Shown piece after piece: positions 1 through 64,000 of a stretch of DNA of 64,000 bases. The notes under the pieces were generated by a model. The model had not been told where the DNA came from. It did not search any database and saw only the letters and a list, made by a program, of their open reading frames with translations. A program made the position numbers and the translations under genes. The stretch is taken from assembly GCA_020632515.1 (NCBI GenBank), contig JACKFK010000005.1:157327-221326 (forward strand), in the 5' to 3' direction. Numbering within the stretch: position 1 is the stretch's first letter; each line of letters begins with the position of its first letter. This DNA comes from Candidatus Omnitrophota bacterium. GTDB taxonomy: Bacteria > Omnitrophota > Gorgyraeia > Zapsychrales > Zapsychraceae.

Positions 1-487
1 TGAGCGGCTGTTTAAATTAGCGGATAATCCACAGGATATGTTGAAATTAACAACGAGGCAGATCGAAAAAGCGATTTATCCCGTCGGATTCTATAAAACA
101 AAAGCCAAGACCATTCATGGGATTTGTCATGATATTTTGGAAAAGTTTAGAGGTAATGTGCCAAATGACTTGGACATATTATTAACAATGAAGGGCGTTG
201 GCCGCAAAACAGCTAATCTTGTTCTTACCGAAGGATTTCAAATTCCCGCTATGTGTGTGGACACTCATGTCCATCGAATCTCTAATCGTTTTGGTTATGT
301 AAAAACAGACTCGCCGGAAGAAACCGAGATGGCTTTGAGAAAGAAGTTGCCTAAAGTGCATTGGATGGATTACAATGCCTTGCTAGTGACATGGGGGCAA
401 AATGTTTGTAAACCGATCTCGCCTTTATGTTCCCAATGTTCAGTTAAGCGTTATTGTGACCGCAATGATGTGGCAATCAGTCGTTAA
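1..487 (+). CDS. nth: Endonuclease III (Nth), 5' end cut by the window edge
   Basis: The reading frame is open from the window start. HhH-GPD region 'LLTMKGVGRKTANLVL' and 'VDTHVHRISNRFG'. C-terminal 4Fe-4S ligands 'CKPISPLCSQCSVKRYC' (C-X6-C-X2-C-X5-C). Confidence 0.9.
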   Translation, partial: ERLFKLADNPQDMLKLTTRQIEKAIYPVGFYKTKAKTIHGICHDILEKFRGNVPNDLDILLTMKGVGRKTANLVLTEGFQIPAMCVDTHVHRISNRFGYVKTDSPEETEMALRKKLPKVHWMDYNALLVTWGQNVCKPISPLCSQCSVKRYCDRNDVAISR

Positions 488-509
488 ATGTTAATAATGG
501 AAAACACGT

Positions 510-1859
510 ATGATTAAAAGAGGTTCAATTATTAATCCGGAAATCCAGGCTGTTTTAAGTTCCTCGAATAGAAAAGAGGGGATAAAGAAACTGTTCGCGG
601 ATATGCATCCGTATGACATCTTTGTCTTATGTGAAGATTTGGACAATACGCAAATCGCTGAGTGTATACGAGCGCTGGGGGTTCCTGCTGGGATTGAACT
701 GTTTGAGCAGTTTGATGATGATCGGCGAAAAGAAATTTTTTCCTGTTTTAGCGGAGAATGGATGGCGGATATTTTGGAAGAAATGTCGCATGATGAGCGG
801 GCCGATTTTGTTAAAAATCTTTCCCCCGAAAAGATGGAGGAGATTTTACCTTTGGTTGCTCGAGCTGAGCGGATTGATATTAAAAAATTAATTGAATATA
901 AGGAAGGCACGGCAGGGTCGATATTAACTACAGATTATGCGTCGCTTCCACCTAATATTTCAGTCAAAGAGGCCATTGAAAAAATCAAACTGCAGGCCTT
1001 TAATCGTGAAACCATTTATTATATTTATGTTATTGATAGCGATCGTAAACTTTTAGGATTTGTTTCCTTGCGGGATATTTTGGTTGCCCCATCGCAGAAG
1101 TTAATTGAAGATATTATGCATAAAAACGTCATCAGTGCCAATGTTAATGACGATAAGGAAGAAGTAGCTAATAAATTATCAGATTATAACTTTTTGGCGA
1201 TTCCAATTGTTGATAATGATGAGCGTTTGGTTGGTATTGTTACAGTTGATGACGTTGTTGATGTTGTTATAGAGGAAACAACGGAAGATATTTATAAATA
1301 CGGTGCTGCGGGGGAATATATTGATTATATGAAAGCCAATCCTTTTAATGTGGCCAGACAGCGAGCCTTTTGGTTGCTTTTTTTAATTATTGTTGGTTCT
1401 GTATCGGCGTTTATTTTACAAAAGAATACATATTTACTTGAGACGGTAGTTGCCTTAAGTTTCTTTACGCCGTTGTTGTTGGGAGCTGGAGGTAACGCTG
1501 GGACGCAGTCATCAACGGTTGTTATTAGGGGATTGGCTGTTGGTGAAATTGAAATGGAAGATGTGTTTAAAGTTATAAAGAAAGAGATGAGCGTTGGTAT
1601 TTGCGTTGGTACGTTTATGGCATTGGTTGCTTCTGTTATGGCTTCCTGGTTGGATAAAGATCCTCGTCTTGGTTTTACCGTCGGAATGGCAATGATTTTC
1701 AATGTAACATTGGCTACTTCTTTAGGGGCTTTTTTACCAATCTTATTTAAGAAATTTAAACTAGATCCGGCATTAATGTCAGGTCCCTTTATTACATGTA
1801 TTGTGGATGTTGTTTCTTTAATAGTTTATTTTAAAATTGCCACTATAATTTTTGCATAG
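510..1859 (+). CDS. mgtE: Magnesium transporter MgtE
   Basis: 449 aa. Acidic cytosolic N-domain, tandem CBS-like region ('FLAIPIVDNDERLVGIVTVDDV'), and a C-terminal 5-TM domain with 'GAGGNAGTQSS' typical of MgtE. Confidence 0.9.
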   Translation: MIKRGSIINPEIQAVLSSSNRKEGIKKLFADMHPYDIFVLCEDLDNTQIAECIRALGVPAGIELFEQFDDDRRKEIFSCFSGEWMADILEEMSHDERADFVKNLSPEKMEEILPLVARAERIDIKKLIEYKEGTAGSILTTDYASLPPNISVKEAIEKIKLQAFNRETIYYIYVIDSDRKLLGFVSLRDILVAPSQKLIEDIMHKNVISANVNDDKEEVANKLSDYNFLAIPIVDNDERLVGIVTVDDVVDVVIEETTEDIYKYGAAGEYIDYMKANPFNVARQRAFWLLFLIIVGSVSAFILQKNTYLLETVVALSFFTPLLLGAGGNAGTQSSTVVIRGLAVGEIEMEDVFKVIKKEMSVGICVGTFMALVASVMASWLDKDPRLGFTVGMAMIFNVTLATSLGAFLPILFKKFKLDPALMSGPFITCIVDVVSLIVYFKIATIIFA

Positions 1860-1884
1860 GTTTTTCTAAAATTTATAGAATTTC

Positions 1885-1913
1885 TTGACTTCATAGTTTT
1901 GTTATGTTAAATA
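1885..1913 (+). promoter_or_regulatory. Sigma70-like promoter candidate (TTGACT, 17 nt spacer, TGtTAAATA extended -10)
   Basis: TTGACT at 1885-1890 and TAAATA at 1908-1913, preceded by TG at 1905-1906. Read directly from the sequence. Confidence 0.4.
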
Positions 1914-2053
1914 AATTTAGCTATGTTTATTAACAAAATATTAAATTTAAAATATTCTGAACTTCCGCCTAATGTGGTTTGGGCTTTTTATTAAAGTTAT
2001 GTGGAACAACGGGGGAGATCTGTAAGATTGAACAAAACGGATTATAAATAATT

Positions 2054-2090
2054 ATGGAACCTGATTTTTTTTCTTAGGTTCCATTTTTTA
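2054..2090 (+). terminator. Rho-independent terminator-like hairpin 18 nt upstream of the next start codon
   Basis: ATGGAACCT (2054-2062) pairs with AGGTTCCAT (2076-2084), followed by TTTTT. Confidence 0.55.
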
Positions 2091-2107
2091 TTGTCTAAAT
2101 AAGGATA

Positions 2108-3163
2108 ATGAGCATGGGAATGACGATTGGTTTAACATACGATTTAAAAGATTCTTGGAATTTTCGGCAAAATGATCCACAAGACGCAAATGCGGAATTT
2201 GATAAGCCGCAGACAGTTGATCGTGTTGTCGAAGCTTTAGAATCTGGCGGTCATCGTGTTTTGCGTATAGGTAATGTAGAAAAGTTATTGGAACAAATTG
2301 CGGAACTGGATGTGGATTTGGTATTTAACATGTGCGAAGGCGTTAGTGGTCGGAATCGGGAAATGCAAGTGCCGATGTTGTTGGAAATGTATAATATTCC
2401 CTTTGTCGGCGCGGACGCGCTGACTTTGGGTATTTCTTTAGATAAGGTAGCTGCTAAAAAAATGTTTATGGCAGATAATATTTCTACAGCAAAATTTTTT
2501 GTAGTTGATGAAGATAAGAATCTTTCCGAAAAAGAATTAATCCCGTTATTAAATAAGAATAATATGCGTTTTCCTTTGATGGTAAAAACGCGCCATGAAG
2601 GTTCTTCAAAAGGGATTAATGAAAATTCACGTGTTACGGATATTGCGGCTCTTGTGCGGCAAGTGCGCTGGATTCATAACAAATATCATCAGTCTGCATT
2701 AGTTGAAGAGTTTATTCATGGATCAGAATTTACCGTGGCTGTTTTAGGCAATAACAATTGTCAGGCGATGCCGGTTGTCCAATATTCGATGAATGGAAAG
2801 CTGGATTTAGGAGAAGAGTTTTATACAAATCAACGGTTGATAGATATGTCGGTTCAATATATATGTCCGGCGAAAATTTCTGAAGAATTAACTTTGAAAT
2901 TACAGGATTTAGCGGTTAAGGCTTACAAAAGTATTGAATGTCGTGATTTGGGACGGGTAGATTTCAGGGTTGACGAAAATGGACAGCCCTATGTCTTGGA
3001 AATAAATCCGCTGCCAAGTTTAGAAAAAGGTGATGTTTTCGATCTTTTTCCTAAAGCATTAGGGACAAATTTTGCTGAGAAATTAAATGAGATTATAAAT
3101 TTTGCTGCAATTCGTTATGGACTGACGGAAACAGCAACTATAAGGACAGCATTACGAAACTAA
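2108..3163 (+). CDS. D-alanine--D-alanine ligase family ATP-grasp ligase, substrate unknown
   Basis: 351 aa. Ddl-like 'CEGVSGRNREMQVPMLLEMYNIPFVGADALTLGISLDKVAAKKMF'. ATP-grasp C-terminal core 'GRVDFRVDENGQPYVLEINPLPSL'. The N-terminus is atypical for a housekeeping Ddl. Confidence 0.7.
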   Translation: MSMGMTIGLTYDLKDSWNFRQNDPQDANAEFDKPQTVDRVVEALESGGHRVLRIGNVEKLLEQIAELDVDLVFNMCEGVSGRNREMQVPMLLEMYNIPFVGADALTLGISLDKVAAKKMFMADNISTAKFFVVDEDKNLSEKELIPLLNKNNMRFPLMVKTRHEGSSKGINENSRVTDIAALVRQVRWIHNKYHQSALVEEFIHGSEFTVAVLGNNNCQAMPVVQYSMNGKLDLGEEFYTNQRLIDMSVQYICPAKISEELTLKLQDLAVKAYKSIECRDLGRVDFRVDENGQPYVLEINPLPSLEKGDVFDLFPKALGTNFAEKLNEIINFAAIRYGLTETATIRTALRN

Positions 3164-3164
3164 T

Positions 3165-4340
3165 ATGAATCCGATAGAATCTATTCAAAACGAGATTTCA
3201 TCTTCTTTTCCAACGGTTAAACTTTCACCGAAGGAAAATCGTGTTATTAATTTTTTTAAAGACGCGACTCCGTTAGATTGGGAAGATTGGCGCTGGCAAA
3301 TTCGTAATAGGGTTCGTTCTTTAGATGTGTTGAACAAATTTATCAATCTAACAAAACATGAAATTAAAGGGATTCAAGGGTGTGGCAATAAATTGACAAT
3401 GTCAATCCCTCCGTATTTTGCCAGTTTAATGGATCCTGAAGATCCAAAATGTCCGATTCGTTTACAAAGTGTTCCGCAAGTTCATGAATTGGAGGTTTCT
3501 GAAAATGAAATGAGAGATCCTTGCGGGGAAGATAAAAATTCACCTGTGCATGGATTGGTACATCGTTACCCTGATCGGGTTTTGTTTCTTGTTAATGAGA
3601 TGTGCGCCATGTATTGTCGGTATTGCACACGTTCTCGCATGGTTGGTGATGGGCAAAGAACATTGAGTACAGAAACTTATAATGCAGCATTTGACTACAT
3701 CCGTTCTAATAAAAAAATACGGGATGTTTTAATTTCCGGCGGAGATCCATTAACAATGAGCGATCGCATGCTTGAACATATTATCAAGACATTAAAAGAA
3801 ATCCCCCATGTCGAATTTGTTCGAATAGGAACACGAATACCTGTTACTTTGCCTCAACGGATTACTTTTGATTTGGTGAATATGCTCAAGAAGTATAGTC
3901 CGATTTGGATGAGCATTCATTTCAATCATCCTAAAGAAATCACGAAACGCGTTAAATTTGCGTGTGATCTTTTGGCGGATAGCGGAATCCCGATGGGGAG
4001 TCAGACTGTTTTGCTTAAGGGAATTAATGATAAACCTGCTGTTATGAAAAAATTAATGCATGAATTGCTCAAGATAAGGGTTCGCCCTTATTATATTTAT
4101 CAATGCGATCCGATTCTTGGATCTAAACATTTCCGCACACCAGTCTCGGTAGGTCTTAATATTATTGAAAAATTAAGAGGACATACAACAGGTTACGCTG
4201 TTCCGACTTATGTCATTGACGGACCAGGCGGTGGTGGGAAGATTCCTCTTTCCTCAAATTATATCCTTGCCCAGGACAATGGCGTTTACACTCTGCGCAA
4301 TTATGCGGGGAAACAATTTGTCTATCACGACCCTCAATAA
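3165..4340 (+). CDS. kamA: KamA-family radical SAM aminomutase (lysine 2,3-aminomutase-like)
   Basis: 391 aa. 'WEDWRWQIRNR' N-terminal signature. Radical SAM 'CAMYCRYCTRS'. 'YIYQCD' and 'VIDGPGGGGK' are conserved. The start lies 1 nt after the upstream stop codon. Confidence 0.85.
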   Translation: MNPIESIQNEISSSFPTVKLSPKENRVINFFKDATPLDWEDWRWQIRNRVRSLDVLNKFINLTKHEIKGIQGCGNKLTMSIPPYFASLMDPEDPKCPIRLQSVPQVHELEVSENEMRDPCGEDKNSPVHGLVHRYPDRVLFLVNEMCAMYCRYCTRSRMVGDGQRTLSTETYNAAFDYIRSNKKIRDVLISGGDPLTMSDRMLEHIIKTLKEIPHVEFVRIGTRIPVTLPQRITFDLVNMLKKYSPIWMSIHFNHPKEITKRVKFACDLLADSGIPMGSQTVLLKGINDKPAVMKKLMHELLKIRVRPYYIYQCDPILGSKHFRTPVSVGLNIIEKLRGHTTGYAVPTYVIDGPGGGGKIPLSSNYILAQDNGVYTLRNYAGKQFVYHDPQ

Positions 4341-4379
4341 TTTCCTCAATATCGGTTTATTTGCTTAAATTAGAATTAA

Positions 4380-4408
4380 TTGACGTAAAATCTACTCTAT
4401 GCTACTAT
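4380..4408 (+). promoter_or_regulatory. Sigma70-like promoter candidate (TTGACG-17-TACTAT)
   Basis: TTGACG at 4380-4385, a 17-nt spacer, and TACTAT at 4403-4408. It lies upstream of the P-II gene. Confidence 0.45.
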
Positions 4409-4466
4409 TTAGGCTCTTTTTAACTGTTGGGATAAATTTAGAAAATATTTATTTTGGAGTAATATT

Positions 4467-4769
4467 ATGAGAAAAATTGAAGCTATTGTTCGAAAAGAAA
4501 AATTCGAAGATATTATAAAAGTTTTGGAAAAGTCTGGTATTGGAGGAGTTACGGTAACTGAAGCTAAGGGGTTTGGGCACCATCGGAATGGCTTAAAGGA
4601 GAAATATAAGATTGAAATTTATGTTGATGAATTTCAAGTCGATAAGGTGATTGACATGATTCGATCTGTGGCAAAAACCGGAACCACAGGGGATGGAAAA
4701 ATTGCTATTTTACAGTTGGAAAATCTTATTAAGATTCGTACAGGAGAGGAAGGCGCCAGCGCGATTTGA
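4467..4769 (+). CDS. P-II (GlnB/GlnK) family signal protein with a shortened T-loop
   Basis: 100 aa. 'MRKIEAIVR...VTVTEAKGFG', B-loop 'TGTTGDGKIA', C-terminal 'IRTGEEGASAI'. The segment between 'GFG' and the beta3 strand 'KIEIYV' is much shorter than in canonical 112-aa GlnB. Confidence 0.8.
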   Translation: MRKIEAIVRKEKFEDIIKVLEKSGIGGVTVTEAKGFGHHRNGLKEKYKIEIYVDEFQVDKVIDMIRSVAKTGTTGDGKIAILQLENLIKIRTGEEGASAI

Positions 4770-4785
4770 AACAAGGAAAAATATA

Positions 4786-4813
4786 TTTACATTCAAGGTT
4801 AATTTAATATAAT
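4786..4813 (+). promoter_or_regulatory. Sigma70-like promoter candidate (TTTACA-16-TATAAT)
   Basis: TTTACA at 4786-4791 and TATAAT at 4808-4813. It lies upstream of rpsU. Confidence 0.45.
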
Positions 4814-4860
4814 ATTACTTCATTAATTTAAAAAATAATAGTTAAGGTGGTGAATAATTC

Positions 4861-5019
4861 ATGATTGAAGTTAAAGTTAATGATTCAAATGGCTTTGAAA
4901 AGGCAATGAAGATTTTTAAAAAAGCCTGCCAAAAAGATGGTTTTATGATGGAACTGAAGGATCGTCAATATTACTGCAAACCATCTGAGAAGAAAAGACA
5001 TAAGAATAAAAAGAGGTAA
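4861..5019 (+). CDS. rpsU: 30S ribosomal protein S21 (absent from the ORF track because it is under 60 aa)
   Basis: My translation: MIEVKVNDSNGFEKAMKIFKKACQKDGFMMELKDRQYYCKPSEKKRHKNKKR. It matches the S21 pattern (xEVxV..N...ALRxFKRxCxKxG...ELxxRxxYEKPSxxRK). RBS AAGGTGG lies upstream. Confidence 0.85.
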   Translation: MIEVKVNDSNGFEKAMKIFKKACQKDGFMMELKDRQYYCKPSEKKRHKNKKR

Positions 5020-5022
5020 TTT

Positions 5023-5108
5023 GAAATGGCTTTGAGCTATACGGAAATATTTGAGTGGCGCAAAACACTCAAAGGAAATCTGTAGGTTCAAAGCCTTTCT
5101 TATTTTGT
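5023..5108 (+). terminator. Compound terminator structure after rpsU
   Basis: The outer stem pairs GAAA(T)GGCTTTGA (from 5023) with TCAAAGCCTTTC (ending 5099), followed by a T-rich tract. An inner hairpin pairs TTTGAGTG with CACTCAAA. Confidence 0.45.
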
Positions 5109-5118
5109 GAGATAAGTT

Positions 5119-5634
5119 ATGGGAAAATCCAAGAAAATAGCTATTTTAGTAGAAGATCTTTATCAAGTCTTAGAAGTTTGGTATCCGATTTTGCGCTTAA
5201 AAGAAAATGGCGTAGAAGCGGTGGTCATTGGTTCTGGCACAAAAGATTTGTACGCGAGTAAGGAAGGATATCCGGTCAAGGCGGATGTTTCTATTGAAAA
5301 GGCGAATCCGCAGGGTTTTGCTGGGGTCATTATCCCTGGCGGATGGGCTCCGGATATTATGCGGCGATTTCCCAAAATGGTAAATTTTGTAAGAGATATA
5401 AATGCCCAAGGAAAAGTTGTTGCTTCAATTTGTCATGGCGGATGGATGCTGGTTTCAGCTGGGATATTAAAAAACAAAAAAGCAACAAGCTTTTTTGCGA
5501 TTAAAGATGATTTAATTGCAGCCGGAGCTAATTATGTGGATGAAGAGGTTGTTGTTGACGGAAACTTAATTACTTCTCGGAAACCGGAAGATTTAACAGC
5601 TTTTGTTGTAGAGATTATAAAACAACTGAGATAA
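5119..5634 (+). CDS. DJ-1/PfpI family protein (PfpI-type cysteine peptidase / glyoxalase III-like)
   Basis: 171 aa. Nucleophile elbow 'VASICHGGWMLVSAG', plus 'IIPGGWAPD' and 'VVVDGNLITSRKPEDL'. Confidence 0.85.
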   Translation: MGKSKKIAILVEDLYQVLEVWYPILRLKENGVEAVVIGSGTKDLYASKEGYPVKADVSIEKANPQGFAGVIIPGGWAPDIMRRFPKMVNFVRDINAQGKVVASICHGGWMLVSAGILKNKKATSFFAIKDDLIAAGANYVDEEVVVDGNLITSRKPEDLTAFVVEIIKQLR

Positions 5635-5686
5635 CTGCTAAGTTTAAGGATTCTTAATAATCGGCCAACGTATTGAAAAAGAATTT

Positions 5687-6835
5687 ATGTTGTTACGAAC
5701 TTTCAGACTTAATGGTTTAAATAAAATTTATCAAGAAAATGTGAGAAAAATGCTTCGGGATCCCAACCGTAAGCCTCTTTTGCTTCAGATGCGAGAATTG
5801 ATATGGCTGGCGAAGACACAAAAATATTGGCCGCATAATTATTTTCGTTATAAAGCGTATACTAAAGGATATGATGTCCGGGAGTTGCAGTATTATCTGC
5901 CGGGGCGGCTTATGAATTTTATCCGTGAGGATTGTGTGAATGATCAAAGTTGCAAAGATTTTTGTAATGATAAGGTTCAATTTAAAAGAATCTTGATGGA
6001 AAACGCCCTGCCAACAGCAGAACCTATTGGCTACTTTTCTAGAGGGCAAGGATATTTTCGGTTAGATGATTCGCCGATTGATGAAGCCGAATTTTTGAAT
6101 AATCTAGACGGGTATTATGTAATTAAACCTTCGCGAGATACTTCTTGTGGCCGAGGTATTCTATTTTTTTCTACCGATCAGCAGTCAGCAATAGTTAATT
6201 TTGGAGATAACCACACAATACTTCTCAATGAATTGCGGGGATATTTAAGCCAGCATCATAATAAATGCCTACTTATTGAGAGACAGCTTAAACAGCATCC
6301 GCAAATGGCGGTTATTTATTCACATGCAGTTAATACGATACGGATAGATACTCTTCGTTGTCTGGATGGAAATATTATAAATTTAAATGCTTATATTCGC
6401 TTAGGTCGTGGCGATCGTAAGGTAGATAATATTACAGCGGCGGAAGGTGTGGGAGGGATATCTGTTCCCATTGATCATATTTCTGGTCGTTTAAAAGGTA
6501 TAGGGAAAGATAGATATCTTAATGAATTCATACAGCATCCTGATACTGGAGTTGCATTTGAAGGTATTGAAATTCCTTTTTGGAATGAATTAAAAGAACT
6601 CGTATGTCAAGCTCATCGAGTCTTTCCCAAAGTTAATTCAATTGGGTGGGATGTAGGGATTACACCACAAGGGCCTGTATTAATAGAAGGCAATCATGAT
6701 TATGATATGTATGGGATACAGGTTATGCATGGAGGGTATTTAAAAAATAAAGTATTTGTCGAACAGATGCTGGGATATATTCGGCAATCACCATTTCGTA
6801 ACAAATATGAGCGATATTTTCTCATTAAAAATTAA
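5687..6835 (+). CDS. ATP-grasp protein resembling the sugar-transfer-associated ATP-grasp family (ATPgrasp_ST-like)
   Basis: 382 aa. 'YYVIKPSRDTSCGRGILFF', 'DNITAAEGVGGISVPIDHISGRL' and 'IGWDVGITPQGPVLIEGN' match the pattern I recall for this family. Not verified by an HMM search. Confidence 0.5.
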   Translation: MLLRTFRLNGLNKIYQENVRKMLRDPNRKPLLLQMRELIWLAKTQKYWPHNYFRYKAYTKGYDVRELQYYLPGRLMNFIREDCVNDQSCKDFCNDKVQFKRILMENALPTAEPIGYFSRGQGYFRLDDSPIDEAEFLNNLDGYYVIKPSRDTSCGRGILFFSTDQQSAIVNFGDNHTILLNELRGYLSQHHNKCLLIERQLKQHPQMAVIYSHAVNTIRIDTLRCLDGNIINLNAYIRLGRGDRKVDNITAAEGVGGISVPIDHISGRLKGIGKDRYLNEFIQHPDTGVAFEGIEIPFWNELKELVCQAHRVFPKVNSIGWDVGITPQGPVLIEGNHDYDMYGIQVMHGGYLKNKVFVEQMLGYIRQSPFRNKYERYFLIKN

Positions 6836-6846
6836 GGGTTTTTTCT

Positions 6847-8403
6847 ATGATTAAAGTTAAACGTGCGCTTATTAGTGTTTCTGATAAAAAAGGGATTGTT
6901 CTTTTTGCCAAAGGATTATGCGCTTTAGGCGTTGAAATCCTTTCGACGGGAGGAACCGCCAAACAGCTTCGCGATGCGAAGATTCCGGTTGTAGACGTTT
7001 CCGATTATACGGGTTTTCCTGAAATGATGGATGGCCGGGTTAAAACGCTTCATCCGCGGATTCATGCCGGATTGTTGGCGTTACGTGATAAAGTTGATCA
7101 CGTCGCGGAATTGCGCAAACATAATATTCCGTTAATCGACATGGTTGTTGTTAATCTGTATCCTTTTGAAAAAGTTATTCAAAAGAAAAACGTGAGTTTT
7201 GAAGAGGCTATTGAAAATATTGATATTGGCGGTCCTTCAATGCTTCGATCGGCGGCGAAAAATTTTAAAAGTGTGGCGGTAATTTGTGATCCGAATCACT
7301 ATCAGGAAATTTTAAAGGAATTGGATACTAACAATGGACTCTTATCTGATACGGTGTTGTTTCGGTTAGCTACAGAAGCTTTTTCGCATACAGCTAAATA
7401 CGATGGGATTATTTCGGAGTTTTTAAAGTCGCAACATACAAGTAATGACTTTTCACAAATGCCGAATGATTTAATTTTAAAGTTTTCAAAGCTGCAGGAT
7501 CTTCGCTACGGGGAAAATCCTCATCAAGCTGCAGGGTTTTATAAGAATGCTAATGAATCAAAAGGACTTGCCAGCGCGACACAGTTACATGGAAAGAGTC
7601 TTTCTTTCAATAATATTTTGGATTTAAACGCGGCGTTGGAGTTTATTAAGGATTTTAATCAGCCGACGGCAGTTGTCATTAAACACAATAATCCAACAGG
7701 TGTTGCGCAAGACAAAGTTTTAAGTAAGGCTTTTCAAAACGCGTTAAATTGTGATCCAATATCAGCATTCGGAGGTATTATCGGATTAAATAAAAAAGTA
7801 GATTTAAAAACGGCCAGATTAATACAAAAAAGTGGTTTTATGGAATGTATTATCGCGCCTGGTTTTGATCAGGACGCGTTGAAATTATTAGGTCAGAAAA
7901 AGAATTTACGGTTGATCGAGATTAATTTCGATAATCTTGTTTCTGGAGGATATGATATTAAAAATGTTCAAGGGGGGGTCCTTGTTCAGGAACGTGATGA
8001 GAAAAACCTACAAGATAGTGATTTAAAAGTAGTCACAAAAACAAAGCCGACAAAACTGCAAAAAGACGCTATGAAATTCGGATGGAAAGTTATTAGAAAT
8101 GTTAAGTCCAACGCGATTGTGTTAGTCAAAGGAACAAAAACTATAGGTATTGGTTGTGGTCAGACAAGTCGGGTGGATAGTGTTAAAATTGCGATTAATA
8201 AAGCGGGTAAAGAAGCTAAGAACTCAATACTTATTTCAGACGCGTTTATTCCCAAGACGGATAATGTTAAGCTTGCCGCAAAGGCGGGTATTAAAGCAAT
8301 TATTCAAACTGGAGGGTCGATTGCTGATGAAGATGTCATTAAAGAAGCTGACAAAGCGAAAATTGCTATGGTTCTTACAGGAATTCGGCATTTCAAACAT
8401 TAG
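6847..8403 (+). CDS. purH: Bifunctional AICAR transformylase / IMP cyclohydrolase
   Basis: 518 aa. N-terminal MGS-like 'KRALISVSDKKGIV...STGGTAKQL...GRVKTLHPRIHAGLL'. AICARFT domain ending 'MVLTGIRHFKH'. Confidence 0.95.
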   Translation: MIKVKRALISVSDKKGIVLFAKGLCALGVEILSTGGTAKQLRDAKIPVVDVSDYTGFPEMMDGRVKTLHPRIHAGLLALRDKVDHVAELRKHNIPLIDMVVVNLYPFEKVIQKKNVSFEEAIENIDIGGPSMLRSAAKNFKSVAVICDPNHYQEILKELDTNNGLLSDTVLFRLATEAFSHTAKYDGIISEFLKSQHTSNDFSQMPNDLILKFSKLQDLRYGENPHQAAGFYKNANESKGLASATQLHGKSLSFNNILDLNAALEFIKDFNQPTAVVIKHNNPTGVAQDKVLSKAFQNALNCDPISAFGGIIGLNKKVDLKTARLIQKSGFMECIIAPGFDQDALKLLGQKKNLRLIEINFDNLVSGGYDIKNVQGGVLVQERDEKNLQDSDLKVVTKTKPTKLQKDAMKFGWKVIRNVKSNAIVLVKGTKTIGIGCGQTSRVDSVKIAINKAGKEAKNSILISDAFIPKTDNVKLAAKAGIKAIIQTGGSIADEDVIKEADKAKIAMVLTGIRHFKH

Positions 8404-8426
8404 TCTGTCAAAAAGAAACCCTTCCC

Positions 8427-9773
8427 ATGAACCTTCAAGAAACCAAATGTTATTTAGACTCATTAATTAATTTTGAAAATCGATTACAGACTGTCTCGTC
8501 AAGAAATTTTAAATTAGATCGGATGAAAAAGCTTTTGGATTTATTAGGGAATCCGCATCTACAATTGAAATGCATTCATATTGCAGGAACAAAAGGAAAA
8601 GGGTCAACATCTGCGTTAACAGCAAACATTTTACAAGAAGCGGGCTTTCGTGTTGGGCTTTATACGTCGCCGCACATTAAAAATTATCGGGAACGAATTC
8701 GTGTTTTGCAAAATAATACTAAGGAAACTTTATCCAAAGATATCTTTCCTGGATGTATTGACGAAAAAGATTTAGCTTACGTTGTTGCGCGGATTAAGCC
8801 AGCGGTTGATCAGCTGCACGAAGAAAAAGAATTAGGGCAGGTTACATTTTATGAAGTTTTTACAGCAGCGGCATTTTTATATTTTAAGCAACAGCAAGTG
8901 GATATTGTTGTTTTGGAAACAGGATTAGGCGGACGCTTAGACGCGACAAACGTTGTCAACGCTCTTGTGTGTGTTTTAACAGCGGTGGGGCTTGAGCATA
9001 CCCATTTGTTGGGCGATACTCTTGCTGCGATTGCCCGCGAGAAGATCTCGATAGTGAAAAACGGCAATGAACATGTTGTTGTTGGTTCGCAAGAAAATGA
9101 GGTTAAGGATGTTGTACAGAGACATTGTTTTTCGCTGGGAATTAAGCCGGATTTTATTCGAGAAGAGGATATCTTATTTAAACAAAAAGATTTGACGCGG
9201 CAGGTTTTTGATTTTGAAGAATTAAAAGATTTGCAATTAGTGTTATTAGGAGAGCATCAAGTTTATAACGCGGCCGTGGCTATTAAGATTATTAAAGCAT
9301 TGAAGGTTTTAGGTTGGACGGTTTCGGATCAAGCAATTTTTAATGGATTGAAAAAAGTTGTTTGGCCGGGGCGTTTTGAAATTATTCAGAAAAAGCCATA
9401 TGTTATCCTTGATGGAGCGCACACACAGCATTCGATGAAAGTACTTATGGAGACAATCAAAGAATTTTTTCCAACACAAAAGATAACCGTTGTGCTGGGG
9501 TTTTCAAATGACAAAGATTACTTAGGGATGTGTAAGGAATTAAAGGGCCTTATTGGACAAGTTATTTTAACCAAAGCAGATCATCCGCGAGCAAGATCTT
9601 TAAGTGTTGAAGAAATGAATGTTGTTTTTGAAAATAAGAAAATTCATTCTACAGACACTGTTTCCGCTGCTGTAGAGTTGATTAAAGAAAAATGTAGTGA
9701 CGATGAAATTGTGCTGGTGACAGGTTCTTTATTCGTCGTCGCACAGTTTCGCTCAATTTTTCAAAATGTTTAA
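8427..9773 (+). CDS. folC: Folylpolyglutamate synthase / dihydrofolate synthase
   Basis: 448 aa. Mur-ligase P-loop 'HIAGTKGKGST', plus 'ETGLGGRLDATN' and 'LDGAHT'. Confidence 0.9.
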   Translation: MNLQETKCYLDSLINFENRLQTVSSRNFKLDRMKKLLDLLGNPHLQLKCIHIAGTKGKGSTSALTANILQEAGFRVGLYTSPHIKNYRERIRVLQNNTKETLSKDIFPGCIDEKDLAYVVARIKPAVDQLHEEKELGQVTFYEVFTAAAFLYFKQQQVDIVVLETGLGGRLDATNVVNALVCVLTAVGLEHTHLLGDTLAAIAREKISIVKNGNEHVVVGSQENEVKDVVQRHCFSLGIKPDFIREEDILFKQKDLTRQVFDFEELKDLQLVLLGEHQVYNAAVAIKIIKALKVLGWTVSDQAIFNGLKKVVWPGRFEIIQKKPYVILDGAHTQHSMKVLMETIKEFFPTQKITVVLGFSNDKDYLGMCKELKGLIGQVILTKADHPRARSLSVEEMNVVFENKKIHSTDTVSAAVELIKEKCSDDEIVLVTGSLFVVAQFRSIFQNV

Positions 9774-9794
9774 TAATTAATTAGGATTGCGTTT

Positions 9795-11186
9795 ATGTAT
9801 CAATATCATGGATTAGAAGACACAATTGTCGCTATTTCAACACCTGTTGGACATGGAGCGATAGGTATTATTCGTTTAAGTGGGAAAGATGCAATTGTAA
9901 TAGGTGACCGAATTTTTAAAGCTAAGAATAATAAATTATTAGCTGAGGCGAAATCGTTTACGGTTCATTATGGATGGATTCAAAAAGATGCTGCTATTGT
10001 TGATGAGGTTATGGTGACAGTTATAAAGGCGCCGCGCAGCTACACGACGGAAGATATTCTTGAAATTAATTGTCATGGAGGACCTGTTGCTTTGAAATCA
10101 ATTTTAAATTTTGTGCTGGAATCGGGTGCTCGTTTAGCGGAGCCAGGAGAGTTTACAAAGAGGGCTTTTTTAAACGGGAGGATTGATTTAACTCAGGCCG
10201 AAGCTGTGTTAGATGTTATCCAGTCAAAAACAGATGCGTTTTTGAAAATCAGCACGCATCAATTAAAAGGCGAGCTGTCAACAGAATTGGAATCTATTCG
10301 AGAGATTCTGATGGATATTTATACAGAGATTGAGGCTATTATCAATTTCCCCGAAGATGAAATTGACGCGCAGAGTAAGGGAAATATTATAAAAGCTATT
10401 GAGCTCGCGGGCGGGCGCGTGCAGAATTTATTGTTATCGGCAGAGCAGGGGAGGCTTCTTAAAGATGGTATTAAACTTGTTTTATGCGGACGCCCGAATG
10501 TTGGAAAATCATCATTGCTTAATCTTTTGTTAAAAACCCCGCGGGCGATTGTTTCGGATATCGCCGGAACCACGCGCGATACTATTGAAGAAGATGCTCA
10601 GATTAACGGAATACCTTTTCGGCTTGTGGATACTGCCGGCATTTTGGAACCGCGCGATTTGATAGAAAAAGAGGCTGTTCATAGAAGTCATCAGCATATT
10701 AAGGCCGCTGATTTAGTGTTGTTTGTGATTGATTCGTCGGAAGAATTGTCGGATCAAGATTACGCGCTCATGGATATGCTTGAACAGCAGAATGTGATTG
10801 TGGTTTTTAATAAATGTGATTTGAAATGCATGATTGAAAACGCGATAGTAAAAGAAAAGTTTTTGCATAAACCAATTGTGCGTGTTTCTGTTCTCAAAAA
10901 AGAAGGAATGGCCGATTTGGAACAAGCCGTTGTCGAACAAATTTTACCACAGAAAAGAATCGATACAGATCGGCTGCTTGTCAGCAGTGTGCGTCATATA
11001 AATGCTTTAAAAGAATGTTTAACTGTTTTGACACGAGCGCAGGAATCAATGAATGGTAATGCTTTTTTAGAAGTTGTTTCTGAAGATGTTAAACGGGGCG
11101 TGAATTTTTTAGATGCCATTACTGGACGAAATATTGATAACGATCTGTTAGATACGATTTTTTCGCAGTTTTGTATCGGTAAATAA
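9795..11186 (+). CDS. mnmE: tRNA modification GTPase MnmE
   Basis: 463 aa. 'IGIIRLSG', G1 'GRPNVGKSSLLN', G3 'DTAG', G4 'NKCD', C-terminal 'CIGK'. Confidence 0.95.
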   Translation: MYQYHGLEDTIVAISTPVGHGAIGIIRLSGKDAIVIGDRIFKAKNNKLLAEAKSFTVHYGWIQKDAAIVDEVMVTVIKAPRSYTTEDILEINCHGGPVALKSILNFVLESGARLAEPGEFTKRAFLNGRIDLTQAEAVLDVIQSKTDAFLKISTHQLKGELSTELESIREILMDIYTEIEAIINFPEDEIDAQSKGNIIKAIELAGGRVQNLLLSAEQGRLLKDGIKLVLCGRPNVGKSSLLNLLLKTPRAIVSDIAGTTRDTIEEDAQINGIPFRLVDTAGILEPRDLIEKEAVHRSHQHIKAADLVLFVIDSSEELSDQDYALMDMLEQQNVIVVFNKCDLKCMIENAIVKEKFLHKPIVRVSVLKKEGMADLEQAVVEQILPQKRIDTDRLLVSSVRHINALKECLTVLTRAQESMNGNAFLEVVSEDVKRGVNFLDAITGRNIDNDLLDTIFSQFCIGK

Positions 11187-11198
11187 AATATTGATCAA

Positions 11199-12023
11199 TC
11201 ATTTAGTTTCAAAATTTTCTGAACCAATGTTTTTTTCAAAATCCCACCATTGAGGTTCACTGGTTTTTTCTTTCTTGAACTCACCTCCGCCAAACTGAGC
11301 GCTGTTAAGCATGTTTTGATCAATGAGTTGTTTTTGAAAGGCAAAGATTTTCTTAATAAGATCCTTATCTGAGGCCAGGTCTTTGATTTTTGGATTGGTC
11401 ACGAGTTTTGATATGTCTTTATCTTGCAGCTGGCGCATGGTTTCTTCATCCGCCAATAATTCTTTAAAGGTGTCATCTTCAATAATATTCTTGAATTCTT
11501 CGGTTTCTTGAAGTTTTGTTTGCTTTTCTTCATTTTCGAAAGAATTTGTTATTTCTTGAAGAGAGTTTTGAGCTAAGGAAATCTTTTCCGCTAAAACCAT
11601 GGACAAAAAAGCATAGCTTCGGGATTTGTTAATATCTTCCTTTATGGTGATATACCAGGAAAAATTTAGCGGAATTACGGTAATTAATATAAGAGTAATC
11701 GCCATAATAATTCCAACCCATAGCATATTAATAATACCGCCTAATAATTTTCCAGGAGAAAAATAGACTTTTTCTTTTTCCGGGGAACCAGCTGCGAGTT
11801 TTAAAAACAGTGAAAGGGTGATATTAAAGATAATTGGGCCTAGCAATCCAATGCCAATACTGATAAGAATTTTGCCGGTCTTAATGTAGTAAATATAACT
11901 AGCGATGCTGCAGGCGACTAAAGCTATTGGCCCTAATATAGTTCGGAAAAATCCTTTATGCCATCCGGCGAAAAAGAAATAGGCAAGGGAAAGAATGATG
12001 ATGTAATCTGTATTTGCAAGCAT
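11199..12023 (-). CDS. CvpA-family membrane protein with an acidic coiled C-terminal extension
   Basis: 274 aa. The N-terminal half has 4 predicted TM helices and 'GWHKGFFRTILGPIALV', resembling the CvpA motif. The C-terminal region is rich in E and K. Confidence 0.45.
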   Translation of the reverse strand: MLANTDYIIILSLAYFFFAGWHKGFFRTILGPIALVACSIASYIYYIKTGKILISIGIGLLGPIIFNITLSLFLKLAAGSPEKEKVYFSPGKLLGGIINMLWVGIIMAITLILITVIPLNFSWYITIKEDINKSRSYAFLSMVLAEKISLAQNSLQEITNSFENEEKQTKLQETEEFKNIIEDDTFKELLADEETMRQLQDKDISKLVTNPKIKDLASDKDLIKKIFAFQKQLIDQNMLNSAQFGGGEFKKEKTSEPQWWDFEKNIGSENFETK

Positions 12024-12527
12024 GGATATTAGTAAAAAAACGGTTTTGATAAAAAAATGTTAATCAAGTATATCATTTGACAATTATGAATTCAATAAAG
12101 TAAAATATTTAAAAATTAGATAGCAAAATAAGAATTCTCAGGATTAATGAATAGTTTAATTAGAAGATATATAACATAATTATTCTATAAATATTAATCA
12201 GCAGGCAAAACTGACTAAATGATTTAAAATCCTAGTTCTTTTAGTTTTATTAAGTTATAGAAAAAGTTGCGATGGTTTTTCAAATTTTAAATATTTTTTT
12301 AATTAGTTGCATTTTATATTTTTATGTATTATATTTTCTATAGCGAAAGCGCTTTCATAGCTTAAGCAACATTCTTCATAACTTATTAAGATTGTTTAAG
12401 ATACTACAATTTATAATATAACAAATTTTCTTCGGGTATCTCCTAACTATTTAAATATAGGAAATTTGTGTATTTTTTGTGTTTTTAAGGGAATGAAAGA
12501 CTATAGATAGTCTGCATTTAATTTATT

Positions 12528-12854
12528 ATGTCTAATAAAAGAAAATATAAAAGGGTAGAGTGTTTAGTCCCCGTGGAAAGTAAAATCGGGGGAGGCCTTG
12601 ATTTGACGCAAACCATTGATATCAGTAAAAAAGGTTTGGGTTTTGTATCGGCTAAGAAAATGCCCATTAATAAAAAGATTCCTATTGAAATTGATCTTTC
12701 CGAGGATAGTTCTATCCTTGTTATTGGTAAAGTTAAGTGGTCAAAAGCGATTAAAGGTACAGAGCTTTTTAGAATAGGGTTGAATTTTGAAACAGTTGAA
12801 AAAGGATGCCAAACCCGCCTTAATCAGTTTTTCAAGCAAGCTGAGGGCTCTTGA
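12528..12854 (+). CDS. Stand-alone PilZ domain protein
   Basis: 108 aa. c-di-GMP binding motifs are intact: RxxxR as 'RKYKR' and DxSxxG as 'DISKKG'. Confidence 0.8.
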   Translation: MSNKRKYKRVECLVPVESKIGGGLDLTQTIDISKKGLGFVSAKKMPINKKIPIEIDLSEDSSILVIGKVKWSKAIKGTELFRIGLNFETVEKGCQTRLNQFFKQAEGS

Positions 12855-13177
12855 GTATGGATGAACGGCGTTTTTTTGAGCGTTTTTCTTCTAGATATCC
12901 AGCCAGAATTAAAGATTCCAGAGAAGAATTTGGAGCAAGATTTCATTTAAGAGAGGCCAGTGCCGAAGGCGTAAGAATACGTTCGACAGAAAAGGTCTTT
13001 AATAATGATAGTCTTACTTTAGAGGTTAAATTGCCGGATGGACATGATCCAATGATTTTAAAAGGGCATGTTGTTTGGACCAAGAACCAGGATTCTAAGG
13101 TTTGGGATATTGGATTAAAATTTCATAAAATACGGTTAATGCATCTTTCAAGATTGTATAGTTTGGCTGTCAAATAG
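12851..13177 (+). CDS. Stand-alone PilZ domain protein, second copy with a degenerate motif
   Basis: 108 aa. 'RFFER' gives RxxxR. The second motif reads 'EASAEG', with E in place of D/N. The TTG start at 12851 overlaps the upstream stop. An alternative ATG lies at 12857. Confidence 0.65.
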   Translation: MSMDERRFFERFSSRYPARIKDSREEFGARFHLREASAEGVRIRSTEKVFNNDSLTLEVKLPDGHDPMILKGHVVWTKNQDSKVWDIGLKFHKIRLMHLSRLYSLAVK

Positions 13178-13305
13178 TAAGTGAACATCCTTTCTTTTTC
13201 AAACCTACCTAAAGAGAAAATCTCTAAACTTATCAGATTAACCATCATAATGAAGCTATGAAAAATGCTGCGTATTATTTAAAATGAAATTCTTTAGGAG
13301 AGAGA

Positions 13306-16020
13306 ATGAACGATAATAATGATTTATATAAATATTTGGATCAACAAATAGCGTTTAGATCAGAAAAAGCAGCTGATTCCCGTCTTTTATATTTTCCTCT
13401 GTGTGGTATTGATTCAGCACATTTGAAGTCTTCTATTACGCCTTTTTTAAGCGGGGATATAAAAATTGATAAAGAACGATTTTTAACCAAACCTTCCTCT
13501 CGAGAAGATTTGCGGCAAAATCTTCGCAATATTTTCTTTAACATTAAGAATCAAGGAATAATTTCTTTAGCAGATGATAATGATGATGATGTTTTTCATG
13601 TAGAGGCCGGGCCGTTGTGGCATAAGGTTATTCGGACATTTTCATTATCAGGTCTTGAAATTGAAGCTCTTAATTTTGTGCCTGTAACCGGAGAAAATGT
13701 TGAGCTGATGAGGGTTCAGTGTCTTAATATTTCGGATAAAACCATTTTTTTTACGCCTACGAGCTCGATTCCTATTTTCGGTCGAGCATTAGTCAATAAA
13801 CATGATCATGAACATGTGACAGCATTGTTGCATCGTATTAAACAATTAAAGCAAGGGGTTTTGGTTGAGCCGGTGATGTCATTTAACGAAGAAGGGCATT
13901 TGCCTAATAAAACAGTTTATTATGTATTTGGATTTCAAGGGATGGGGGAAAATCCTGTAGGCACATTTCCAACAGTTGAAAGTTTTGTTTCTGATGGAGG
14001 AACGTATGCTAAACCGCAGGCGGTTTTTCAAAATAAACAACCAGGATTTTTGTCGGATAGTGCTTTACAAGGGAAAGAAGCTATGGGGGCGTTACGGTTT
14101 AAAGAATATAAATTAAATCCAGGCGACACCGTTGATTATTATTTCATGTTGGGGATTGAAGATGATAACGCCAAAGCTATGAAGGTTTACCAACGGTTTG
14201 ATTCTCCTGAAAAATTTCAGGCAGCTTTTGATAAAAATAAGGAGTACTGGCAAGCCAAATCAAGCGCAATTACATTTTCAACACGCGATGACAATTATAA
14301 CGCGTGGCTGCAGTGGGTTTCTTTGCAGCCTGTTTTACGGCGAATTTATGGATGTTCATTCTTACCGGACCATGATTATGGTAAAGGCGGTAAAGGCTGG
14401 CGCGATATCTGGCAGGATTTGTTGTCATTGATTTTGATTGAACCCGAGAATGTTCGGGGTTCTTTAATTAATAATTTTGCTGGAGTGCGAATAGATGGCT
14501 CTAACGCGACAATTATCGGTTCTGCCCCAGGGGAGTTTGTCGCTGACCGCAACGCGATTGCCCGGGTATGGATGGATCATGGTGTTTGGCCGTTAATGAC
14601 AGTGTTATTGTATATTCATCAGACCGGAGATTTTCAGTTATTATTAGAGGAGAATGTTTATTTTAAGGATCATCAGCTGTCACGCAATTTTGAAAAGGAT
14701 ATTGCCTGGTCTCCGCAGTATGGTCAACAGTTGAAAGATAAAGAAGGGCAAGTTTATAAAGGAAGCATTTTAGAGCATATTTTAGTTCAACATCTTGTTC
14801 AGTTTTTTAATGTGGGGGAACATAATATTATTCGTTTAGAAAACGCGGACTGGAATGATGGTTATGATATGGCCTTTGAGCGGGGAGAAAGTGTAGCGTT
14901 TATGAGTTTTTACGGTGGAAATTTAATTGCCCTGGCGGAATGTTTAGAAGCTTTAGAGGAAAAAATGAAATTGTCGACACTTGAGATTGCTGAAGAATTG
15001 TTGCTTTTGTTGGATGTGGCATCTAATCAGCCTGTGGATTATAGCAACGCTGTTGATAAAAGAAGTCGATTATTTGAGAATTATCTTAAGAAAGTTCAAC
15101 CCGTTGTCTCGGGTAAAAAATGTGGAATCAAAATAGTTGATTTAGTTAAAGATCTTCGACAAAAAGGAGAATGGATCTTTTCATATATTAAAACAAATGA
15201 AAAGATAAACGTCCAGGATCAGGGACAGGAATATACTTGGTATAATGGATATTACGACAATCAAGGGAAAAAGGTTGAAGGTGAAGATCGCGGGCATATC
15301 CGGATGATTTTAGCAAGCAGTGTTTTTCCAATAATGAGCGGGTTGGCTAACCTGGATGAAGTTCGTCAGATTATTAAGGCGGTTGACGAATATCTACAAG
15401 ATGAACAGTTAGGGGGGTATCGTTTAAATACGAATTTTCAGTTAAATCATTATTTGGATATGGGGAGAGCTTTTGGTTTTGCTTATGGAACGAAGGAAAA
15501 CGGAGCCTTTTTTAGTCATATGGCGGTGATGTATGCGTACGCGTTATATAAACGCGGATTTGTTCGGGAAGGTTCTAAGGTGATTCGGTCAATTTATAAC
15601 ATGTGCGTGGATACTGCAAAAAGTAAAATTTATCCAGGCATACCTGAGTATATCGATTCTGAGGGCCGGGGGATGTATCACTATCTTACAGGTTCTGCGA
15701 GCTGGTTAGTTTTAACAGAATTAACACAGAAATTTGGGGTGTCTGGTCAGTACGGAAATTTATTATTAGCGCCCAAATTAGTTAAAGAAGATTTTAATGA
15801 GCAAGGTGAAGTTAAAATAGAATGCTATTTTGCGCAAAAGAGATTAACAGTAATTTACATTAACAGTTCTTTATTAGACTTTGGTGAATATAAGATCAAA
15901 GATGTTTTTTTTAATGAACAAACTGTTGCATTTGAGCCCTATTCTAATTACGCAGTATTAATAAAGAAAGAAATTCTTCAAAGCGCTCCACGGGAATCAG
16001 TAATAAAAGTTCATTTTTAA
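13306..16020 (+). CDS. GH94-like glycoside phosphorylase superfamily protein (cellobiose/beta-glucan phosphorylase-like)
   Basis: 904 aa. 'ENADWNDGYDM' resembles the catalytic 'ADWND' motif of GH94 phosphorylases. The size fits a multidomain (alpha/alpha)6 enzyme. Family assignment among GH94, GH149 and GH161 is not resolvable by eye. Confidence 0.55.
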   Translation: MNDNNDLYKYLDQQIAFRSEKAADSRLLYFPLCGIDSAHLKSSITPFLSGDIKIDKERFLTKPSSREDLRQNLRNIFFNIKNQGIISLADDNDDDVFHVEAGPLWHKVIRTFSLSGLEIEALNFVPVTGENVELMRVQCLNISDKTIFFTPTSSIPIFGRALVNKHDHEHVTALLHRIKQLKQGVLVEPVMSFNEEGHLPNKTVYYVFGFQGMGENPVGTFPTVESFVSDGGTYAKPQAVFQNKQPGFLSDSALQGKEAMGALRFKEYKLNPGDTVDYYFMLGIEDDNAKAMKVYQRFDSPEKFQAAFDKNKEYWQAKSSAITFSTRDDNYNAWLQWVSLQPVLRRIYGCSFLPDHDYGKGGKGWRDIWQDLLSLILIEPENVRGSLINNFAGVRIDGSNATIIGSAPGEFVADRNAIARVWMDHGVWPLMTVLLYIHQTGDFQLLLEENVYFKDHQLSRNFEKDIAWSPQYGQQLKDKEGQVYKGSILEHILVQHLVQFFNVGEHNIIRLENADWNDGYDMAFERGESVAFMSFYGGNLIALAECLEALEEKMKLSTLEIAEELLLLLDVASNQPVDYSNAVDKRSRLFENYLKKVQPVVSGKKCGIKIVDLVKDLRQKGEWIFSYIKTNEKINVQDQGQEYTWYNGYYDNQGKKVEGEDRGHIRMILASSVFPIMSGLANLDEVRQIIKAVDEYLQDEQLGGYRLNTNFQLNHYLDMGRAFGFAYGTKENGAFFSHMAVMYAYALYKRGFVREGSKVIRSIYNMCVDTAKSKIYPGIPEYIDSEGRGMYHYLTGSASWLVLTELTQKFGVSGQYGNLLLAPKLVKEDFNEQGEVKIECYFAQKRLTVIYINSSLLDFGEYKIKDVFFNEQTVAFEPYSNYAVLIKKEILQSAPRESVIKVHF

Positions 16021-16046
16021 CTCTAAAAATTCTTCAGTAGTTAATT

Positions 16047-16075
16047 TTGACAAGGTTGGGACTGCGTGGTATACT
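16047..16075 (+). promoter_or_regulatory. Sigma70-like promoter candidate (TTGACA-17-TATACT)
   Basis: TTGACA at 16047-16052 and TATACT at 16070-16075. It lies upstream of the ABC importer genes. Confidence 0.5.
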
Positions 16076-16149
16076 CATATTTTATTTCTTGCATATATCG
16101 TTGAAATGATTAAGGTTTTGTTTTAGTTTAAAACTTCTTAAAATATTTC

Positions 16150-17478
16150 ATGAAAATAATGGAGAATCCTTTAATGAAAAAAATCATTTCGTTTTGTCTG
16201 GTTTTAACATCATTTATGGTTAGCTTTGGTTTTGTGAGTTGTTCGAGACCTAAAAAAGATCCAAATACCATTACGTTGTGGCATTGGATGACAGATCGAG
16301 ATAAAACTTTTAAGGAACTTGCCGCACAATATAAAGAGCTAACTGGAATCGATGTTCAAATCGAATTGTTTGCTCCTTCTGATTCTTATACCCAAAAAGT
16401 CGTTGCTTCGGCTCAGGCCAAAATACTTCCTGATATATACGGTGTTTTAGATACAAAAGAAACCTTCGCAAATTTTATTAAATATGGATATATTGCTGAT
16501 TTAACTCAGGAATTTAAGAAAAATGATGGGGAATGGGAAAAAGAACTTTTTACAAAAGCTCTTGATGCCAACCGGTTTGAACCAGGTAATGGATATGATG
16601 TTCCCCCCGGAATTTATGGTGTACCTTTAGATGTTACAAATATTCAAATGCTTTATAATAAAAAGTTATTGAAAAAAGCCGGATATGATGCCCCACCGGA
16701 GACTTATGACGAATTTTTGGAAATGGCTAAAGCTTTAAAAAGGATCGGAGTTCCAGGTTTGGTTTCTGGTTGGGGGGAACTGTGGCTGGCAGATTGCTTT
16801 GCTTCTAATTATGCATTTAATATTATGGGAGAAGAGAAGGTTATGGCCACATATCGGGGAGAAGTTCCTTATACCGATAAAGATTGGGTTAGGGTTTTTC
16901 AGATTTTTAAGGACTTAGTTGACGGAGATGTACTTGTTAAAGGTGTTGTCACTAAACCAAATAAAGAAGCTGAGCAAGATTTTGCCTTAGAACGAGCAGC
17001 CTTTGCTTTTAATGGTTCTTGGAGTGTAAATGTTTATAAAGAAATTAATCCTGATTTAGAATATGGTGTTATTCTTCCTCCGGCTATCAGTAATAAATAT
17101 CCGATGCGGATTTGGGGGGGCGCCGGATCGAATTTTGTGATAAGCAATACTTCTCCTAATAAAGAGAAGGCTATTGCGTTTGTTCGATGGCTAACATCAC
17201 AAAAACAACAGGCCTATTTGGCGGAACAAACCAGAAATTTACCATCGAATAAAAAGGCGCTTTCTTCAATATCAAAAGTTTTAGAAGAGTTTGCTCAGTC
17301 CATGGATAATACAACGCATCCAACGATTTGGCCAGTTAATGAAAGTCCGGTTGTTACAGAAAAATATACTAAAGGCTTGCAGTCGATTATTATCGGCAAG
17401 AAATCTCCTGAAGAAGTTGCTAAAGAAATCCAAGAAGTTAAAGAAAAAGAGATGGAAAAAGAGCAGCGCCGTAAATAA
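16150..17478 (+). CDS. Sugar ABC transporter substrate-binding lipoprotein (CUT1-type)
   Basis: 442 aa. Signal peptide with lipobox 'GFVSCS'. The protein is W/Y-rich and similar in size to solute-binding protein family 1. An alternative start at 16174 (MKKIISF) is likely. Confidence 0.8.
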   Translation: MKIMENPLMKKIISFCLVLTSFMVSFGFVSCSRPKKDPNTITLWHWMTDRDKTFKELAAQYKELTGIDVQIELFAPSDSYTQKVVASAQAKILPDIYGVLDTKETFANFIKYGYIADLTQEFKKNDGEWEKELFTKALDANRFEPGNGYDVPPGIYGVPLDVTNIQMLYNKKLLKKAGYDAPPETYDEFLEMAKALKRIGVPGLVSGWGELWLADCFASNYAFNIMGEEKVMATYRGEVPYTDKDWVRVFQIFKDLVDGDVLVKGVVTKPNKEAEQDFALERAAFAFNGSWSVNVYKEINPDLEYGVILPPAISNKYPMRIWGGAGSNFVISNTSPNKEKAIAFVRWLTSQKQQAYLAEQTRNLPSNKKALSSISKVLEEFAQSMDNTTHPTIWPVNESPVVTEKYTKGLQSIIIGKKSPEEVAKEIQEVKEKEMEKEQRRK

Positions 17479-17515
17479 TTTTTCTTGCAGAAAAGGAATT
17501 TGATTCGCAATCATC

Positions 17516-18442
17516 ATGTCAACGAACGCCGCAAAAACATTTAACTTTTCAAAATTACGTTATACTTTAGAAAGCTTTGCTTTTATCTTTCCGGCAGTTT
17601 CAATTTTTTCAATTTTTTATATTTTCCCATTTTTTTATATATTTAAACTTTCACTTTATGAGTGGAATGGGTTAAGCCCTTTTATGTCCTTTATTGGCCT
17701 GGAGAATTTTATCGAACTGATGAGGGATAAGATTTGGTGGACATCAATGTGGCACGCTTGTTATATCACATTGATTGCGCTTACATTTCAGAATATGCTA
17801 GCCTTCGGATTAGCATTGGCTTGTGATAGAGAAATTCGTTTAAAGAAATTCTACCGGGTAGTATTTTTTCTTCCACCAGTTTTATCAGAGGTTGTTGTCG
17901 GGTTTATTTGGCGATGGGTTTTAAATGCCGGAGAGCAAAATGGGGAGCCTTATGGATTATTAAATTTCGCGTTAATGAAATCAGGGTTAAATCATTTGAT
18001 CACTGATTGGTTGTCGAATCCAGATACCGCATTGACTTGTATTGCTATTGTACATAGTTGGAAAGGGTTTGGTTGGGGATTTATCATGTTGCTGGCAGGG
18101 TTGCAGACAATTGATAAGCAGCTTTATGAGGCGGCCAAGGTGGATGGCGCCAATAGTTGGGAAACATTTAAAAATGTCACAGTTCCAATGATGATTCCAG
18201 TGATTTTGGTGGTTATGATTTTAACGGTTTTAGGATCTATGCAGGTTTTTGTTTTGATTTTATCTATGGTGGGACAAGGGTTGGAATATGAGGCGGAAGT
18301 ACCTGTTACTCGGATATTGGCGGCGATGACTTCATCAAAGCAATATGGTTATGCTTGTGCAATGGGGGTAACTTTTGGCGCGATTCTGATTTTTATTTCG
18401 TTTTCATTTAAGAAAATATCTGAGCGCATGAAACAGGTTTAA
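17516..18442 (+). CDS. Sugar ABC transporter permease (MalF/UgpA-like)
   Basis: 308 aa, 6 TM. EAA loop 'YEAAKVDGANSWETFKNVTVP'. Confidence 0.85.
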   Translation: MSTNAAKTFNFSKLRYTLESFAFIFPAVSIFSIFYIFPFFYIFKLSLYEWNGLSPFMSFIGLENFIELMRDKIWWTSMWHACYITLIALTFQNMLAFGLALACDREIRLKKFYRVVFFLPPVLSEVVVGFIWRWVLNAGEQNGEPYGLLNFALMKSGLNHLITDWLSNPDTALTCIAIVHSWKGFGWGFIMLLAGLQTIDKQLYEAAKVDGANSWETFKNVTVPMMIPVILVVMILTVLGSMQVFVLILSMVGQGLEYEAEVPVTRILAAMTSSKQYGYACAMGVTFGAILIFISFSFKKISERMKQV

Positions 18443-18469
18443 ATTATTTGAGAAAGGTTTAAGAGAAAA

Positions 18470-19330
18470 ATGGCAAAGGCAAAAATTCCGATAAATCGAT
18501 ATCAAGTTTTTCAGTCCACAAAATATCTGTTTATTCACATATTTCTTATGTCGGTTGCTGCAACGTGCATTTTTCCGTTATTTTGGATGGTACGCTCAGC
18601 GTTGATGACAAAAGAAACGATATTTATCGACAAATCATTGTTTCCCAGCGCGCTGCAATGGGGGAATTTTGTTAAAGCCTGGATCGGCGGAAATTTTGGT
18701 ACATATTTTTTGAATAGCCTTTTTTATACTTTCAGCGTTGTTGTCGGAATTGTCATTATTAGTTCGTTGGCCGCGTACGCGTTTTCCCGGCTTCGTTTTC
18801 CCGGTAAAGATTTCTTCTTTTATATGTTTGTGGCCGCAATGATGATTCCCCTTCCAGGAAGTTTCGTTCCTTTGGTTGTTTTGATGAATAAAATTGGGCT
18901 TGTTAATACGAGATTAGGATATATACTTTGTATGATTAACGTCGGGCTTTCTATGAGTATATTATTGTTGAAAACTTTTTTCGACAAAATGCCATCCGAT
19001 TTAGAAGACGCTGCCCGAATTGACGGCTGTGGGAAGATTCGAATTTGGTGGAATGTCGCGCTTCCATTGGCAAGACCGGCGATTGCGGTTGTTGTTATTT
19101 TTAATTCATTGAATGTATGGAATGAATTTATTTTGGCAAATTTATTATTAACCGACGATTCTTTAATGACTTTGCAGACAGGTTTATTTAAATTTCAAGG
19201 GCCGAATTTAGCAGATTACCCTGTTTTAATGGCAGGATTGACGATAGCGGCCATTCCGATAATTATTATTTATCTTTTTATGCAAAAACATATCATTAAG
19301 GGACTATCTTCAGGAGCTGTTGTTGGATAA
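18470..19330 (+). CDS. Sugar ABC transporter permease (MalG/UgpE-like)
   Basis: 286 aa. EAA loop 'EDAARIDGCGKIRIWWNVALP'. Confidence 0.85.
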   Translation: MAKAKIPINRYQVFQSTKYLFIHIFLMSVAATCIFPLFWMVRSALMTKETIFIDKSLFPSALQWGNFVKAWIGGNFGTYFLNSLFYTFSVVVGIVIISSLAAYAFSRLRFPGKDFFFYMFVAAMMIPLPGSFVPLVVLMNKIGLVNTRLGYILCMINVGLSMSILLLKTFFDKMPSDLEDAARIDGCGKIRIWWNVALPLARPAIAVVVIFNSLNVWNEFILANLLLTDDSLMTLQTGLFKFQGPNLADYPVLMAGLTIAAIPIIIIYLFMQKHIIKGLSSGAVVG

Positions 19331-21774
19331 TGACAAAATATTATCAAACATTTTTTTTATTTGTTGTCAGTAGTTTTATCATATGCGGATTTTTTTGTGA
19401 TAAGGGGTTTACGCAAGAAGATGTGTTAACTAACGCTATTATAGAGAATGATCAAGAGAATGAAGTTGGTTCTTTAGAAAATGAAATAGAAAACGATGCT
19501 GAAGAAATGAATGGCGAAGCTGAGAAAAAGGAATTGGAAACAGAACCCCAAGTAAAGCCTCTTTCATCAAAAGAACTCGTTACTAAGTCATGGGAAGCTT
19601 CCAGTAAAAATGATTTAAAGGGTTTGGAAAGTCTTGTGAATCAATGTTTGGAACGGTTTGGTGATGAAGCGAAGACGTTAGGCGAGAAGCTAAGCGCATT
19701 TCCGGCGCGGGGTGAAGAAACACAATATCAAGCATTAAATGATGTAGCAACATGTTTGTTTATTAAGGCGGAAGCGTTAATGAATACAGGAAATGTTGCA
19801 GAAGCGATTACGCAGTTTCAAACTATTATTGAACAATATCCTTATGCCCAAGCCTGGGATCCGCGAGGGTGGTATTGGTCGGTTGCAGAAAAAAGTCAGG
19901 ATAGTATTGATGTCTTAACAGGAAAGACAGAAGAAGAGTTGCAAAAGAATGAAGAAAAGGTTGTTCGTACAAAGCCTTATTTGCATACAAAAGGAAAAAA
20001 GAGAATCGTTGATTATACAAAGTATGGTGAATTTCAAAATGTTGGTACGGAAAATTATCATTATAAAATTAATGACGCGAAAGCATTAGCTGATGCTGTC
20101 GGGGAAGGTATTTATCCTAACACTGGCGCGATTTATAATAATCCCCGGTATAAAGAAGTTAAGGCGGAAGGTCGGCTGGAAGGCAATCATTGGGATTATG
20201 TCAACAGCGATGACCTTGAGGCTGCGTATTTTAAATGGGTGACGGCACCAGAACCTTGGGGGGTTCGTTTATTTTATATTGGGATTATTTTTGAAAAAGC
20301 TAAAATGTATTATGAGGCGTTGAAAGCATACCATTCATTGGTTGTTCATTATCCGAAAACCGTTGCTTGGACGTATTGGCAAACACCCTGGTATCCGGGT
20401 CAAGCGGCTATTGCAAAGATTCGACATATAATACGATCGCATCCAGAATTGAATTTAGATACAAAATGGATGAGTATTGAGGTTAAGAACGGATATGATA
20501 ATGATGGTGGGAATGATTTGTTTGTTACATACCCTGGAAAAATTATCGAAGTTACATTTTTTGATCGGTTAAGATCAAAGTTTGATTTTAGTGACAAAGT
20601 TGACTTAGGAAAAGTAATTAATAAAAGAGGAAACGGTAAAGTAAGATTGGAACAATATGAAAATAAGCATTGGCAACTTTTGGTTGATAATAAGCCGTTT
20701 GTTATTAAAGGAATTACATACGCTCCAACTAAAATCGGACAAAGTCCGGACAAAGGAACTTTAGCAAATTGGATGGAAGAAGATGTTAATGAAAATGGAC
20801 GAATTGACGGTCCTTATGATTCATGGGTTGATTCAAATAAGAATAATATTCAGGACGCCAATGAGCCTGTTGTCGGAGATTTTCAGTTGATGAAAGAAAT
20901 GGGAGCAAATACGTTAAGAATCTATCATCAGCCTGATAAACCTAATAAAGAATTGCTGCGAAAAATGTATAAAGAGTATGGTTTTTATGTAGTGATGGGA
21001 GATTTTCTTGGAAAGTACGCGATTGGATCTGGAGCTTCTTGGAGTGAAGGGACAGATTATGAAAATCCTGAGCACAAAAAGAATATGTTAGAATCTGTCA
21101 AAAAAATGGTGATGGAGTTTAAGGATGAACCTTATATATTGTTGTGGGTTTTAGGAAATGAAAATAATTATGGGGTAGCGTCTAACGCAGACAAAAAACC
21201 GGAAGCGTATTTTAAATTTGTAGATGAAGTGGCTCAATGGATAAAATCAGTTGATCCTAATCATCCCGTCGCGGTTAATAACGGAGACACATTGTTTCTT
21301 GATATTTTTGCGCAAAACAGTCCTAATGTTGATATATTTACTGCAAATGTTTATCGTGGAGATTACGGATTTGGATCTTTTTGGGAGCAGGTTATGGCCG
21401 CGTCCGGAAAGGCCGCGTTTATTACGGAATATGGGTGTCCAGCTTACGCGCGGCATCTTAGTTTAGATGAAGCTGAAGATGCTCAAGCGGATTATCATCG
21501 CGGAAATTGGTTGGATATTGAAGAAAATGTGGCGGGTAATTCACGAGGTGTTGGTAATGCATTAGGCGGAATTGTTTTTGAATGGTTAGATGAGTGGTGG
21601 AAAAATTATGAACCATATTTGCATGATCGCAAATCAGATGCGATTGGTCCGTTTCCCGGAGGATATTATTTTGAGGAGTGGTTTGGTGTTGTTGGTCAAG
21701 GAAATGGTCAGAATAGTCCCTTCCTAAGACAGCCGCGTAAAAGTTATTACCTCTATAAAGATCTTTGGAATTAA
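19330..21774 (+). CDS. Exported fusion protein: W-rich TPR-like module plus a clan GH-A-like TIM-barrel glycoside hydrolase domain
   Basis: 814 aa. N-terminal hydrophobic anchor. Module 'YQALNDVATCLFIKAEAL...YPYAQAWDPRGWYWSVAE'. The C-terminal half has 'ANTLRIYHQ', 'WVLGNENNYG' (candidate acid/base NE) and 'AFITEYGCPAY' (candidate nucleophile E). The start overlaps the upstream stop by 1 nt. Confidence 0.55.
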   Translation: MTKYYQTFFLFVVSSFIICGFFCDKGFTQEDVLTNAIIENDQENEVGSLENEIENDAEEMNGEAEKKELETEPQVKPLSSKELVTKSWEASSKNDLKGLESLVNQCLERFGDEAKTLGEKLSAFPARGEETQYQALNDVATCLFIKAEALMNTGNVAEAITQFQTIIEQYPYAQAWDPRGWYWSVAEKSQDSIDVLTGKTEEELQKNEEKVVRTKPYLHTKGKKRIVDYTKYGEFQNVGTENYHYKINDAKALADAVGEGIYPNTGAIYNNPRYKEVKAEGRLEGNHWDYVNSDDLEAAYFKWVTAPEPWGVRLFYIGIIFEKAKMYYEALKAYHSLVVHYPKTVAWTYWQTPWYPGQAAIAKIRHIIRSHPELNLDTKWMSIEVKNGYDNDGGNDLFVTYPGKIIEVTFFDRLRSKFDFSDKVDLGKVINKRGNGKVRLEQYENKHWQLLVDNKPFVIKGITYAPTKIGQSPDKGTLANWMEEDVNENGRIDGPYDSWVDSNKNNIQDANEPVVGDFQLMKEMGANTLRIYHQPDKPNKELLRKMYKEYGFYVVMGDFLGKYAIGSGASWSEGTDYENPEHKKNMLESVKKMVMEFKDEPYILLWVLGNENNYGVASNADKKPEAYFKFVDEVAQWIKSVDPNHPVAVNNGDTLFLDIFAQNSPNVDIFTANVYRGDYGFGSFWEQVMAASGKAAFITEYGCPAYARHLSLDEAEDAQADYHRGNWLDIEENVAGNSRGVGNALGGIVFEWLDEWWKNYEPYLHDRKSDAIGPFPGGYYFEEWFGVVGQGNGQNSPFLRQPRKSYYLYKDLWN

Positions 21775-22076
21775 ACTCGGTAGATCTAATCAAAAGTAAT
21801 AACACATTTAAAAAAATAAGGTGATTAAGGGTTTTAAGGAATTTAACGAATAGATATTATTTTGGGAATAAAAACGAATTTAAAGACGGAATTATTTGGA
21901 AATAGGCGAAAAAACTTTTTTGAGATATAACCTATTTATTATCATATAGTTACGTTTTAGTAAAATTTGTCACCTATGAGGAAATGGTGTATACTTATTA
22001 ATATCTATTCCAATATAAATAAAACACAATTTAAATAATTTAAAAAGAAAAGGTGAAGTAGGAGAAAGGAGAAGCA

Positions 22077-22934
22077 ATGAAGAGGGTAGTTTTAGCATTA
22101 ACAATTTTAATTTCAGGTTTGGGGGTAACGTATCCGTCTGCCGTCGCTGCGTACAATTTTGGAGATTTTCGTTCTGAAACGTTGACGTCGAAGGCATGGC
22201 AATCTTTAGCAGAGGGGGATATTGAAGGTGTTTTAGCGTACACGAACAAATGTTTAGAGTTATATGCTGAACAAGCTAAAGGAATGCAGAAAACTTTGAA
22301 TAATTATCCAGAAGGATCAAATGACGAGGTTTTCGCTTATTGGGCGCTTAATGATGTGGCGACAAGTTTATTTATCCAAGGTGAAGCTTATCGTAAAGCA
22401 AACATGATGGATGAAGCGAAAGAAGCATATCAAAGAGTAGTTAATGAATTTACTTATGGACAAGCTTGGGATACAAAGGGATGGTTTTGGAAACCTGCTG
22501 ATGCGTCTAAAGAAAAATTAGAAATGATTAAAACTGGTTCCAATGTAGATTTCGGAGATTATTCTTCTTCTTTTATGACAACTCAAGCATGGCAAGCTCT
22601 TAACGGAGAAAATGTTGAAGAAGTTTTGCCTTACGTAAATAAAGTTCAAGAGTTATACGCAAAAAAAGCGAAAGAAATGCAAGAATCATTAACGGAATAT
22701 CCTTGGGAATCAAAAGAAAAGATTTTTTCCTATTGGGCGCTTAATGATGTAGGAACTTCATTATTTATCGAAGGTGAAGCCTATAAAAAAGCTGGTAAGA
22801 AAAAAGAAGCCAAAAAGGCGTATAAAACTTTAGTTGATCAATATTATTACGCACAATGCTGGGATCCTAATGGATGGTTTTGGAAACCTGCTGAAGCAGC
22901 ACAACAAGCGTTAGAAGAATTAGAAAGTATGTAA
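22077..22934 (+). CDS. Secreted protein made of two tandem copies of the W-rich TPR-like module
   Basis: 285 aa. Signal peptide ending 'SAVA-AY'. Repeat 1 (aa 27-157) and repeat 2 (aa 158-285) both contain 'YWALNDV.TSLFI.GEAY.KA' and 'Y.Q.WD..GWFWKPA'. Confidence 0.75.
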   Translation: MKRVVLALTILISGLGVTYPSAVAAYNFGDFRSETLTSKAWQSLAEGDIEGVLAYTNKCLELYAEQAKGMQKTLNNYPEGSNDEVFAYWALNDVATSLFIQGEAYRKANMMDEAKEAYQRVVNEFTYGQAWDTKGWFWKPADASKEKLEMIKTGSNVDFGDYSSSFMTTQAWQALNGENVEEVLPYVNKVQELYAKKAKEMQESLTEYPWESKEKIFSYWALNDVGTSLFIEGEAYKKAGKKKEAKKAYKTLVDQYYYAQCWDPNGWFWKPAEAAQQALEELESM

Positions 22935-22947
22935 TTTGTTTTTAAGA

Positions 22948-22996
22948 AATTCCCTGCTCTTTATTTTGAAAATAAAAAGCAGGGAATTCTTTTTTT
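22948..22996 (+). terminator. Rho-independent terminator
   Basis: AATTCCCTGCT (22948-22958) pairs with AGCAGGGAATT (22978-22988), followed by CTTTTTTT. Confidence 0.8.
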
Positions 22997-23059
22997 CCTT
23001 CCCAAATAAATTTATCCAATATATAATGCAAAGAAATCTAAGCAGCTTGGAGGTCAATT

Positions 23060-23719
23060 ATGCTTATCAAAAAATCCTTTCCAATAATCATTTGTATTTT
23101 TTCAGTATTTTTGAGTGGATGTAATAATGTATCTTCAGAAAAAATAGTCGAATCCCCGGATGAAAATGCAACGCAAATAAGTGAAGTGAAAGAAAATCCT
23201 TTTAAGGCATTTTATATTTATAAGGATAAAGGGGGACGGGAAAATCATTTTAATCCCTCTGGTTTTATGGGTAGTGTAGGATGTATTAAATACAATGATC
23301 GTTGGACAGATGGTTGCCAAGACGGTAAGACTTGTATCCGTATAGATTTTGATATTCAATGCGCTCGTGAAGATCAACAATGGGCAGGTATTTATTGGCT
23401 AAACCCGCCCAATAATTGGGGTGATCGTAAAGGCGGATATAATTTAGCTGGCGCTCAGAAATTGACGTTTTGGGCTCGTGGGGAAGTCGGTGGAGAGATG
23501 ATACAGGAATTTACGATTGGCGGAATTAAAGGAGATTATCCAGATACGGATAAAGTTGTCATTGGCCCGGTAATATTAACCGAAGACTGGCGGGAGTATA
23601 CTATTGATTTGCGAGGAAAAGATTTATCTTATATAAGCGGCGGGTTTTCCTGGTCTACTGATGTTGATGTGAATCCGGAAAGTTGCGCGTTTTATCTTGA
23701 TGAAATAAGATTTGAATAA
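23060..23719 (+). CDS. Lipoprotein, possible carbohydrate-binding (CBM-like beta-sandwich) protein
   Basis: 219 aa. Lipobox 'FLSGC'. The aromatic-rich C-terminal region 'WAGIYWLNPPNNWGD...LTFWARGE...WREYTIDL...FYLDEIRFE' resembles CBM-type modules. The function is inferred from locus context. Confidence 0.4.
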   Translation: MLIKKSFPIIICIFSVFLSGCNNVSSEKIVESPDENATQISEVKENPFKAFYIYKDKGGRENHFNPSGFMGSVGCIKYNDRWTDGCQDGKTCIRIDFDIQCAREDQQWAGIYWLNPPNNWGDRKGGYNLAGAQKLTFWARGEVGGEMIQEFTIGGIKGDYPDTDKVVIGPVILTEDWREYTIDLRGKDLSYISGGFSWSTDVDVNPESCAFYLDEIRFE

Positions 23720-23744
23720 CATCCAGCAGAATTATTTTGTTAGG

Positions 23745-23794
23745 AAAAGGCTAAATTCGATTAGAGAAAATGAATTCGGATTTAGCCTTTTTTA
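23745..23794 (+). terminator. Rho-independent terminator
   Basis: AAAAGGCTAAAT (23745-23756) pairs with ATTTAGCCTTTT (23780-23791), and a T-run follows. Confidence 0.65.
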
Positions 23795-24128
23795 TGCACG
23801 ATAAATGCGAGCCAAGACGCAATTATTTGAAAATTTATTGAGAAAAAAAAATGAAATATCCTTGTATTAAAATTAATAGTTTGTTATATTCATAATGTTG
23901 TAAAAGCCCAAGTATTTACGAAAATATTGCTGCCGCTTATTTGTTAATTCATTGCGTTTACACCGTCGGGACCATCTATATATAATTAGTAAATGTAGAA
24001 CATGATATTAATTTTAAAGGTTTTGGTGCGCAATGGATGATTTAGACTTTTTAAAAAACTATAATCTTCATTGTAAATCATTAACAAAAAAATTATTAAG
24101 ACTAAGTAACAAGGCAGCAGGAGTATAA

Positions 24129-25457
24129 ATGTCAAAAGCAGCTAAGCAAATTGCTTTTATTTTAATTTTAGTTATTTTAATTCTATTAGGAGTTACTGGT
24201 TATATATTGACTGAAAAAAAGAAAGCGGATGACGAAAATATAAGACTTAAACAACAATTAACGGAAACTGAAAAAAGAGCGAATGATTATTTTGCGCAGA
24301 ATAAAACTTTAAATGACAAAGTCCGTGGTTATGAAACGGAGAATGAAAGTCTACAAGGCAAAGTTTCGCAGGCGAATGAAGAAGTAACCCGAGTCCGCGA
24401 TGAATTGGCTGAAATTGCAGATGAGAAAGATAAATGGCAGCGACGGGTTGATGAAATTGTTCAAGATCGAGATAAATTGATGAATCGCGTTAAGGAATTG
24501 GTTGAACAATCAGCTGATCAAAAAGAAGAAATTGCTGATCTTGAAAACCAATTAGCTCAGAATAATACAAATTCAACTTCTGTGCAGCCTACTGTGAAAG
24601 CTCCACAAATTATTAGGGATCAATATACGCCTCCTGCTGTTTCAATACCTGCTAACGAAATAACTGATGAAGAATATTGGGCGACGGTTTTACGAGAAAA
24701 AGCCGCGCTGGAAGTTCAGATTGAAGATTTAAAAGAAGAACTTTCAAAGAAATCAATTGAGATCGTTAATCTTAAACAACAAACCGCTGATTTTCAGCTT
24801 GATATTGACAATCTTAGATTGGAAAAAGAAGAGGTAGAGCGGGATATTAAATACAAGACTGATTTGATTAATAATCTTTCCATTGATTTAGCTCGAGCTA
24901 AGAACGATAAAAAATTTGTTACTGAACGAGCTGAAAAAATTAAGAGTGAAAATCTCGAATTACGTAAACAGCTTAAAACGCTTGTTTCTGCTAAAGGTGC
25001 TTTGGAAAAAAATATTGTTCGTCTGACAGAAGAAAAAGAAGATGTTGAACGAAAGCTTGTCGGAACAGAAGGGGTTATTCAAAGTAAGATAGACGAGATT
25101 TGGGATATTAAAGACAGCATTGATGAAACATTTAAAACTAATCGTTATTCTGGATCCAGCAATGAAGTTGAGCTTCCGCCAATTGTGGTGAATTCGGAAG
25201 GGCAGGCGGTTAATTTTAATGATGGGGCTTCTCATCCTGGATTTGATGGACGCATTGTGAACCTTAATGAAGAGAATAATTTTGTTATCGTGGATATTGG
25301 AGAAAATGAGGGAGTAAATTTAGGTGATCGATTAAGTGTTTATCGTGACTCAAAATATGTAGCCCGTCTGGAAGTTATTCAGGTGCGAAAAGATATTTGT
25401 GCGGCGGATATTAAAGATCAGTGGTCAAAAGTTAAAATTGGTGATATTGTTCACTAA
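24129..25457 (+). CDS. Membrane-anchored long coiled-coil protein, unknown function
   Basis: 442 aa. One N-terminal TM helix ('IAFILILVILILLGVTGYIL'), about 300 aa of heptad-like E/K/Q/L-rich sequence, and a beta-rich C-terminal domain of about 80 aa ('GRIVNLNEENNFVIVDIGENEGVNLGDRLSVYR'). Confidence 0.6.
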   Translation: MSKAAKQIAFILILVILILLGVTGYILTEKKKADDENIRLKQQLTETEKRANDYFAQNKTLNDKVRGYETENESLQGKVSQANEEVTRVRDELAEIADEKDKWQRRVDEIVQDRDKLMNRVKELVEQSADQKEEIADLENQLAQNNTNSTSVQPTVKAPQIIRDQYTPPAVSIPANEITDEEYWATVLREKAALEVQIEDLKEELSKKSIEIVNLKQQTADFQLDIDNLRLEKEEVERDIKYKTDLINNLSIDLARAKNDKKFVTERAEKIKSENLELRKQLKTLVSAKGALEKNIVRLTEEKEDVERKLVGTEGVIQSKIDEIWDIKDSIDETFKTNRYSGSSNEVELPPIVVNSEGQAVNFNDGASHPGFDGRIVNLNEENNFVIVDIGENEGVNLGDRLSVYRDSKYVARLEVIQVRKDICAADIKDQWSKVKIGDIVH

Positions 25458-25514
25458 ATCCCGCCTTCAATTCTGCATGTTAAATTAGAACGTGAATGAT
25501 CGGTATAAATAACC

Positions 25515-26522
25515 ATGACGGATAAAAAAGTTAGTATTGAAGATGTCGCGAAACGAGCCAACGTTTCGATTACAACGGTTTCTCGTGTCATCAATAATGT
25601 TTCAACGGTTTCCAATAAAAACCGTGCAAAAGTTGAAGAAGCTATTGCATTTCTTAAGTTTAAGCCAAATATCAGCGCCCAGCGCCTTGCCCGAGGAACA
25701 AATAATTCAATTGGCCTTGTCATGCCTGGATACCCGGGAATTTTTCATTCTTTTTACGCCATTGAATTAATTCGCGGGGTTGGTCATGCCTGTGAATCTT
25801 TACGGTTAGATATGCTGTTTCATATTACTAACGGATATAATCCGATTAATACCAATAATGTAGGCGGCGTTTTATTTGCCGATATTATTGAAAATCGAAA
25901 ACAAGTGGAAGCGGCCATTGCTAATGGAACCCCGTGTATGATTATTAATAATAAAGTAACTGATCTGAAAACAAATTATATTGCGGTTGATAATACGGCC
26001 GGAGGGCAGATCGCGGCAGATTATCTGTCAAGTTTTGGGCATAAGAATATTGCGGTAATTACAGGGAACCTTAATACTCAATCAGGGTTGGAACGATTTG
26101 AAGGGTTTAAGGATTTTTTAAAGACTAAGAATATTGAAATCCCTAAAGATTACATTTTTCAAGGAGATTATTCTCGACGGTCAGCGCGTGTCGCTATGGA
26201 AAAATTTCTGGAATTAAAACCTCTTCCTACCGCTATTTTTGCAGCTAGTGATGATATGGCGTTAGAAACTATCGCGGTTATATTGGAAAAAGGAATGCGG
26301 GTTCCGGAAGATATTTCTGTCATTGGTTTTGACGATAATCCTGCCTGTTTATTTGGCCCCGTAGCCTTGACAACAATTCGCCAGCCGCTTTTTGAAATGG
26401 CGGATGAAGGCGTGAAAAGTCTTAATTCTATCATTCAAGGAAAAACAAAGTCGTTGGTTAAGACTTTATTAAAACCTGAGCTTGTAATCCGCGAATCCTG
26501 CACCACTCCCAAAGGCCAATAA
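25515..26522 (+). CDS. LacI family transcriptional regulator
   Basis: 335 aa. N-terminal HTH 'SIEDVAKRANVSITTVSRVINN', followed by a periplasmic-binding-protein-like sugar-binding core. Confidence 0.9.
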   Translation: MTDKKVSIEDVAKRANVSITTVSRVINNVSTVSNKNRAKVEEAIAFLKFKPNISAQRLARGTNNSIGLVMPGYPGIFHSFYAIELIRGVGHACESLRLDMLFHITNGYNPINTNNVGGVLFADIIENRKQVEAAIANGTPCMIINNKVTDLKTNYIAVDNTAGGQIAADYLSSFGHKNIAVITGNLNTQSGLERFEGFKDFLKTKNIEIPKDYIFQGDYSRRSARVAMEKFLELKPLPTAIFAASDDMALETIAVILEKGMRVPEDISVIGFDDNPACLFGPVALTTIRQPLFEMADEGVKSLNSIIQGKTKSLVKTLLKPELVIRESCTTPKGQ

Positions 26523-26654
26523 CCCCTATTTAGTCTGTTTTGGATATAACCCACGTAAGGTGGAATCAGTATTGACAATTCATCGATTTCACGATATTTT
26601 ATAAGCATTTTAGTGGAGTTATAAAAGAGCAATCGCTCTTTTTGGAGAGGTTTT

Positions 26655-28538
26655 ATGGAAAAGTATTATGATGTTATTGTGATTGGCGCCGGACATGCAG
26701 GCGTGGAAGCAGCTTTATCGGCTAGCCGTATGGGCTGTAAAACCCTCATGTTGACTTTTTTTAAGGATACGATTGGACAGATGAGCTGTAACCCAGCGAT
26801 TGGCGGAGTCGGCAAAGGGCAATTGGTTAAAGAAATTGATGCCCTTGGCGGTGAGATGGGGTTGGCGGCGGATCGTACCGGTATTCAATTTCGGCAACTC
26901 AATGCTTCCAAAGGTCAGGCTGTGCGCTCTTCGCGGTGTCAGTCTGATCGGAAACAATACAAACTTTATATGCAGAGTGTTGTTTTGAATCAGTCGAATC
27001 TTGATGTCCTGGAAGATAAAGCCGCTGAACTACTTGTTGAGCACGGGAAGATTAAAGGTGTAAAAACGGAAAACGGGTTGGAAATTTTATGCGCCACCGT
27101 TGTCATTACTACCGGAACATTTTTAAACGGACGTATTCATATAGGAAAAGAGATTACGCAAGGAGGCCGCATAGGAGAACCGAATTCAACACGGTTGGCG
27201 GATAGTATTAGAGATTTAGGATTTGAAGTTTTGATGTTTAAAACCGGAACACCGCCGAGATTGGATGGTAAAACCATTGATTTTTCTCAATTGGAACCGC
27301 AATTTTCAGATAATCCACCGGTTCCGTTTTCATTCAAAACCAAATGTATTCCAGCAACGCAGAAATTATTGCCCTGCCATATAACACATACCAATGAAAC
27401 AACACATTCAATTATCATCGATAACATGCATTTGTCGCCGATGTATTCGGGGCAGATTCAAGCAACAGGTGTGCGCTATTGTCCATCGATTGAGGACAAG
27501 TTGAAGAAGTTTTCTAGTAAACAATCACATCAAATTTTCTTAGAACCTGAAGGGCTTGATACGGATGAATATTATCCCAATGGGATATCGACAGGATTAC
27601 CAGCGGATGTTCAGGAAAAATGGCTGCAGACCATTAAAGGTTTAGAGCATGTGAAAATGAACCGTCCAGGATATTCCATTGAACATGGGGTGATTCCGGC
27701 AACAGAACTAACACCTTCTTTAGAAACAAAGAAAATTCCCGGGCTGTTTCTCGCCGGACAGATTAACGGCACAACCGGGTATGAAGAAGCTGGCGCGCAA
27801 GGATTAATTGCGGGTATTAACGCGGCTTTGAAAGCGAAAAATAAAGAACCGTTTATTTTACGACGGAATGAATCGTATATTGGTGTTTTAATCGACGATC
27901 TGACAACTAAAGGTACGGAAGAACCGTATCGGATGTTTACATCCCGGGTCGAATACCGTTTAATTGTTCGGGAAGATAATGCTGATAAACGTCTCGCCAA
28001 ATATGGGAATCGCTTCGGATTAATTACAGACCAGGAATACGAATTGATTTGCCGTAAATATCAAATGATTGATAAAGAGATTGAGCATTTAAGGACAACC
28101 CGAATTGCTCCGGGAGGTGAGTTAGATCAAGTTTTGATTCAGCATAACAGCCAGCCGTTGAAACAACCGACCGCTTTAAGCGCGATTCTTAAGCGTCCGG
28201 AAGTGAAGTACGCGATGATTGCGCCTTTTGATGGTCATTTAAAAGACTTTCCCAAAGAAGTTATTGATCAGGTGGAATATGAAATTAAATATGAAGGATT
28301 TATCAGCCGTCAGCTCAAAGATGTGGAGAAATTCAAGCATTTGGAAAATATCCGAATCCCTGCTGATATTGACTATGAAGCAATCTCAAGCATTTCTATA
28401 GAAATCCGCCAAAAATTAAAACGTTTTGCTCCGGTGAATTTGGGTCAGGCCAACCGCATTTCTGGTGTCACCCCCGCCGCCATCTCCATCCTTATGGTGT
28501 ATCTGCGCAAACTAAATTACGAGCGAAGCCAGAAGTAG
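26655..28538 (+). CDS. mnmG: tRNA uridine 5-carboxymethylaminomethyl modification enzyme MnmG (GidA)
   Basis: 627 aa. FAD motif 'YDVIVIGAGHAGVEAA', plus 'SCNPAIGG.GKG.LVKEIDALGG' and 'GQINGTTGYEEAGAQG'. Confidence 0.95.
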   Translation: MEKYYDVIVIGAGHAGVEAALSASRMGCKTLMLTFFKDTIGQMSCNPAIGGVGKGQLVKEIDALGGEMGLAADRTGIQFRQLNASKGQAVRSSRCQSDRKQYKLYMQSVVLNQSNLDVLEDKAAELLVEHGKIKGVKTENGLEILCATVVITTGTFLNGRIHIGKEITQGGRIGEPNSTRLADSIRDLGFEVLMFKTGTPPRLDGKTIDFSQLEPQFSDNPPVPFSFKTKCIPATQKLLPCHITHTNETTHSIIIDNMHLSPMYSGQIQATGVRYCPSIEDKLKKFSSKQSHQIFLEPEGLDTDEYYPNGISTGLPADVQEKWLQTIKGLEHVKMNRPGYSIEHGVIPATELTPSLETKKIPGLFLAGQINGTTGYEEAGAQGLIAGINAALKAKNKEPFILRRNESYIGVLIDDLTTKGTEEPYRMFTSRVEYRLIVREDNADKRLAKYGNRFGLITDQEYELICRKYQMIDKEIEHLRTTRIAPGGELDQVLIQHNSQPLKQPTALSAILKRPEVKYAMIAPFDGHLKDFPKEVIDQVEYEIKYEGFISRQLKDVEKFKHLENIRIPADIDYEAISSISIEIRQKLKRFAPVNLGQANRISGVTPAAISILMVYLRKLNYERSQK

Positions 28539-28557
28539 AGGCATAATTATTCTTATC

Positions 28558-28587
28558 TTGACATTTTTTAGAGCGGGGTGATATAAT
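28558..28587 (+). promoter_or_regulatory. Sigma70-like promoter candidate (TTGACA-18-TATAAT with TG extension)
   Basis: TTGACA at 28558-28563 and TGATATAAT ending at 28587. It lies upstream of cysK. Confidence 0.5.
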
Positions 28588-28661
28588 TCTTCTCTCATAA
28601 CAGCAATAGTATCAATCGGTTTTGTTTGTTCTTAATTTAATATTATTTACGGAGGTGGATT

Positions 28662-29624
28662 ATGAGTTCAACCGCTACGGAGGGAAAGATGAAAATTGCA
28701 AATAACATTACAGAATTAATCGGAAAAACGCCGCTGGTTCGGCTGAATAAACTCACCAAAGATTGTCAGGCAGACGTTGTTTTAAAGTTAGAATTTTTTA
28801 ATCCATTAGGTTCAGTTAAAGATCGTATTGGTTTTGCCATGATCGAAGCTGCGGAAAAGGCTGGAAAGATCAATAAAGAAAAAACCATTGTTCTTGAGCC
28901 TACATCTGGAAATACAGGGATTGCATTAGCGTTTGTTTGCGCGGTGAAAGGGTATAAGTGCACGTTAACTATGCCGGAAACGATGAGTTTAGAACGAAGA
29001 GCTTTGTTAAAGGCTTTGGGTGCGAACTTAGTGTTAACTCCAGGGGCTGAAGGAATGAAGGGGGCGATTAATAAAGCCAAAGAATTAGCTGAAGCAGACA
29101 GTAATTATTACATTCCACAGCAGTTTGAAAACCCGGCTAATCCGGAAATTCATCGTAATACAACGGCTGAAGAAATTTGGAATGATACAGATGGCAAAGC
29201 GGATATTTTAATTTCAGGTATTGGTACTGGTGGAACAATCACCGGGGTTTCAGAAGTCTTGAAGAAGAAAAAGCCAGATTTTAAAACTGTTGCGGTTGAA
29301 CCTAAGGGATCTCCGGTTCTTTCTGGAGGGCAACCAGGGCCTCATAAAATTCAAGGAATTGGCGCGGGGTTTGTACCAGCGATTTTAAACACAAAGATTA
29401 TTGACGAAATTGTTCAAGTTGATAACGATGAAGCCTTTGAATATGCCAAACGGATGATGCGGGAAGAAGGGATTCTAGCCGGGATTTCGTCAGGCGCGGC
29501 GGTTTGCGCGGCATTGCAGATTGCGAAGAAGCCGGAAAATAAAGGAAAGCTTATCGTTGTCATTATTCCAAGTACAGGCGAGCGTTATTTAAGTACAGAT
29601 TTGTTTGCTGAATTTCGAAGTTAA
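28662..29624 (+). CDS. cysK: Cysteine synthase A (O-acetylserine sulfhydrylase)
   Basis: 320 aa. PLP-lysine motif '[11 protein letters not shown]', plus '[10 protein letters not shown]' and '[10 protein letters not shown]'. RBS GGAGGTGG. Confidence 0.9.
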
Positions 29625-29636
29625 AAGTATAAAAAA

Positions 29637-29686
29637 GGGGACAGGTAAATGAGATTAAATAAACTTATTTGCCTGTCCTTTTTTAT
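29637..29686 (+). terminator. Rho-independent terminator (GACAGG/CCTGTC type)
   Basis: GGACAGG (29639-29645) pairs with CCTGTCC (29672-29678). The flanking AAAT and ATTT extend the stem. TTTTTT follows. Confidence 0.75.
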
Positions 29687-29698
29687 TAGCGACTATTT

Positions 29699-30406
29699 AT
29701 GAACAAAACCCTTAAATTTATCGCGCTTGTTATTTTCTTCTTTGTCACGTGGTCTGCAGGAAGTTTTCTTCAGCTTGATTTCGAGGTTATCCGAAAGTAT
29801 TTATCATCCATTCCTATGGCTCTTTCCGGAGTCGTTTTTGTTTTTCTATATATCTTTATTACATTTTTTATTTGGCTGGGACCGAAGGATTTCTTTCGCA
29901 TTACAGGAGCAATTTTGTTTGGACCTTATGTGAGTACGGTATACATTTTTATTGCGGAAATGTTTAATGCCACCATTTTGTTTAGTTTAAGCCGTCGGTT
30001 AGGACGGGGGTACATTGTTGAAAAATTTAAATTAAAAGATGCTCAATTAACACAAATTGATCAGATTAATAAAAACTCAAGTTTTTTAAATATTATGGCG
30101 TTACGGATTAACCCTTTAATTCCATTTAGGTTTTTGGATTTAGGGTATGGGTTGACAGCTGTGCCCCAGAGAAAATATTTAACAGCCGTGGCCGGTGTTT
30201 CCATTTTAAGGATTTTTTGGCTGCAGTCGATTTTGTCGATCGTCGGAGAGAGTTTTTTAAAAGATCCACAAGTTTTAAAAAATTTGTTATCAGAGCAGCC
30301 GCAAATTTTATTTTATAGTGGTATTTATTTTGTCTGCATCCTGATTTTGACTATTGTTGCCGGTATCGGGAGTTTCCTTAAAAGGAGAGGGCTGAAAAAG
30401 AGTTAG
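29699..30406 (+). CDS. TVP38/TMEM64 (DedA-related, VTT domain) membrane protein
   Basis: 235 aa, multi-TM. 'GAILFGPYVSTVYIFIAEMFNATILFSLSRRLGR' and 'LRINPLIPFRFLDLGYGLT' match the family pattern. Confidence 0.6.
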   Translation: MNKTLKFIALVIFFFVTWSAGSFLQLDFEVIRKYLSSIPMALSGVVFVFLYIFITFFIWLGPKDFFRITGAILFGPYVSTVYIFIAEMFNATILFSLSRRLGRGYIVEKFKLKDAQLTQIDQINKNSSFLNIMALRINPLIPFRFLDLGYGLTAVPQRKYLTAVAGVSILRIFWLQSILSIVGESFLKDPQVLKNLLSEQPQILFYSGIYFVCILILTIVAGIGSFLKRRGLKKS

Positions 30407-31428
30407 GAAAAGGTGTTCTCAATCCTGCGCCAGTCGGTCAGCACCGGATCGAAATTGCGGTTTTTAAGAAGTTTTATAATATCTTCCACGGAACGATGAT
30501 CAGCAATATCAAACTGCGGGTCTTGTTCATCTTTTTTCTTTAGTGTGTATCCGCCAACAGCTGTGTTTGAGCCTGCCGACATTTTTGTTATACCCAATTC
30601 TAAAATACGGTCGCGTAAACAGGCGTCTTCCCTGGTGGAAAGGTTAATGCCAACGCGTGGGAAAAGGATACGGCTAAGACAGATAATCTTTACGAACAAA
30701 ATATCATTGATGTCGCTACGAGCAAAATCTTTTCCTTTAATTGTTTTCAAACGAGGAAAGGATAAGCTGTATTCCACACCGGGAAATTCTTTTTCCATAT
30801 ATTGAAGATGGGAGTAAAGATTGAATAAATCTTGAGCAGGATCTGCGGACAGTCCGAGGAGAATGCCCATAGAAATGTTTCTAATGCCTCCCTGCGCGGC
30901 CCGTTGGGGAGTATGATAGCGAAAGTCGTAATCGGCTTTGATTCCGGAAATGTGAACTTCTTTGTAACGTTTGCGGTCATAGGTTTCTTGATAAACCGTA
31001 ATTCCGTCGACGCCATGAGTGTGCAGTGATTGATATGCGGATGTTTCCATGGGGTGAACTTCTAAACTGATATTGGGGAAATAATTTTTGGCAGATTCAA
31101 CCGCATCAATTAAATAAGAAAGCGGTGTGGCTTTGTAAGATTCGCCTGTGAGCAGGAGAATGTTTTCGATGCTCTGCTCGGCGATAAAATTCATTTCCTG
31201 ACGCATTTGTTTTTGGTCGAGTTTAAAGCGCTGGATTCGGTTATGGCTGTGAAACCCGCAGTAAGTGCAATAACTGCTGCAATAATTAGATAGATAAAGG
31301 GGCGCGTAGAGGACGATTGTTCGTCCGAAATATTGTTGTGTTAATTGTCGGGCTTTCTGGGCAAGATCTTCAATAAATTGAGGGTCATTATTAACAAAAA
31401 TATTTTGAATTTGGTTGAGTGAGAGCAT
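30403..31428 (-). CDS. thiH: 2-iminoacetate synthase ThiH-like radical SAM enzyme
   Basis: 341 aa. Radical SAM 'CSSYCTYCGF'. It lies in an operon with thiS and thiG. It is somewhat shorter than E. coli ThiH. Confidence 0.75.
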   Translation of the reverse strand: MLSLNQIQNIFVNNDPQFIEDLAQKARQLTQQYFGRTIVLYAPLYLSNYCSSYCTYCGFHSHNRIQRFKLDQKQMRQEMNFIAEQSIENILLLTGESYKATPLSYLIDAVESAKNYFPNISLEVHPMETSAYQSLHTHGVDGITVYQETYDRKRYKEVHISGIKADYDFRYHTPQRAAQGGIRNISMGILLGLSADPAQDLFNLYSHLQYMEKEFPGVEYSLSFPRLKTIKGKDFARSDINDILFVKIICLSRILFPRVGINLSTREDACLRDRILELGITKMSAGSNTAVGGYTLKKKDEQDPQFDIADHRSVEDIIKLLKNRNFDPVLTDWRRIENTFS

Positions 31429-32255
31429 TATTGTTTCTTTTTAGCGACGACAATGATTTCACGGCCCATCCATTTTTTTAGAAGCAGGCTGATTGGAGCC
31501 CAAGAAGGGTCTTCGCACCAAATTTGAGCGTCAAAGTTTTTGAGAAGTCTTTGTAATCGATTAGGGGTCGTGATATTGCAATGCATTTGACGGTTGCGTT
31601 CGCCGCGGTCTTTGCGGATATGAAAAATTTTATGCAGGAGTTCCTTGAAGTTTTTTGGTTTATACTTTCCGCGGAGAATACGCGAAGGCCACTTAATTAA
31701 ACGAAAGGGAATATCCAAAAATAATTTCCATGGCTGCAAATATTGCTCATAAAGGTAATTTGGTGTCATCATGATAATACGTCCGTCGTCAGTCAATATT
31801 TCTTCAAACTTTTGAAAAGTTTGTGCTAATTGCCAATCAAACATATGTTCAGCTGTTTCTAGCATAAAAATGACGTTGAATTTATCTGTAAATTGAAAAT
31901 TTTCGGCAGTTCCAACATAAGCTTGAGTTTTTTCTTTAAGATGTTCAGGAAGGCGTTGAAAAGTTTCTTGAGAAAGTTCCACGGCGTCTTTGCTATAGTC
32001 GATGCCAATTGCTTTTTGCGCACCTTGTTTAACCGCGTAATAAACTAGCTCGCCGCGGCCGCAGCCGACATCTAAAGTAATATCCCCGGGTTGGATATGA
32101 GCTAATTCTAAACAGCGTTTGAATTTATCGTGAATGTTTGTGTCTAAATTTTTTGAATATTCATCGCAGCCTTCATTATCGGATAGATAATAATCTTTGG
32201 TGTAAATCTCTGGTGGAATAATTTTTTGTTTTGGGGTATCAGTCTTATGACTCAT
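31428..32255 (-). CDS. Class I SAM-dependent methyltransferase embedded in the thiazole operon
   Basis: 275 aa. Motif I '[11 protein letters not shown]'. The coding sequence overlaps thiG by 11 nt and thiH by 1 nt. Confidence 0.75.
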
Positions 32256-33054
32256 ACAGAAATCCTGTTAATGGCGACGAAGCATCGGCCAGGTTTTTAG
32301 AGGAAGGTAATTTGCTTAGATACGCTAAACGGCCTGCCTGTATGGCTAAGGCAAAGGCGTTGGCCATTTGCGTGGGGTTTCCGGCGGTAGCTACGGCTGT
32401 ATTGACAAGTACCGCGTCAGCGCCTAGTTCCATCGCTTCAGCGGCCTGCGACGGCGCGCCAATACCCGCATCAACAATGATCGGAATATCAATTTCCGCG
32501 ATTAATACTTTGATTAATTCTTTGGTTTTTAATCCTTGATTACTGCCGATCAATGAACCCAAGGGCATTACAGTTGCCGCGCCAGCTTTGACTAACGCGC
32601 GCGCAGTGTAAAGATCAGGGCTAATATAAGGCAGCACCACAAAACCCTCCTTGGCTAAGATCTCAGTTGCTTTGACAGTTTCTTCATTATCCGGCAAAAG
32701 ATATTTACTGTCATTAATAACTTCAATTTTAACCCAGTTGCCACAACCAGTTTCTCTGGCTAAACGAGCGATGCGCACGGCCTCAGCCGCGTTTCTAGCG
32801 CCGGAAGTGTTGGTTAATAATGTGATGTCCGGCGGAATGTATTCCAGGATGTTTTCTTGATGGCGTTCCAAATCAATACGGCGTAAAGCCACCGTAACAA
32901 TCTCGACTCCGGAAAGTTCGATGCTAGTCGCTAAGTCGGATTTATTTTGGAATTTTCCAGTGCCCAATAAAAAACGGCTGGTAAAGGTTTTATTTGCGAT
33001 TTTTAATGGAGTATCGGTCATAACTTTAGATTGGATTGGTTCTATGGCTGGCAT
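32245..33054 (-). CDS. thiG: Thiazole synthase ThiG
   Basis: 269 aa. '[12 protein letters not shown]', 'VTVALRR', '[23 protein letters not shown]', '[13 protein letters not shown]'. Confidence 0.92.
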
Positions 33055-33062
33055 TGTATTTT

Positions 33063-33263
33063 TTAACCCCCTCCAACAAAGCTGATCAATTCGACAGTGT
33101 CACCTTCTTGGATAGACAGAGATTCCCATTGGGTAGATTTAATAATGGTGCCGTTGACCTCAGCCACAACACGGCGTTTATCTTTGATATGCTGTTGAAT
33201 TAATTGGTTTAAATTTTGTGGATCGGCTAAGTTTTGTTCTTGGCCGTTTAATATTATTTTCAT
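33063..33263 (-). CDS. thiS: Sulfur carrier protein ThiS
   Basis: 66 aa from the internal ATG (MKIILNGQ...). The C-terminus ends in 'GGG'. It sits directly upstream of thiG. The 85-aa track ORF probably over-extends the N-terminus. Confidence 0.8.
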
Positions 33264-33342
33264 AAAATCCCTAGATGTTTTGTTGGAAAATATTCTAGAT
33301 GAGTTTCCGGTAAATTGCAAATGGTTAAGTGGGGTTGGGGTT

Positions 33343-33450
33343 ATTGTGTTTGTTGTGTTTATTGTGTTTATTGTGTTTATTGTGTTTTTGTGTTTATTGT
33401 GTTTATTGTGTTTTTGTGTTTATCGTGTTTATTGTGTTTGTTGTGTTGTT
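33343..33450. repeat. Tandem array of about 12 units, consensus ATTGTGTTT (9 bp, two 8-bp variants)
   Basis: Read directly: ATTGTGTTT GTTGTGTTT ATTGTGTTT x3 TTGTGTTT ATTGTGTTT x2 TTGTGTTT ATCGTGTTT ATTGTGTTT GTTGTGTT. Confidence 0.95.
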
Positions 33451-33461
33451 GAGTTTAATGC

Positions 33462-33533
33462 AATAATTCAATAACCCAATAACCCAATAACCCAATAACC
33501 CAATAACCCAATAACTCAATAACTCAATAACTC
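33462..33533. repeat. Tandem array of 9 units of 8 bp: AATAATTC, AATAACCC x5, AATAACTC x3
   Basis: Read directly. The reverse complement of the main unit (GGGTTATT) resembles the neighbouring array unit (GTGTTTATT). Confidence 0.95.
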
Positions 33534-33600
33534 AAACACCCCAAACAACCTTACAATCCTTTTTGACTCTGCGAAAGTTTGATGGCATAATGGCGGTGTT

Positions 33601-33798
33601 ATGCAAGAAGTTGTGTGCCCACATTGTAAAAAGACTATTTATGATGAAGACGCGTTATTGTGTCATTTTTGCGGGGAGAGTTTAAGCCGGGCAGGGAATG
33701 GTTTTATAAGCCGTATGCGTTACGCAAATCCACGCATTATTTGGTATATTGTTACATTTTTGGTCTTGGTTAGTTTTTTGTGGCTTTTTGTGAAATAA
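33601..33798 (+). CDS. Small zinc-ribbon protein with a C-terminal TM helix
   Basis: 65 aa. 'CPHC...14 aa...CHFC', followed by the hydrophobic 'IIWYIVTFLVLVSFLWLFV'. The RBS is weak. Confidence 0.4.
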   Translation: MQEVVCPHCKKTIYDEDALLCHFCGESLSRAGNGFISRMRYANPRIIWYIVTFLVLVSFLWLFVK

Positions 33799-33879
33799 CT
33801 TAAATTTGTAGCTTTTTTAAAATAAATGTAGTATAAAGAATTGTTAAATTTCCCTGATAACCTTTAGAGAATTAATTAC

Positions 33880-34353
33880 ATGACAAAGCAATCTACAACG
33901 AATCAGCAAGTTTTTGGGTATCAACTTCTTTTGGATCTCTATGACTGTAAACCTGGTGTTTGTGATGATTTGGGACTCTGTTATCAGTTTTTAGATGATA
34001 TGGTCGCGGATTTAGGAATGGAAAAACAGACGCCTCCAAATATTTTTCGTAGTGATGAAACGCGTTTTCCGGATAAGGCTGGTTTATCAGGTTGGGTACC
34101 TTTGATTGAAAGCTCCATTGTCATTCATACATTATCGTTAAAGAATTTTATTACAATAGATATATATTGTTGCCGTTGTTTTGATAGGGAAAAAGCTAAA
34201 GAAGTTTGCCGCGCTTTCTTTTCTCCGCAAAAAATCGATGAACAGTATATTGAGCGCGGATGCGATTATTTTAAAGAGGATTCTAGTTATCATACGGTTA
34301 TGGTGGATAAAAGCGATAAAAACTCGCCGCAAGTAACTGTTTCCCAAAAATAA
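33880..34353 (+). CDS. speH: S-adenosylmethionine decarboxylase-like pyruvoyl proenzyme (SpeH/SpeD class 1 family)
   Basis: 157 aa. '[11 protein letters not shown]', and '[19 protein letters not shown]' containing the E-S self-cleavage site pattern (ES.IxIHT). 'ITIDIYCC'. Confidence 0.6.
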
Positions 34354-34381
34354 ATTTCAGGAATGAATATATGAAACAGCA

Positions 34382-34410
34382 GGGGCCGGATAACCGGCCT
34401 TTCCTGTTTA
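34382..34410 (+). terminator. Rho-independent terminator
   Basis: GGCCGG (34384-34389) pairs with CCGGCC (34394-34399), followed by TTTCCTGTTT. It lies inside the over-extended 5' end of the leuS track ORF. Confidence 0.6.
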
Positions 34411-34436
34411 GTGTCTATTTTAAAGAAAATAAAAAT

Positions 34437-36923
34437 ATGTCAAAATCCTACACGATTGAAGAAATTAAAAGTATCGAAATTAAGTGGCAGAACTTTTGGG
34501 CAGAGAAGAAAATCTTCGCCGCGGATAATAATTCTACAAAAAAGAAATATTATGTATTAGAAATGTATCCTTATCCATCGGGGAAGCTGCATATGGGGCA
34601 TGTGCGAAATTATACGATTGGCGATGTAATCGCCCGTTTTCGCCGAATGCAGGGATACAATGTGTTGTATCCGATGGGGTTTGATAGTTTTGGTCTGCCT
34701 GCTGAAAATGCCGCGATTAAAAATAATTCCAGTCCTCGGGATTGGACGAATAAACGCATGGATGATATGGTCGCGCAGATGAAGCAGATGGGGTTAAGTT
34801 ATGATTGGTCGCGTTTTCTTTTCAGTCATGATCCTGATTATTACAAATGGAATCAGTGGATTTTTATCCAGATGTTTAAAAAAGGATTGGTATATAAAAA
34901 GAAATCATTGGTGAATTGGGACCCGGTGGATCAAACAGTTTTAGCGAATGAACAGGTTATTGACGGTAAAGGATGGCGCAGCGGTGCTGAGGTGGAGAAA
35001 AAAGAGATTGAACAGTGGTTTATCAAGATCACCGCGTTTGTGGAAGACTTATTGAATGATTTAGATGGGTTGGATGATTGGCCGGAGCAAGTCAAAACCA
35101 TGCAGCGTAATTGGATAGGTAAAAGTGAAGGCACAATTATCCGTTTTGATGTTGTCGATGAAAATGGAAATAAGATTGATGAATTAGAGACGTTTACCAC
35201 GCGGGCGGATACAGTGTTTGGTATTGAATACGTTGTTTTAGCGGCAGAGCATCCTAAATGTAAAAAATGGATTCACGGCAAGGCTTTTGAAACTGAAGTG
35301 GCGGATTTTATTAAGTCTGTCGAGAAACAATCTCTGGTCGAGCGTTTGGGCGAAGGCAAGGATAAAAATGGAAAATTTCTAGGTGTTTACGCTGTTAACC
35401 CGGTCAACGGCCGTAAGGTGCCGATTTGGGTGGCGGATTATGTATTGATGGATTATGGCACCGGCGCTGTAATGGCTGTGCCGGCGCATGACCAACGTGA
35501 TTTTCTGTTTGCTAAAAAGTATCAATTGCCGGTTTCGGTGGTAATCAAGTCAGCGGATAAAGCTTCATTGTTGGCTGATGAGTTAAAGGAGGCGTTTGTT
35601 GAAGAGGGCGTGTTAGTCAATTCCGCGCAGTTTGACGGCACCAACAGCGCTAAGGCGATAGCCGCGATCGCGCAATGGATGGAAGAAAAAGGATTTGGCT
35701 GTCGGACAACAACCTATCGGCTAAAAGATTGGCTTATTTCCCGTCAACGGTATTGGGGAACTCCGATTCCGATTTATTATGATGAAAACAATGATCCTCA
35801 GCCTATTGCGGAAGATCAATTACCCGTCATTTTGCCGGATGATATTGAATTCGGTCGAGGGAATCCGTTGGAAACATCGGAATCCTTTAAATTTTATACA
35901 GATCCAAATACAGGAAAGAAATATCGCCGGGAAACAGATACGATGGATACGTTTTTTGACAGTAGCTGGTATTATATGCGGTATACGGATTTAAACACGA
36001 AGCAGATTTTTGATAAAGACGTCTGCAATTATTGGATGCCGGTTGATCAATATATCGGCGGAATTGAACACGCGATCTTGCATCTTTTATATTCCCGTTT
36101 TTTTACTAAATTTTTAAAAAGTATCGGAATGATTAATTATTCTGAACCATTTAAGCGATTGTTAACGCAAGGAATGGTTTTGCTCGACGGTGAAGTTATG
36201 TCTAAGTCAAAAGGGAATGTGGTTGATCCTGATGAAATGATTCAAAAGTATGGAACAGACGCATTACGCCTTTTTATTTTATTCGCCGCCCCGCCGAAAG
36301 ATCAGTTAGAGTGGAATGATAAAGCTATTGAAGGATCATGGCGGTTTTTGAATCGGATTTGGAATTTTACCGAACAGTATAATCCGGATTTTAAAGAAGA
36401 TGTCGATTTAGCATCTTTGTCGGCGGCAGATAAAGATATGGAACGCGAGCGCGCGGCAACTATTAAAAAAGTGACGGAAGATTTAATCAGTTATAAATTT
36501 AATACCGCTATTAGCAGTTTAATGATTTTGATGAATAATGTGGATAAATATCTCGCTGGGGAACAAACGCCGGTGAAAGGATCTGTTATTAACCGTTTGA
36601 TTCGAACGGTGATTCAATTGCTGTCACCGATGACGCCGCATGTGTGCGAAGAGTTATGGCAGAATATTGGCTCGCCTCAGGAAAGTATTGTTCATGCCCT
36701 TTGGCCGGAATTCGACGAAGCCGCGTTAAAGCAGGACACGGTTCAAATTGTGGTGCAGGTTAATGGAAAATTGCGCGGAAAATTCGATGTACCCGCCGAA
36801 ATTAGTGAAGATGATTTAAAAGAAATCGTCTTAGCCGACGATAGCATTCAAAAGTTTATTCAAAACAAACCTATCCGCAAATTTATCTACATCAAAGGCA
36901 AATTGGCTAACGTGGTGGTGTGA
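34437..36923 (+). CDS. leuS: Leucyl-tRNA synthetase
   Basis: HIGH motif 'HMGHVRNY' and KMSKS motif 'VMSKSKGN'. The N-terminus '[21 protein letters not shown]' is typical. The start at 34437 is preferred because a terminator hairpin lies upstream of it. Confidence 0.95.
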
Positions 36924-36967
36924 CGGCGATTAAAGTTTTATATTGCTCAATGAGTGAGGAGGTGTTA

Positions 36968-37318
36968 ATGGCGCAAATTGATGTTCAGGGTACAAGAGTG
37001 GAAATTCTGTCATTCAATCAAAAAGAAGATTTTATTTGTCTGACAGATATTGCGCGGTATAAGGATTCTGCGCGGACAGATTATATTATCCAGAACTGGT
37101 TGAGAAATCGCAATACAATTGAATTTCTGGGTATTTGGGAGCAGTTAAACAATCAAGATTTTAAACCCATCGAATTCGATGGGTTTAAAAAACAAGCGGG
37201 CTTGAATAGTTTTGTCTTGACGGCCAAACAATGGATAGAAAAGACGGGCGCGGTCGGAGCATTTGAGAAAATTGAACGCAATCGCGATTGCGCAAATGAA
37301 GTTACTAATTATCAATAA
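36968..37318 (+). CDS. KilA-N domain protein, apparently truncated at the C-terminus
   Basis: 116 aa from the ATG that follows RBS GAGGAGGTG. 'ICLTDIARYK...IIQNWLRNRNTIEFLGIWEQLNN.DFKPIEFDGFKKQAGLNSFVLTAKQWIEKTGAVG' matches the KilA-N family. Family members I recall continue for more than 100 further aa. Confidence 0.65.
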   Translation: MAQIDVQGTRVEILSFNQKEDFICLTDIARYKDSARTDYIIQNWLRNRNTIEFLGIWEQLNNQDFKPIEFDGFKKQAGLNSFVLTAKQWIEKTGAVGAFEKIERNRDCANEVTNYQ

Positions 37319-37521
37319 AAATGTCAAAAAAATTGAGTTAAAAGATCAAAAATAGTTCAAGAATTTAAGAATGTATAACGAAAACGACCTTATCGCTTTA
37401 TCTGCTGTCACGCCTCGTGTAGGTATGGTTTGATGCTGTCTAAGCATTGACTTTTTTAAGTTTTGCTGTTAACATTTGTAAATCGCATCCCCCGCGACTC
37501 CCCGTATTTTAATTCATTTAC

Positions 37522-37860
37522 ATGATGTATTTAACTAAACAGGAAAAGACAGTGGTCTTTTTTCTTTTTCACGTCCTTTTTTGGGGCGCATGTCTGCATT
37601 ACACCTTCATTCGTTTCCCGCAGATTAGAAATTATGTCAATTTAACCGAGAGTGATCAGCTGTATCGTAAGATCAATGTGAATCAGGCTAGCGTGCAAGA
37701 GTTGATGGATATTCCCTACATTGGCGCGTTCACCGCTGAACAAATTATGCGATACCGTCGGGATAATGGGTCTTTGCAATCGCTAGAAGAATTAAAAACG
37801 ATTCGCGGAATTAAACAAAAAAATTTTGAGCGGTTTTCAAAGTATCTGACAGTGAAGTAA
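37522..37860 (+). CDS. comEA: ComEA-like helix-hairpin-helix DNA-binding protein
   Basis: 112 aa. N-terminal TM helix. 'INVNQASVQELMDIPYIGAFTAEQIMRYR...LEELKTIRGIKQKNFERF'. Confidence 0.8.
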   Translation: MMYLTKQEKTVVFFLFHVLFWGACLHYTFIRFPQIRNYVNLTESDQLYRKINVNQASVQELMDIPYIGAFTAEQIMRYRRDNGSLQSLEELKTIRGIKQKNFERFSKYLTVK

Positions 37861-37866
37861 ATTCTC

Positions 37867-39435
37867 ATGGCAAAAGGTGTTTTTACAAATCCATTTACGC
37901 GCCGGCCGTTGTTGAGTCTGGTTTTATGTTTTGGCGCGGGCATTCTGTTGCAATCTATTTGGAATATCCCTTTTCGCTGGACTGCGCTGGGAACATTGGG
38001 TATGTTTGGCGCGGCTTGTTTGTTTTCTTATCGAATCCTAATGGCTTGGGTGTTGTTGATGTTTTCTTTTTCAGGGCTTGGATTTTTGTATGCTACGGTA
38101 AGAACGGTTAATACGGATAATGATATCAGTCGTGTGGCTAGATATTATTATCAAAAGCCATTTATGGTTAAAGGGCAAATTATTTCCGATGTTGAACAGC
38201 GGCGGTTTTTTAACCGGCAGAAGAAAGTTTTTACTTTTAAGATTAAACAGGTTAAAAGTCCGTGGGGGTGGAAGGATAGAGACGGTCGGGTGTTGGTGAA
38301 TTTGTATGGTGATTTGCCGTGCGGTTTTGGGGACGAGTTGTTGCTGGAAGGGAAGCTTCACCGGCCATTTGAATTTGATAAAGAAGGACATTTTTCTTAT
38401 CGAAAATATCTTGCCCGAAAGGGTATCCAATATATTTTAAGTGTAAAGCGCGGGAATCAGGCGGAGATTCTTAATCAGCAAGCCAATAAATCTGTACGAT
38501 TTTATGTGATTTATTACCGTAACTATCTGAAAGAAATTTTAAAACAATATCTGACCGTTAACGAGGCTGGATTGCTACAGGCAATTTTATTGGGCGACCG
38601 TTCACAGTTGCCGAATCATATCCGGGATTTATTTGAGCGTACTGGCACGGCGCATGTTTTAGCCATCAGCGGTTTGCATATCGGGATTATTGTGGGGATT
38701 CTGCTGGTGCTGGTCAAACTTTTGCCGTTAACGCGGGGGTTACAGTACGGCGTTACAATCATGGTGATTATTATTTACGCGTTTCTCACCGGCGGACGAC
38801 CTTCGGTCGTGCGCGCGGTGGTTATGGCTGTTATTGTGTTAACGAGTTTAATATTGGAAAAAGAGCCGGATTGGCCAAGCACGGTTTCTTTGGCCGCGTT
38901 TATTTTGTTGATTATTAATCCGTTTTACTTGTTTGACATTGGGTTTCAACTTTCATTTGTTTGTGTGCTTTTTATTGTGCTTTTTCAAAAACAGGTTCAA
39001 CAGGGATTGATAACGCTGCTGCCAGTTATTAAGGATAAAAAATGGTGCGAAATTGTGATAGGGGGGATGAGTGTGTCTTTAACAGCTTGGCTAGGTGCTG
39101 CGGGATTGATTATGTATTATTTTCAGATTGTGACACCGATCGCTGTGTTAGCCAACGGCCTGGTGGTGCCGCTCATGACGTTGTTGGTTGCGGCTGGTTT
39201 GGGGCTTTTGATTATGGGAGGTATAGTCCCATTTTTTGCGGTTTGTTTTGCGTATTGTCTGAAGGGGATTTTAAATGTTATGATCGGAATTATTTTTCTA
39301 TTCAATAAACTGCCCGGGGCGTATTTCTTAATTAAACCTATATCCGGTTTTATGGTTGCGGGGTTCTATTTTGTCTTAATTTTAGGGATTTATTCTGTTA
39401 AGGTTTTGGGTAAAAAAAATTTTTCGCAACTTTAA
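37867..39435 (+). CDS. comEC: ComEC/Rec2 DNA internalisation channel, without a metallo-beta-lactamase domain
   Basis: 522 aa, polytopic. Competence-domain signature 'TGTAHVLAISGLHIGI'. It ends before any beta-lactamase-fold region. Confidence 0.85.
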   Translation: MAKGVFTNPFTRRPLLSLVLCFGAGILLQSIWNIPFRWTALGTLGMFGAACLFSYRILMAWVLLMFSFSGLGFLYATVRTVNTDNDISRVARYYYQKPFMVKGQIISDVEQRRFFNRQKKVFTFKIKQVKSPWGWKDRDGRVLVNLYGDLPCGFGDELLLEGKLHRPFEFDKEGHFSYRKYLARKGIQYILSVKRGNQAEILNQQANKSVRFYVIYYRNYLKEILKQYLTVNEAGLLQAILLGDRSQLPNHIRDLFERTGTAHVLAISGLHIGIIVGILLVLVKLLPLTRGLQYGVTIMVIIIYAFLTGGRPSVVRAVVMAVIVLTSLILEKEPDWPSTVSLAAFILLIINPFYLFDIGFQLSFVCVLFIVLFQKQVQQGLITLLPVIKDKKWCEIVIGGMSVSLTAWLGAAGLIMYYFQIVTPIAVLANGLVVPLMTLLVAAGLGLLIMGGIVPFFAVCFAYCLKGILNVMIGIIFLFNKLPGAYFLIKPISGFMVAGFYFVLILGIYSVKVLGKKNFSQL

Positions 39436-39526
39436 TCTTTCGTAAATTCAAAAATTTCGTTATTATATTAATAATTATATTTATTCAAATTGACATTTTT
39501 GTTTCAATTGACAAATTTCATAGTCT

Positions 39527-40495
39527 ATGATAAATTCCCCTGCAATGAATAGAAATATCCTTCTTACTATTCTGATCATTCTTTTTTCTGCCGCGAACGC
39601 TTCTGCCTTTTGGATCTGGACCCCGGAAACCAATAAGTGGGTTAATCCTAAATATTCCGTCAAAGAAACCCCTATTGAACAGCTTGAATTAGCACGAGAT
39701 TATTATAAGAAAAAGGATTACAAAGAGGCGATTAAAGAGTTTAATAAGTTGATTAAGCATTATCCTAAGGCAGTTGAAGCGCCGGAAGCTCAATATTATA
39801 TCGGGTTATGTCTGGAAGAACAGGATGAATTTTATGAGGCTGTGAAAGAATATCAAGTCGTGATTGATAAGTATCCTTTTAGTGAGCGGTCAGCGGAAAT
39901 TGTTAAACGGCAGTATGATATTGGGGAAAAGTTGTTGGAAGGGCGGAAAGACCGCAGTAAGTTTATTGAAGCGATCGCGGGGACGAATTATGATGTTATT
40001 GATATTTTTCGTAAAGTGATAAAAAATGCTCCATATGGTGAGCTTGCCCCACCAGCTCAATATAAAATAGGATTATATTTATTAGAGAAAGGGCTGTTTC
40101 AAGAAGCTCGGGATGAATTTGAAAAAGTTCTTAATGATTATCCCGACAACGAATGGTCAAAAGCGGCAAAATATCAAATTGCGATTTCAGATTCACGCCG
40201 TTCTACCAATGTGGAGTATGATCAAAAGATTACGCAGTCAGCTGTAGAAGAGTTTAAGGAGTTTGTTGATATCTATCCTGACGCTGAACTTTCTAGAGAG
40301 GCTAAAAAACATATTCAAACCTTACGCGATAAAGAAGCTAAGAACGCGTATATGATTGCGCAATTTTACGAAAAGCAACAAAATTATAAAGCGGCCAAGA
40401 TTTACTATCAGGCTGTCGTTGATGAACATTCGAATTCAAAATGGTCGTCTAAAGCACTGGTTAAAATTCGGGAAATGACCGAAAAAATTGAGTAA
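39527..40495 (+). CDS. bamD: BamD (YfiO)-like TPR outer-membrane assembly factor
   Basis: 322 aa. Signal peptide. Repeated '...A...F..L...YP....A..A.Y.IG' TPR-like units typical of BamD and YbgF. There is no lipobox cysteine (signal ends 'ANA-SA'). Confidence 0.55.
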   Translation: MINSPAMNRNILLTILIILFSAANASAFWIWTPETNKWVNPKYSVKETPIEQLELARDYYKKKDYKEAIKEFNKLIKHYPKAVEAPEAQYYIGLCLEEQDEFYEAVKEYQVVIDKYPFSERSAEIVKRQYDIGEKLLEGRKDRSKFIEAIAGTNYDVIDIFRKVIKNAPYGELAPPAQYKIGLYLLEKGLFQEARDEFEKVLNDYPDNEWSKAAKYQIAISDSRRSTNVEYDQKITQSAVEEFKEFVDIYPDAELSREAKKHIQTLRDKEAKNAYMIAQFYEKQQNYKAAKIYYQAVVDEHSNSKWSSKALVKIREMTEKIE

Positions 40496-40504
40496 AAGGA
40501 TTAT

Positions 40505-41032
40505 ATGAAAATATTAAAAACATTCATCATGGTTTTTCTTGCGGTAAGTATAACCGGGTGCGGCTATTCAACAAGGTCGTTGTTGCCCAATCACATAAAG
40601 ACTATATATGTAGAACCTTTTAAGAACAGTATTGATTTCGCATCCGAAGGGCGGCGGAATATTTATTTTCCTTTATTGGAAGTAAATTCGCGTAACGCTA
40701 TTATTGAACGGTATATTTTTGATGGAAATCTGCGTGTCTCCGAATCACAAAACGCGGATTTGGTTTTAAAAGGGGAATTGATCAATTATGATCGGACAGC
40801 TCTTCGCTATACCGACAATGATGATGTCCAAGAGTATCGCGTGTATATAACTGTAAAACTTGAGCTATGGGATGCGGTTAACCAGGAATATATGTGGACA
40901 GAAAGTTCTTTTACTGGAGAGGCGACATATTTTATAACCGGCGCCTTAGCCACAACAGAAGAATCTGCTGTTGCCGAAGCTATTACAGACTTAGCTCGGC
41001 GGGTTGTTGAACGGACAATTGAGAATTGGTAA
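40505..41032 (+). CDS. lptE: LptE-like LPS assembly lipoprotein
   Basis: 175 aa. Lipobox 'SITGC'. Size and position fit: it lies immediately upstream of holA, as in the E. coli leuS-lptE-holA arrangement, and leuS is 3.6 kb upstream. Confidence 0.5.
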   Translation: MKILKTFIMVFLAVSITGCGYSTRSLLPNHIKTIYVEPFKNSIDFASEGRRNIYFPLLEVNSRNAIIERYIFDGNLRVSESQNADLVLKGELINYDRTALRYTDNDDVQEYRVYITVKLELWDAVNQEYMWTESSFTGEATYFITGALATTEESAVAEAITDLARRVVERTIENW

Positions 41033-41095
41033 TTTAAGGTCACAAGATGCATATTGGGTTGCTCGATACAGTATGCGGTTTTGTGACCTTAAATT
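41031..41095. repeat. Perfect 15-bp inverted repeat with a GGTCACAA core (simple member of the GTCACAA element family, or a terminator)
   Basis: AATTTAAGGTCACAA (41031-41045), a 35-nt loop, then TTGTGACCTTAAATT (41081-41095), followed by ATTTTT. It overlaps the lptE-like stop codon. Confidence 0.85.
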
Positions 41096-41179
41096 ATTTT
41101 TAATGAAATCTAAACGAATGGTAAAAGGGCAGCTGAAAGAGTATTATAAAACTGATTATCTGTCCTTCTTGGAATTATT

Positions 41180-41827
41180 ATGATTTATTTGCTGGTGGGT
41201 AATAATAGTTTGGCTAAAGATGAAAAGATTGCGGAAATTAAGGAGACAATATTTGCCGGCCGTAACGATGCTCTTCAATTTGATTTTGAAGTGCTTCATG
41301 GACATAAATTAACACCAGCTGATTTAAAAAAATCGCTTATTACTCTTCCGGCGGTTGTCAAAAAACGGCTTATCCTCATCCGTCAGCTTGAAAAATTAAC
41401 CCAACAAAATAAAACAATTTTGATAGAGATTATTGAGCAGAAACCGGATTATATGGAGTTGATATTAGATACATTTGAGCCGGCGAATAACGCGTTTTAT
41501 AAAAAGGTGACAAGTCACGCTAAGGTTTTTCAATTTGGAGTAAGTGTTAAACAAAATGTTTTTGATATGACCAAAGCATTGTCAGCAAATGATCCGGTTA
41601 AGGCATTAAAAATTTTGAATGATTTGTATATAGATGGACAGCATCCATTACAGATTATGGGTGGATTGGTTTGGTATTGGGGGAAGAATAAAAATCGGAT
41701 TGCAGGTGATCAATACCAGCAGGGTTTATTGGAATTGCAACGGGCAGATTTAAATATTAAGAGAAGCCGAATCAATCCGGAAGAAGCCGTAGAGATCTTA
41801 GTTGTAAAACTTGCGAATCTACAATAA
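41180..41827 (+). CDS. holA: DNA polymerase III delta subunit (HolA), short form
   Basis: 215 aa. 'IYLLVGNN', 'LTPADLKKSLITLPAVVKKRLILIRQLEKL', and the C-terminal 'LLELQRADLNIKRSR...EILVVKL' fit the delta pattern. It lies downstream of the lptE-like gene. Confidence 0.55.
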   Translation: MIYLLVGNNSLAKDEKIAEIKETIFAGRNDALQFDFEVLHGHKLTPADLKKSLITLPAVVKKRLILIRQLEKLTQQNKTILIEIIEQKPDYMELILDTFEPANNAFYKKVTSHAKVFQFGVSVKQNVFDMTKALSANDPVKALKILNDLYIDGQHPLQIMGGLVWYWGKNKNRIAGDQYQQGLLELQRADLNIKRSRINPEEAVEILVVKLANLQ

Positions 41828-41834
41828 GACAGTT

Positions 41835-42101
41835 TTAGGCTTCAATACCGGTTAAGATTTTTGTGAATCGAGATTTACGGCGGGCTACAGTGTTCTTAGA
41901 TAAAATGTTGCTTTTAACGGCTTTATCAAGCTTTTTGTAGACTAATCTTAAATCAGCAACAGCTTCTGTTTTATTTTTAGCTGTAACAGAACCAAGAAAT
42001 TTTTTGATTGTTTTTCTTAGATCTGTTTTGATATTCAGATTGTGCATCCGATTTCGATAATTTTTTTGTAACTCGTCAACTCCAGATTTTCTTTGTGGCA
42101 A
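41835..42101 (-). CDS. rpsT: 30S ribosomal protein S20
   Basis: 88 aa, basic. 'RNRMHNLNIKTDLRKTIKKF' and 'LDKAVKSNILSKNTVARRKSR'. Confidence 0.9.
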   Translation of the reverse strand: MPQRKSGVDELQKNYRNRMHNLNIKTDLRKTIKKFLGSVTAKNKTEAVADLRLVYKKLDKAVKSNILSKNTVARRKSRFTKILTGIEA

Positions 42102-42152
42102 TTTAATGCTCCTTTCTTAAACAAGGGGACAATATAACAAAAAGACCTGTTT

Positions 42153-43757
42153 ATGTCAAATAAAAAAGATAGTCCGAAGCTAGAACCGGAAGACGCATCA
42201 GATTCACATCATTCTATTATTAAAAGGACTTCGCTACTCTCGGTAGGAACATTATCTTCGCGTATATTAGGGTTTTTACGGGATATTGTTTTGGCAAAAT
42301 TGTTAGGAACCGGATTTCGAGCAGATGCTTTCTTTGTGGCTCTAAAAATCCCGAATTTATTTAGGGATTTGGTGGGAGAGGGGGCTGCTAATGCGGCGGT
42401 GGTTCCTATCTTGGCGGAATATAAAGAAAAACATAAGGCGATTGCTTTTTGGCGTTTTGTTAGTGTGATCTTAATTTTAGCGTTTATTGTATTAAGTGTT
42501 ATTACTATTTTAGGGGTTCTTTTCGCGCCGATAATTGTCCGGGTGATGGTGCCTGGATTTATGGCGGACGATCATAAATTGCTTCTTACAATAAAGTTAA
42601 CGCGATTGATGTTTCCGTATTTGATTTTTATCGGATTGACAGCGTATTTTGTGGGCATTTTATTTACCTTTAGGTCGTTTTTGGTGCCGGCTTTCAGCCC
42701 TTGTTTGTTAAATGTTTCTGTTATTCTCAGCGCTTATATTTCTTCCAGAACGATGGAAGAACCTGTTTTTGGATTAGCGATTGGTGTTTTAATCGGAGGT
42801 GTTCTGCAATTACTGTTTCAGATTAAACCGCTTTTTAAAATAGGGTTTAAATTTTATCCTCCAAAAACATTAGAGCATGAAGGAGCTAAGAAAATCGGGC
42901 GGTTGCTCATTCCGCGAATTTTGGGCAGTGGCGTGTATCAGATTACTGTTCTGGTAGATACCTTTTGTGCGTCTTTGGCGGCGATCGTAGGGCCGGGAGG
43001 GATTTCAGCTATTTATTATGCCAACCGTATTATCCAATTTCCCATGGGGGTTTTCAGCGTAGCGCTGGCTTCCGCGGTGTTGCCCTCGCTTTCCGGACTA
43101 GCCAATAAAAAAGATATTAAATCAATTAAGAAAACGTTGATTTTTTCATTGGAAAATATTTTCTTTATTATGTGTCCGACAATTGTCATCATTTTATTAT
43201 TATCTAATCCGATTATTCGCATTCTTTTTCAACGTGGACAGTTTGACGCGAACTCGACCGACATTACATCTATGGTTTTAGCGTATTATTCAATTGGTTT
43301 GTTTAGCTTTGGCGGAATCAAAATTCTGGTAACTGGATTTCATGCCCTGCAAGATACAAAGACGCCGGTGAAAGTGGCAGCGCTGTGTTTAACAATTAAC
43401 GCGGCTTTGAATTTTATTTTAATGGTACCGCTTAAAGTCGGCGGGATTGCTTTGGCTAGTTCTATCGCCGGTACGGTAGACTTTCTTATTTTGTTTTATA
43501 TGATGGATAAACGGTTAGGCGGATTAAATTCCGGTTTGTTCGGATATTTTGCGAAAGTTACTCTGGCCGCGGCGATCACCGGCGTGATTGAATATTGGAC
43601 GTGGACGCATGTGATTTTTATCAACGAGGTCGTTCGATTGTGTGTCGTTGGGGTTTGCGGTATTTTGATTTATCAGACGATTTGTTTGGCGTTAAATGTA
43701 GAGCAGGCGCGTAAAATCGCAGACAGTTTTAAGAAACTGTTAGGTCAAAAAGCGTAA
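42153..43757 (+). CDS. murJ: Lipid II flippase MurJ (MviN)
   Basis: 534 aa, 14-TM class. N-terminal 'SRILGFLRDIVLAKLLGTGFRADAFFVALKIPNLFRDLVGEGA'. Confidence 0.9.
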   Translation: MSNKKDSPKLEPEDASDSHHSIIKRTSLLSVGTLSSRILGFLRDIVLAKLLGTGFRADAFFVALKIPNLFRDLVGEGAANAAVVPILAEYKEKHKAIAFWRFVSVILILAFIVLSVITILGVLFAPIIVRVMVPGFMADDHKLLLTIKLTRLMFPYLIFIGLTAYFVGILFTFRSFLVPAFSPCLLNVSVILSAYISSRTMEEPVFGLAIGVLIGGVLQLLFQIKPLFKIGFKFYPPKTLEHEGAKKIGRLLIPRILGSGVYQITVLVDTFCASLAAIVGPGGISAIYYANRIIQFPMGVFSVALASAVLPSLSGLANKKDIKSIKKTLIFSLENIFFIMCPTIVIILLLSNPIIRILFQRGQFDANSTDITSMVLAYYSIGLFSFGGIKILVTGFHALQDTKTPVKVAALCLTINAALNFILMVPLKVGGIALASSIAGTVDFLILFYMMDKRLGGLNSGLFGYFAKVTLAAAITGVIEYWTWTHVIFINEVVRLCVVGVCGILIYQTICLALNVEQARKIADSFKKLLGQKA

Positions 43758-43784
43758 AAATGAAAATAAGGTGTTAGGATTTTG

Positions 43785-45023
43785 ATGGATATTAAAGCGA
43801 AGGTTAAATCGCTTCCGTTGGTCAGCGGTGTTTATTTGATGAAAGATTCATCAGGTCAAGTGATTTACGTTGGTAAAGCTGTGTCTTTGCGCAAGCGTGT
43901 TCAATCTTATTTCCGTCGGAGTAAGTCTGTTCAGTCAAAGACAGATCTATTGGTCGCGCAGATTAAAGAAATTGATTATATTGAAACTAACAGCGAAGCC
44001 GAAGCTTTAATTCTTGAAGCCAGTTTAATTAAGAAATATGATCCAAAGTTTAACGTTGAATTACGCGATGATAAAAGCTATCCGTATATTGAATTTAATG
44101 GAGAAGACTTTCCTAGGGTTTCAGTGCAACGACCGTCAGTAAAGAAAAAAAGTTCTGTCTATTACGGGCCTTATGTGAATCCGCGGCTTATCAGAGAAGC
44201 GTTGAATATTATCCGTAAGATTTTTCGTTTTCGCACATGCGACCCGTTTCCCAAAAAAGAATGCTTAGATTATCACATCGGTTTGTGCGACGCACCCTGC
44301 ATTGGTCAAATATCTAAAAAAGAGTATAAGAAGAACATCCGTCATGTCCGTTTGATTCTGGAAGGGAAGAAAGATGTTCTTTATCGTGGGTTGCGGAAGG
44401 AGATGGAGGAATATTCCCGTAGTCGTGAGTTTGAGAAAGCGGCGAAGGTGCGCGATCAGCTGCGGGCGATTGGCGCGCTTTATTCCGGAACCAAGGATGT
44501 CAATTATTATAAAGAAGCGGAACAGCTGCAACGGGCGCTGCAGCTGCCGCGTTTGCCGGAACGAATTGAGACTTTTGATATTTCTAATATTATGGGCAAT
44601 CAAGCTGTCGGATCAATGGTGTCTTTTCTTAACGGTAAGCCGGATAAACAGAATTACCGCCGTTTTAAAATCAAAGAAGTGGAAGGTATTGATGATTTTA
44701 AGATGATTGCAGAAATTGTCCGGCGGCGTTACCGCCGGTTAAAAAATGAGGGAAAAGCTTATCCTGATTTAATCGTAATTGACGGCGGGAAAGGTCAGCT
44801 TATGGCAGCTTGTCATGAGTTGAGGAAGTTAAATGTTGATATTCCGATTGTGTCGCTGGCGAAAAGGGAGGAACTACTTTTTCTTCCCAAAAAGCGCGAC
44901 GCCATCCGCTTGCCTTTAAACTCGTTGGGGCTGAAATTAATTCAGCGTACTCGCGATGAAGCCCACCGTTTTGCTGTAACTTACCATCGGAAGTTAAGGC
45001 ATAAGGGAATGTTGTTGAAATAA
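43785..45023 (+). CDS. uvrC: Excinuclease ABC subunit C lacking the C-terminal (HhH)2 domain
   Basis: GIY-YIG 'GVYLMKDSSGQVIYVGKAVSLRKRVQSYF', UVR motif 'EFEKAAKVRDQLRAI', and 3' endonuclease region 'IETFDISNIMG'. It ends at 'AHRFAVTYHRKLR', roughly 190 aa shorter than typical UvrC. The track ORF starts at a TTG at 43782. Confidence 0.85.
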   Translation: MDIKAKVKSLPLVSGVYLMKDSSGQVIYVGKAVSLRKRVQSYFRRSKSVQSKTDLLVAQIKEIDYIETNSEAEALILEASLIKKYDPKFNVELRDDKSYPYIEFNGEDFPRVSVQRPSVKKKSSVYYGPYVNPRLIREALNIIRKIFRFRTCDPFPKKECLDYHIGLCDAPCIGQISKKEYKKNIRHVRLILEGKKDVLYRGLRKEMEEYSRSREFEKAAKVRDQLRAIGALYSGTKDVNYYKEAEQLQRALQLPRLPERIETFDISNIMGNQAVGSMVSFLNGKPDKQNYRRFKIKEVEGIDDFKMIAEIVRRRYRRLKNEGKAYPDLIVIDGGKGQLMAACHELRKLNVDIPIVSLAKREELLFLPKKRDAIRLPLNSLGLKLIQRTRDEAHRFAVTYHRKLRHKGMLLK

Positions 45024-45207
45024 TTGGCCGCGAAGGTGATGTAAATAAGAGGTGAGTCTTAATCAAGAACTGTTGAAGTGCTGGTTGGTTGAGGTGTGAA
45101 AACTTAAGGAATTTTTTAAAAATTTCTCCTTTTTTCGTTTATTCTAAATCAAAATAATTGTAGAATAGCATTAATATAATAATCTCAATATGTTATAAGG
45201 ATGGCTT

Positions 45208-46275
45208 ATGGATTTAAGTACACTGTTTAAATTGCTGGTCGAACGTGAAGGTTCGGACATGTTTTTAAGAACGAATACGCAGCCACGGGCGCGGATCAAT
45301 GGAAAGGTGGAAGTTTTACATGAGTATGTCATTTCAAAGCAGGAGATGATTGGATTTGCCAATTTTCTTTTGGGAGATGAGATTAAACGCCGGCAATTTC
45401 GTGATCAACAAGATATTGATTTTATTCATGAAGAAGAGGGGATAGGCCGTTTTCGTATTAATATTTTTATTCAACGGCAAACGCCGGCCTTAGTTGCCCG
45501 GTATGTTCATTCAGCGGTTAAGAGTTTTGAAGAACTAAAATTGCCGGTTGAGGTTTGCAAGCTGTTTGCCGAGGAGAAAAAAGGTTTGTTTTTGGTAACC
45601 GGCCCGGCAGGCAATGGTAAATCAACCACGATCGCAGCAATGATCGAATATATTAATGCTATTAGTTCACAACATATTATTACTATTGAGGACCCTATTG
45701 AATATTTATTTAAAGATAAAAAATCTTTAATTAACCAGCGGGAATTAGGGTTAGATGTCTTTTCTTATCCGCAAGCTTTAAAGCATGTGACGCAACAAAG
45801 TCCGGATATTGTATACATCGGGAACATTCGGGATGAAGAAACGATGCGCGCGGCGATAACCGCGACAGAGCTTGGGGCCTTTGTTATGACAACTTTTCAT
45901 ACGATCAATGCCGTTCAAACCATTATTCGTATCGTGAATTTCTTTCCGCCGCATTTGCATGATGAAATACGCATGCAATTATCAATGATACTTAAAGGAA
46001 CGATTTCTTTACGTTTGTTGAATAAAAAAAACGGTGATGGGCGTATCCCAGCGTATGAAACAATGGTTGTTACACCAACAATCGCGCGTTTAATTAGAGA
46101 GGGAAGGGTAAGAGAAATTCAGAATTATATTGATGAAGGAGAATTGTTTGGTATGCAATCATTTAAGAGGTCGTTGATTACTTTGGTAAAAAATGGCATT
46201 GTTGATGAGCATGAGGCGCGTAAATACGCGGAAAGTAAAGACGATTTTAATTTAGAATTAAAAGGTTTTAAATAA
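45208..46275 (+). CDS. pilT: PilT-family type IV pilus retraction ATPase
   Basis: 355 aa. Walker A 'GPAGNGKSTT', 'SPDIVYIGNIRDEET', His box 'TTFHT'. Confidence 0.85.
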   Translation: MDLSTLFKLLVEREGSDMFLRTNTQPRARINGKVEVLHEYVISKQEMIGFANFLLGDEIKRRQFRDQQDIDFIHEEEGIGRFRINIFIQRQTPALVARYVHSAVKSFEELKLPVEVCKLFAEEKKGLFLVTGPAGNGKSTTIAAMIEYINAISSQHIITIEDPIEYLFKDKKSLINQRELGLDVFSYPQALKHVTQQSPDIVYIGNIRDEETMRAAITATELGAFVMTTFHTINAVQTIIRIVNFFPPHLHDEIRMQLSMILKGTISLRLLNKKNGDGRIPAYETMVVTPTIARLIREGRVREIQNYIDEGELFGMQSFKRSLITLVKNGIVDEHEARKYAESKDDFNLELKGFK

Positions 46276-46306
46276 AATTTGAGTAAGTTTGGACGGTTGA
46301 AATTAA

Positions 46307-46340
46307 AAGGGGGTATGTTATAATACCCCCTTGTTTATTT
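46307..46340 (+). terminator. Rho-independent terminator
   Basis: AAGGGGGTAT (46307-46316) pairs with ATACCCCCTT (46323-46332), followed by GTTTATTT. Confidence 0.8.
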
Positions 46341-46548
46341 AGTGGTAAGTGATAAGTGATAAGTGATAAGTTAGAAACAAGTCACAAAGTGGCCAAGTCA
46401 CAAGGTCATCGATAATTAATATTGCAGTTCTGTGACTTGAGTTTCAAATCTGTGCTGTTGTGACATTGTGACTTTCCGATATCTGACGGGTGACAGTTGA
46501 AGGCTACGAATCGGATAACTGACACGACGACTTTGTGACAAGTTTTTT
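46341..46548. repeat. Composite intergenic element A: 7-mer array (GTGRTAA x5), phased 8-mers GTCACAAA..., and inverted TTGTGAC units
   Basis: GTGGTAA GTGATAA x3 GTTAGAA (46342-46376). GTCACAAA GTGGCCAA GTCACAAG GTCATCGA (46381-46412). TGTGACTT (46431), TTGTGACA TTGTGACT (46458-46473), and CTTTGTGAC (46531-46539) followed by TTTTTT. Confidence 0.9.
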
Positions 46549-46583
46549 GGATTTGTATCGCTGTAACTGTGTGAGTTTTTTAT

Positions 46584-47676
46584 ATGATCGACGAAATAAA
46601 AGATAAAATTACCAATATCGAAGATAAACTCCAGCATCTAAGGGGGTTTCTTTGACCTTTCCCAAAAAGAACAGACAATAGAATCTATTCAACAACAAAT
46701 GTCACAACAAGACTTTTGGGATGATTCCGCGAAATCAAATAAGATTATGCGGGAACTAAAATATCTTAAGTCATGTATTGAACCATTTCAAAATGGACTT
46801 GAAAAAGTTAAAGAATTAAAAGAGATGCTAGAGATTTCTCTCGATGATCAGGAAATGCTGGGGCAGATTCATCAGGAGTTGGAATCTTTGGAAAAGGACA
46901 TTAATGTCTTAGAGTTAAATAGTATTCTCGCGGGGCCATTTGATCGTAATAACGCTATTTTGAGCATTAATGCAGGCGCTGGAGGAACAGAGTCTTGCGA
47001 TTGGGCGAGTATGCTGCTTCGCATGTATACCCGCTGGGCTGATCATCATCATGCCGCTATCAAAACATTAGACATTTTACATGGAGATGAAGCTGGCATA
47101 AAAAATGTTACTTTATCCATAGAAGGTGATATGATTTATGGATATTTGAAAGCGGAAAAGGGTGTGCATCGATTGGTTCGTATTTCTCCGTTTGACGCGA
47201 ATAAACGACGACATACGTCATTTGCCTCGGTTGATGTTATTCCAGAGATTGAAGATGACATAGAAGTTCAAATTAATCCAGATGAATTGCGGGTGGATAT
47301 TTTTAGATCCTCAGGTCCAGGCGGGCAAAGCGTTAATACAACCGATTCGGCTGTACGGATTACGCATTTACCAACGGGAATTGTTGTGCAATGTCAAAAT
47401 GAACGGTCACAACTGCAGAATAAACAGGTGGCCATGAAAATTTTGAAAGCTCGGTTGTATGAAGTAAAGCGTAGAGAACAAGATGAAAAAATGTCAAAAG
47501 AGTACGGGGAAAAACAAAAGATTGAGTGGGGCAGTCAGATCCGCAGTTATGTTATGCATCCGTATTCTTTAGTAAAAGATCATCGTACGGATTTTGAAAC
47601 TGGGAATGTGGCTAAGGTGATGGACGGGGAAATTGATGATTTTATTGAGGCGTATTTAAAAACGAAAAAGGGATAA
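46584..47676 (+). CDS. prfB: Peptide chain release factor 2 with programmed +1 frameshift: join(46584..46652,46654..47676)
   Basis: The first frame reads MIDEIKDKITNIEDKLQHLRGFL and then meets an in-frame TGA. The +1 frame continues DLSQKEQ... into the 325-aa track ORF. 'SPF' and 'GGQ' motifs are present. Confidence 0.93.
46641..46656 (+). promoter_or_regulatory. RF2 autoregulatory +1 frameshift site (internal SD plus CTT TGA C)
   Basis: AGGGGGTTTCTTTGAC. As I recall it, the E. coli site is AGGGGGTATCTTTGAC. Confidence 0.9.
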
Positions 47677-47730
47677 ATATTAGGGCAGGCTTATTTACCT
47701 GTTTCCTAAACTACTTGAAGGATTAGAGAA

Positions 47731-50715
47731 ATGTTTGATTTTTTTATTAGAAAAGCGGCAATTAAAAAAGTGCAGAAGTTTATTGATAAACTTGAGCCTA
47801 AGATTGATGTGCATGTCACTAGCGAAACGCCTTTACCGTCTATTCAGACGCTAAAAAAGATTTGTCCAACAGTTGCCAAGATTAAATCTATGGAAGCGGA
47901 TATGGAGAAGTTAACCGATCCTCAGCTGCAAGCGAAGACGGGAGAATTTCAGGCGACTATTCAGGAAAAAATTAAAAAAGAAAAGGAAAGCTATTTCAGT
48001 TTGCGAGAACAGTATCGCAATGCACAAGATCATCAAGAACGCGAAGATATCAATATTAAAATTGAGCAAGCCAATGAAGAGTTGCAAAAAATTAAGAAAA
48101 AAGTTTTAGATGAAATTTTGCCGGAGGCGTTTGCGGTGGTTCGTGAAGCAGGAAAAAGAATTCTTAAGATGCGTCATTATGACGTGCAGATGATAGGCGG
48201 AATCGTTTTGCATAACGGAAATATTGCGGAGATGACAACAGGGGAAGGAAAAACGTTGGTTGCTACTTTGCCCGCGTATTTAAATGCGTTAAGTAATGAA
48301 GGGGTGCACGTCGTTACTGTAAACGATTATTTGGCTGTGCGTGATAAAGAGTGGATGGGGCCGTTGTATGAATTTTTAGGATTAAGCGTTGGCGTTATTC
48401 AGCACGATATGAATCCGCGTCAGCGTCAGGATGCGTATAATTGTGATATTACTTATGGAACTAATAATGAGTTTGGATTTGATTATCTGCGTGACAACAT
48501 GGTGAGTTTTAAAGAAGAAATGGTTCAGCGCGGGCATCATTTTTCCATTGTTGATGAGGTGGACAGTATTTTAGTCGACGAAGCAAGAACTCCGCTTATT
48601 ATTTCCGGTCCTGCTGAGGAATCAACGGATAAATATTACAAAGCGTATGAAATTTCTAAAAAAATGAAAGGCCGACGGATTACTGAAAAAGATGAAGTTG
48701 ACGCCAAGTATAAAGAAATTGATTTATCAGAAGGCTATGACTATTTGGCTGATGAGAAAGCAAAATCGATATCGCTGACAGAAACCGGAGAAGAAAAGGC
48801 TGCCCAATTATTTGGGATTGATAATCTTCATGAAATGGAGACGATTGAATACCGTCATCATATTTTGCAAGCGTTGAAAGCTCAGGAATTTTTTGTGATT
48901 GATGTGGATTATGTTATCCGTGATAAGCAAGTTATTATTGTGGATGAATTTACCGGACGGATGATGCCTGGCCGGCGTTGGTCTGACGGATTGCATCAGG
49001 CTGTTGAAGCCAAAGAAGGAATTAAAATTGAACGGGAAAATCAAACCTTGGCCACCATTACTTTCCAGAATTATTTTCGTTTATATGACAAATTATCAGG
49101 TATGACTGGAACCGCGGTGACGGAAGAAACGGAATTTAAACAGATTTATGATTTGAATTGTATTGTTATTCCGACGAATAAACAGCTGCAGCGGATTAAT
49201 TATCCAGACGCGATTTATAAATCGTTGAATGGAAAATATAAAGCAATCGTTGCTGAAATTGAAGAGTTGCATAAGGAGGGGCGTCCGGTATTGGTTGGAA
49301 CCATTTCTATTGAAAAATCAGAATTGCTTTCCCGTATGCTCACGCAAAAAGGGATTAAGCATCAGGTTTTAAATGCGAAGTATCATGACCGTGAGGCGCA
49401 TATTATTGCCCAGGCTGGACGCTACAAAGCTGTAACCATCGCGACTAACATGGCGGGAAGAGGGACGGATATTGTTTTAGGGGGGAATGCAGAGTTTTTG
49501 GCAAAGACAATTGTTGATGAGAAAATCAATAACCCTGATGACGAGAATGAGCGTAATGAATTGACAGAAAAATTTATTACTCAATTTCGCCAAAAAGTTA
49601 AAGAAGAGCAATCTCAAGTCCTTGAAGTAGGAGGATTGCATGTCATTGGAACAGAGCGGCATGAATCCCGACGGATTGATAATCAGTTGCGTGGTCGCCA
49701 AGGCCGTCAGGGCGATCCAGGGTCTTCACGATTTTATGTTTCCTTAGAAGATGATTTGATGAGGCTGTTTGCGTCGGATCGGATTATCGGAATGATGGAT
49801 CGATTCGGCATGGAAGAAGATCAAGTGTTGGAAGCGCCGATTTTATCACGGGCTTTGGAAAATGCCCAGAAACGGGTTGAAGGGCACAATTTCGAAATTC
49901 GTAAACATTTGCTTGAGTTTGATGATGTTATGAATAAACAGCGTGAAGTGATTTACAATATGCGACGAGATATTTTAGAAAGCAGTAATATTAAAAATCT
50001 TGTTTTAGAGGCGATTGATGAAACTGTACGGGCGGCTGTTCAGCAGTATTTGTTTGTTGGTACGGAGGAAGAAAAATGGGATTTTGAAGGGCTTCATGTT
50101 TATTTGAAGGCGAAATTCAATTTTGATATTGCTAATTTACATGACAAATTTAAAGATATGTCTCAAGATGATGTGAATACTTTTTTAATCGAGCATATGA
50201 TGAAACATTATGAACAAAGAGAAACGGAAATAGGAGCAGAGCATTTGCGTTATTTGGAAAAAATGCTTTTTTTAAATACAATTGACGCGAAGTGGAAGGA
50301 TCATTTATATGCGATGGATCAGTTAAAGGAAGGTGTTGGTCTGCGTTCCTACGGACAGCGCAATCCATTGATTGAGTATAAAAAAGAAGGTTTTGAAATG
50401 TTTCAGATGATGTACAGTTCAATTAATCAAGAAGTTGCTGAAATTATATTTAAGATTCAACCGGTAGATCGATCTTCTTCACGTCCACGCGGGGTCTTTA
50501 GCGCGTTGCCAAAAAAATTAGTTCATGATGAGGTTTCAGGAATGGCTGATGCCCGTCGACAGGCAGCTGCTTCTGGACCAGCGCCAGCCTCACAAACGCC
50601 ATCCGCTACGACGCCGGCAACATCTCCTGTCCGTAGTTCCGGTCCAAAAGTCGGACGGAATGATCCTTGTCCTTGCGGCAGCGGGAGAAAATATAAAAAA
50701 TGCTGTGGGCAATAA
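47731..50715 (+). CDS. secA: Preprotein translocase ATPase SecA
   Basis: 994 aa. '[20 protein letters not shown]', '[19 protein letters not shown]', '[10 protein letters not shown]', and the C-terminal zinc motif '[14 protein letters not shown]'. Confidence 0.97.
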
Positions 50716-52205
50716 AGAATATTTTCTTTAAGCGGGATATTTTGCTTAGTATTCTTTCCGCTGTTATTCTTATCTTTGCCTTTCCTCAATTTGATTGTTG
50801 GTTTCTTGCCTGGTTTGGATTAGTTCCTCTGATGTTGGCTCTTGATGGAAAATCTTATCGCCAAAGTTTTGGTTTAAGTTATTTATCCGGGTTTATTTTT
50901 TTTACGGGCAACCTTTATTGGTTTGTGCACGTTACGAAAGTAGGCATGTTTTTAATGATGCTTGTGCTGGCGGTATATTACGGTTTGTTTGGTTTGGTGT
51001 ATCGATATTTTCAGAAAAGAAACGCGGTTTTAAAATTAATCTTGCTGCCGGCTGGATGGGTAGTGATTGAATTTTTGCGGTCCCGTTTGTTTTCAGGATT
51101 TGATTGGGTAAGCCTGGGACATTCACAATATAAATTTCTGCCGATCATTCAAATTGCCGATATTACCGGTGTTTTTGGGGTGTCGTTTTTATTGGTGATG
51201 ACCAATTATGCTTTTAAGTTAGTTGTTGATGGTGCTATGAATCGACGGATATTAAGCATTATCGGGATTGTTTTGTTGTTTGTCTTTACCTATGGAATGA
51301 TTCGGTTGCGGGAAAATTTTTCGCAGGATCATGTAACGCTGGCGGTTGTTCAAGGCAATATTGAACAGGAGTTAAAATGGGAAGAGGGGTTGTGGCCGGC
51401 TATTATGAAAAAGTATCAAGACATTACCCGGCAGGCTGCGGCCGAGAAGCCAGATTTAATCATCTGGCCGGAAACATCCTTTCCTGGATTTTTATGGGAA
51501 GATAAAGACCAGTATTTAGAATTGAAAGAGTTTATTCGGGAGTTACAGGTTCCGTTATTATTCGGCACTATTGTGGTGGAGAATGACGAATATTTTAATG
51601 ATGCGGTTTTGGTCTCGAGGGAAGGCGAAGAAGTAAATCATTATCATAAAATCCATCTTGTGCCATTTGGAGAATATATCCCCTTTCGCAAACAGATTCC
51701 TTTCCTTTCAGAGTTTGTGCCGATTGCGGATTTCTCACCCGGGAAAGAAGAAACTGTTTTTTCATTGAATGGGAGTAAAATAAATACATTTTCCGTTTTG
51801 ATTTGTTTCGAAGATACTTTGGCCAGGTTAGCGCGAAAGTTTGTGCTTAATGACGCGCGATTGTTAATTAATATCACCAATGACGCGTGGTTTGGCGATA
51901 CCAAAGCGCCGTATTTACATTTGCAAGCTGCGGTATTTCGGACAGTGGAAAATCGGCGGTGGTTGATCAGGGCTGCGAATACAGGGGTCAGTTGTTTTAT
52001 TAATGAAAAAGGGAAAGTCGTGCGGTATCTGCAAAATGTTCAAGGGAAAAAAACATATGTTTCGGGATTTGATAGTCAAAAAGTATTATTAGTGGCAAAA
52101 AAGACAGTTTATAGTTTATATGGAGATTTTTTTGCATATTTATGTTTTGTATGTATACTAGGGGATATTATTAAAAGTTGTATTCAAAGTCTTAATAAGA
52201 AATAA
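50700..52205 (+). CDS. lnt: Apolipoprotein N-acyltransferase
   Basis: 501 aa. N-terminal polytopic domain. CN-hydrolase triad context 'IIWPETSFP', '[14 protein letters not shown]', 'VLICFEDT'. It overlaps the secA 3' end by 16 nt. Confidence 0.88.
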
Positions 52206-52260
52206 TTAACTTTATGCTATTAACTTAAGATCAATAAATTATAATAGGCAAAGGAGTTAT

Positions 52261-52647
52261 ATGATGAGAAGTAATGCTGTTGGTATTCAAATTTTTTGGT
52301 GGGGAGAGGTAATCCTGTCCATGAGGGTGTTATTATTTACTCTACCGGTTTTGTTACATAAATGGACAGTGGGAAGTCTCTCAACCAGTGATGTTTCAGA
52401 TAGTTTTATTCTGGTTATATCATTATGTGCCTGCTTGTATTTATTTGTCGGGCTGCTGGGAGTGTTGGGAAATAGAAAGTGGAAGCTGTTTCATTTCATT
52501 GCGGCGTTTACTGTTTTTATTCTTAGCGCGTGTTTTTTATATAAACTTAATGCAGCTAATTCACTCGTCGTAACGGGGTATTTTGTTCCAAGCATTTTAG
52601 CGGTCATTAGTGTTATATTAGCAAATGTTCTAAAAACCAACGTGTAA
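52261..52647 (+). CDS. Small integral membrane protein (4 TM), unknown function
   Basis: 128 aa. RBS AAAGGAG. Four hydrophobic segments. Confidence 0.55.
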   Translation: MMRSNAVGIQIFWWGEVILSMRVLLFTLPVLLHKWTVGSLSTSDVSDSFILVISLCACLYLFVGLLGVLGNRKWKLFHFIAAFTVFILSACFLYKLNAANSLVVTGYFVPSILAVISVILANVLKTNV

Positions 52648-52658
52648 TTTATCCTGAT

Positions 52659-53774
52659 ATGAGAAAAAATTTTTCAGAAGTTAAATTTATTGGTATTATC
52701 CTCGCAGTTTTATACGCGATCTCATTTCTTTCTTATTTGCAAACCGCAAATGTTCCTGGCCTACAAGAAAAATCAATTGTACCGACGATATTGTTCGGGG
52801 TATTGTTTTTAGGATCAATCGCAACAGCTTTATATAAAGAATGGGGAAGGATATTGTTAATCGTGGGCAATATTCTGGTTGGTGGTTATTTAATCGGTTT
52901 ATATAGCCAGTCTAGCGATTTTGTACCGATTAGTTATATCTATATGAGTTTGATTATTGTTTTATTTTTTACGCAAAGTAAAACGAGGATTCATTTTATT
53001 TCGCCAAAGAAGCAGAAGTGGCAGAGCGTTTTAATTATTGATGATGAAGAGATGCTGATTAAAACGATTCGGCCGACGTTGATTCAACAAGGGTATTCCG
53101 TATTAACGGCGCAGACAGGGGAAGAAGGGATTACGATTGCTAAACGACAAAAGCCGGATTTAATTTTATTGGATGTCATATTGCCGGGAATTAAAGGGCG
53201 GGAAGTTTGCCGCAGGTTAAAGGAAAACGAGTTAACCCGGGATATTCCTGTTGTTTTCTTAACGGCGAAGGGAACCGATGACGATATCCGCGCTGAGATG
53301 GAGGTTGGCGGAACTTCTCATCTAACAAAACCTGTTGCTTCCAGGGCGTTGATTTCGACGGTAGAAAATATTCTTTCTAAGAAAACGGAAACACCCAAAC
53401 AATGGAAAAGTGTTTTGGTTGTTGATGATGACGAGACTCTGCAAAAAACGGTGCGAGCCATTCTTTTAGATAATGGGTATGCGGTTTTAACCGCTTCGAC
53501 GGGGGAAAGCGGAATAGAAATTGCTAAGAAGCAAAAGCCAAATTTAGTTTTACTTGATGTTATTTTGCCAAAAATGAAAGGCCGTGAAGTTTGTCGGAAT
53601 CTTAAAGAAGACGAAGAGACCAAAAACATTCCGGTAATATTTTTAACAGCCAAAGATTCAGCTGATGATAAGAAAGCTGAATTGGAAGCCGGCGCGATTA
53701 CGCATTTAACAAAACCGGTCAACGCCAAAGAATTATTAGCGACGATTGAACAGACATTGAAAATAAATACGTAA
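52659..53774 (+). CDS. Membrane-anchored response-regulator-like protein with two tandem receiver (REC) domains and no output domain
   Basis: 371 aa. About 115 aa of TM region, then REC1 ('VLIIDDEE...PDLILLDVILPGIKG...FLTAKG...LTKPV') and REC2 ('VLVVDDDE...PNLVLLDVILPKMKG...FLTAKD...LTKPV'). Confidence 0.85.
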   Translation: MRKNFSEVKFIGIILAVLYAISFLSYLQTANVPGLQEKSIVPTILFGVLFLGSIATALYKEWGRILLIVGNILVGGYLIGLYSQSSDFVPISYIYMSLIIVLFFTQSKTRIHFISPKKQKWQSVLIIDDEEMLIKTIRPTLIQQGYSVLTAQTGEEGITIAKRQKPDLILLDVILPGIKGREVCRRLKENELTRDIPVVFLTAKGTDDDIRAEMEVGGTSHLTKPVASRALISTVENILSKKTETPKQWKSVLVVDDDETLQKTVRAILLDNGYAVLTASTGESGIEIAKKQKPNLVLLDVILPKMKGREVCRNLKEDEETKNIPVIFLTAKDSADDKKAELEAGAITHLTKPVNAKELLATIEQTLKINT

Positions 53775-53785
53775 TAGAATAGAGG

Positions 53786-53834
53786 GGACAGGCAATGTTT
53801 TTATTAATATTTATTGTCTGTCCTTTGTGTTTTC
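53786..53834 (+). terminator. Rho-independent terminator (GACAGG/CTGTCC type)
   Basis: GGACAGGCAAT (53786-53796) pairs with ATTGTCTGTCC (53813-53823), with one G-U pair. TTTGTGTTTT follows. Confidence 0.7.
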
Positions 53835-53881
53835 TACCTTTTTAGAAAAATAATATAAGAAATGAGCGGGTTTGATTCAGA

Positions 53882-54817
53882 ATGAATACAAATGAGAGTG
53901 TGAAACGTTTCCGTCGGGCGGTTGCCAGGCATGCTTTATTTTTTTGTTCTTGGTTGTTTAATAAGTTGCCTTACAGCGTTGTTAAAGGTTTTTCTAATGT
54001 TGTAATTGCTCTTGGGTTTATCGTGGTCGGCCGGCAGCGAAAGATAGCTAAAGAGAGTTTAGAAATTGCGCTGGGACAAGAAACAACGGAGTTTGAACGG
54101 CGGGAGATTGTTAGAAAATGTTTTGATAATTTGGGCCGGGGTATGATCGAATTGATTTATTTTATGGAACATCCGGCTATGATTAATGAACGGGTGGTTA
54201 TTGAAGGTAAAGAACATCTGGATGAAGCGTTTAAAAAGGGAAATGGGGTTATAGGAATTAGTGCTCATTTTGGCAGCTTTCCCTTGATGCTGCTGCGGTT
54301 TGCTCAGGAAGGATATCCTACCAACGCGATTATCCGGCCGGTTCGAGATCAAATCATTGAGAAGCACTTTTTAAATCAGCGAAGCAAATTAGGGTTAAAC
54401 ACGATTTACAGTGTTCCGCGTCAGCAATGTGTTAATACTTCCATTAAAGCGTTAAGAAATAATGAGTTGCTTTTTATTCCATTAGATCAGAATTTTGGCA
54501 GCGGCAGCGGCGTATTTGTTGAATTTTTTGGTCAGAAGGCAGCTACCGCGACGGGGCCTGTTGTTTTTGCCAGGCGGACAAATGCGGCAATCTTGCCGAT
54601 GTTCATTGTTAGGGAAAATCACGACAAGCATAGAATTATTATAGAAAAGGAAATGGAATTAATTCAGAGCGATGATGAAGATAAATTTATTTATGAAAAT
54701 ACAGCTCGAATTACGCAATTAATTGAAAAGTATGTGCGGCGGTATCCGCAAGAGTGGGGGTGGATGCATCGCCGTTGGAAAAGCCGTCCTAAACAGGACG
54801 CGGTATTAAAAAAGTGA
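53882..54817 (+). CDS. Lipid A biosynthesis (LpxL/HtrB family) lysophospholipid acyltransferase
   Basis: 311 aa. N-terminal anchor. 'GVIGISAHFGSFPLM' in the H-box position. C-terminal 'YPQEWGWMHRRWK' is typical of the family. Confidence 0.65.
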   Translation: MNTNESVKRFRRAVARHALFFCSWLFNKLPYSVVKGFSNVVIALGFIVVGRQRKIAKESLEIALGQETTEFERREIVRKCFDNLGRGMIELIYFMEHPAMINERVVIEGKEHLDEAFKKGNGVIGISAHFGSFPLMLLRFAQEGYPTNAIIRPVRDQIIEKHFLNQRSKLGLNTIYSVPRQQCVNTSIKALRNNELLFIPLDQNFGSGSGVFVEFFGQKAATATGPVVFARRTNAAILPMFIVRENHDKHRIIIEKEMELIQSDDEDKFIYENTARITQLIEKYVRRYPQEWGWMHRRWKSRPKQDAVLKK

Positions 54818-54824
54818 GTGAAGG

Positions 54825-55013
54825 ATGAGTGAACAGAAGAAAACAAAGAAAAATAAAAAAACGACAATGTTTCCACTCGGGATAGTTTTGCTTATTCTTG
54901 GAGTCAGTATGATTTTGGCTTGGTGGCCTGATGTTGTAAGTGTATTTCGCGGACTCCTTGGTATAGCTTTGGCGCTGGGCGGGTTATTGGTCTTGTATTC
55001 GTTAAATAAGTAA
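54825..55013 (+). CDS. Small two-TM membrane protein
   Basis: 62 aa. Lysine-rich N-terminus followed by two hydrophobic helices. The start codon is uncertain. Confidence 0.35.
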   Translation: MSEQKKTKKNKKTTMFPLGIVLLILGVSMILAWWPDVVSVFRGLLGIALALGGLLVLYSLNK

Positions 55014-55018
55014 TTATA

Positions 55019-55145
55019 GTGGTCAGTGATCAGTGTTAAGTGGTCAGTAAACAAGTTACAAGGTCACAAAGTTTCCAGATCATAAAATATTTGTAACTTT
55101 GTGACAAAAGCTTCAGATTCTTATTGCTGTGACATTGTGACTTCT
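55019..55145. repeat. Composite intergenic element B, collinear with element A
   Basis: GTGGTCA GTGATCA GTGTTAA GTGGTCA GTAAACA (55019-55053). AGTTACAA GGTCACAA AGTTTCCA (55054-55077). TTGTAACT TTGTGACA (55091-55106). CTGTGACA TTGTGACT (55127-55142). It shares the 16-mer TGTGACATTGTGACTT with element A. Confidence 0.9.
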
Positions 55146-55184
55146 TTATTGATTAGTACCCATCAGAGACGGGCGACTTAAAAT

Positions 55185-56186
55185 ATGTATTGGATCGAGT
55201 TTATTATCAGCGCTGTGGTGATTGTTCTTGCCGGGATTCGTTTAACTGTTTACGCGGATAAATTGTGCGAACAGTTGTCTTTAGGAAAAGTTTGGATCGG
55301 GATTGTCCTTTTGGGGATTGTTACCTCCTTGCCTGAGGCGATTACTTGTATTGTTTCCATTGTTTCTTTAAAAGCGAATAATTTAGCTATTGGAAATCTC
55401 GTCGGAAGTAATAATTTTAACCCTATGCTGTTGGTCATGATGGATCTGTTTTACCGTAAGGGGGCTATTACCAATGATATTGCTCCCAATCGCAGTCATA
55501 ATTTATCTGCGCTTTTTGCTGGGATTTTATCATTAATTGTCATTTTTGAAATTTATTACAGCAGCCGTAATTCTTTAATTATGATAGGGCCGATTAGTGC
55601 GGGCAGTGGGGTTATTTTAATATTGTATTTTATTTTTATGCGCTTTTTAGCTGGGGTGAATTCGACGGAAAATCCGGTCGGGGTTGTGGATAAGGCGTTG
55701 TCTGTTGATCATAAAAATCATTTGATTAAGATTTGGATTAACCTGGTATTGTGCGCGCTGGTTGTTGTGATCGGTGCGATATGGCTGGCCAAGTCATCGG
55801 ATGTTATTGCGGAAAAATCCGGTTTAGGTCGGACGTTCGTCGGCAGTACATTGCTGGCGATGGTAACTTCTTTGCCGGAGATGGTCGTGTCGTTGTCGGC
55901 TATGCGGTTAGGATCGTTGGATTTAGCCATTGGCAATATTTTCGGTAGTAATATGACTAATCTTTTTATCCTTGCGATTTGCGATGTGGTTTATCCCGCG
56001 GCGGGTGTTTTACAGACGGTTTCTTCGGTGCATGCAGTCACCTTGTCGGCGAGTGTTGTGCTTATGGGAAGCATTATTTTAGGTATGCATATGCGTAAGA
56101 GAAAAATTCTTTTTATGGGATGGGATTCATGGCTGATGACCGCAATTTTTTTGTCTGTCACCGGATTTTTATACGTGGTGAGGTAA
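55185..56186 (+). CDS. Sodium/calcium exchanger (CaCA, YrbG-like) family membrane protein
   Basis: 333 aa. Two alpha-repeat signatures, 'GNLVGSNNFN' and 'GNIFGSNMTN'. 'TSLPE' occurs in both halves. Confidence 0.75.
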   Translation: MYWIEFIISAVVIVLAGIRLTVYADKLCEQLSLGKVWIGIVLLGIVTSLPEAITCIVSIVSLKANNLAIGNLVGSNNFNPMLLVMMDLFYRKGAITNDIAPNRSHNLSALFAGILSLIVIFEIYYSSRNSLIMIGPISAGSGVILILYFIFMRFLAGVNSTENPVGVVDKALSVDHKNHLIKIWINLVLCALVVVIGAIWLAKSSDVIAEKSGLGRTFVGSTLLAMVTSLPEMVVSLSAMRLGSLDLAIGNIFGSNMTNLFILAICDVVYPAAGVLQTVSSVHAVTLSASVVLMGSIILGMHMRKRKILFMGWDSWLMTAIFLSVTGFLYVVR

Positions 56187-56229
56187 AATATTAGAAACAG
56201 ATATTATATTCTAAGGAAGTGAGTTGTTT

Positions 56230-56826
56230 ATGATGAATAAAATAAGAAAATATTTTTTTACCGGGTTGGTGGTGCTTTTGCCGATCACGCTGACGATCTA
56301 CTTGTTTGTGTTATTGATTAATTTCTCTGATAATCAGTTGGCGAAGTATTTGCCGGCGGAGTGGGTGTATTATGTTGATAAAATTCCGGGGTTGAGCATT
56401 TTAATCGCGATCACGGTTATTGTGATTATTGGTTTTTTTGCCACGAATTTTCTTGGTAAGAAAATATTCGAATTTTTTGAAAAATTCTTCTTTAAATTGC
56501 CGTTTTTCCGACAGGTGTATCCGGCGATTAAGGAAATGGCCATGTTTCTTTTTAGTCAGGAACGTGGCGCGACTTTTAAACAAGTTGTATTAGTAGAGTA
56601 TCCGCGTAAGGGGATTTACGCGTTTGGATTTCTTACTAATAATTCTTCGGCTAAGATTTGTGATAAAGTGAATCAGGAACTTTACAATGTGTTTCTCCCC
56701 AGTGCACCTGGTCCGCTTACGGGATATGTAATCGTCGTTCCCAAGAAAGAAATTATTTTTACCGATATCAGTATTGAAGACGCCTTTAAATTCATTGTCT
56801 CCGGAGGGGTTGTCAATCCCGCCTAA
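56230..56826 (+). CDS. DUF502 family membrane protein
   Basis: 'MNKIRKYFFTGLVVLLPITLTIYL', then 'PGLSILIAITVIVIIGFFATNFLGKK' and 'PSAPGPLTGYVIVVPK'. The ATG at 56230 has RBS AAGGAAGTGAG. The track starts at a TTG at 56224. Confidence 0.6.
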   Translation: MMNKIRKYFFTGLVVLLPITLTIYLFVLLINFSDNQLAKYLPAEWVYYVDKIPGLSILIAITVIVIIGFFATNFLGKKIFEFFEKFFFKLPFFRQVYPAIKEMAMFLFSQERGATFKQVVLVEYPRKGIYAFGFLTNNSSAKICDKVNQELYNVFLPSAPGPLTGYVIVVPKKEIIFTDISIEDAFKFIVSGGVVNPA

Positions 56827-56831
56827 TTTTC

Positions 56832-57488
56832 ATGGCCAATCGAAAAATTAAAATTGTTATCTTTGATCTGGATGGGACATTAGTTGATGCGTACGCGGCA
56901 GTGACGCACAGTATTAATTACGCGTTAAAGACGTTAGAACTACCATTGATTTCTGAAGCTAAGGTTAGACGGAAAGTAGGCTGGGGCGAGGAGCATTTTG
57001 TCCGTTCGATTGTAAAACCTGAGGATTTTTCCCGGACGTTAGCTTTGTACCGCCAGCATCATCGGGAAACGTTGGGTACTCATGTGAGGTTTCTTCCGGG
57101 GGCTAAGGAGATGGTTGAGAATTTACATCGGGGTCAATACAAATTAGCGGTGGCTAGCAACCGGCCAACGCGGTTTTCGAAGGTGATTTTAAAGGCTTTA
57201 GAAATCGATCAGTATTTTCATTATATCCTATGCGGGGATCGGGTTAAAAAACCTAAACCTTCAGGGGAAATGCTCAAGACGATTTTACAAAGGTTTGCGT
57301 TTAAGCCTGGAGAAGCGGTTTTTGTGGGGGATATGACCGTGGATGCTTTATGCGGCAAGAGGGCTCGGGTTAAGACAGTTATTGTTAAAACAGGGTCCAG
57401 CACAGTCAAAGAAATTCAACAAATGGAACCTTTTCGTATTATTGGGCATATTGGGAAATTAAGAACTATCTTAGAGGAATTGTCCTGA
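56832..57488 (+). CDS. HAD-superfamily hydrolase (phosphoglycolate phosphatase-like)
   Basis: 218 aa. Motif I 'IFDLDGTLVD', motif II 'VASN', motif IV 'FVGDMTVD'. Confidence 0.8.
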   Translation: MANRKIKIVIFDLDGTLVDAYAAVTHSINYALKTLELPLISEAKVRRKVGWGEEHFVRSIVKPEDFSRTLALYRQHHRETLGTHVRFLPGAKEMVENLHRGQYKLAVASNRPTRFSKVILKALEIDQYFHYILCGDRVKKPKPSGEMLKTILQRFAFKPGEAVFVGDMTVDALCGKRARVKTVIVKTGSSTVKEIQQMEPFRIIGHIGKLRTILEELS

Positions 57489-57651
57489 ATTAAAAAAATT
57501 AAGAAACTAATAGATTTTTATTGATTCTTTCTTAATAATTATGTATAACAAACTCTTTAAGTTAAGTCCTGATTGCCCTGATTTGGGGTAGTTTTTTAAA
57601 TCTGTGTAATCTGCGTTAATCGGAGTAATCATTATTAAGGAGTTGGAAGTT

Positions 57652-57732
57652 ATGGGGAAACGTAAAAGAAGAGGGAAGTTGAACTGGCGCTCTAAAAAAG
57701 CCAATCACGGTAAGAAACCTAACCGAGGGTAA
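57652..57732 (+). CDS. Possible 30S ribosomal protein Thx (26-codon basic ORF, absent from the ORF track)
   Basis: My translation: MGKRKRRGKLNWRSKKANHGKKPNRG. RBS AAGGAG lies 8 nt upstream. It resembles Thermus Thx ([26 protein letters not shown], from memory) in the 'MGK..RRGK..WR' pattern. Confidence 0.4.
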   Translation: MGKRKRRGKLNWRSKKANHGKKPNRG

Positions 57733-57849
57733 GTAGTTGTTAAAATTCTCTGGTTTGTTTTTTGAGTTTTAGATTTTCGACCATTGATCGCGTTTATTTA
57801 CCTGCAAGTTGGCAGGTAGAAAACGTTTGATTATTAACGATGCAGGGAG

Positions 57850-59964
57850 ATGTGGATGTTTGATGTTTTTATTCTCGCTCCAATTGGGGCATTTGTTGCT
57901 TTATTCTTTGCTGCTGTTCTTACCAATAAAATTTTTAAGCATGACGAAGGAACCGCGCAGATGCAGGAAATCGCGCAGGCTGTGCGTGAAGGTGCGGGAG
58001 CTTATCTTCGTCGGCAATACAAAGGTTCCGCAACATTTTTTCTAGTTGTTTTTGTCATTCTTTTGTACATGTCTTTTAAAGGATACCTGGGGATGTTTGT
58101 TCCGTTTGCGTTTTTAACAGGCGGTTTGTTTTCAGGATTATCCGGTTTTTGTGGTATGAAGATTGCCACGCACGCCAGCGCACGGACAGCCAATGCCTGC
58201 CGAAGCAGTCTAAACGCGGGGTTGCGTTTAGCCTTTTCTTCCGGCGCGGTAATGGGATTTGTTGTGGTTGGGTTGGGATTAATGGACTTGTGCTTGTGGT
58301 ATTTCAGTTTGGATTGGTACTACTCTTCACACGCGTTGGATGTAAGCGCGAGTAAAAGCGAAATGATTACCTCTACCATGTTGACCTTTGGAATGGGCGC
58401 AAGTTTTCAAGCTCTATTCGCCCGTGTTGGCGGAGGGATTTTTACTAAAGCCGCGGATGTTGGCGCAGACCTTGTGGGAAAAGTTGAAGCCGGAATCCCT
58501 GAGGATGACCCAAGAAATCCTGCTGTAATCGCTGACAATGTTGGTGATAATGTCGGGGATGTTGCGGGAATGGGCGCGGATTTGTACGAATCTTACGTTG
58601 GTTCCATTGTGGCTACAGGCGCGTTAGGTGTGGCGGCTGGTTTTGGAGTCAAAGGAATTACAGTTCCAATGACACTAGCTGCTGTTGGGATTTTTGCTTC
58701 CATTTTTGGAATGATTTTTGTGAAAACTTCCGAAGACGCAACGCAAAAATCTCTTTTGCAAGCATTGCGTAAAGGGATTTTTTCAGCGTCTATTTTAATG
58801 GCGGTTTTAGCGTTTTTTATTATTCGTGAAGTTTTGGGGTCTGAGAATATTGGGATTTATGGTTCTGTAATTACCGGATTAATTGCCGGATTATTAATTG
58901 GTTTGTGCACGGAATATTTCACCTCCGCGCATTATAACCCAACTAAGAAGCTGGCAGGAACCGCAGTGACTGGGCCGGCAACGATTATTATTGAAGGGAT
59001 TTCCATTGGAATGATGTCGACAATGATGCCAATGTTGATTGTGGCGGCTGGCATCTTGGCAAGTTTTGGCCTCTCCGGCGGGTTTGGGGCGGAAGAAGGC
59101 TCGTTTGCGAAAGGGCTTTACGGAATCGGAATCGCCGCAGTTGGAATGTTAAGTACTTTGGGAATCACATTGGCAACTGACGCGTACGGACCTGTGGCAG
59201 ACAACGCCGGGGGAAACGCGCAAATGGCTGGACTGGAACCCAAAGTAAGAGAGCGAACAGACGCCTTAGATTCATTAGGGAATACAACCGCGGCAACCGG
59301 CAAAGGATTCGCAATCGGTTCAGCCGCGTTAACCGCGTTGGCGTTAATTTCCGCGTTTAAAGAAAAAGTCGCGATTGAAGGTGGAGACATTGTTTTGAAT
59401 TTAATCGATCCTTTGGTGCTCATTGGACTATTTATTGGAACCATGATGCCTTACGTTTTTTCCTCTTTAACAATGAGTGCGGTGGGCCGCGCTGCCAGTC
59501 AAGTAGTTGTGGAAGTCCGACGACAGTTTAAAGAAATTAATGGATTAATGGAAGGGAAAGCAAAGCCTGATTACGCCCGATGCGTCGATATTGTTACGAC
59601 CGCCGCGTTAAAGGAAATGCGGATGCCGGCGCTTTTAGCCATTCTTACACCTATTGTCATTGGATTGCTTCTAGGGATCAACAGCGTTGGTGGATTATTG
59701 ATTGGCGCTACAGCCTCAGGATTTGTTTTGGCCGTTATGATGGCAAATTCCGGCGGGGCCTGGGACAACGCGAAGAAATACATTGAAGAAGGAAACTACG
59801 GAGGAAAAGGCTCTACCGCGCACAAAGCAGGAGTTGTCGGCGACACAGTCGGAGATCCGTTTAAAGATACAGCTGGCCCAAGCATTAACATTCTCATTAA
59901 ATTGATGTCGATGGTCTCTATTGTTTTTGCCGCATTTATTCTGCAGAACACTTTTTTTCATTAA
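57850..59964 (+). CDS. hppA: Membrane-bound pyrophosphatase (K+-dependent-type signature)
   Basis: 704 aa. '[19 protein letters not shown]', '[17 protein letters not shown]', '[18 protein letters not shown]', '[10 protein letters not shown]'. The second ATG at 57856 has better RBS spacing. Confidence 0.95.
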
Positions 59965-60092
59965 TCCTCTTATAAATCTTGCTTACAAAATAAATTAACT
60001 GTAAAATAGGGCTTTCATCAGGCAATAGAGGATTAAAACTCTTTGTAATAAACAATCATTTCTTTATTTCCTGTTTAAAAGGGATGTGTGGA

Positions 60093-60767
60093 ATGCGGAT
60101 TTTACTAGTTGAAGACGAACGCAAAATTGCTAATTTTATCGAACGCGGCCTAAAAGAAAAAAAGTATGTCGTAGATGTGTCGCATGATGGCGAAGACGGA
60201 TTATTTAAAGCGGAAATAAATCCGTATGATTTAATCTTGCTGGATGTCATGCTGCCAAAAGTAGATGGAGTGGCTGTTTGTAAAGAACTGCGTAAGAAAA
60301 AGATTGATACCCCGATTTTAATGCTGACAGCGCGCGACGCTGTAAAGGACCGTATCACCGGGTTAAACTCCGGAGCTGATGATTATTTAAACAAACCGTT
60401 CGCGTTTGAAGAACTTTTGGCAAGAATCAGAGCCTTGCTTAGACGTCAACGAACTGAGAAGATTGACGAGTTAAAAATCGCTGATTTGGAATTAAATTTG
60501 CTTAACCATGAAGTTAAGCGTTCGGGGAAAAGTATAGAGCTGACTAATAAAGAATACATTCTGCTGGAATATCTTATGATGCATACGAATCAGGTGATTA
60601 CGCGGACAATGATCTCTGAACACGTTTGGAAAGAAGATTTTAACAGTTTAAGTAATGTTATCGATGTTCACATCCGTTATCTCCGCCGGAAGATTGATTC
60701 CGGACATAAAACAAAACTGATTCATACAATCAGAGGTTCAGGATATATCTTAAAAGATTCTCAATGA
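60093..60767 (+). CDS. OmpR-family response regulator
   Basis: 'MRILLVEDE', 'DLILLDVMLP', and a winged-helix C-terminus 'LTNKEYILLEYLM...IHTIRGSGY'. The track ORF starts 9 nt earlier. Confidence 0.9.
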   Translation: MRILLVEDERKIANFIERGLKEKKYVVDVSHDGEDGLFKAEINPYDLILLDVMLPKVDGVAVCKELRKKKIDTPILMLTARDAVKDRITGLNSGADDYLNKPFAFEELLARIRALLRRQRTEKIDELKIADLELNLLNHEVKRSGKSIELTNKEYILLEYLMMHTNQVITRTMISEHVWKEDFNSLSNVIDVHIRYLRRKIDSGHKTKLIHTIRGSGYILKDSQ

Positions 60768-62311
60768 AGTTCTCTCCTAGAAAAATTCAATTCAAGAAAA
60801 CCGAATCTCCTAAAGAAAAAAAAAGCAAATCCCGCCGGTTTCAACGAAGAAATTCTTTTAAATTTGAAGTTACAGCCTTAATCACTTTAGTGGTGGGCAT
60901 AATTCTTATGGTGTTTAGCTGTGTTTTGTATTGGATTTTGTCACATACTTTGCATGTTGATATGGACAATGAATTAAAAATTAAAGCTGAAACAGTAAAT
61001 CAGGCTATCCGTGTTTATGTGGATGTTAGAGGAGAGAAGCCGGAATCATTAAAATACGCGATTGAAAAAGCTGTTGTTGAAGAAAATTTGCACAACACCC
61101 GCTGGTGGATGTTTGGTTTTCAACGCCGCTGGTCGGAGCAACTTGATGATTTGGATTTAGATGAAGTATATATTAATTTTGCTTCTTCAAAGAAGGCATC
61201 GCTTTTTAGGTCGAAAAATATGGATTCGGAATTAACAAACCAGTTTCTAACGCAGGTTGAAATTGATGTGAATAACAAATCGGTTTTTAAGAATTTAAAT
61301 TTCAACGACCAAAGAATACGTATTATTAACTATCCGGTTTCTTATGATGGCGAATCTTATTATTGTATTCAAATTGGGGCTTCACAAAGGCCAATTGTGG
61401 TTTTGCTGGAAAACTGGCTGAAATCTACCTTATACAGTATTCCAGCGGTGTTGATTTTGACATTTTTCGTCGGGCAGTTGTTCGCTTCCAGAATCTTGTC
61501 GCCTATTCAAAAAATCACGTCTACCGCGAAAACTATTGCCGATGGAGATTTAAGCATGCGGATGGAAGCGCAGGATTATTATGTTGAAATGAATTATCTT
61601 ATCGACGCCTTTAATGAAATGATAGAACGTTTAGAAAGATCTTTTCACCATATCGAAGAATTTAGTTCGCATGTCGCGCATGAACTCAAGACGCCTTTAA
61701 CCATTATTCGAGGAGAAACAGAATTAGCCTCGCTGGAAGGAAGAAATACTGAAGATTATAAAAGGGCCCTGGGGATTATTTTAGAGGAAACTGAAAATAT
61801 GCTTACGATAATTGAAGACTTGCTGTTTTTGTCTAAATTAGATTATCGGCCTGAATTCCCGCAGATGAAAAAAATGGACTTTGTTGAATTTTTTAGGGAA
61901 GTTTCCGAACAAAGCCGTATTTTGGTTAATGAAAAGAAAATTCAATTATTAATAGATATACCTAATGAAAAGATATTCGTCATAGGTGACAGCGTGCATT
62001 TAAGACGTTTATTTTTTAATTTAATTAATAATGCAATAAAATATACGCCTAGTCAGGGAAAAATTCAATTAAACTTAGTAAGAAAGAATAAAGAAGTCAT
62101 GGTTTCTGTTAAGGATAATGGGCGGGGGATAAATAAAGAAGATCTGGAAAATATTTTTGAACGATTTTATAGTTCTAACGATGAAGATTCCGGTGTGGGG
62201 CTGGGATTAAATATTGCCTCCACCATTGCCAAGGTGCATAAAGGACATATTGAAGTTGTTAGTCTGCCTAACGACGGGGCAACCTTCCAAGTATTCTTAC
62301 CAATTGTTTAA
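60764..62311 (+). CDS. Sensor histidine kinase (2 TM, HAMP, HisKA, HATPase_c)
   Basis: 515 aa. H-box 'SHVAHELKTPL', N-box 'LINNAIKYT', G1 'DNGRGI', G2 'GVGLGLNI'. It overlaps the response-regulator stop by 4 nt. Confidence 0.9.
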   Translation: MKFSPRKIQFKKTESPKEKKSKSRRFQRRNSFKFEVTALITLVVGIILMVFSCVLYWILSHTLHVDMDNELKIKAETVNQAIRVYVDVRGEKPESLKYAIEKAVVEENLHNTRWWMFGFQRRWSEQLDDLDLDEVYINFASSKKASLFRSKNMDSELTNQFLTQVEIDVNNKSVFKNLNFNDQRIRIINYPVSYDGESYYCIQIGASQRPIVVLLENWLKSTLYSIPAVLILTFFVGQLFASRILSPIQKITSTAKTIADGDLSMRMEAQDYYVEMNYLIDAFNEMIERLERSFHHIEEFSSHVAHELKTPLTIIRGETELASLEGRNTEDYKRALGIILEETENMLTIIEDLLFLSKLDYRPEFPQMKKMDFVEFFREVSEQSRILVNEKKIQLLIDIPNEKIFVIGDSVHLRRLFFNLINNAIKYTPSQGKIQLNLVRKNKEVMVSVKDNGRGINKEDLENIFERFYSSNDEDSGVGLGLNIASTIAKVHKGHIEVVSLPNDGATFQVFLPIV

Positions 62312-62313
62312 AA

Positions 62314-62437
62314 GTCACAAAGTCAAAAAGCCACAAAGTCGCAAAATCAGATATCCGGCCCAGAGCGATAACCGATTCAACTTCGTAAGTTGGACTAGGT
62401 TTACGGTGACCTTGTGATTTTGTGGCTTTGTGACGTT
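62314..62437. repeat. Composite intergenic element C: four forward 8-mers and four inverted 8-mers around a roughly 58-bp spacer
   Basis: GTCACAAA GTCAAAAA GCCACAAA GTCGCAAA (62314-62345), then CGGTGACC TTGTGATT TTGTGGCT TTGTGACG (62404-62435). It starts 3 nt after the kinase stop codon. Confidence 0.9.
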
Positions 62438-62550
62438 TAATTAAATAAATTAATTGTAATTTAATCTTCGTTTAATCTTCGTTTTGTTAAATTGCTCACA
62501 AGTAAATCGCTTAAAGAATACCAATCAATCAAATAAATAAGGAGGGTGGC

Positions 62551-62922
62551 ATGAGAAAGAAGATTCTTGTCGTGGATGACGATCAAAGAATTTTAAATCT
62601 TTACATGCGGCTATTTGAAGCGGTTGGTTTATCGATGTTTGACATTGTAACTATGCCCGATCCATATTTAGCAACGGAATATGTTCTAAGAGAAAAAGTA
62701 GACGTTGTAATTCTGGATTTACGTATGCCAAAGGTAAATGGCCAGAAATTTTATGAGGCATTAAAAGAATATAATCCAGAATTAAAAGTTATTGTGTCGA
62801 GTGTTTATCCTATTGATAAACAACGGAAGATGGTTCCGGATGCGACAGGATATTATGACAAATCCTGCGGGCCAATACAATTGGTTGAAAAAGTAGCTAA
62901 TGTATTGGTGAATTGTAATTAA
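62551..62922 (+). CDS. Single-domain (CheY-like) response regulator
   Basis: 123 aa. 'KILVVDDDQ', 'DVVILDLRMPKVNG', 'VIVSSV'. RBS AAGGAGGGTGG. Confidence 0.85.
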   Translation: MRKKILVVDDDQRILNLYMRLFEAVGLSMFDIVTMPDPYLATEYVLREKVDVVILDLRMPKVNGQKFYEALKEYNPELKVIVSSVYPIDKQRKMVPDATGYYDKSCGPIQLVEKVANVLVNCN

Positions 62923-63080
62923 TTTAAAAATATGATTACATTGATTTTTTAGGTCAACTTTCTTGTTTGCTTCCTACTTGGACATAAATAGCAGTTGTTT
63001 AAGAAGGTTTGCAGGAATTAATGTGGTCAGTAAATATATATTACAATTTTAATTTTAACGTTAAACAGGAGGAGAAAAAG

Positions 63081-63398
63081 ATGAAATTATTCATGCTTAT
63101 TCTTGCCGCCGCAATGATCGTCGGCACCAGCTCATTTAGTGAAGCGAAAAAAACGCCTCAAATGAGCACAGAAGAAATTATTAATAACGCGCAAACATTG
63201 CAGTCTTCGGAAGAAAAGATTGAATATCTTTTAATTAAGGGAGATGAGCTTTTAGAGACAAAGCAATATCAGGAAGCTTTTGATGTGGCCCAATATGTTT
63301 TAACAGAATTGGATCCTACATCAGAAAAAGCAATATCTATTTTGACTTCAGCGCAAGAGCATTTAGATACTGATGGTGTATTAGAATCGCAATCCTAA
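63081..63398 (+). CDS. Small secreted protein, unknown function
   Basis: 105 aa from the ATG that follows RBS AGGAGGAG. Signal peptide 'MKLFMLILAAAMIVGTSSFSEA'. Confidence 0.55.
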   Translation: MKLFMLILAAAMIVGTSSFSEAKKTPQMSTEEIINNAQTLQSSEEKIEYLLIKGDELLETKQYQEAFDVAQYVLTELDPTSEKAISILTSAQEHLDTDGVLESQS

Positions 63399-63420
63399 TT
63401 AATAGGATTTTTTAAAGAAT

Positions 63421-63475
63421 TAATGACAGGTGAATTTTCATAAAAGGTGAAATGATACCTGTCATTAATTTTTTA
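63421..63475 (+). terminator. Rho-independent terminator (GACAGG/CCTGTC type)
   Basis: TAATGACAGGT (63421-63431) pairs with ACCTGTCATTA (63457-63467), followed by ATTTTTT. Confidence 0.75.
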
Positions 63476-63505
63476 CGGAAGATTTTCATTAGAAAGGAGC
63501 GGGAA

Positions 63506-63679
63506 ATGCCTTACGAAACTTTAGTTTTTTTAATGGCGGCAATCTTAACCGGGTTGGTTAGTTTTATATCAACATCGTATGTTTTGGTTGTAACAATGAA
63601 AGTGTTTTGTGTGTTTTTTATTTTATTATTTGGCGTTTCAATTTTTGTAATGGTTAAAGGCAAAAATCCTCCAATCTAA
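63506..63679 (+). CDS. Small two-TM membrane protein
   Basis: 57 aa from the ATG that follows RBS AAAGGAG ('MPYETLVFLMAAILTGL...'). The longer track ORF would begin inside the terminator hairpin. Confidence 0.35.
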   Translation: MPYETLVFLMAAILTGLVSFISTSYVLVVTMKVFCVFFILLFGVSIFVMVKGKNPPI

Positions 63680-63789
63680 TTTGAAACAAAGTATGAAAAC
63701 TGATCGTAAAAAAGAAAAGTGTGTGATAAGATAACTTTTAATCTAAGTAATATAATATTAAATATTTCAATATATTAGTATTAAAAGTT

Positions 63790-64000
63790 ATGTCGAAACC
63801 GCAGTTAAGCGAATCTCATCATCCTCGGCCGCAGTGGAAATCCCGTATGGGATTTATATTAGCGGCGATTGGTTCTGCCGTTGGTTTGGGAAATATTTGG
63901 CGTTTTTCCTATCTTTGTTATAAGAACGGCGGAGGGGCCTTTCTTATTCCTTATACTATTGCGTTGTTAGTTGTAGGCATTCCTTTAATGATTTTAGAGC
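63790..64000 (+). CDS. Neurotransmitter:sodium symporter (NSS/SNF) family transporter, 3' end cut by the window edge
   Basis: My translation: [55 protein letters not shown]... It carries the NSS TM1 signature 'GLGNIWRF.Y' and 'GGGAFLIPY'. It is absent from the track because no stop codon lies within the window. Confidence 0.85.

Follow-up and report, generated by a model that had tools for sequence, protein, structure and literature searches.

The window analysed here is a 64-kb stretch of a Candidatus Omnitrophota contig, and near its beginning two adjacent forward-strand genes were found, encoding a predicted ATP-grasp ligase and a lysine 2,3-aminomutase (KamA). The features of this locus are as follows:

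1967..2083, + strand: upstream intergenic region with two hairpin-plus-T-run elements (1967-1984 from a pattern search; GGAACC...GGTTCC at 2057-2083 by eye)
2108..3163, + strand: predicted ATP-grasp amide ligase of the g1 subfamily, Ddl fold (351-aa ORF; Pfam, AF2 and Foldseek)
3161..3167, + strand: stop/start junction TAA-T-ATG with a 1-nt spacer (read directly from the sequence)
3165..4340, + strand: short-form lysine 2,3-aminomutase of the KamA/AblA type, without the C-terminal Cys-rich tail (391 aa; 2A5H, TIGR00238)
4467..4769, + strand: P-II-like gene of 100 aa, directly 3' of KamA (Pfam P-II, 5e-20)

The junction between the two genes reads ...AAC TAA T ATG AAT..., with the ligase stop codon at 3161-3163 and the KamA ATG at 3165. 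The tight two-gene operon described in the first-pass annotation was therefore borne out when the stop at 3163 and the start at 3165 were re-read, and the 1-nt spacer is consistent with co-transcription and translational coupling. Across relatives, the same junction ranges from a 4-nt overlap up to an 80-nt gap. The ligase ORF that had been placed at 2108-3163 is present and its stop stands, but its start is probably not at 2108. Both the homologues and the NCBI model of the identical protein (P0001, 349 aa) begin with MG(K/M)xIG, which makes the ATG at 2114 (349 aa) the likelier start.

Upstream of the pair, the two terminator-like elements, which are pattern matches only, suggest that the mgtE transcript ends here and that the pair is probably its own unit. 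Downstream, the P-II-like gene also follows KamA in four related loci (L041, L048, L058, and L071), and in L038 it follows after an insertion. It was noted that this neighbour was kept within Omnitrophota only and is missing from the module in other phyla. On its position, the P-II-like gene is a downstream neighbour and at most a candidate member of the pair. A search of the window against Rfam gave zero matches at gathering thresholds.

A predicted Ddl-fold ligase outside the canonical Ddl family

We assessed the upstream gene product by both sequence and structure. The ligase matched the Pfam family Dala_Dala_lig_C (E=6e-36), and its best solved relatives were Ddl structures, both by sequence and by fold. 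Its AF2 model (pLDDT 89) had Ddl as the nearest folds in Foldseek, at 20-24% identity and a TM of about 0.75-0.88, and the three-domain ATP-grasp fold is shared with Ddl (EC 6.3.2.4; E. coli DdlB 2DLN, Y. pestis 4ZQI). The ATP, Mg, and transition-state residues of Ddl (K97, K144, E180, E187, R255, D257, E270, and N272) are kept, and the first amino-acid site retains Glu15 and Ser150. In the numbering of the ligase, the catalytic and ATP-site residues K113, K160, E200, E207, R283, D285, E298, and N300 were found to be family-invariant. Further invariant residues are Asp32, Glu77, Arg82/Arg84, Glu85, Arg287, and Arg336. With these residues kept, the chemistry is presumably the same as in Ddl, with formation of an acyl phosphate and then attack by an amine.

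The ligase nonetheless scored under every NCBIfam Ddl cut-off tried, including NF002378 (171.2 bits; cut-off 243) and TIGR01205 (161.9 bits; cut-off 245.65). Where the Ddl signature has HGxxGEDG, the ligase reads EGVSGRNRE, and EGxxGRNRE is invariant at this place across the g1 family. The Glu and Arg that replace His63 and Glu68 of E. coli DdlB were invariant in 121 g1 sequences. The N-terminal loop reads GLTYDLK...NAEFD, whereas Ddl has GGxSxEREVS. Two further regions, the omega loop around Lys215/Tyr216 and the loop at Ser281/Leu282, are remodelled as well. The gene is also linked to kamA and not to mur/fts genes. An attempt to read substrate specificity from the Ser281/Leu282 loop was dropped, since the Omnitrophota proteins have a conserved Asp there but most Gemmatimonad g1 proteins a Ser, in an uncertain alignment.

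We found that at least 150 cluster representatives (50% identity clusters) scored 178-367 bits to the ligase, whereas the best solved Ddl reached 99.6 bits. Homologues are named 'D-alanine-D-alanine ligase' in JGI pipelines, and the NCBI label of the identical protein is 'ATP-grasp domain-containing protein' only. In other phyla two such ligases stand in tandem beside KamA, and two or three paralogues were encountered in many loci. The scores below the cut-offs, the EGxxGRNRE motif, family scores far above those to Ddl, and the tandem pairs elsewhere set this protein apart from housekeeping Ddl, in keeping with the separate role first proposed for it. From its residues, the ligase is predicted to be an active enzyme but is no canonical Ddl.

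We then looked for a canonical ddl. None was found within the 64-kb window in a Pfam scan of most ORFs of at least 100 aa, and a six-frame search of the window for HGxxGE[DN]G gave zero matches. The HGxxGEDG motif was absent from the window and from all 128 fetched loci. A tblastn search over the window and the 128 loci, using an E. coli DdlB query whose sequence was checked against an alignment, matched members of the new family only.

A short-form KamA with the lysine-binding residues

The KamA protein aligned ungapped with C. subterminale lysine 2,3-aminomutase (LAM; 2A5H), residues 25-390 to 3-368 (E=1e-144), at approximately 60% identity over 366 residues. C147/C151/C154 correspond to the LAM CxxxCxxC cluster C125/C129/C132, R156 to R134, D315 (YQCD) to D293, D352 (VIDGPGGGGK) to D330, and K359 to K337, the PLP lysine. 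The protein stops where LAM has residue ~369, and the C-terminal Cys-rich (Zn) tail is missing. The radical SAM motif, the two acidic positions, and the absent tail had each been named in the first-pass annotation, and all three hold in this alignment. Both Asp residues are replaced in glutamate 2,3-aminomutases. The seven residues C125/C129/C132/R134/D293/D330/K337 were kept in every module KamA that spans all of them (79/79), which supports the earlier reading of lysine as the substrate.

Family models gave a similar placement. KamA scored 353.5 bits to TIGR00238, above its cut-off of 199.2, and 515.4 bits to TIGR03820 (AblA), below the equivalog cut-off of 525.4. The latter match covers positions 5-362 of 417, so the shortfall is explained by the last ~55 model positions, which belong to the tail and not the core. 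It was also below the other equivalog cut-offs, namely the Glu- (466; cut-off 650), Arg- (429.7; cut-off 600), and EpmB-type (240.8; cut-off 369.3) models. Of these four the AblA model gave the highest score, which also speaks for lysine as the substrate. A role in lysine fermentation was rejected, since no kamDE, kdd, kce, or kal-like genes were found in the window or the annotated related loci.

Recurrence of the ligase-KamA pairing across phyla

We defined the module as a g1-type ligase and a D293/D330-type KamA that are encoded on one strand and lie no more than a few kb apart. Such a module is present in the window at 1-nt spacing, and it was also found in genomes of Omnitrophota, Gemmatimonadota, and Elusimicrobiota and on many unclassified metagenome contigs. 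Three further Omnitrophota genomes carry the pairing (L038, L039, and L041), the order g1-g2-GNAT-KamA was recorded in 33/35 Gemmatimonadaceae loci, and in the Elusimicrobiota locus (L044) KamA lies 3.9 kb downstream of the ligase. Among the evaluable metagenome loci, that is, contigs extending 2.5 kb or more to either side, KamA was located within about 4 kb of the ligase in 25 of 29, in at least five gene orders. In two independent assemblies the ligase and KamA are naturally fused into one protein (ligase::KamA, 695 aa), although the gene lies in a different setting that resembles a natural-product cluster.

Within Omnitrophota the whole region from nth to purH-folC-mnmE is syntenic, so adjacency within that phylum alone is weak evidence. 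Conservation of the neighbourhood, which had been proposed as a test of the pair, is nevertheless seen well beyond it, in Gemmatimonadaceae, Elusimicrobiota, and metagenomes as well as in the fusion. The KamA-ligase pairing is no chance adjacency, and functional coupling of the two genes is very likely. A first genome scan with a single protein had picked up Gemmatimonadaceae and two Bdellovibrionota-type loci only; its overly specific peptide patterns missed the Omnitrophota relatives, which were found by exact-protein look-ups. Some relatives of ~40% identity (L046, L127, and L128) have no KamA within 7 kb, which indicates that the wider ligase family is not exclusive to beta-lysine. Bacillota and Pseudomonadota likewise have annotated relatives that lack a KamA close by.

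Where the module is more complete, it also includes a second Ddl-like ligase (g2) and a GNAT acetyltransferase, and a MAG assigned to Gemmatimonas aurantiaca (L032) carries the four-gene version. The module GNATs did not match the AblB model and gave weak RimI-like matches. A GNAT-deacetylase gene adjoins the module in one locus (L121), and loci of the L077 type carry a PAS kinase/sigma-54 regulator set within the module. In an all-against-all ORF comparison of 30 loci, no further conserved partners were found beyond the ligases, KamA, and GNAT. The gene between g2 and KamA in L003 was identified by GC3 frame analysis as a GNAT in another frame. Two ORFs of this locus (8070-8582 and 9745-10311) were discarded as accessory genes because they are in the wrong frame and have no family matches, and a downstream ORF was discarded as unrelated and on the opposite strand. 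No GNAT was found near the pair in the window, where the module has its minimal form. As both the GNAT and the second ligase are missing there, the fuller modules may mispredict the product in this organism.

Proposed pathway and comparison with known systems

Three fates of beta-lysine are established, namely acetylation, EF-P lysylation, and NRPS incorporation. For the pair in the window, we lean towards a single operon and a single pathway leading to a beta-lysine amide that, on the analogy of AblA/AblB and Ngg, may be a cytoplasmic solute. As a first step, KamA, a radical-SAM/PLP lysine 2,3-aminomutase by its conserved residues, would turn free L-lysine into beta-lysine. Each functional group of lysine keeps its binding partner: the alpha-amine has the PLP-Lys, the carboxylate has Arg134, and the epsilon-amine has Asp293/Asp330. 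Because all three groups have partners, the mutase would act before and not after ligation.

In a second step, the ligase, by homology to Ddl, would make an acyl phosphate from a carboxylate with ATP and couple it to an amine. Beta-lysine would be one partner and possibly both, giving beta-lysyl-beta-lysine by analogy with D-Ala + D-Ala, and the product would be a beta-lysine-containing dipeptide-type amide. Such an amide was the earlier suggestion for this pair, and the conserved pairing, the non-Ddl ligase, and the KamA residues lend it support; we consider it reasonably likely as the product. As a third step, the context in relatives suggests that the product would stay soluble, most plausibly as a compatible-solute-like or nitrogen-rich cytoplasmic metabolite, although we put forward the solute role itself only tentatively. 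In the fuller modules, the second ligase and the GNAT would give an N-acetylated, longer amide.

Parts of this scheme have counterparts elsewhere. The L-amino-acid ligase BL00235 (3VOT) is a stand-alone ATP-grasp enzyme joining amino acids, and it gave a marginal match to the ligase (E=5e-4). MysD, from the synthesis of mycosporine-like amino acids, is a stand-alone Ddl-like ATP-grasp ligase that joins an amino acid to a small molecule. We know of no L-amino-acid or natural-product Ddl-like ligase that uses beta-lysine or is paired with KamA.

Among two-gene systems, the AblA/AblB beta-lysine cassette is a precedent (PMC3543383). It shares with the window an AblA-type KamA, the two-gene layout, and a partner that would cap beta-lysine by an amide bond; the partner there is a GNAT, whereas here it is an ATP-grasp ligase beside a tail-less KamA. 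In EpmA/EpmB, a KamA-family mutase gives beta-lysine to a dedicated ligase encoded alongside (PMC2821294), the arrangement seen in the window. EpmA is, however, a class-II aaRS paralogue whose target is a protein lysine, while the window partner is of the ATP-grasp type with no efp nearby. Ngg combines N-acetylation with peptide-bond formation to yield the dipeptide osmolyte NAGGN (PMC8070244), and the use of an acetyltransferase and an ATP-dependent non-ribosomal peptide bond in Ngg/AsnO follows a logic like that of the KamA-g1-g2-GNAT modules. This likeness is one of logic; Ngg/AsnO uses glutamine and no aminomutase, and an AsnO-like amidotransferase was not seen here.

Alternative readings of the pair

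The pair could instead be the core of a specialised metabolite pathway, such as one for an antibiotic-like pseudopeptide with a beta-amino acid, and not the source of a physiological solute; we regard this as rather unlikely. Several antibiotics contain beta-lysine, and natural-product pathways include Ddl-like or ATP-grasp ligases. The weak match to 3VOT agrees with this reading, and the fusion gene adjoins a GntC/VioD-like PLP cyclodehydratase gene and a radical-SAM gene, which has the look of a small biosynthetic cluster. However, the KamA part of the fusion has Gln in place of D293 and may thus be a diverged offshoot. In Omnitrophota and Gemmatimonadaceae, moreover, the module is vertically conserved amid core genes, with no conserved transporter, resistance, or further tailoring genes around it.

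An intriguing question is whether the ligase could place beta-lysine on a macromolecule or a cell-wall precursor, either as a peptidoglycan-stem dipeptide or in an EF-P-type protein beta-lysylation that replaces EpmA. Beta-lysine does modify EF-P in gamma-proteobacteria (PMC2821294), and the ligase shares its scaffold with the cell-wall enzyme Ddl. The organism makes peptidoglycan, with MurJ encoded in the window (42153-43757), and the pair is kept across a small-genome phylum amid the housekeeping genes rpsU, purH, folC, and mnmE. Against this, murJ excepted, the 64-kb window has no mur/dcw cluster; in the module loci examined, the annotated neighbours included no mur/dcw genes, and in none of these loci did efp adjoin the module. 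KamA is of the LAM/AblA and not the EpmB type (241 bits; cut-off 369), and GNAT and deacetylase partners suit small-amine metabolism better. To our knowledge, the characterised Ddl-fold enzymes all act on small molecules. We consider this reading unlikely, and the GNAT, deacetylase, and two-component regulator genes of the relatives, together with their lack of mur/dcw genes, make a small-molecule amide more likely than a modification of the cell wall or of a protein.

It is quite improbable that KamA acts on something other than free lysine, such as ornithine, arginine, or an already ligated lysine, with the ligase working first. The AblA score just under its cut-off, the truncated C-terminal domain, and the D293 to Gln change in the fusion would fit such a substrate. 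The missing model positions account for the score, however, and all the residues of 2A5H that contact lysine are retained in a gap-free alignment at ~60% identity. A ligated lysine would also be without the free carboxylate or amine that those residues bind.

That the ligase is the organism's housekeeping D-Ala-D-Ala ligase, with a functionally meaningless kamA neighbour, is very improbable: Ddl is its closest characterised family, no second ddl lies within the 64-kb window, JGI names its homologues accordingly, and the region is syntenic in the phylum, but its score of 171 bits falls short of the 243 cut-off, no family member retains the His63/Glu68 motif, the KamA pairing recurs in unrelated phyla in varied gene orders and once fused, many loci hold two or three tandem paralogues, and the NCBI name goes no further than 'ATP-grasp domain-containing protein'.

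Implications of the pairing

For the favoured reading, a beta-lysine amide made by both enzymes, the recurrent pairing in several phyla points to an undescribed pathway to a beta-lysine-containing small molecule. A full-text literature search, with Iyer et al. 2009 (Mol Biosyst) outside its scope, found no description of a pathway combining KamA with an ATP-grasp ligase. With a conserved ATP-grasp partner, beta-lysine would have a fourth fate, which would imply an overlooked family of beta-lysine amides. A large block of proteins named 'D-alanine-D-alanine ligase' or 'ATP-grasp domain-containing protein' would also gain a concrete functional assignment. If the ligase were to act on a macromolecule, the result would be a new cell-envelope or translation-factor modification in Omnitrophota, Gemmatimonadota, and Elusimicrobiota.

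Given the wide spread of the module (at least 150 cluster representatives, several phyla), it is probably part of ordinary physiology. The carrier lineages are abundant in soil and groundwater and have been little studied. To judge by sample names and general background, the Omnitrophota matches came mostly from non-saline settings, for example groundwater and sediment, where the need for an osmolyte is not obvious. As Gemmatimonas aurantiaca, the species to which the MAG with the four-gene version was assigned, has a cultured type strain, the module is testable in a cultured organism.

Conservation of the ligase-KamA pairing

The association of a Ddl-like ligase with the lysine 2,3-aminomutase (LAM) homologue KamA is real, and it is broader than could be seen in the first-pass annotation of the window.

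2108-3163, + strand: ATP-grasp ligase gene
3165-4340, + strand: kamA

The junction reads TAA-T-ATG, confirming the coordinates and the 1-nt spacing first reported. The pair was also encountered in three other Omnitrophota genomes (L038, L039 and L041; ligase identity 56-64%). Because the entire surrounding region is syntenic in Omnitrophota, this says little by itself, and it is the cross-phylum evidence that counts. Among the 35 Gemmatimonadaceae loci, 33 carry, in this order, a ligase of the window's subfamily (g1; 33-38% identical), a further and more divergent Ddl-like ligase (g2), a small gene and KamA; in the remaining two, the contig ends ahead of the KamA position. The small gene was identified as a GNAT acetyltransferase by GC3 frame analysis and translation. 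An Elusimicrobiota contig carries ligase and KamA on one strand, 3.9 kb apart.

A profile-guided scan of metagenome contigs gave 80 loci at 33-57% identity. KamA was found in 53 of these, and in 25 of the 29 having at least 2.5 kb on each side of the ligase. The gene orders were g1-KamA, g1-ligase-KamA, KamA-g1-g2-GNAT, g1-g2-GNAT-KamA, g1-(PAS kinase, sigma-54 activator, receiver)-KamA-g2, and KamA-g1 with g2 on the opposite strand. Conservation despite rearrangement is a classical sign of a functional link. The two proteins also occur as a direct fusion (P0184, 695 aa). The adjacency on which the initial reading depended is kept in Omnitrophota, Gemmatimonadaceae, Elusimicrobiota and metagenomes, and in one fusion. 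The link is not absolute: in three genomes (a Bacillota MAG, an Elusimicrobiota MAG and another genome), no KamA gene lies within 7 kb of a relative at ~40% identity.

In a neighbour-joining tree of the ligase family, rooted on one outgroup and without support values, g2 forms a clade apart from the g1 superclade, the window ligase clusters with the first ligase of Omnitrophota-type loci, and the second ligase of g1-ligase-KamA loci, rather than being orthologous to g2, forms its own branch of the g1 superclade. With a single ligase next to KamA, the window carries the module in its minimal form.

Proposed pathway and variant modules

KamA would turn lysine into beta-lysine, and the ligase would make an acyl phosphate for coupling to an amine; beta-lysine would be one of the two partners or both, and a small amide the product. 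The pairing stands, and the reading suggested in the first-pass annotation is supported, with a beta-lysine amide as the predicted product. This would be a beta-lysine cassette in which a Ddl-like ligase replaces the GNAT or aaRS paralogue as tailoring enzyme. Full-text searches of a library with few subscription journals turned up no paper on a pathway that pairs KamA with an ATP-grasp enzyme. Two known systems could serve as templates: AblA/AblB make N-epsilon-acetyl-beta-lysine (PMC3543383), and Ngg carries out both acetylation and peptide-bond formation in producing NAGGN, a dipeptide osmolyte (PMC8070244). Modules of the KamA-g1-g2-GNAT type resemble a cross between them. Four variant arrangements were noted among the homologous loci.

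L043, 7171-9258 (contig CAYUBU010000283.1): ligase::KamA fusion, 695 aa; second assembly copy, P0307
L045, 7001-10432, and L125, 579-3769: two Ddl-like ligase domains, fused or tandem, then a Peptidase_S58 gene
L121, 10499-12239: second GNAT domain fused to a histone-deacetylase/acetylpolyamine-amidohydrolase domain, split into two ORFs
L077, 8997-12263 (also L078, L080, L082): PAS histidine kinase, sigma-54-dependent response regulator and single-domain receiver

The L121 gene lies directly 3' of a KamA-g1-g2-GNAT module, a hint that an N-acetylated amine is turned over. The L077-type set is inserted after the g1 ligase and before KamA-g2, an arrangement suggesting that a signal controls expression of the module. 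A macromolecular target of the ligase, peptidoglycan or EF-P, would be the most interesting outcome and is unlikely; a small molecule is favored because the partners in relatives are the GNAT, the L121 GNAT-deacetylase and two-component regulators inside the module, and because no mur/dcw or efp genes were found among the annotated module neighbours. It is just as doubtful that the pair serves specialised metabolism. The genes upstream of the fusion hint at it, a PLP enzyme resembling GntC/VioD (capreomycidine-synthase type) and a RaSEA-like radical-SAM gene, and this locus looks like a small natural-product cluster, but such a role fits poorly with the module's vertical conservation in the core genome of Omnitrophota and Gemmatimonadaceae. 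In the L045/L125 branch, with no KamA nearby, the peptidase is of the DmpA/BapA aminopeptidase type, and double ligase and peptidase may respectively make and break down a D- or beta-amino-acid peptide.

KamA and its substrate

Window KamA aligns with residues 3-368 of the Clostridium subterminale LAM structure 2A5H with zero gaps (E=1e-144; residue offset 22). The cluster cysteines (C147/C151/C154), the carboxylate-binding Arg134 (R156), the epsilon-amine-binding Asp293 and Asp330 (D315, D352) and the PLP lysine Lys337 (K359) are all present, in agreement with the cysteines and acidic positions noted initially. For each functional group of free lysine the binding residue is there; from this we infer free L-lysine as the substrate, with the mutase working before the ligase, which supports the cationic substrate first proposed. 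A non-lysine substrate is very unlikely: the full residue set occurs in every one of the 79 module KamAs whose sequences span the seven positions. Gln stands at the Asp293 position in the ligase::KamA fusion alone, and because of this replacement its KamA half probably handles another amino acid.

The protein passes the KamA family model (353.5 bits; cut-off 199.2) and is far under the cut-offs of the glutamate-, arginine- and EpmB-type models. For the AblA equivalog model the score is 515.4 bits and the cut-off 525.4, a 10-bit shortfall that comes from the absence of the final ~55 model positions, the Cys-rich tail already reported as missing.

The Ddl-like ligase

The ligase belongs to the Ddl fold. 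It matches Pfam Dala_Dala_lig_C (E=6e-36), its best 37 PDB sequence matches are all Ddl or Van ligases, and Ddl structures, at 20-24% identity, give the best superposition with its AlphaFold model (pLDDT 89). The family-invariant K113, K160, E200, E207, R283, D285, E298 and N300 correspond to E. coli DdlB K97, K144, E180, E187, R255, D257, E270 and N272, which bind ATP/Mg and stabilise the transition state; Glu15 (E30, NAEFD motif) and Ser150 are retained too. Given this conservation, the enzyme should be active, with acyl-phosphate chemistry.

Judged by its motifs and scores, it is nevertheless not a canonical Ddl. It reaches 162-171 bits against Ddl models with cut-offs of 243-246, and no NCBIfam model claims it. 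EGVSGRNRE replaces the canonical HGxxGEDG, where 121 relatives invariably carry Glu for His63 and Arg for Glu68, and the N-terminal substrate loop and omega-loop region are rebuilt. The best 150 matches among 1.84 billion cluster representatives score 178-367 bits, and the best solved Ddl 99.6. The least probable reading, that a housekeeping Ddl stands beside kamA by chance, is countered by these differences, which answer the earlier concern over grouping with such enzymes, and by recurrence across phyla, in varied orders and as a fusion; no other ddl was found in the 64-kb window or in the related loci searched. Asp at the Ser281 position was dropped as a clue to the reacting beta-lysine group, being true only of Omnitrophota proteins.

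Local gene order

38-487: nth
510-1859: mgtE, followed by a 248-bp spacer to the ligase gene
4467-4769, + strand: P-II-like gene (100 aa), directly 3' of kamA
4861-5019, + strand: rpsU (ribosomal protein S21), 52-aa ORF
5119-5634: pfpI
5687-6835, + strand: ATPgrasp_ST-type gene (Pfam ATPgrasp_ST, 1.9e-43), followed by purH, folC and mnmE
12528-13177: two tandem PilZ-domain genes, unrelated feature
13306-26522: GH94-like protein, ABC sugar transporter, TPR/GH2-like protein and LacI regulator, unrelated feature
36920-37318: KilA-N domain ORF just 3' of leuS, unrelated feature

The window belongs to an uncultured Candidatus Omnitrophota bacterium, and its ligase is 100% identical to the NCBI MAG protein P0001 ('ATP-grasp domain-containing protein [Candidatus Omnitrophica bacterium]'). 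The true start of the ligase is probably 2114 rather than 2108, because homologues and the NCBI model begin MG(K/M)xIG. Two hairpin-plus-T-run elements in the spacer 3' of mgtE, found as pattern matches only, suggest that ligase and kamA form their own transcription unit.

The P-II-like protein matches P-II profile positions 1-102 and does not reach the ~112 aa of canonical GlnB. Its gene occupies the same place in Omnitrophota loci L041, L048, L058 and L071, follows an inserted DUF1570/MazE/PIN block in L038, and is not at this place in other phyla; it may encode a regulator of the pair or be a mere syntenic neighbour. The rpsU ORF, below the default 60-aa ORF cut-off, was assigned from position and sequence; a Pfam Ribosomal_S21 gene occupies its place in L038 and L041. 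As pfpI and purH abut directly in L047, L048, L050 and L094, the ATPgrasp_ST gene is an insertion private to the window genome. This second ATP-grasp gene is unrelated to the Ddl-like ligase.

An Rfam scan of the entire window at gathering thresholds reached no RNA family. GC content is ~37%. The + strand carries 50 of the 53 ORFs of at least 100 aa, and every 2-kb bin has positive GC skew (+0.08 to +0.31); over 64 kb this is a very strong strand bias.

Follow-up and report, generated by a model that had tools for sequence, protein, structure and literature searches.

The window analysed here, by which we mean the whole 64,000-nt stretch of DNA, has a GC content of ~38% and a GC skew of ~+0.2. 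It contains four elements, A to D, all of them intergenic in the ORF map and all flanked by genes on the + strand. Pfam matches place element D between LptE and DNA polymerase III delta, element A between a PilT-like ATPase and release factor 2 (RF2, encoded by prfB), element B between a small membrane ORF and a Na/Ca exchanger, and element C between a histidine kinase and a response regulator. The window also encodes ComEA and ComEC, alongside the PilT-like ATPase. RF2 of the window is 100% identical to 'MAG: peptide chain release factor 2 [Candidatus Omnitrophica bacterium]'. In coding sequence, too, the window matches Omnitrophota-type loci best. These two results led us to reject a Beggiatoaceae genome with TAACTGA-type repeats, an idea that the heptamers described below and the 38% GC had suggested. 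The features referred to throughout are as follows.

41030-41096, + strand: element D, 67 nt; a perfect 16-nt inverted repeat, TAATTTAAGGTCACAA / TTGTGACCTTAAATTA, at 41030-41045 and 41081-41096, with one octamer unit per arm.
46307-46332, + strand: hairpin and T-run directly upstream of A; its loop holds the putative prfB extended -10 box, TATGTTATAAT, at 46314-46324.
46340-46548, + strand: element A, composite, 209 nt, in the predicted 5' leader of prfB; homologous to B, and absent upstream of prfB in three relatives (L125, L126 and L127).
46341-46371, + strand: heptamer array of A (AGTGATA), 4.4 copies with 95% matches (TRF).
46381-46412, + strand: forward octamer units of A, GTCACAAA GTGGCCAA GTCACAAG GTCATCGA.
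46429-46474, + strand: inverted units of A, TCTGTGAC ... TGTGACAT TGTGACTT; predicted shared stem with 46395-46409.
46459-46474, + strand: the copy in A of the exact 16-mer common to A and B.
46485-46494, + strand: junction motif of A, GACGGGTGAC.
46520-46545, + strand: 3' arm of the outer inverted repeat of A (26-nt arms; partner at 46375-46400), with CTTTGTGAC at 46531-46539 and then TTTTTT.
55017-55177, + strand: element B, composite, 161 nt, between the 62-aa membrane-protein ORF (stop codon at 55011-55013) and the Na/Ca-exchanger gene (ATG at 55185).
55018-55048, + strand: heptamer array of B (AGTGGTC-like), 4.4 copies with 79% matches (TRF).
55055-55105, + strand: inner hairpin of B; forward units GTTACAAG GTCACAAA GTTTCCAG, a loop, and inverted units TTTGTAAC TTTGTGAC.
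55128-55143, + strand: exact 16-mer of B, TGTGACATTGTGACTT, the predicted 3' arm of a long-range stem.
55168-55177, + strand: motif of B, GACGGGCGAC.
62308-62440, + strand: element C, 133 nt; arms at 62308-62340 and 62408-62440 with four octamer units each, separated by a 67-nt spacer.

An earlier, sequence-only reading of this DNA had described a dispersed intergenic repeat family, noting six copies of the 9-mer GTCACAAAG or its complement, all intergenic and one per orientation at each of three loci, with less than one copy expected by chance. The six copies are indeed found, at 46381(+), 46531(-), 55063(+), 55097(-), 62314(+) and 62426(-), each of elements A, B and C holding one copy in each orientation; the expectation for the GTCACAAG/CTTTGTGAC 9-mers is 0.36 (0.36±0.54 in shuffled sequence), and 0 of 100 shuffles reached six. 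The 7-mer GTCACAA occurs 17 times, against 5.0 expected, with 12 of the 17 copies inside the four loci; the five that lie elsewhere match the chance level of 5.0. Alignment of 46340-46476 with 55018-55145 gives 99 identical columns of 139 (71%) and a score of 67, about 11 standard deviations above shuffles (-78±13), indicating that A and B are collinear homologues, as had been suggested. Both start with the expected heptamer array, and the modules that they were said to have in common are present: the 16-mer TGTGACATTGTGACTT is exact at 46459 and 55128, and GACGGGYGAC is found at both 46485 and 55168, where chance would give 0.06 matches. Searching with a profile of A and B picks up C as well, on either strand (E=5e-5 and 1e-3). 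The 9-mer excess, the homology of A and B and the profile match to C thus support a dispersed, intergenic, hairpin-forming family. Beyond A, B and C, this profile had no match in the window, in relatives or in the 12 kb of neighbouring genome that we added (10 kb on the upstream side and 2 kb on the downstream side), and no further copies turned up in the added sequence. With D, this makes four loci in about 76 kb of the source genome, or ~1 locus per 19 kb. A 19-mer specific to A and B had nine matches in a metagenome collection without the source species, all in unrelated sequence. The strict 8-bp phasing proposed for the elements stands only in part: it holds within each short array (46381/46397, 46459/46467 and 62314-62345) and breaks down across a whole element.

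The placement of the elements just past a stop codon or terminator was likewise borne out. The distance from a stop codon to the start of the element is 0-4 nt for B, C and D, with C starting at the stop codon of the histidine-kinase gene and D containing the lptE stop codon in its left arm, and A lies directly downstream of a hairpin and T-run. The first bases are TAGTGGT in A and B and AAGTCACA in C, rather than GTAG. Across the elements the inverted arms span 16-33 nt, with no meaningful ORF inside. D is a minimal, perfect hairpin of 16 bp, while the arms of C form a 33-nt imperfect inverted repeat that is 82% complementary, with octamer arrays called by TRF at 62311-62349 and 62406-62434. 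As candidate target-site duplications, GTTTAA flanks C on both sides and TTAA flanks D; these are palindromic or nearly so and could equally be arm sequence, and A and B have no such flanks. The arrays in the window are degenerate. The elements are essentially identical in conspecific assemblies (GCA_020430025.1 and several Logan/ENA assemblies): among L001-L003 and L122-L124 they are near-identical, with a single SNP (46430 C>T in L123) and no variation in unit number. Logan contigs end within element C.

RNA folding of elements B, C and D is more stable than that of shuffled sequences (z-scores of -3.2, -5.4 and -9.1, respectively; D is predicted at -35.6 kcal/mol), and A as a whole folds no better than shuffles (z=-1.4). 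A predicted long-range stem common to A and B pairs AAGTYACAA.GT with AC.ATTGTGACTT and survives a C>U change between the two sequences. In all four elements the sense-strand RNA folds more stably than the antisense, with 22 G·U pairs in the sense and 11 in the antisense, a gap that may stem from the strong GC skew without selection. A scan with an intrinsic terminator consensus found no match in A to D and detected ordinary terminators elsewhere in the window, for example at 46307-46332; T-runs follow D and the outer stem of A, yet the stems are long and AT-rich. The sequence-only reading did not recognise the family, and neither did our searches: Rfam had no match over the 64 kb at gathering thresholds, matches at E≤5 being sub-threshold noise, and the literature text for the repeat, its complement and the encoded peptide gave only unrelated eukaryotic matches. 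Our results do not support the suggestion that the TGTGAC cores are CRP/FNR-like half-sites, since no element contains a TGTGA-N6-TCACA palindrome and the cores are direct or nested repeats; near-matches to this palindrome number two in 64 kb (1.35 expected), neither of them in an element.

Three relatives (L125, L126 and L127) encode RF2 proteins 78-81% identical to that of the window and have the same gene order: LptE, holA, S20, MurJ, UvrC and PilT-like; then prfB, SecA and Lnt; then LpxL and a small ORF. No GTCACAAR element was found in the roughly 35 kb that these relatives contribute together, and at orthologous spots the elements of the window are missing from all three. The lptE-holA spacer, for example, is 28 nt in L126 vs 147 nt in the window. 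Because the syntenic relatives lack the elements and orthologous spacers are short, the elements are best read as gains of this lineage after its split from the relatives that share its gene order. The same comparison bears on the position of A. In L125-L127, 37-43 nt separate the prfB start from a conserved extended -10 box upstream of it, T(A/G)TGTTATAAT; in the window, the corresponding box, at 46314-46324, and the prfB ATG at 46584 are 259 nt apart. The extra ~210 nt downstream of the conserved box correspond to A, and this conservation of the promoter therefore puts A within the predicted 5' leader of prfB.

The octamer unit is not confined to this species. We scanned one genome per species, from 185,579 species, for GTCACAARGTNNNNARGYCACAARGT, a pattern built on the single octamer GTCACAAR, and found at least 118 stretches where about one is expected by chance (our own arithmetic, with 18 fixed and four two-fold positions over 1.19e12 positions). 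Among the matches listed, and going by record title, 43 are from Omnitrophota, 40 from Bacteroidota, 16 from 'uncultured Planctomycetales/Planctomycetia' MAGs and 19 from others, several MAGs having many matches each. It is MAGs titled 'Planctomycetales/Planctomycetia' that give the best coding matches to the window. The sequence-only reading had allowed for the copies being explained by a local segmental duplication; the unrelated flanks of the elements, and the spread of GTCACAAR across thousands of kilobases of other genomes, rule this out. Viral contigs held a single (GTCACAAR)3 match, so phages are not an evident vector.

The arrays listed are mostly pure, with 3-17 units; the peak at four units is partly forced by the search pattern. 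Among these matches, the usual arrangement is a forward array, a loop and an inverted array: inverted [T/G]GTGAC units within 200 nt lie downstream of the array in 40 cases and upstream in about five, a fixed orientation that is consistent with the behaviour of terminal inverted repeats. A 3' arm that opens with (T)TACG-GGTGAC is common to the Omnitrophota examples and the elements of the window, and ACGGGTGAC, which occurs in A, is also the opening of the 3' arm in elements from other Omnitrophota (L012 and L014). In other Omnitrophota, 20 of the listed arrays come after a long ORF, and 10 of them start no more than 5 nt past its stop codon. A MITE-like element bounded by outer inverted repeats, GAGTCCACTCTGAAAAG / TTTTCGGAGCAGACTC, is present at least seven times in one Bacteroidota MAG; its 5' arm consists of 5-17 perfect GTCACAAA units and its 3' arm is degenerate. 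In 413 kb of other Omnitrophota-type loci there are 70 period-8 and 40 period-7 arrays, with periods 9-11 nearly absent. Among the listed GTCACAAR matches, several sites within one genome share one unit. The period-7 arrays have diverse units, differing from TAACTGA and STRR, and often form hairpin pairs. No transposase, reverse transcriptase or nuclease was found among 150 ORFs flanking arrays elsewhere, whose 185 Pfam families all belong to ordinary metabolism; the searched neighbours contained no Y1 transposase domain, the nearest-neighbour ORFs no DNA-binding protein gene linked to the arrays, and the annotated genes of the window and its surroundings no RAYT, transposase or reverse transcriptase.

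Long ORFs enclose about 20 of the 60 arrays listed for Omnitrophota-type loci. All of these arrays read in the sense direction, since their complement has a TGA in each frame. These in-gene arrays are mostly in-frame cassettes of 33 nt (four units and one base) that encode VTKSQ(S/G)HKVTx, such that about a third of the Omnitrophota arrays among the matches listed are 33-nt in-frame cassettes in housekeeping enzymes. Cassettes fall within single Pfam domain matches to HemB, AroA, QueC, PheT, a heptosyltransferase (GT9), a class-I glutamine amidotransferase (GATase), IspD, TsaD, an aconitase-family protein and PyrD. At the array, PurD of L079 is 7-8 residues longer than PurD of L039 and L062. 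In a conserved large protein, the element is present at one linker in L040 and L066 and missing from L084 and L125; in L066, the reading frame shifts at the array.

QueC provides the most detailed view of one such site. Of 120 homologues (62-71% identical, many labelled Omnitrophota), 76 carry an 11-residue segment at one loop, and in 50 of these 76 at least two of three residues are repeated at offset +8, as an octamer array requires; offsets of 5-7 give 0-3. In four lineages, the DNA of the loop consists of four-unit arrays of differing octamers (GTCACAAA, CTTACGAA, CGCWATAA-like and CCGAAAAA), and a few QueC homologues are eight residues shorter, as a three-unit contraction would give. Since the array has been kept tandem while its unit changed, these sequences indicate that it has undergone concerted evolution. 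No further arrays with the same unit were found in the 11-17 kb around three variant QueC genes.

We favour, at roughly an even chance, the interpretation that A to D are non-coding palindromic repeats of a REP/BIME- or MITE-like kind, most likely acting through transcribed stem-loops in operon mRNAs and in the prfB leader, with both transcription and an effect at the RNA level inferred. The REP/BIME- or MITE-like anatomy that had been noted for the elements is evident in their small size, fixed-orientation inverted arms, shared modules, intergenic sites after stop codons, absence from relatives, stable hairpins and lack of coding potential. In outline, we propose that this species gained the copies after splitting from relatives that share its gene order, and that the copies inserted into the prfB leader and into the short gaps that separate housekeeping genes of the same direction; how they spread we infer. 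Because they are sited there, the elements would be transcribed as parts of mRNAs, folding into long imperfect stem-loops. As for REP/BIME and many MITEs, the likely consequence would be protection of the 3' end of the upstream mRNA, partial termination, or uncoupling of neighbouring genes, and individual copies may be without any effect. We read the arms of A to D as short tandem arrays of the octamer GTCACAAR, with a heptamer array in addition in A and B. Their repetition and complementarity probably persist through slippage together with intra-strand (quasi-palindrome) template switching or gene conversion.

REP/BIME sequences of Enterobacteria and Pseudomonas are extragenic imperfect palindromes found after stop codons in operons, arranged as inverted pairs or mosaics, forming stem-loops in mRNA, species-specific and non-coding. 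Elements A to D resemble them in being short, extragenic and non-coding, in lying just past stop codons, in their species-specific distribution, in their imperfect palindromic units, in the pairing of these units in inverted orientation or as mosaics of modules, and in the stem-loops predicted for their mRNAs. They differ in that their arms are built of tandem 7- or 8-nt units and in having neither a GTAG-type head nor a RAYT gene among the searched neighbours; moreover, GTCACAAR spans deeply diverged genomes, and related arrays lie in-frame within genes. Prokaryotic MITEs are non-coding, shorter than 500 bp and bounded by terminal inverted repeats (PMC10969869). The 67-209 nt elements described here are like them in having inverted ends, in occupying AT-rich intergenic sites, in the stable hairpins predicted for their transcripts, and in occurring as several diverged copies that are present in one species and absent from others (PMC10969869). 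Unlike MITEs, A to D have no parent IS with matching ends among the window genes or the 150 neighbouring ORFs, and the arms of octamer elements are tandem repeats of variable unit number (5-17 in the Bacteroidota MAG). Rickettsia palindromic elements (RPE) offer a parallel for the in-gene arrays, in that related copies are tolerated in-frame in housekeeping proteins, but RPE are about 150 bp long, whereas the cassettes are 33 nt and represent one arm each (PMC10969869).

A third comparison is with short tandem heptamers, namely TAACTGA of Beggiatoaceae, Cyanobacteria and Bacteroidetes (PMC4679880), GGGAATC of Xanthomonas (PMC4692102) and the cyanobacterial STRR. Like the arrays of A and B, these are intergenic tandem 7-nt repeats near gene starts or ends; like GTCACAAR, they show one unit in distant phyla with no known transfer mechanism, have occasional in-ORF or inverted copies, and are of unknown function. 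They differ from A to D, where the octamer is dominant, pairing of inverted arrays into a hairpin is typical and the unit sequences are others, and Omnitrophota is not among the host phyla described for them. We do not assign A to D as members of REP/BIME or MITE families, because no parent transposase or RAYT was found in the window or among the 150 neighbouring ORFs, and there is neither a proven target duplication nor a known head motif. Several observations also sit poorly with a REP or MITE reading: the loci in about 76 kb number only four; one and the same octamer is found throughout deeply diverged Omnitrophota, although a REP or MITE family as a rule stays within a single species or genus; neither arms made of tandem arrays nor in-frame cassettes of 33 nt are classic features of either kind; and A to C fail the terminator scan. 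We therefore place the widespread GTCACAAR hairpin repeats, for which we found no description in the literature or Rfam, alongside REP/BIME and MITEs as a variant of this general kind of element.

The in-gene cassettes raise a broader possibility. It is conceivable, if unlikely, that a process in Omnitrophota, and perhaps in Bacteroidota and Planctomycetota, writes or converts lineage-specific octamer cassettes of 32-33 nt into many sites, including surface loops of essential enzymes, and keeps them homogeneous over the long term, with the hairpins of the window being its products. If so, such repeat-writing would be a new kind of genome-wide sequence drive, distinct from transposition. As an explanation of the window itself, we rate as rather improbable a scenario in which a templated or conversion-driven mechanism (candidates being a reverse transcriptase with a short RNA as its template, or ectopic conversion between dispersed arrays) installs and re-homogenises the cassettes in intergenic and coding sequence alike, A to D being older, decayed products that acquired complementary arms. 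It would account for the 33-nt in-frame cassettes in many housekeeping enzymes, for the sharing of one unit by several sites per genome, and for the enrichment of periods 7 and 8 over 9-11; at QueC, it would account for the +8-residue identity in 50 of 76 segments, against 0-3 at control offsets, and for the differing units between lineages. However, no enzyme or template was found among the 150 neighbouring ORFs, no other array with the same unit was found in the 11-17 kb around the three variant QueC genes, and a coding array can be homogenised with no special machinery if it slips locally by 24 nt at a time. Furthermore, the four-unit peak is partly imposed by the search pattern, and the arrays in the window are degenerate rather than freshly written.

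A further alternative, which we judge improbable, is that the arrays are double-stranded DNA sites for a small protein that reads one 7- or 8-bp unit per subunit, in the manner of ribbon-helix-helix repressors on heptad arrays, and that they serve as regulatory or partition-like sites for the flanking genes. All elements contain tandem and inverted units of fixed period, A adjoins the predicted prfB promoter, and conservation of the unit across distant genomes suggests a conserved reader; on the other strand the AGTGATA heptads read TATCACT, which we take to resemble the WATCACW heptad of the omega repressor. Against such a role, a period of 8 bp does not place successive units on the same face of the helix, CRP-type palindromes are absent from the elements, and no DNA-binding protein gene is linked to the arrays among nearest-neighbour ORFs. 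Moreover, arrays also occur within the coding regions of unrelated enzymes and in spacers past stop codons, far from promoters, and relatives regulate these genes without the elements.

We consider it very unlikely that one or more of the elements is the gene or leader of a specific structured regulatory RNA, such as a small RNA or a riboregulator that controls prfB or the two-component operon. The stable predicted structures, the position of A in the prfB leader and the preference of the sense strand for G·U pairs would fit; on the other hand, the flanking genes are functionally unrelated, relatives lack elements at the same genes, Rfam returned no family match even at E≤5, the fold of A is no better than shuffles (z=-1.4), and the covariation support amounts to two sequences. 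The weakest alternative, because there is no excess of the word outside the elements (5 copies vs 5.0 expected), and one that we regard as highly improbable, is that the octamer is a 'self' DNA word (a DNA-uptake sequence or Chi-like site) that molecular drive has enriched, its inverted pairs also serving as terminators, as they do in Neisseria. The DUS of Neisseria and the USS of Haemophilus are words of 9-12 nt found in inverted pairs directly downstream of genes, where they act as terminators, and known uptake sequences occur roughly once per kb. GTCACAAR shares with them its inverted pairs right after genes and its tolerance, elsewhere, in coding frames, and ComEA, ComEC and a PilT-like ATPase are encoded in the window; nonetheless, its singletons are not enriched, its density of ~1 locus per 19 kb is far lower, its tandem arrays have no counterpart in DUS, USS or Chi, and close relatives, including sister species, lack the element entirely.

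The stability of mRNAs, the polarity of operons and the rearrangement of genomes are all shaped by small palindromic repeats, which are almost unstudied beyond Proteobacteria, Firmicutes and Cyanobacteria. The present repeats come from a candidate phylum known only from metagenomes and are unusual in having arms made of fixed 8-nt units, in the recurrence of the unit across distant lineages, and in the tolerance of essential enzymes for the 11-residue insertions that it encodes, one codon-level site showing signs of concerted evolution. In practical terms, such repeats break short-read assemblies and can cause apparent frameshifts, as in L066, and they are markers for strain typing of Omnitrophota. 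If a dedicated mechanism does lie behind these properties, it would represent a new route by which bacteria edit their own genes.

Octamer arrays occur within genes of other Omnitrophota MAGs. The unit GTCACAAR, from which the hairpin arms of intergenic elements A to D are built, forms 33-nt cassettes, (GTCACAAR)4+1, that encode VTKSQSHKVTx and lie in-frame within Pfam domains. The essential enzymes that carry these cassettes include HemB, QueC, AroA, PheT, IspD, TsaD, PyrD and PurD (loci L028, L113, L035, L036, L094, L032, L042, L049, L050, L077, L082 and L079). Most QueC homologues (protein set P0121-P0240) carry a four-unit octamer array at one shared loop, with the octamer varying by lineage; some of the homologues (P0151, P0160 and P0196) have an extra insertion within the cassette. 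At the DNA level, QueC-loop arrays lie at:

L035:5199-5230, QueC-loop array
L165:9382-9413, QueC-loop array
L166:8897-8936, QueC-loop array
L167:3549-3580, QueC-loop array

A conserved large-protein gene contains a full hairpin-type element (L066:6737-6800 versus L040:1605-1720), and in L066 the reading frame of this gene switches at the array. The frame change could mean that the assembly is wrong by one unit, that the gene is a pseudogene, or that it is recoded.

Two independent Logan contigs of the source species (L001 and L002) have their first position at 62375 in the window, in the middle of element C, which separates a histidine kinase gene from a response-regulator gene. Since both contigs start within this element, we conclude that assembly graphs built from short reads are broken at the hairpin repeat. 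Just 3' of element C, upstream of the response-regulator gene, there is a direct repeat of TTTAATCTTCG (2.3 copies; 62460-62484), adjoined by a weak match to TGTTA-N6-TCACA (62485-62500).

The prfB gene (46584-47676), whose 5' leader contains element A, has a programmed +1 frameshift site of the classic type at 46650-46656, in which AGGGGG and a short spacer precede CTT TGA C, the latter coming after an ORF0 of 22 codons; both the site and the length of ORF0 recur in the syntenic relatives L125, L126 and L127. A hairpin with a T-run at 46307-46332, scored as a bidirectional terminator, overlaps an 11/12 match to a sigma-70-like promoter (TTGAAA-16-TATAAT), and its loop holds the conserved extended -10 box of prfB. 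Elsewhere, a conserved small ORF (57653-57733) for a very basic peptide (MGKRKRRGKLNWRSKKANHGKKPNRG), absent from the 80-aa ORF list, lies in the spacer ahead of the H+-pyrophosphatase gene; relative L125 has it too (L125:20857-20940).

The window contains another composite array, unrelated to elements A to D, at 33323-33560. It consists of GGGGTTGGGGTT, twelve units of TTATTGTGT, a short spacer, nine units of CAATAACC and ACACCCCAAACAACC, and lies where a thiS-thiG-thiH-like operon (minus strand) and a small zinc-ribbon-like ORF (plus strand) diverge, in the region that separates them. Its fold z-score is only -2.0, and Rfam detected no TPP riboswitch there.

Array families also occur elsewhere. 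The Bacteroidota MAG LacPavin_0419_WC70L_MAG_48_58 has a MITE-like family whose copies are bounded by the inverted repeats GAGTCCACTCTGAAAAG / TTTTCGGAGCAGACTC and contain an array of 5-17 GTCACAAA units, the number differing between copies (L009, L010, L015, L034, L043, L057, L093, L104 and L120). The array unit (for example, GTAACAAGGTAACAAG in L015, and GGTGACCTTGTGACTT in 3' arms) resembles AAGTCGTAACAAGGTAACC from the 3' region of 16S rRNA, which is the complement of primer 1492R and itself an 8-nt near-repeat; this likeness may be coincidence. Hairpins whose arms are heptamer arrays of unrelated units are found in other Omnitrophota spacers (L127:1838-1909, L152:7276-7390 and L037:5869-5932), as exemplified by AGCTATC.../CTGAACG... 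in the prfB-secA spacer of L127. Array-armed hairpins therefore seem to be a general habit of the Omnitrophota phylum.
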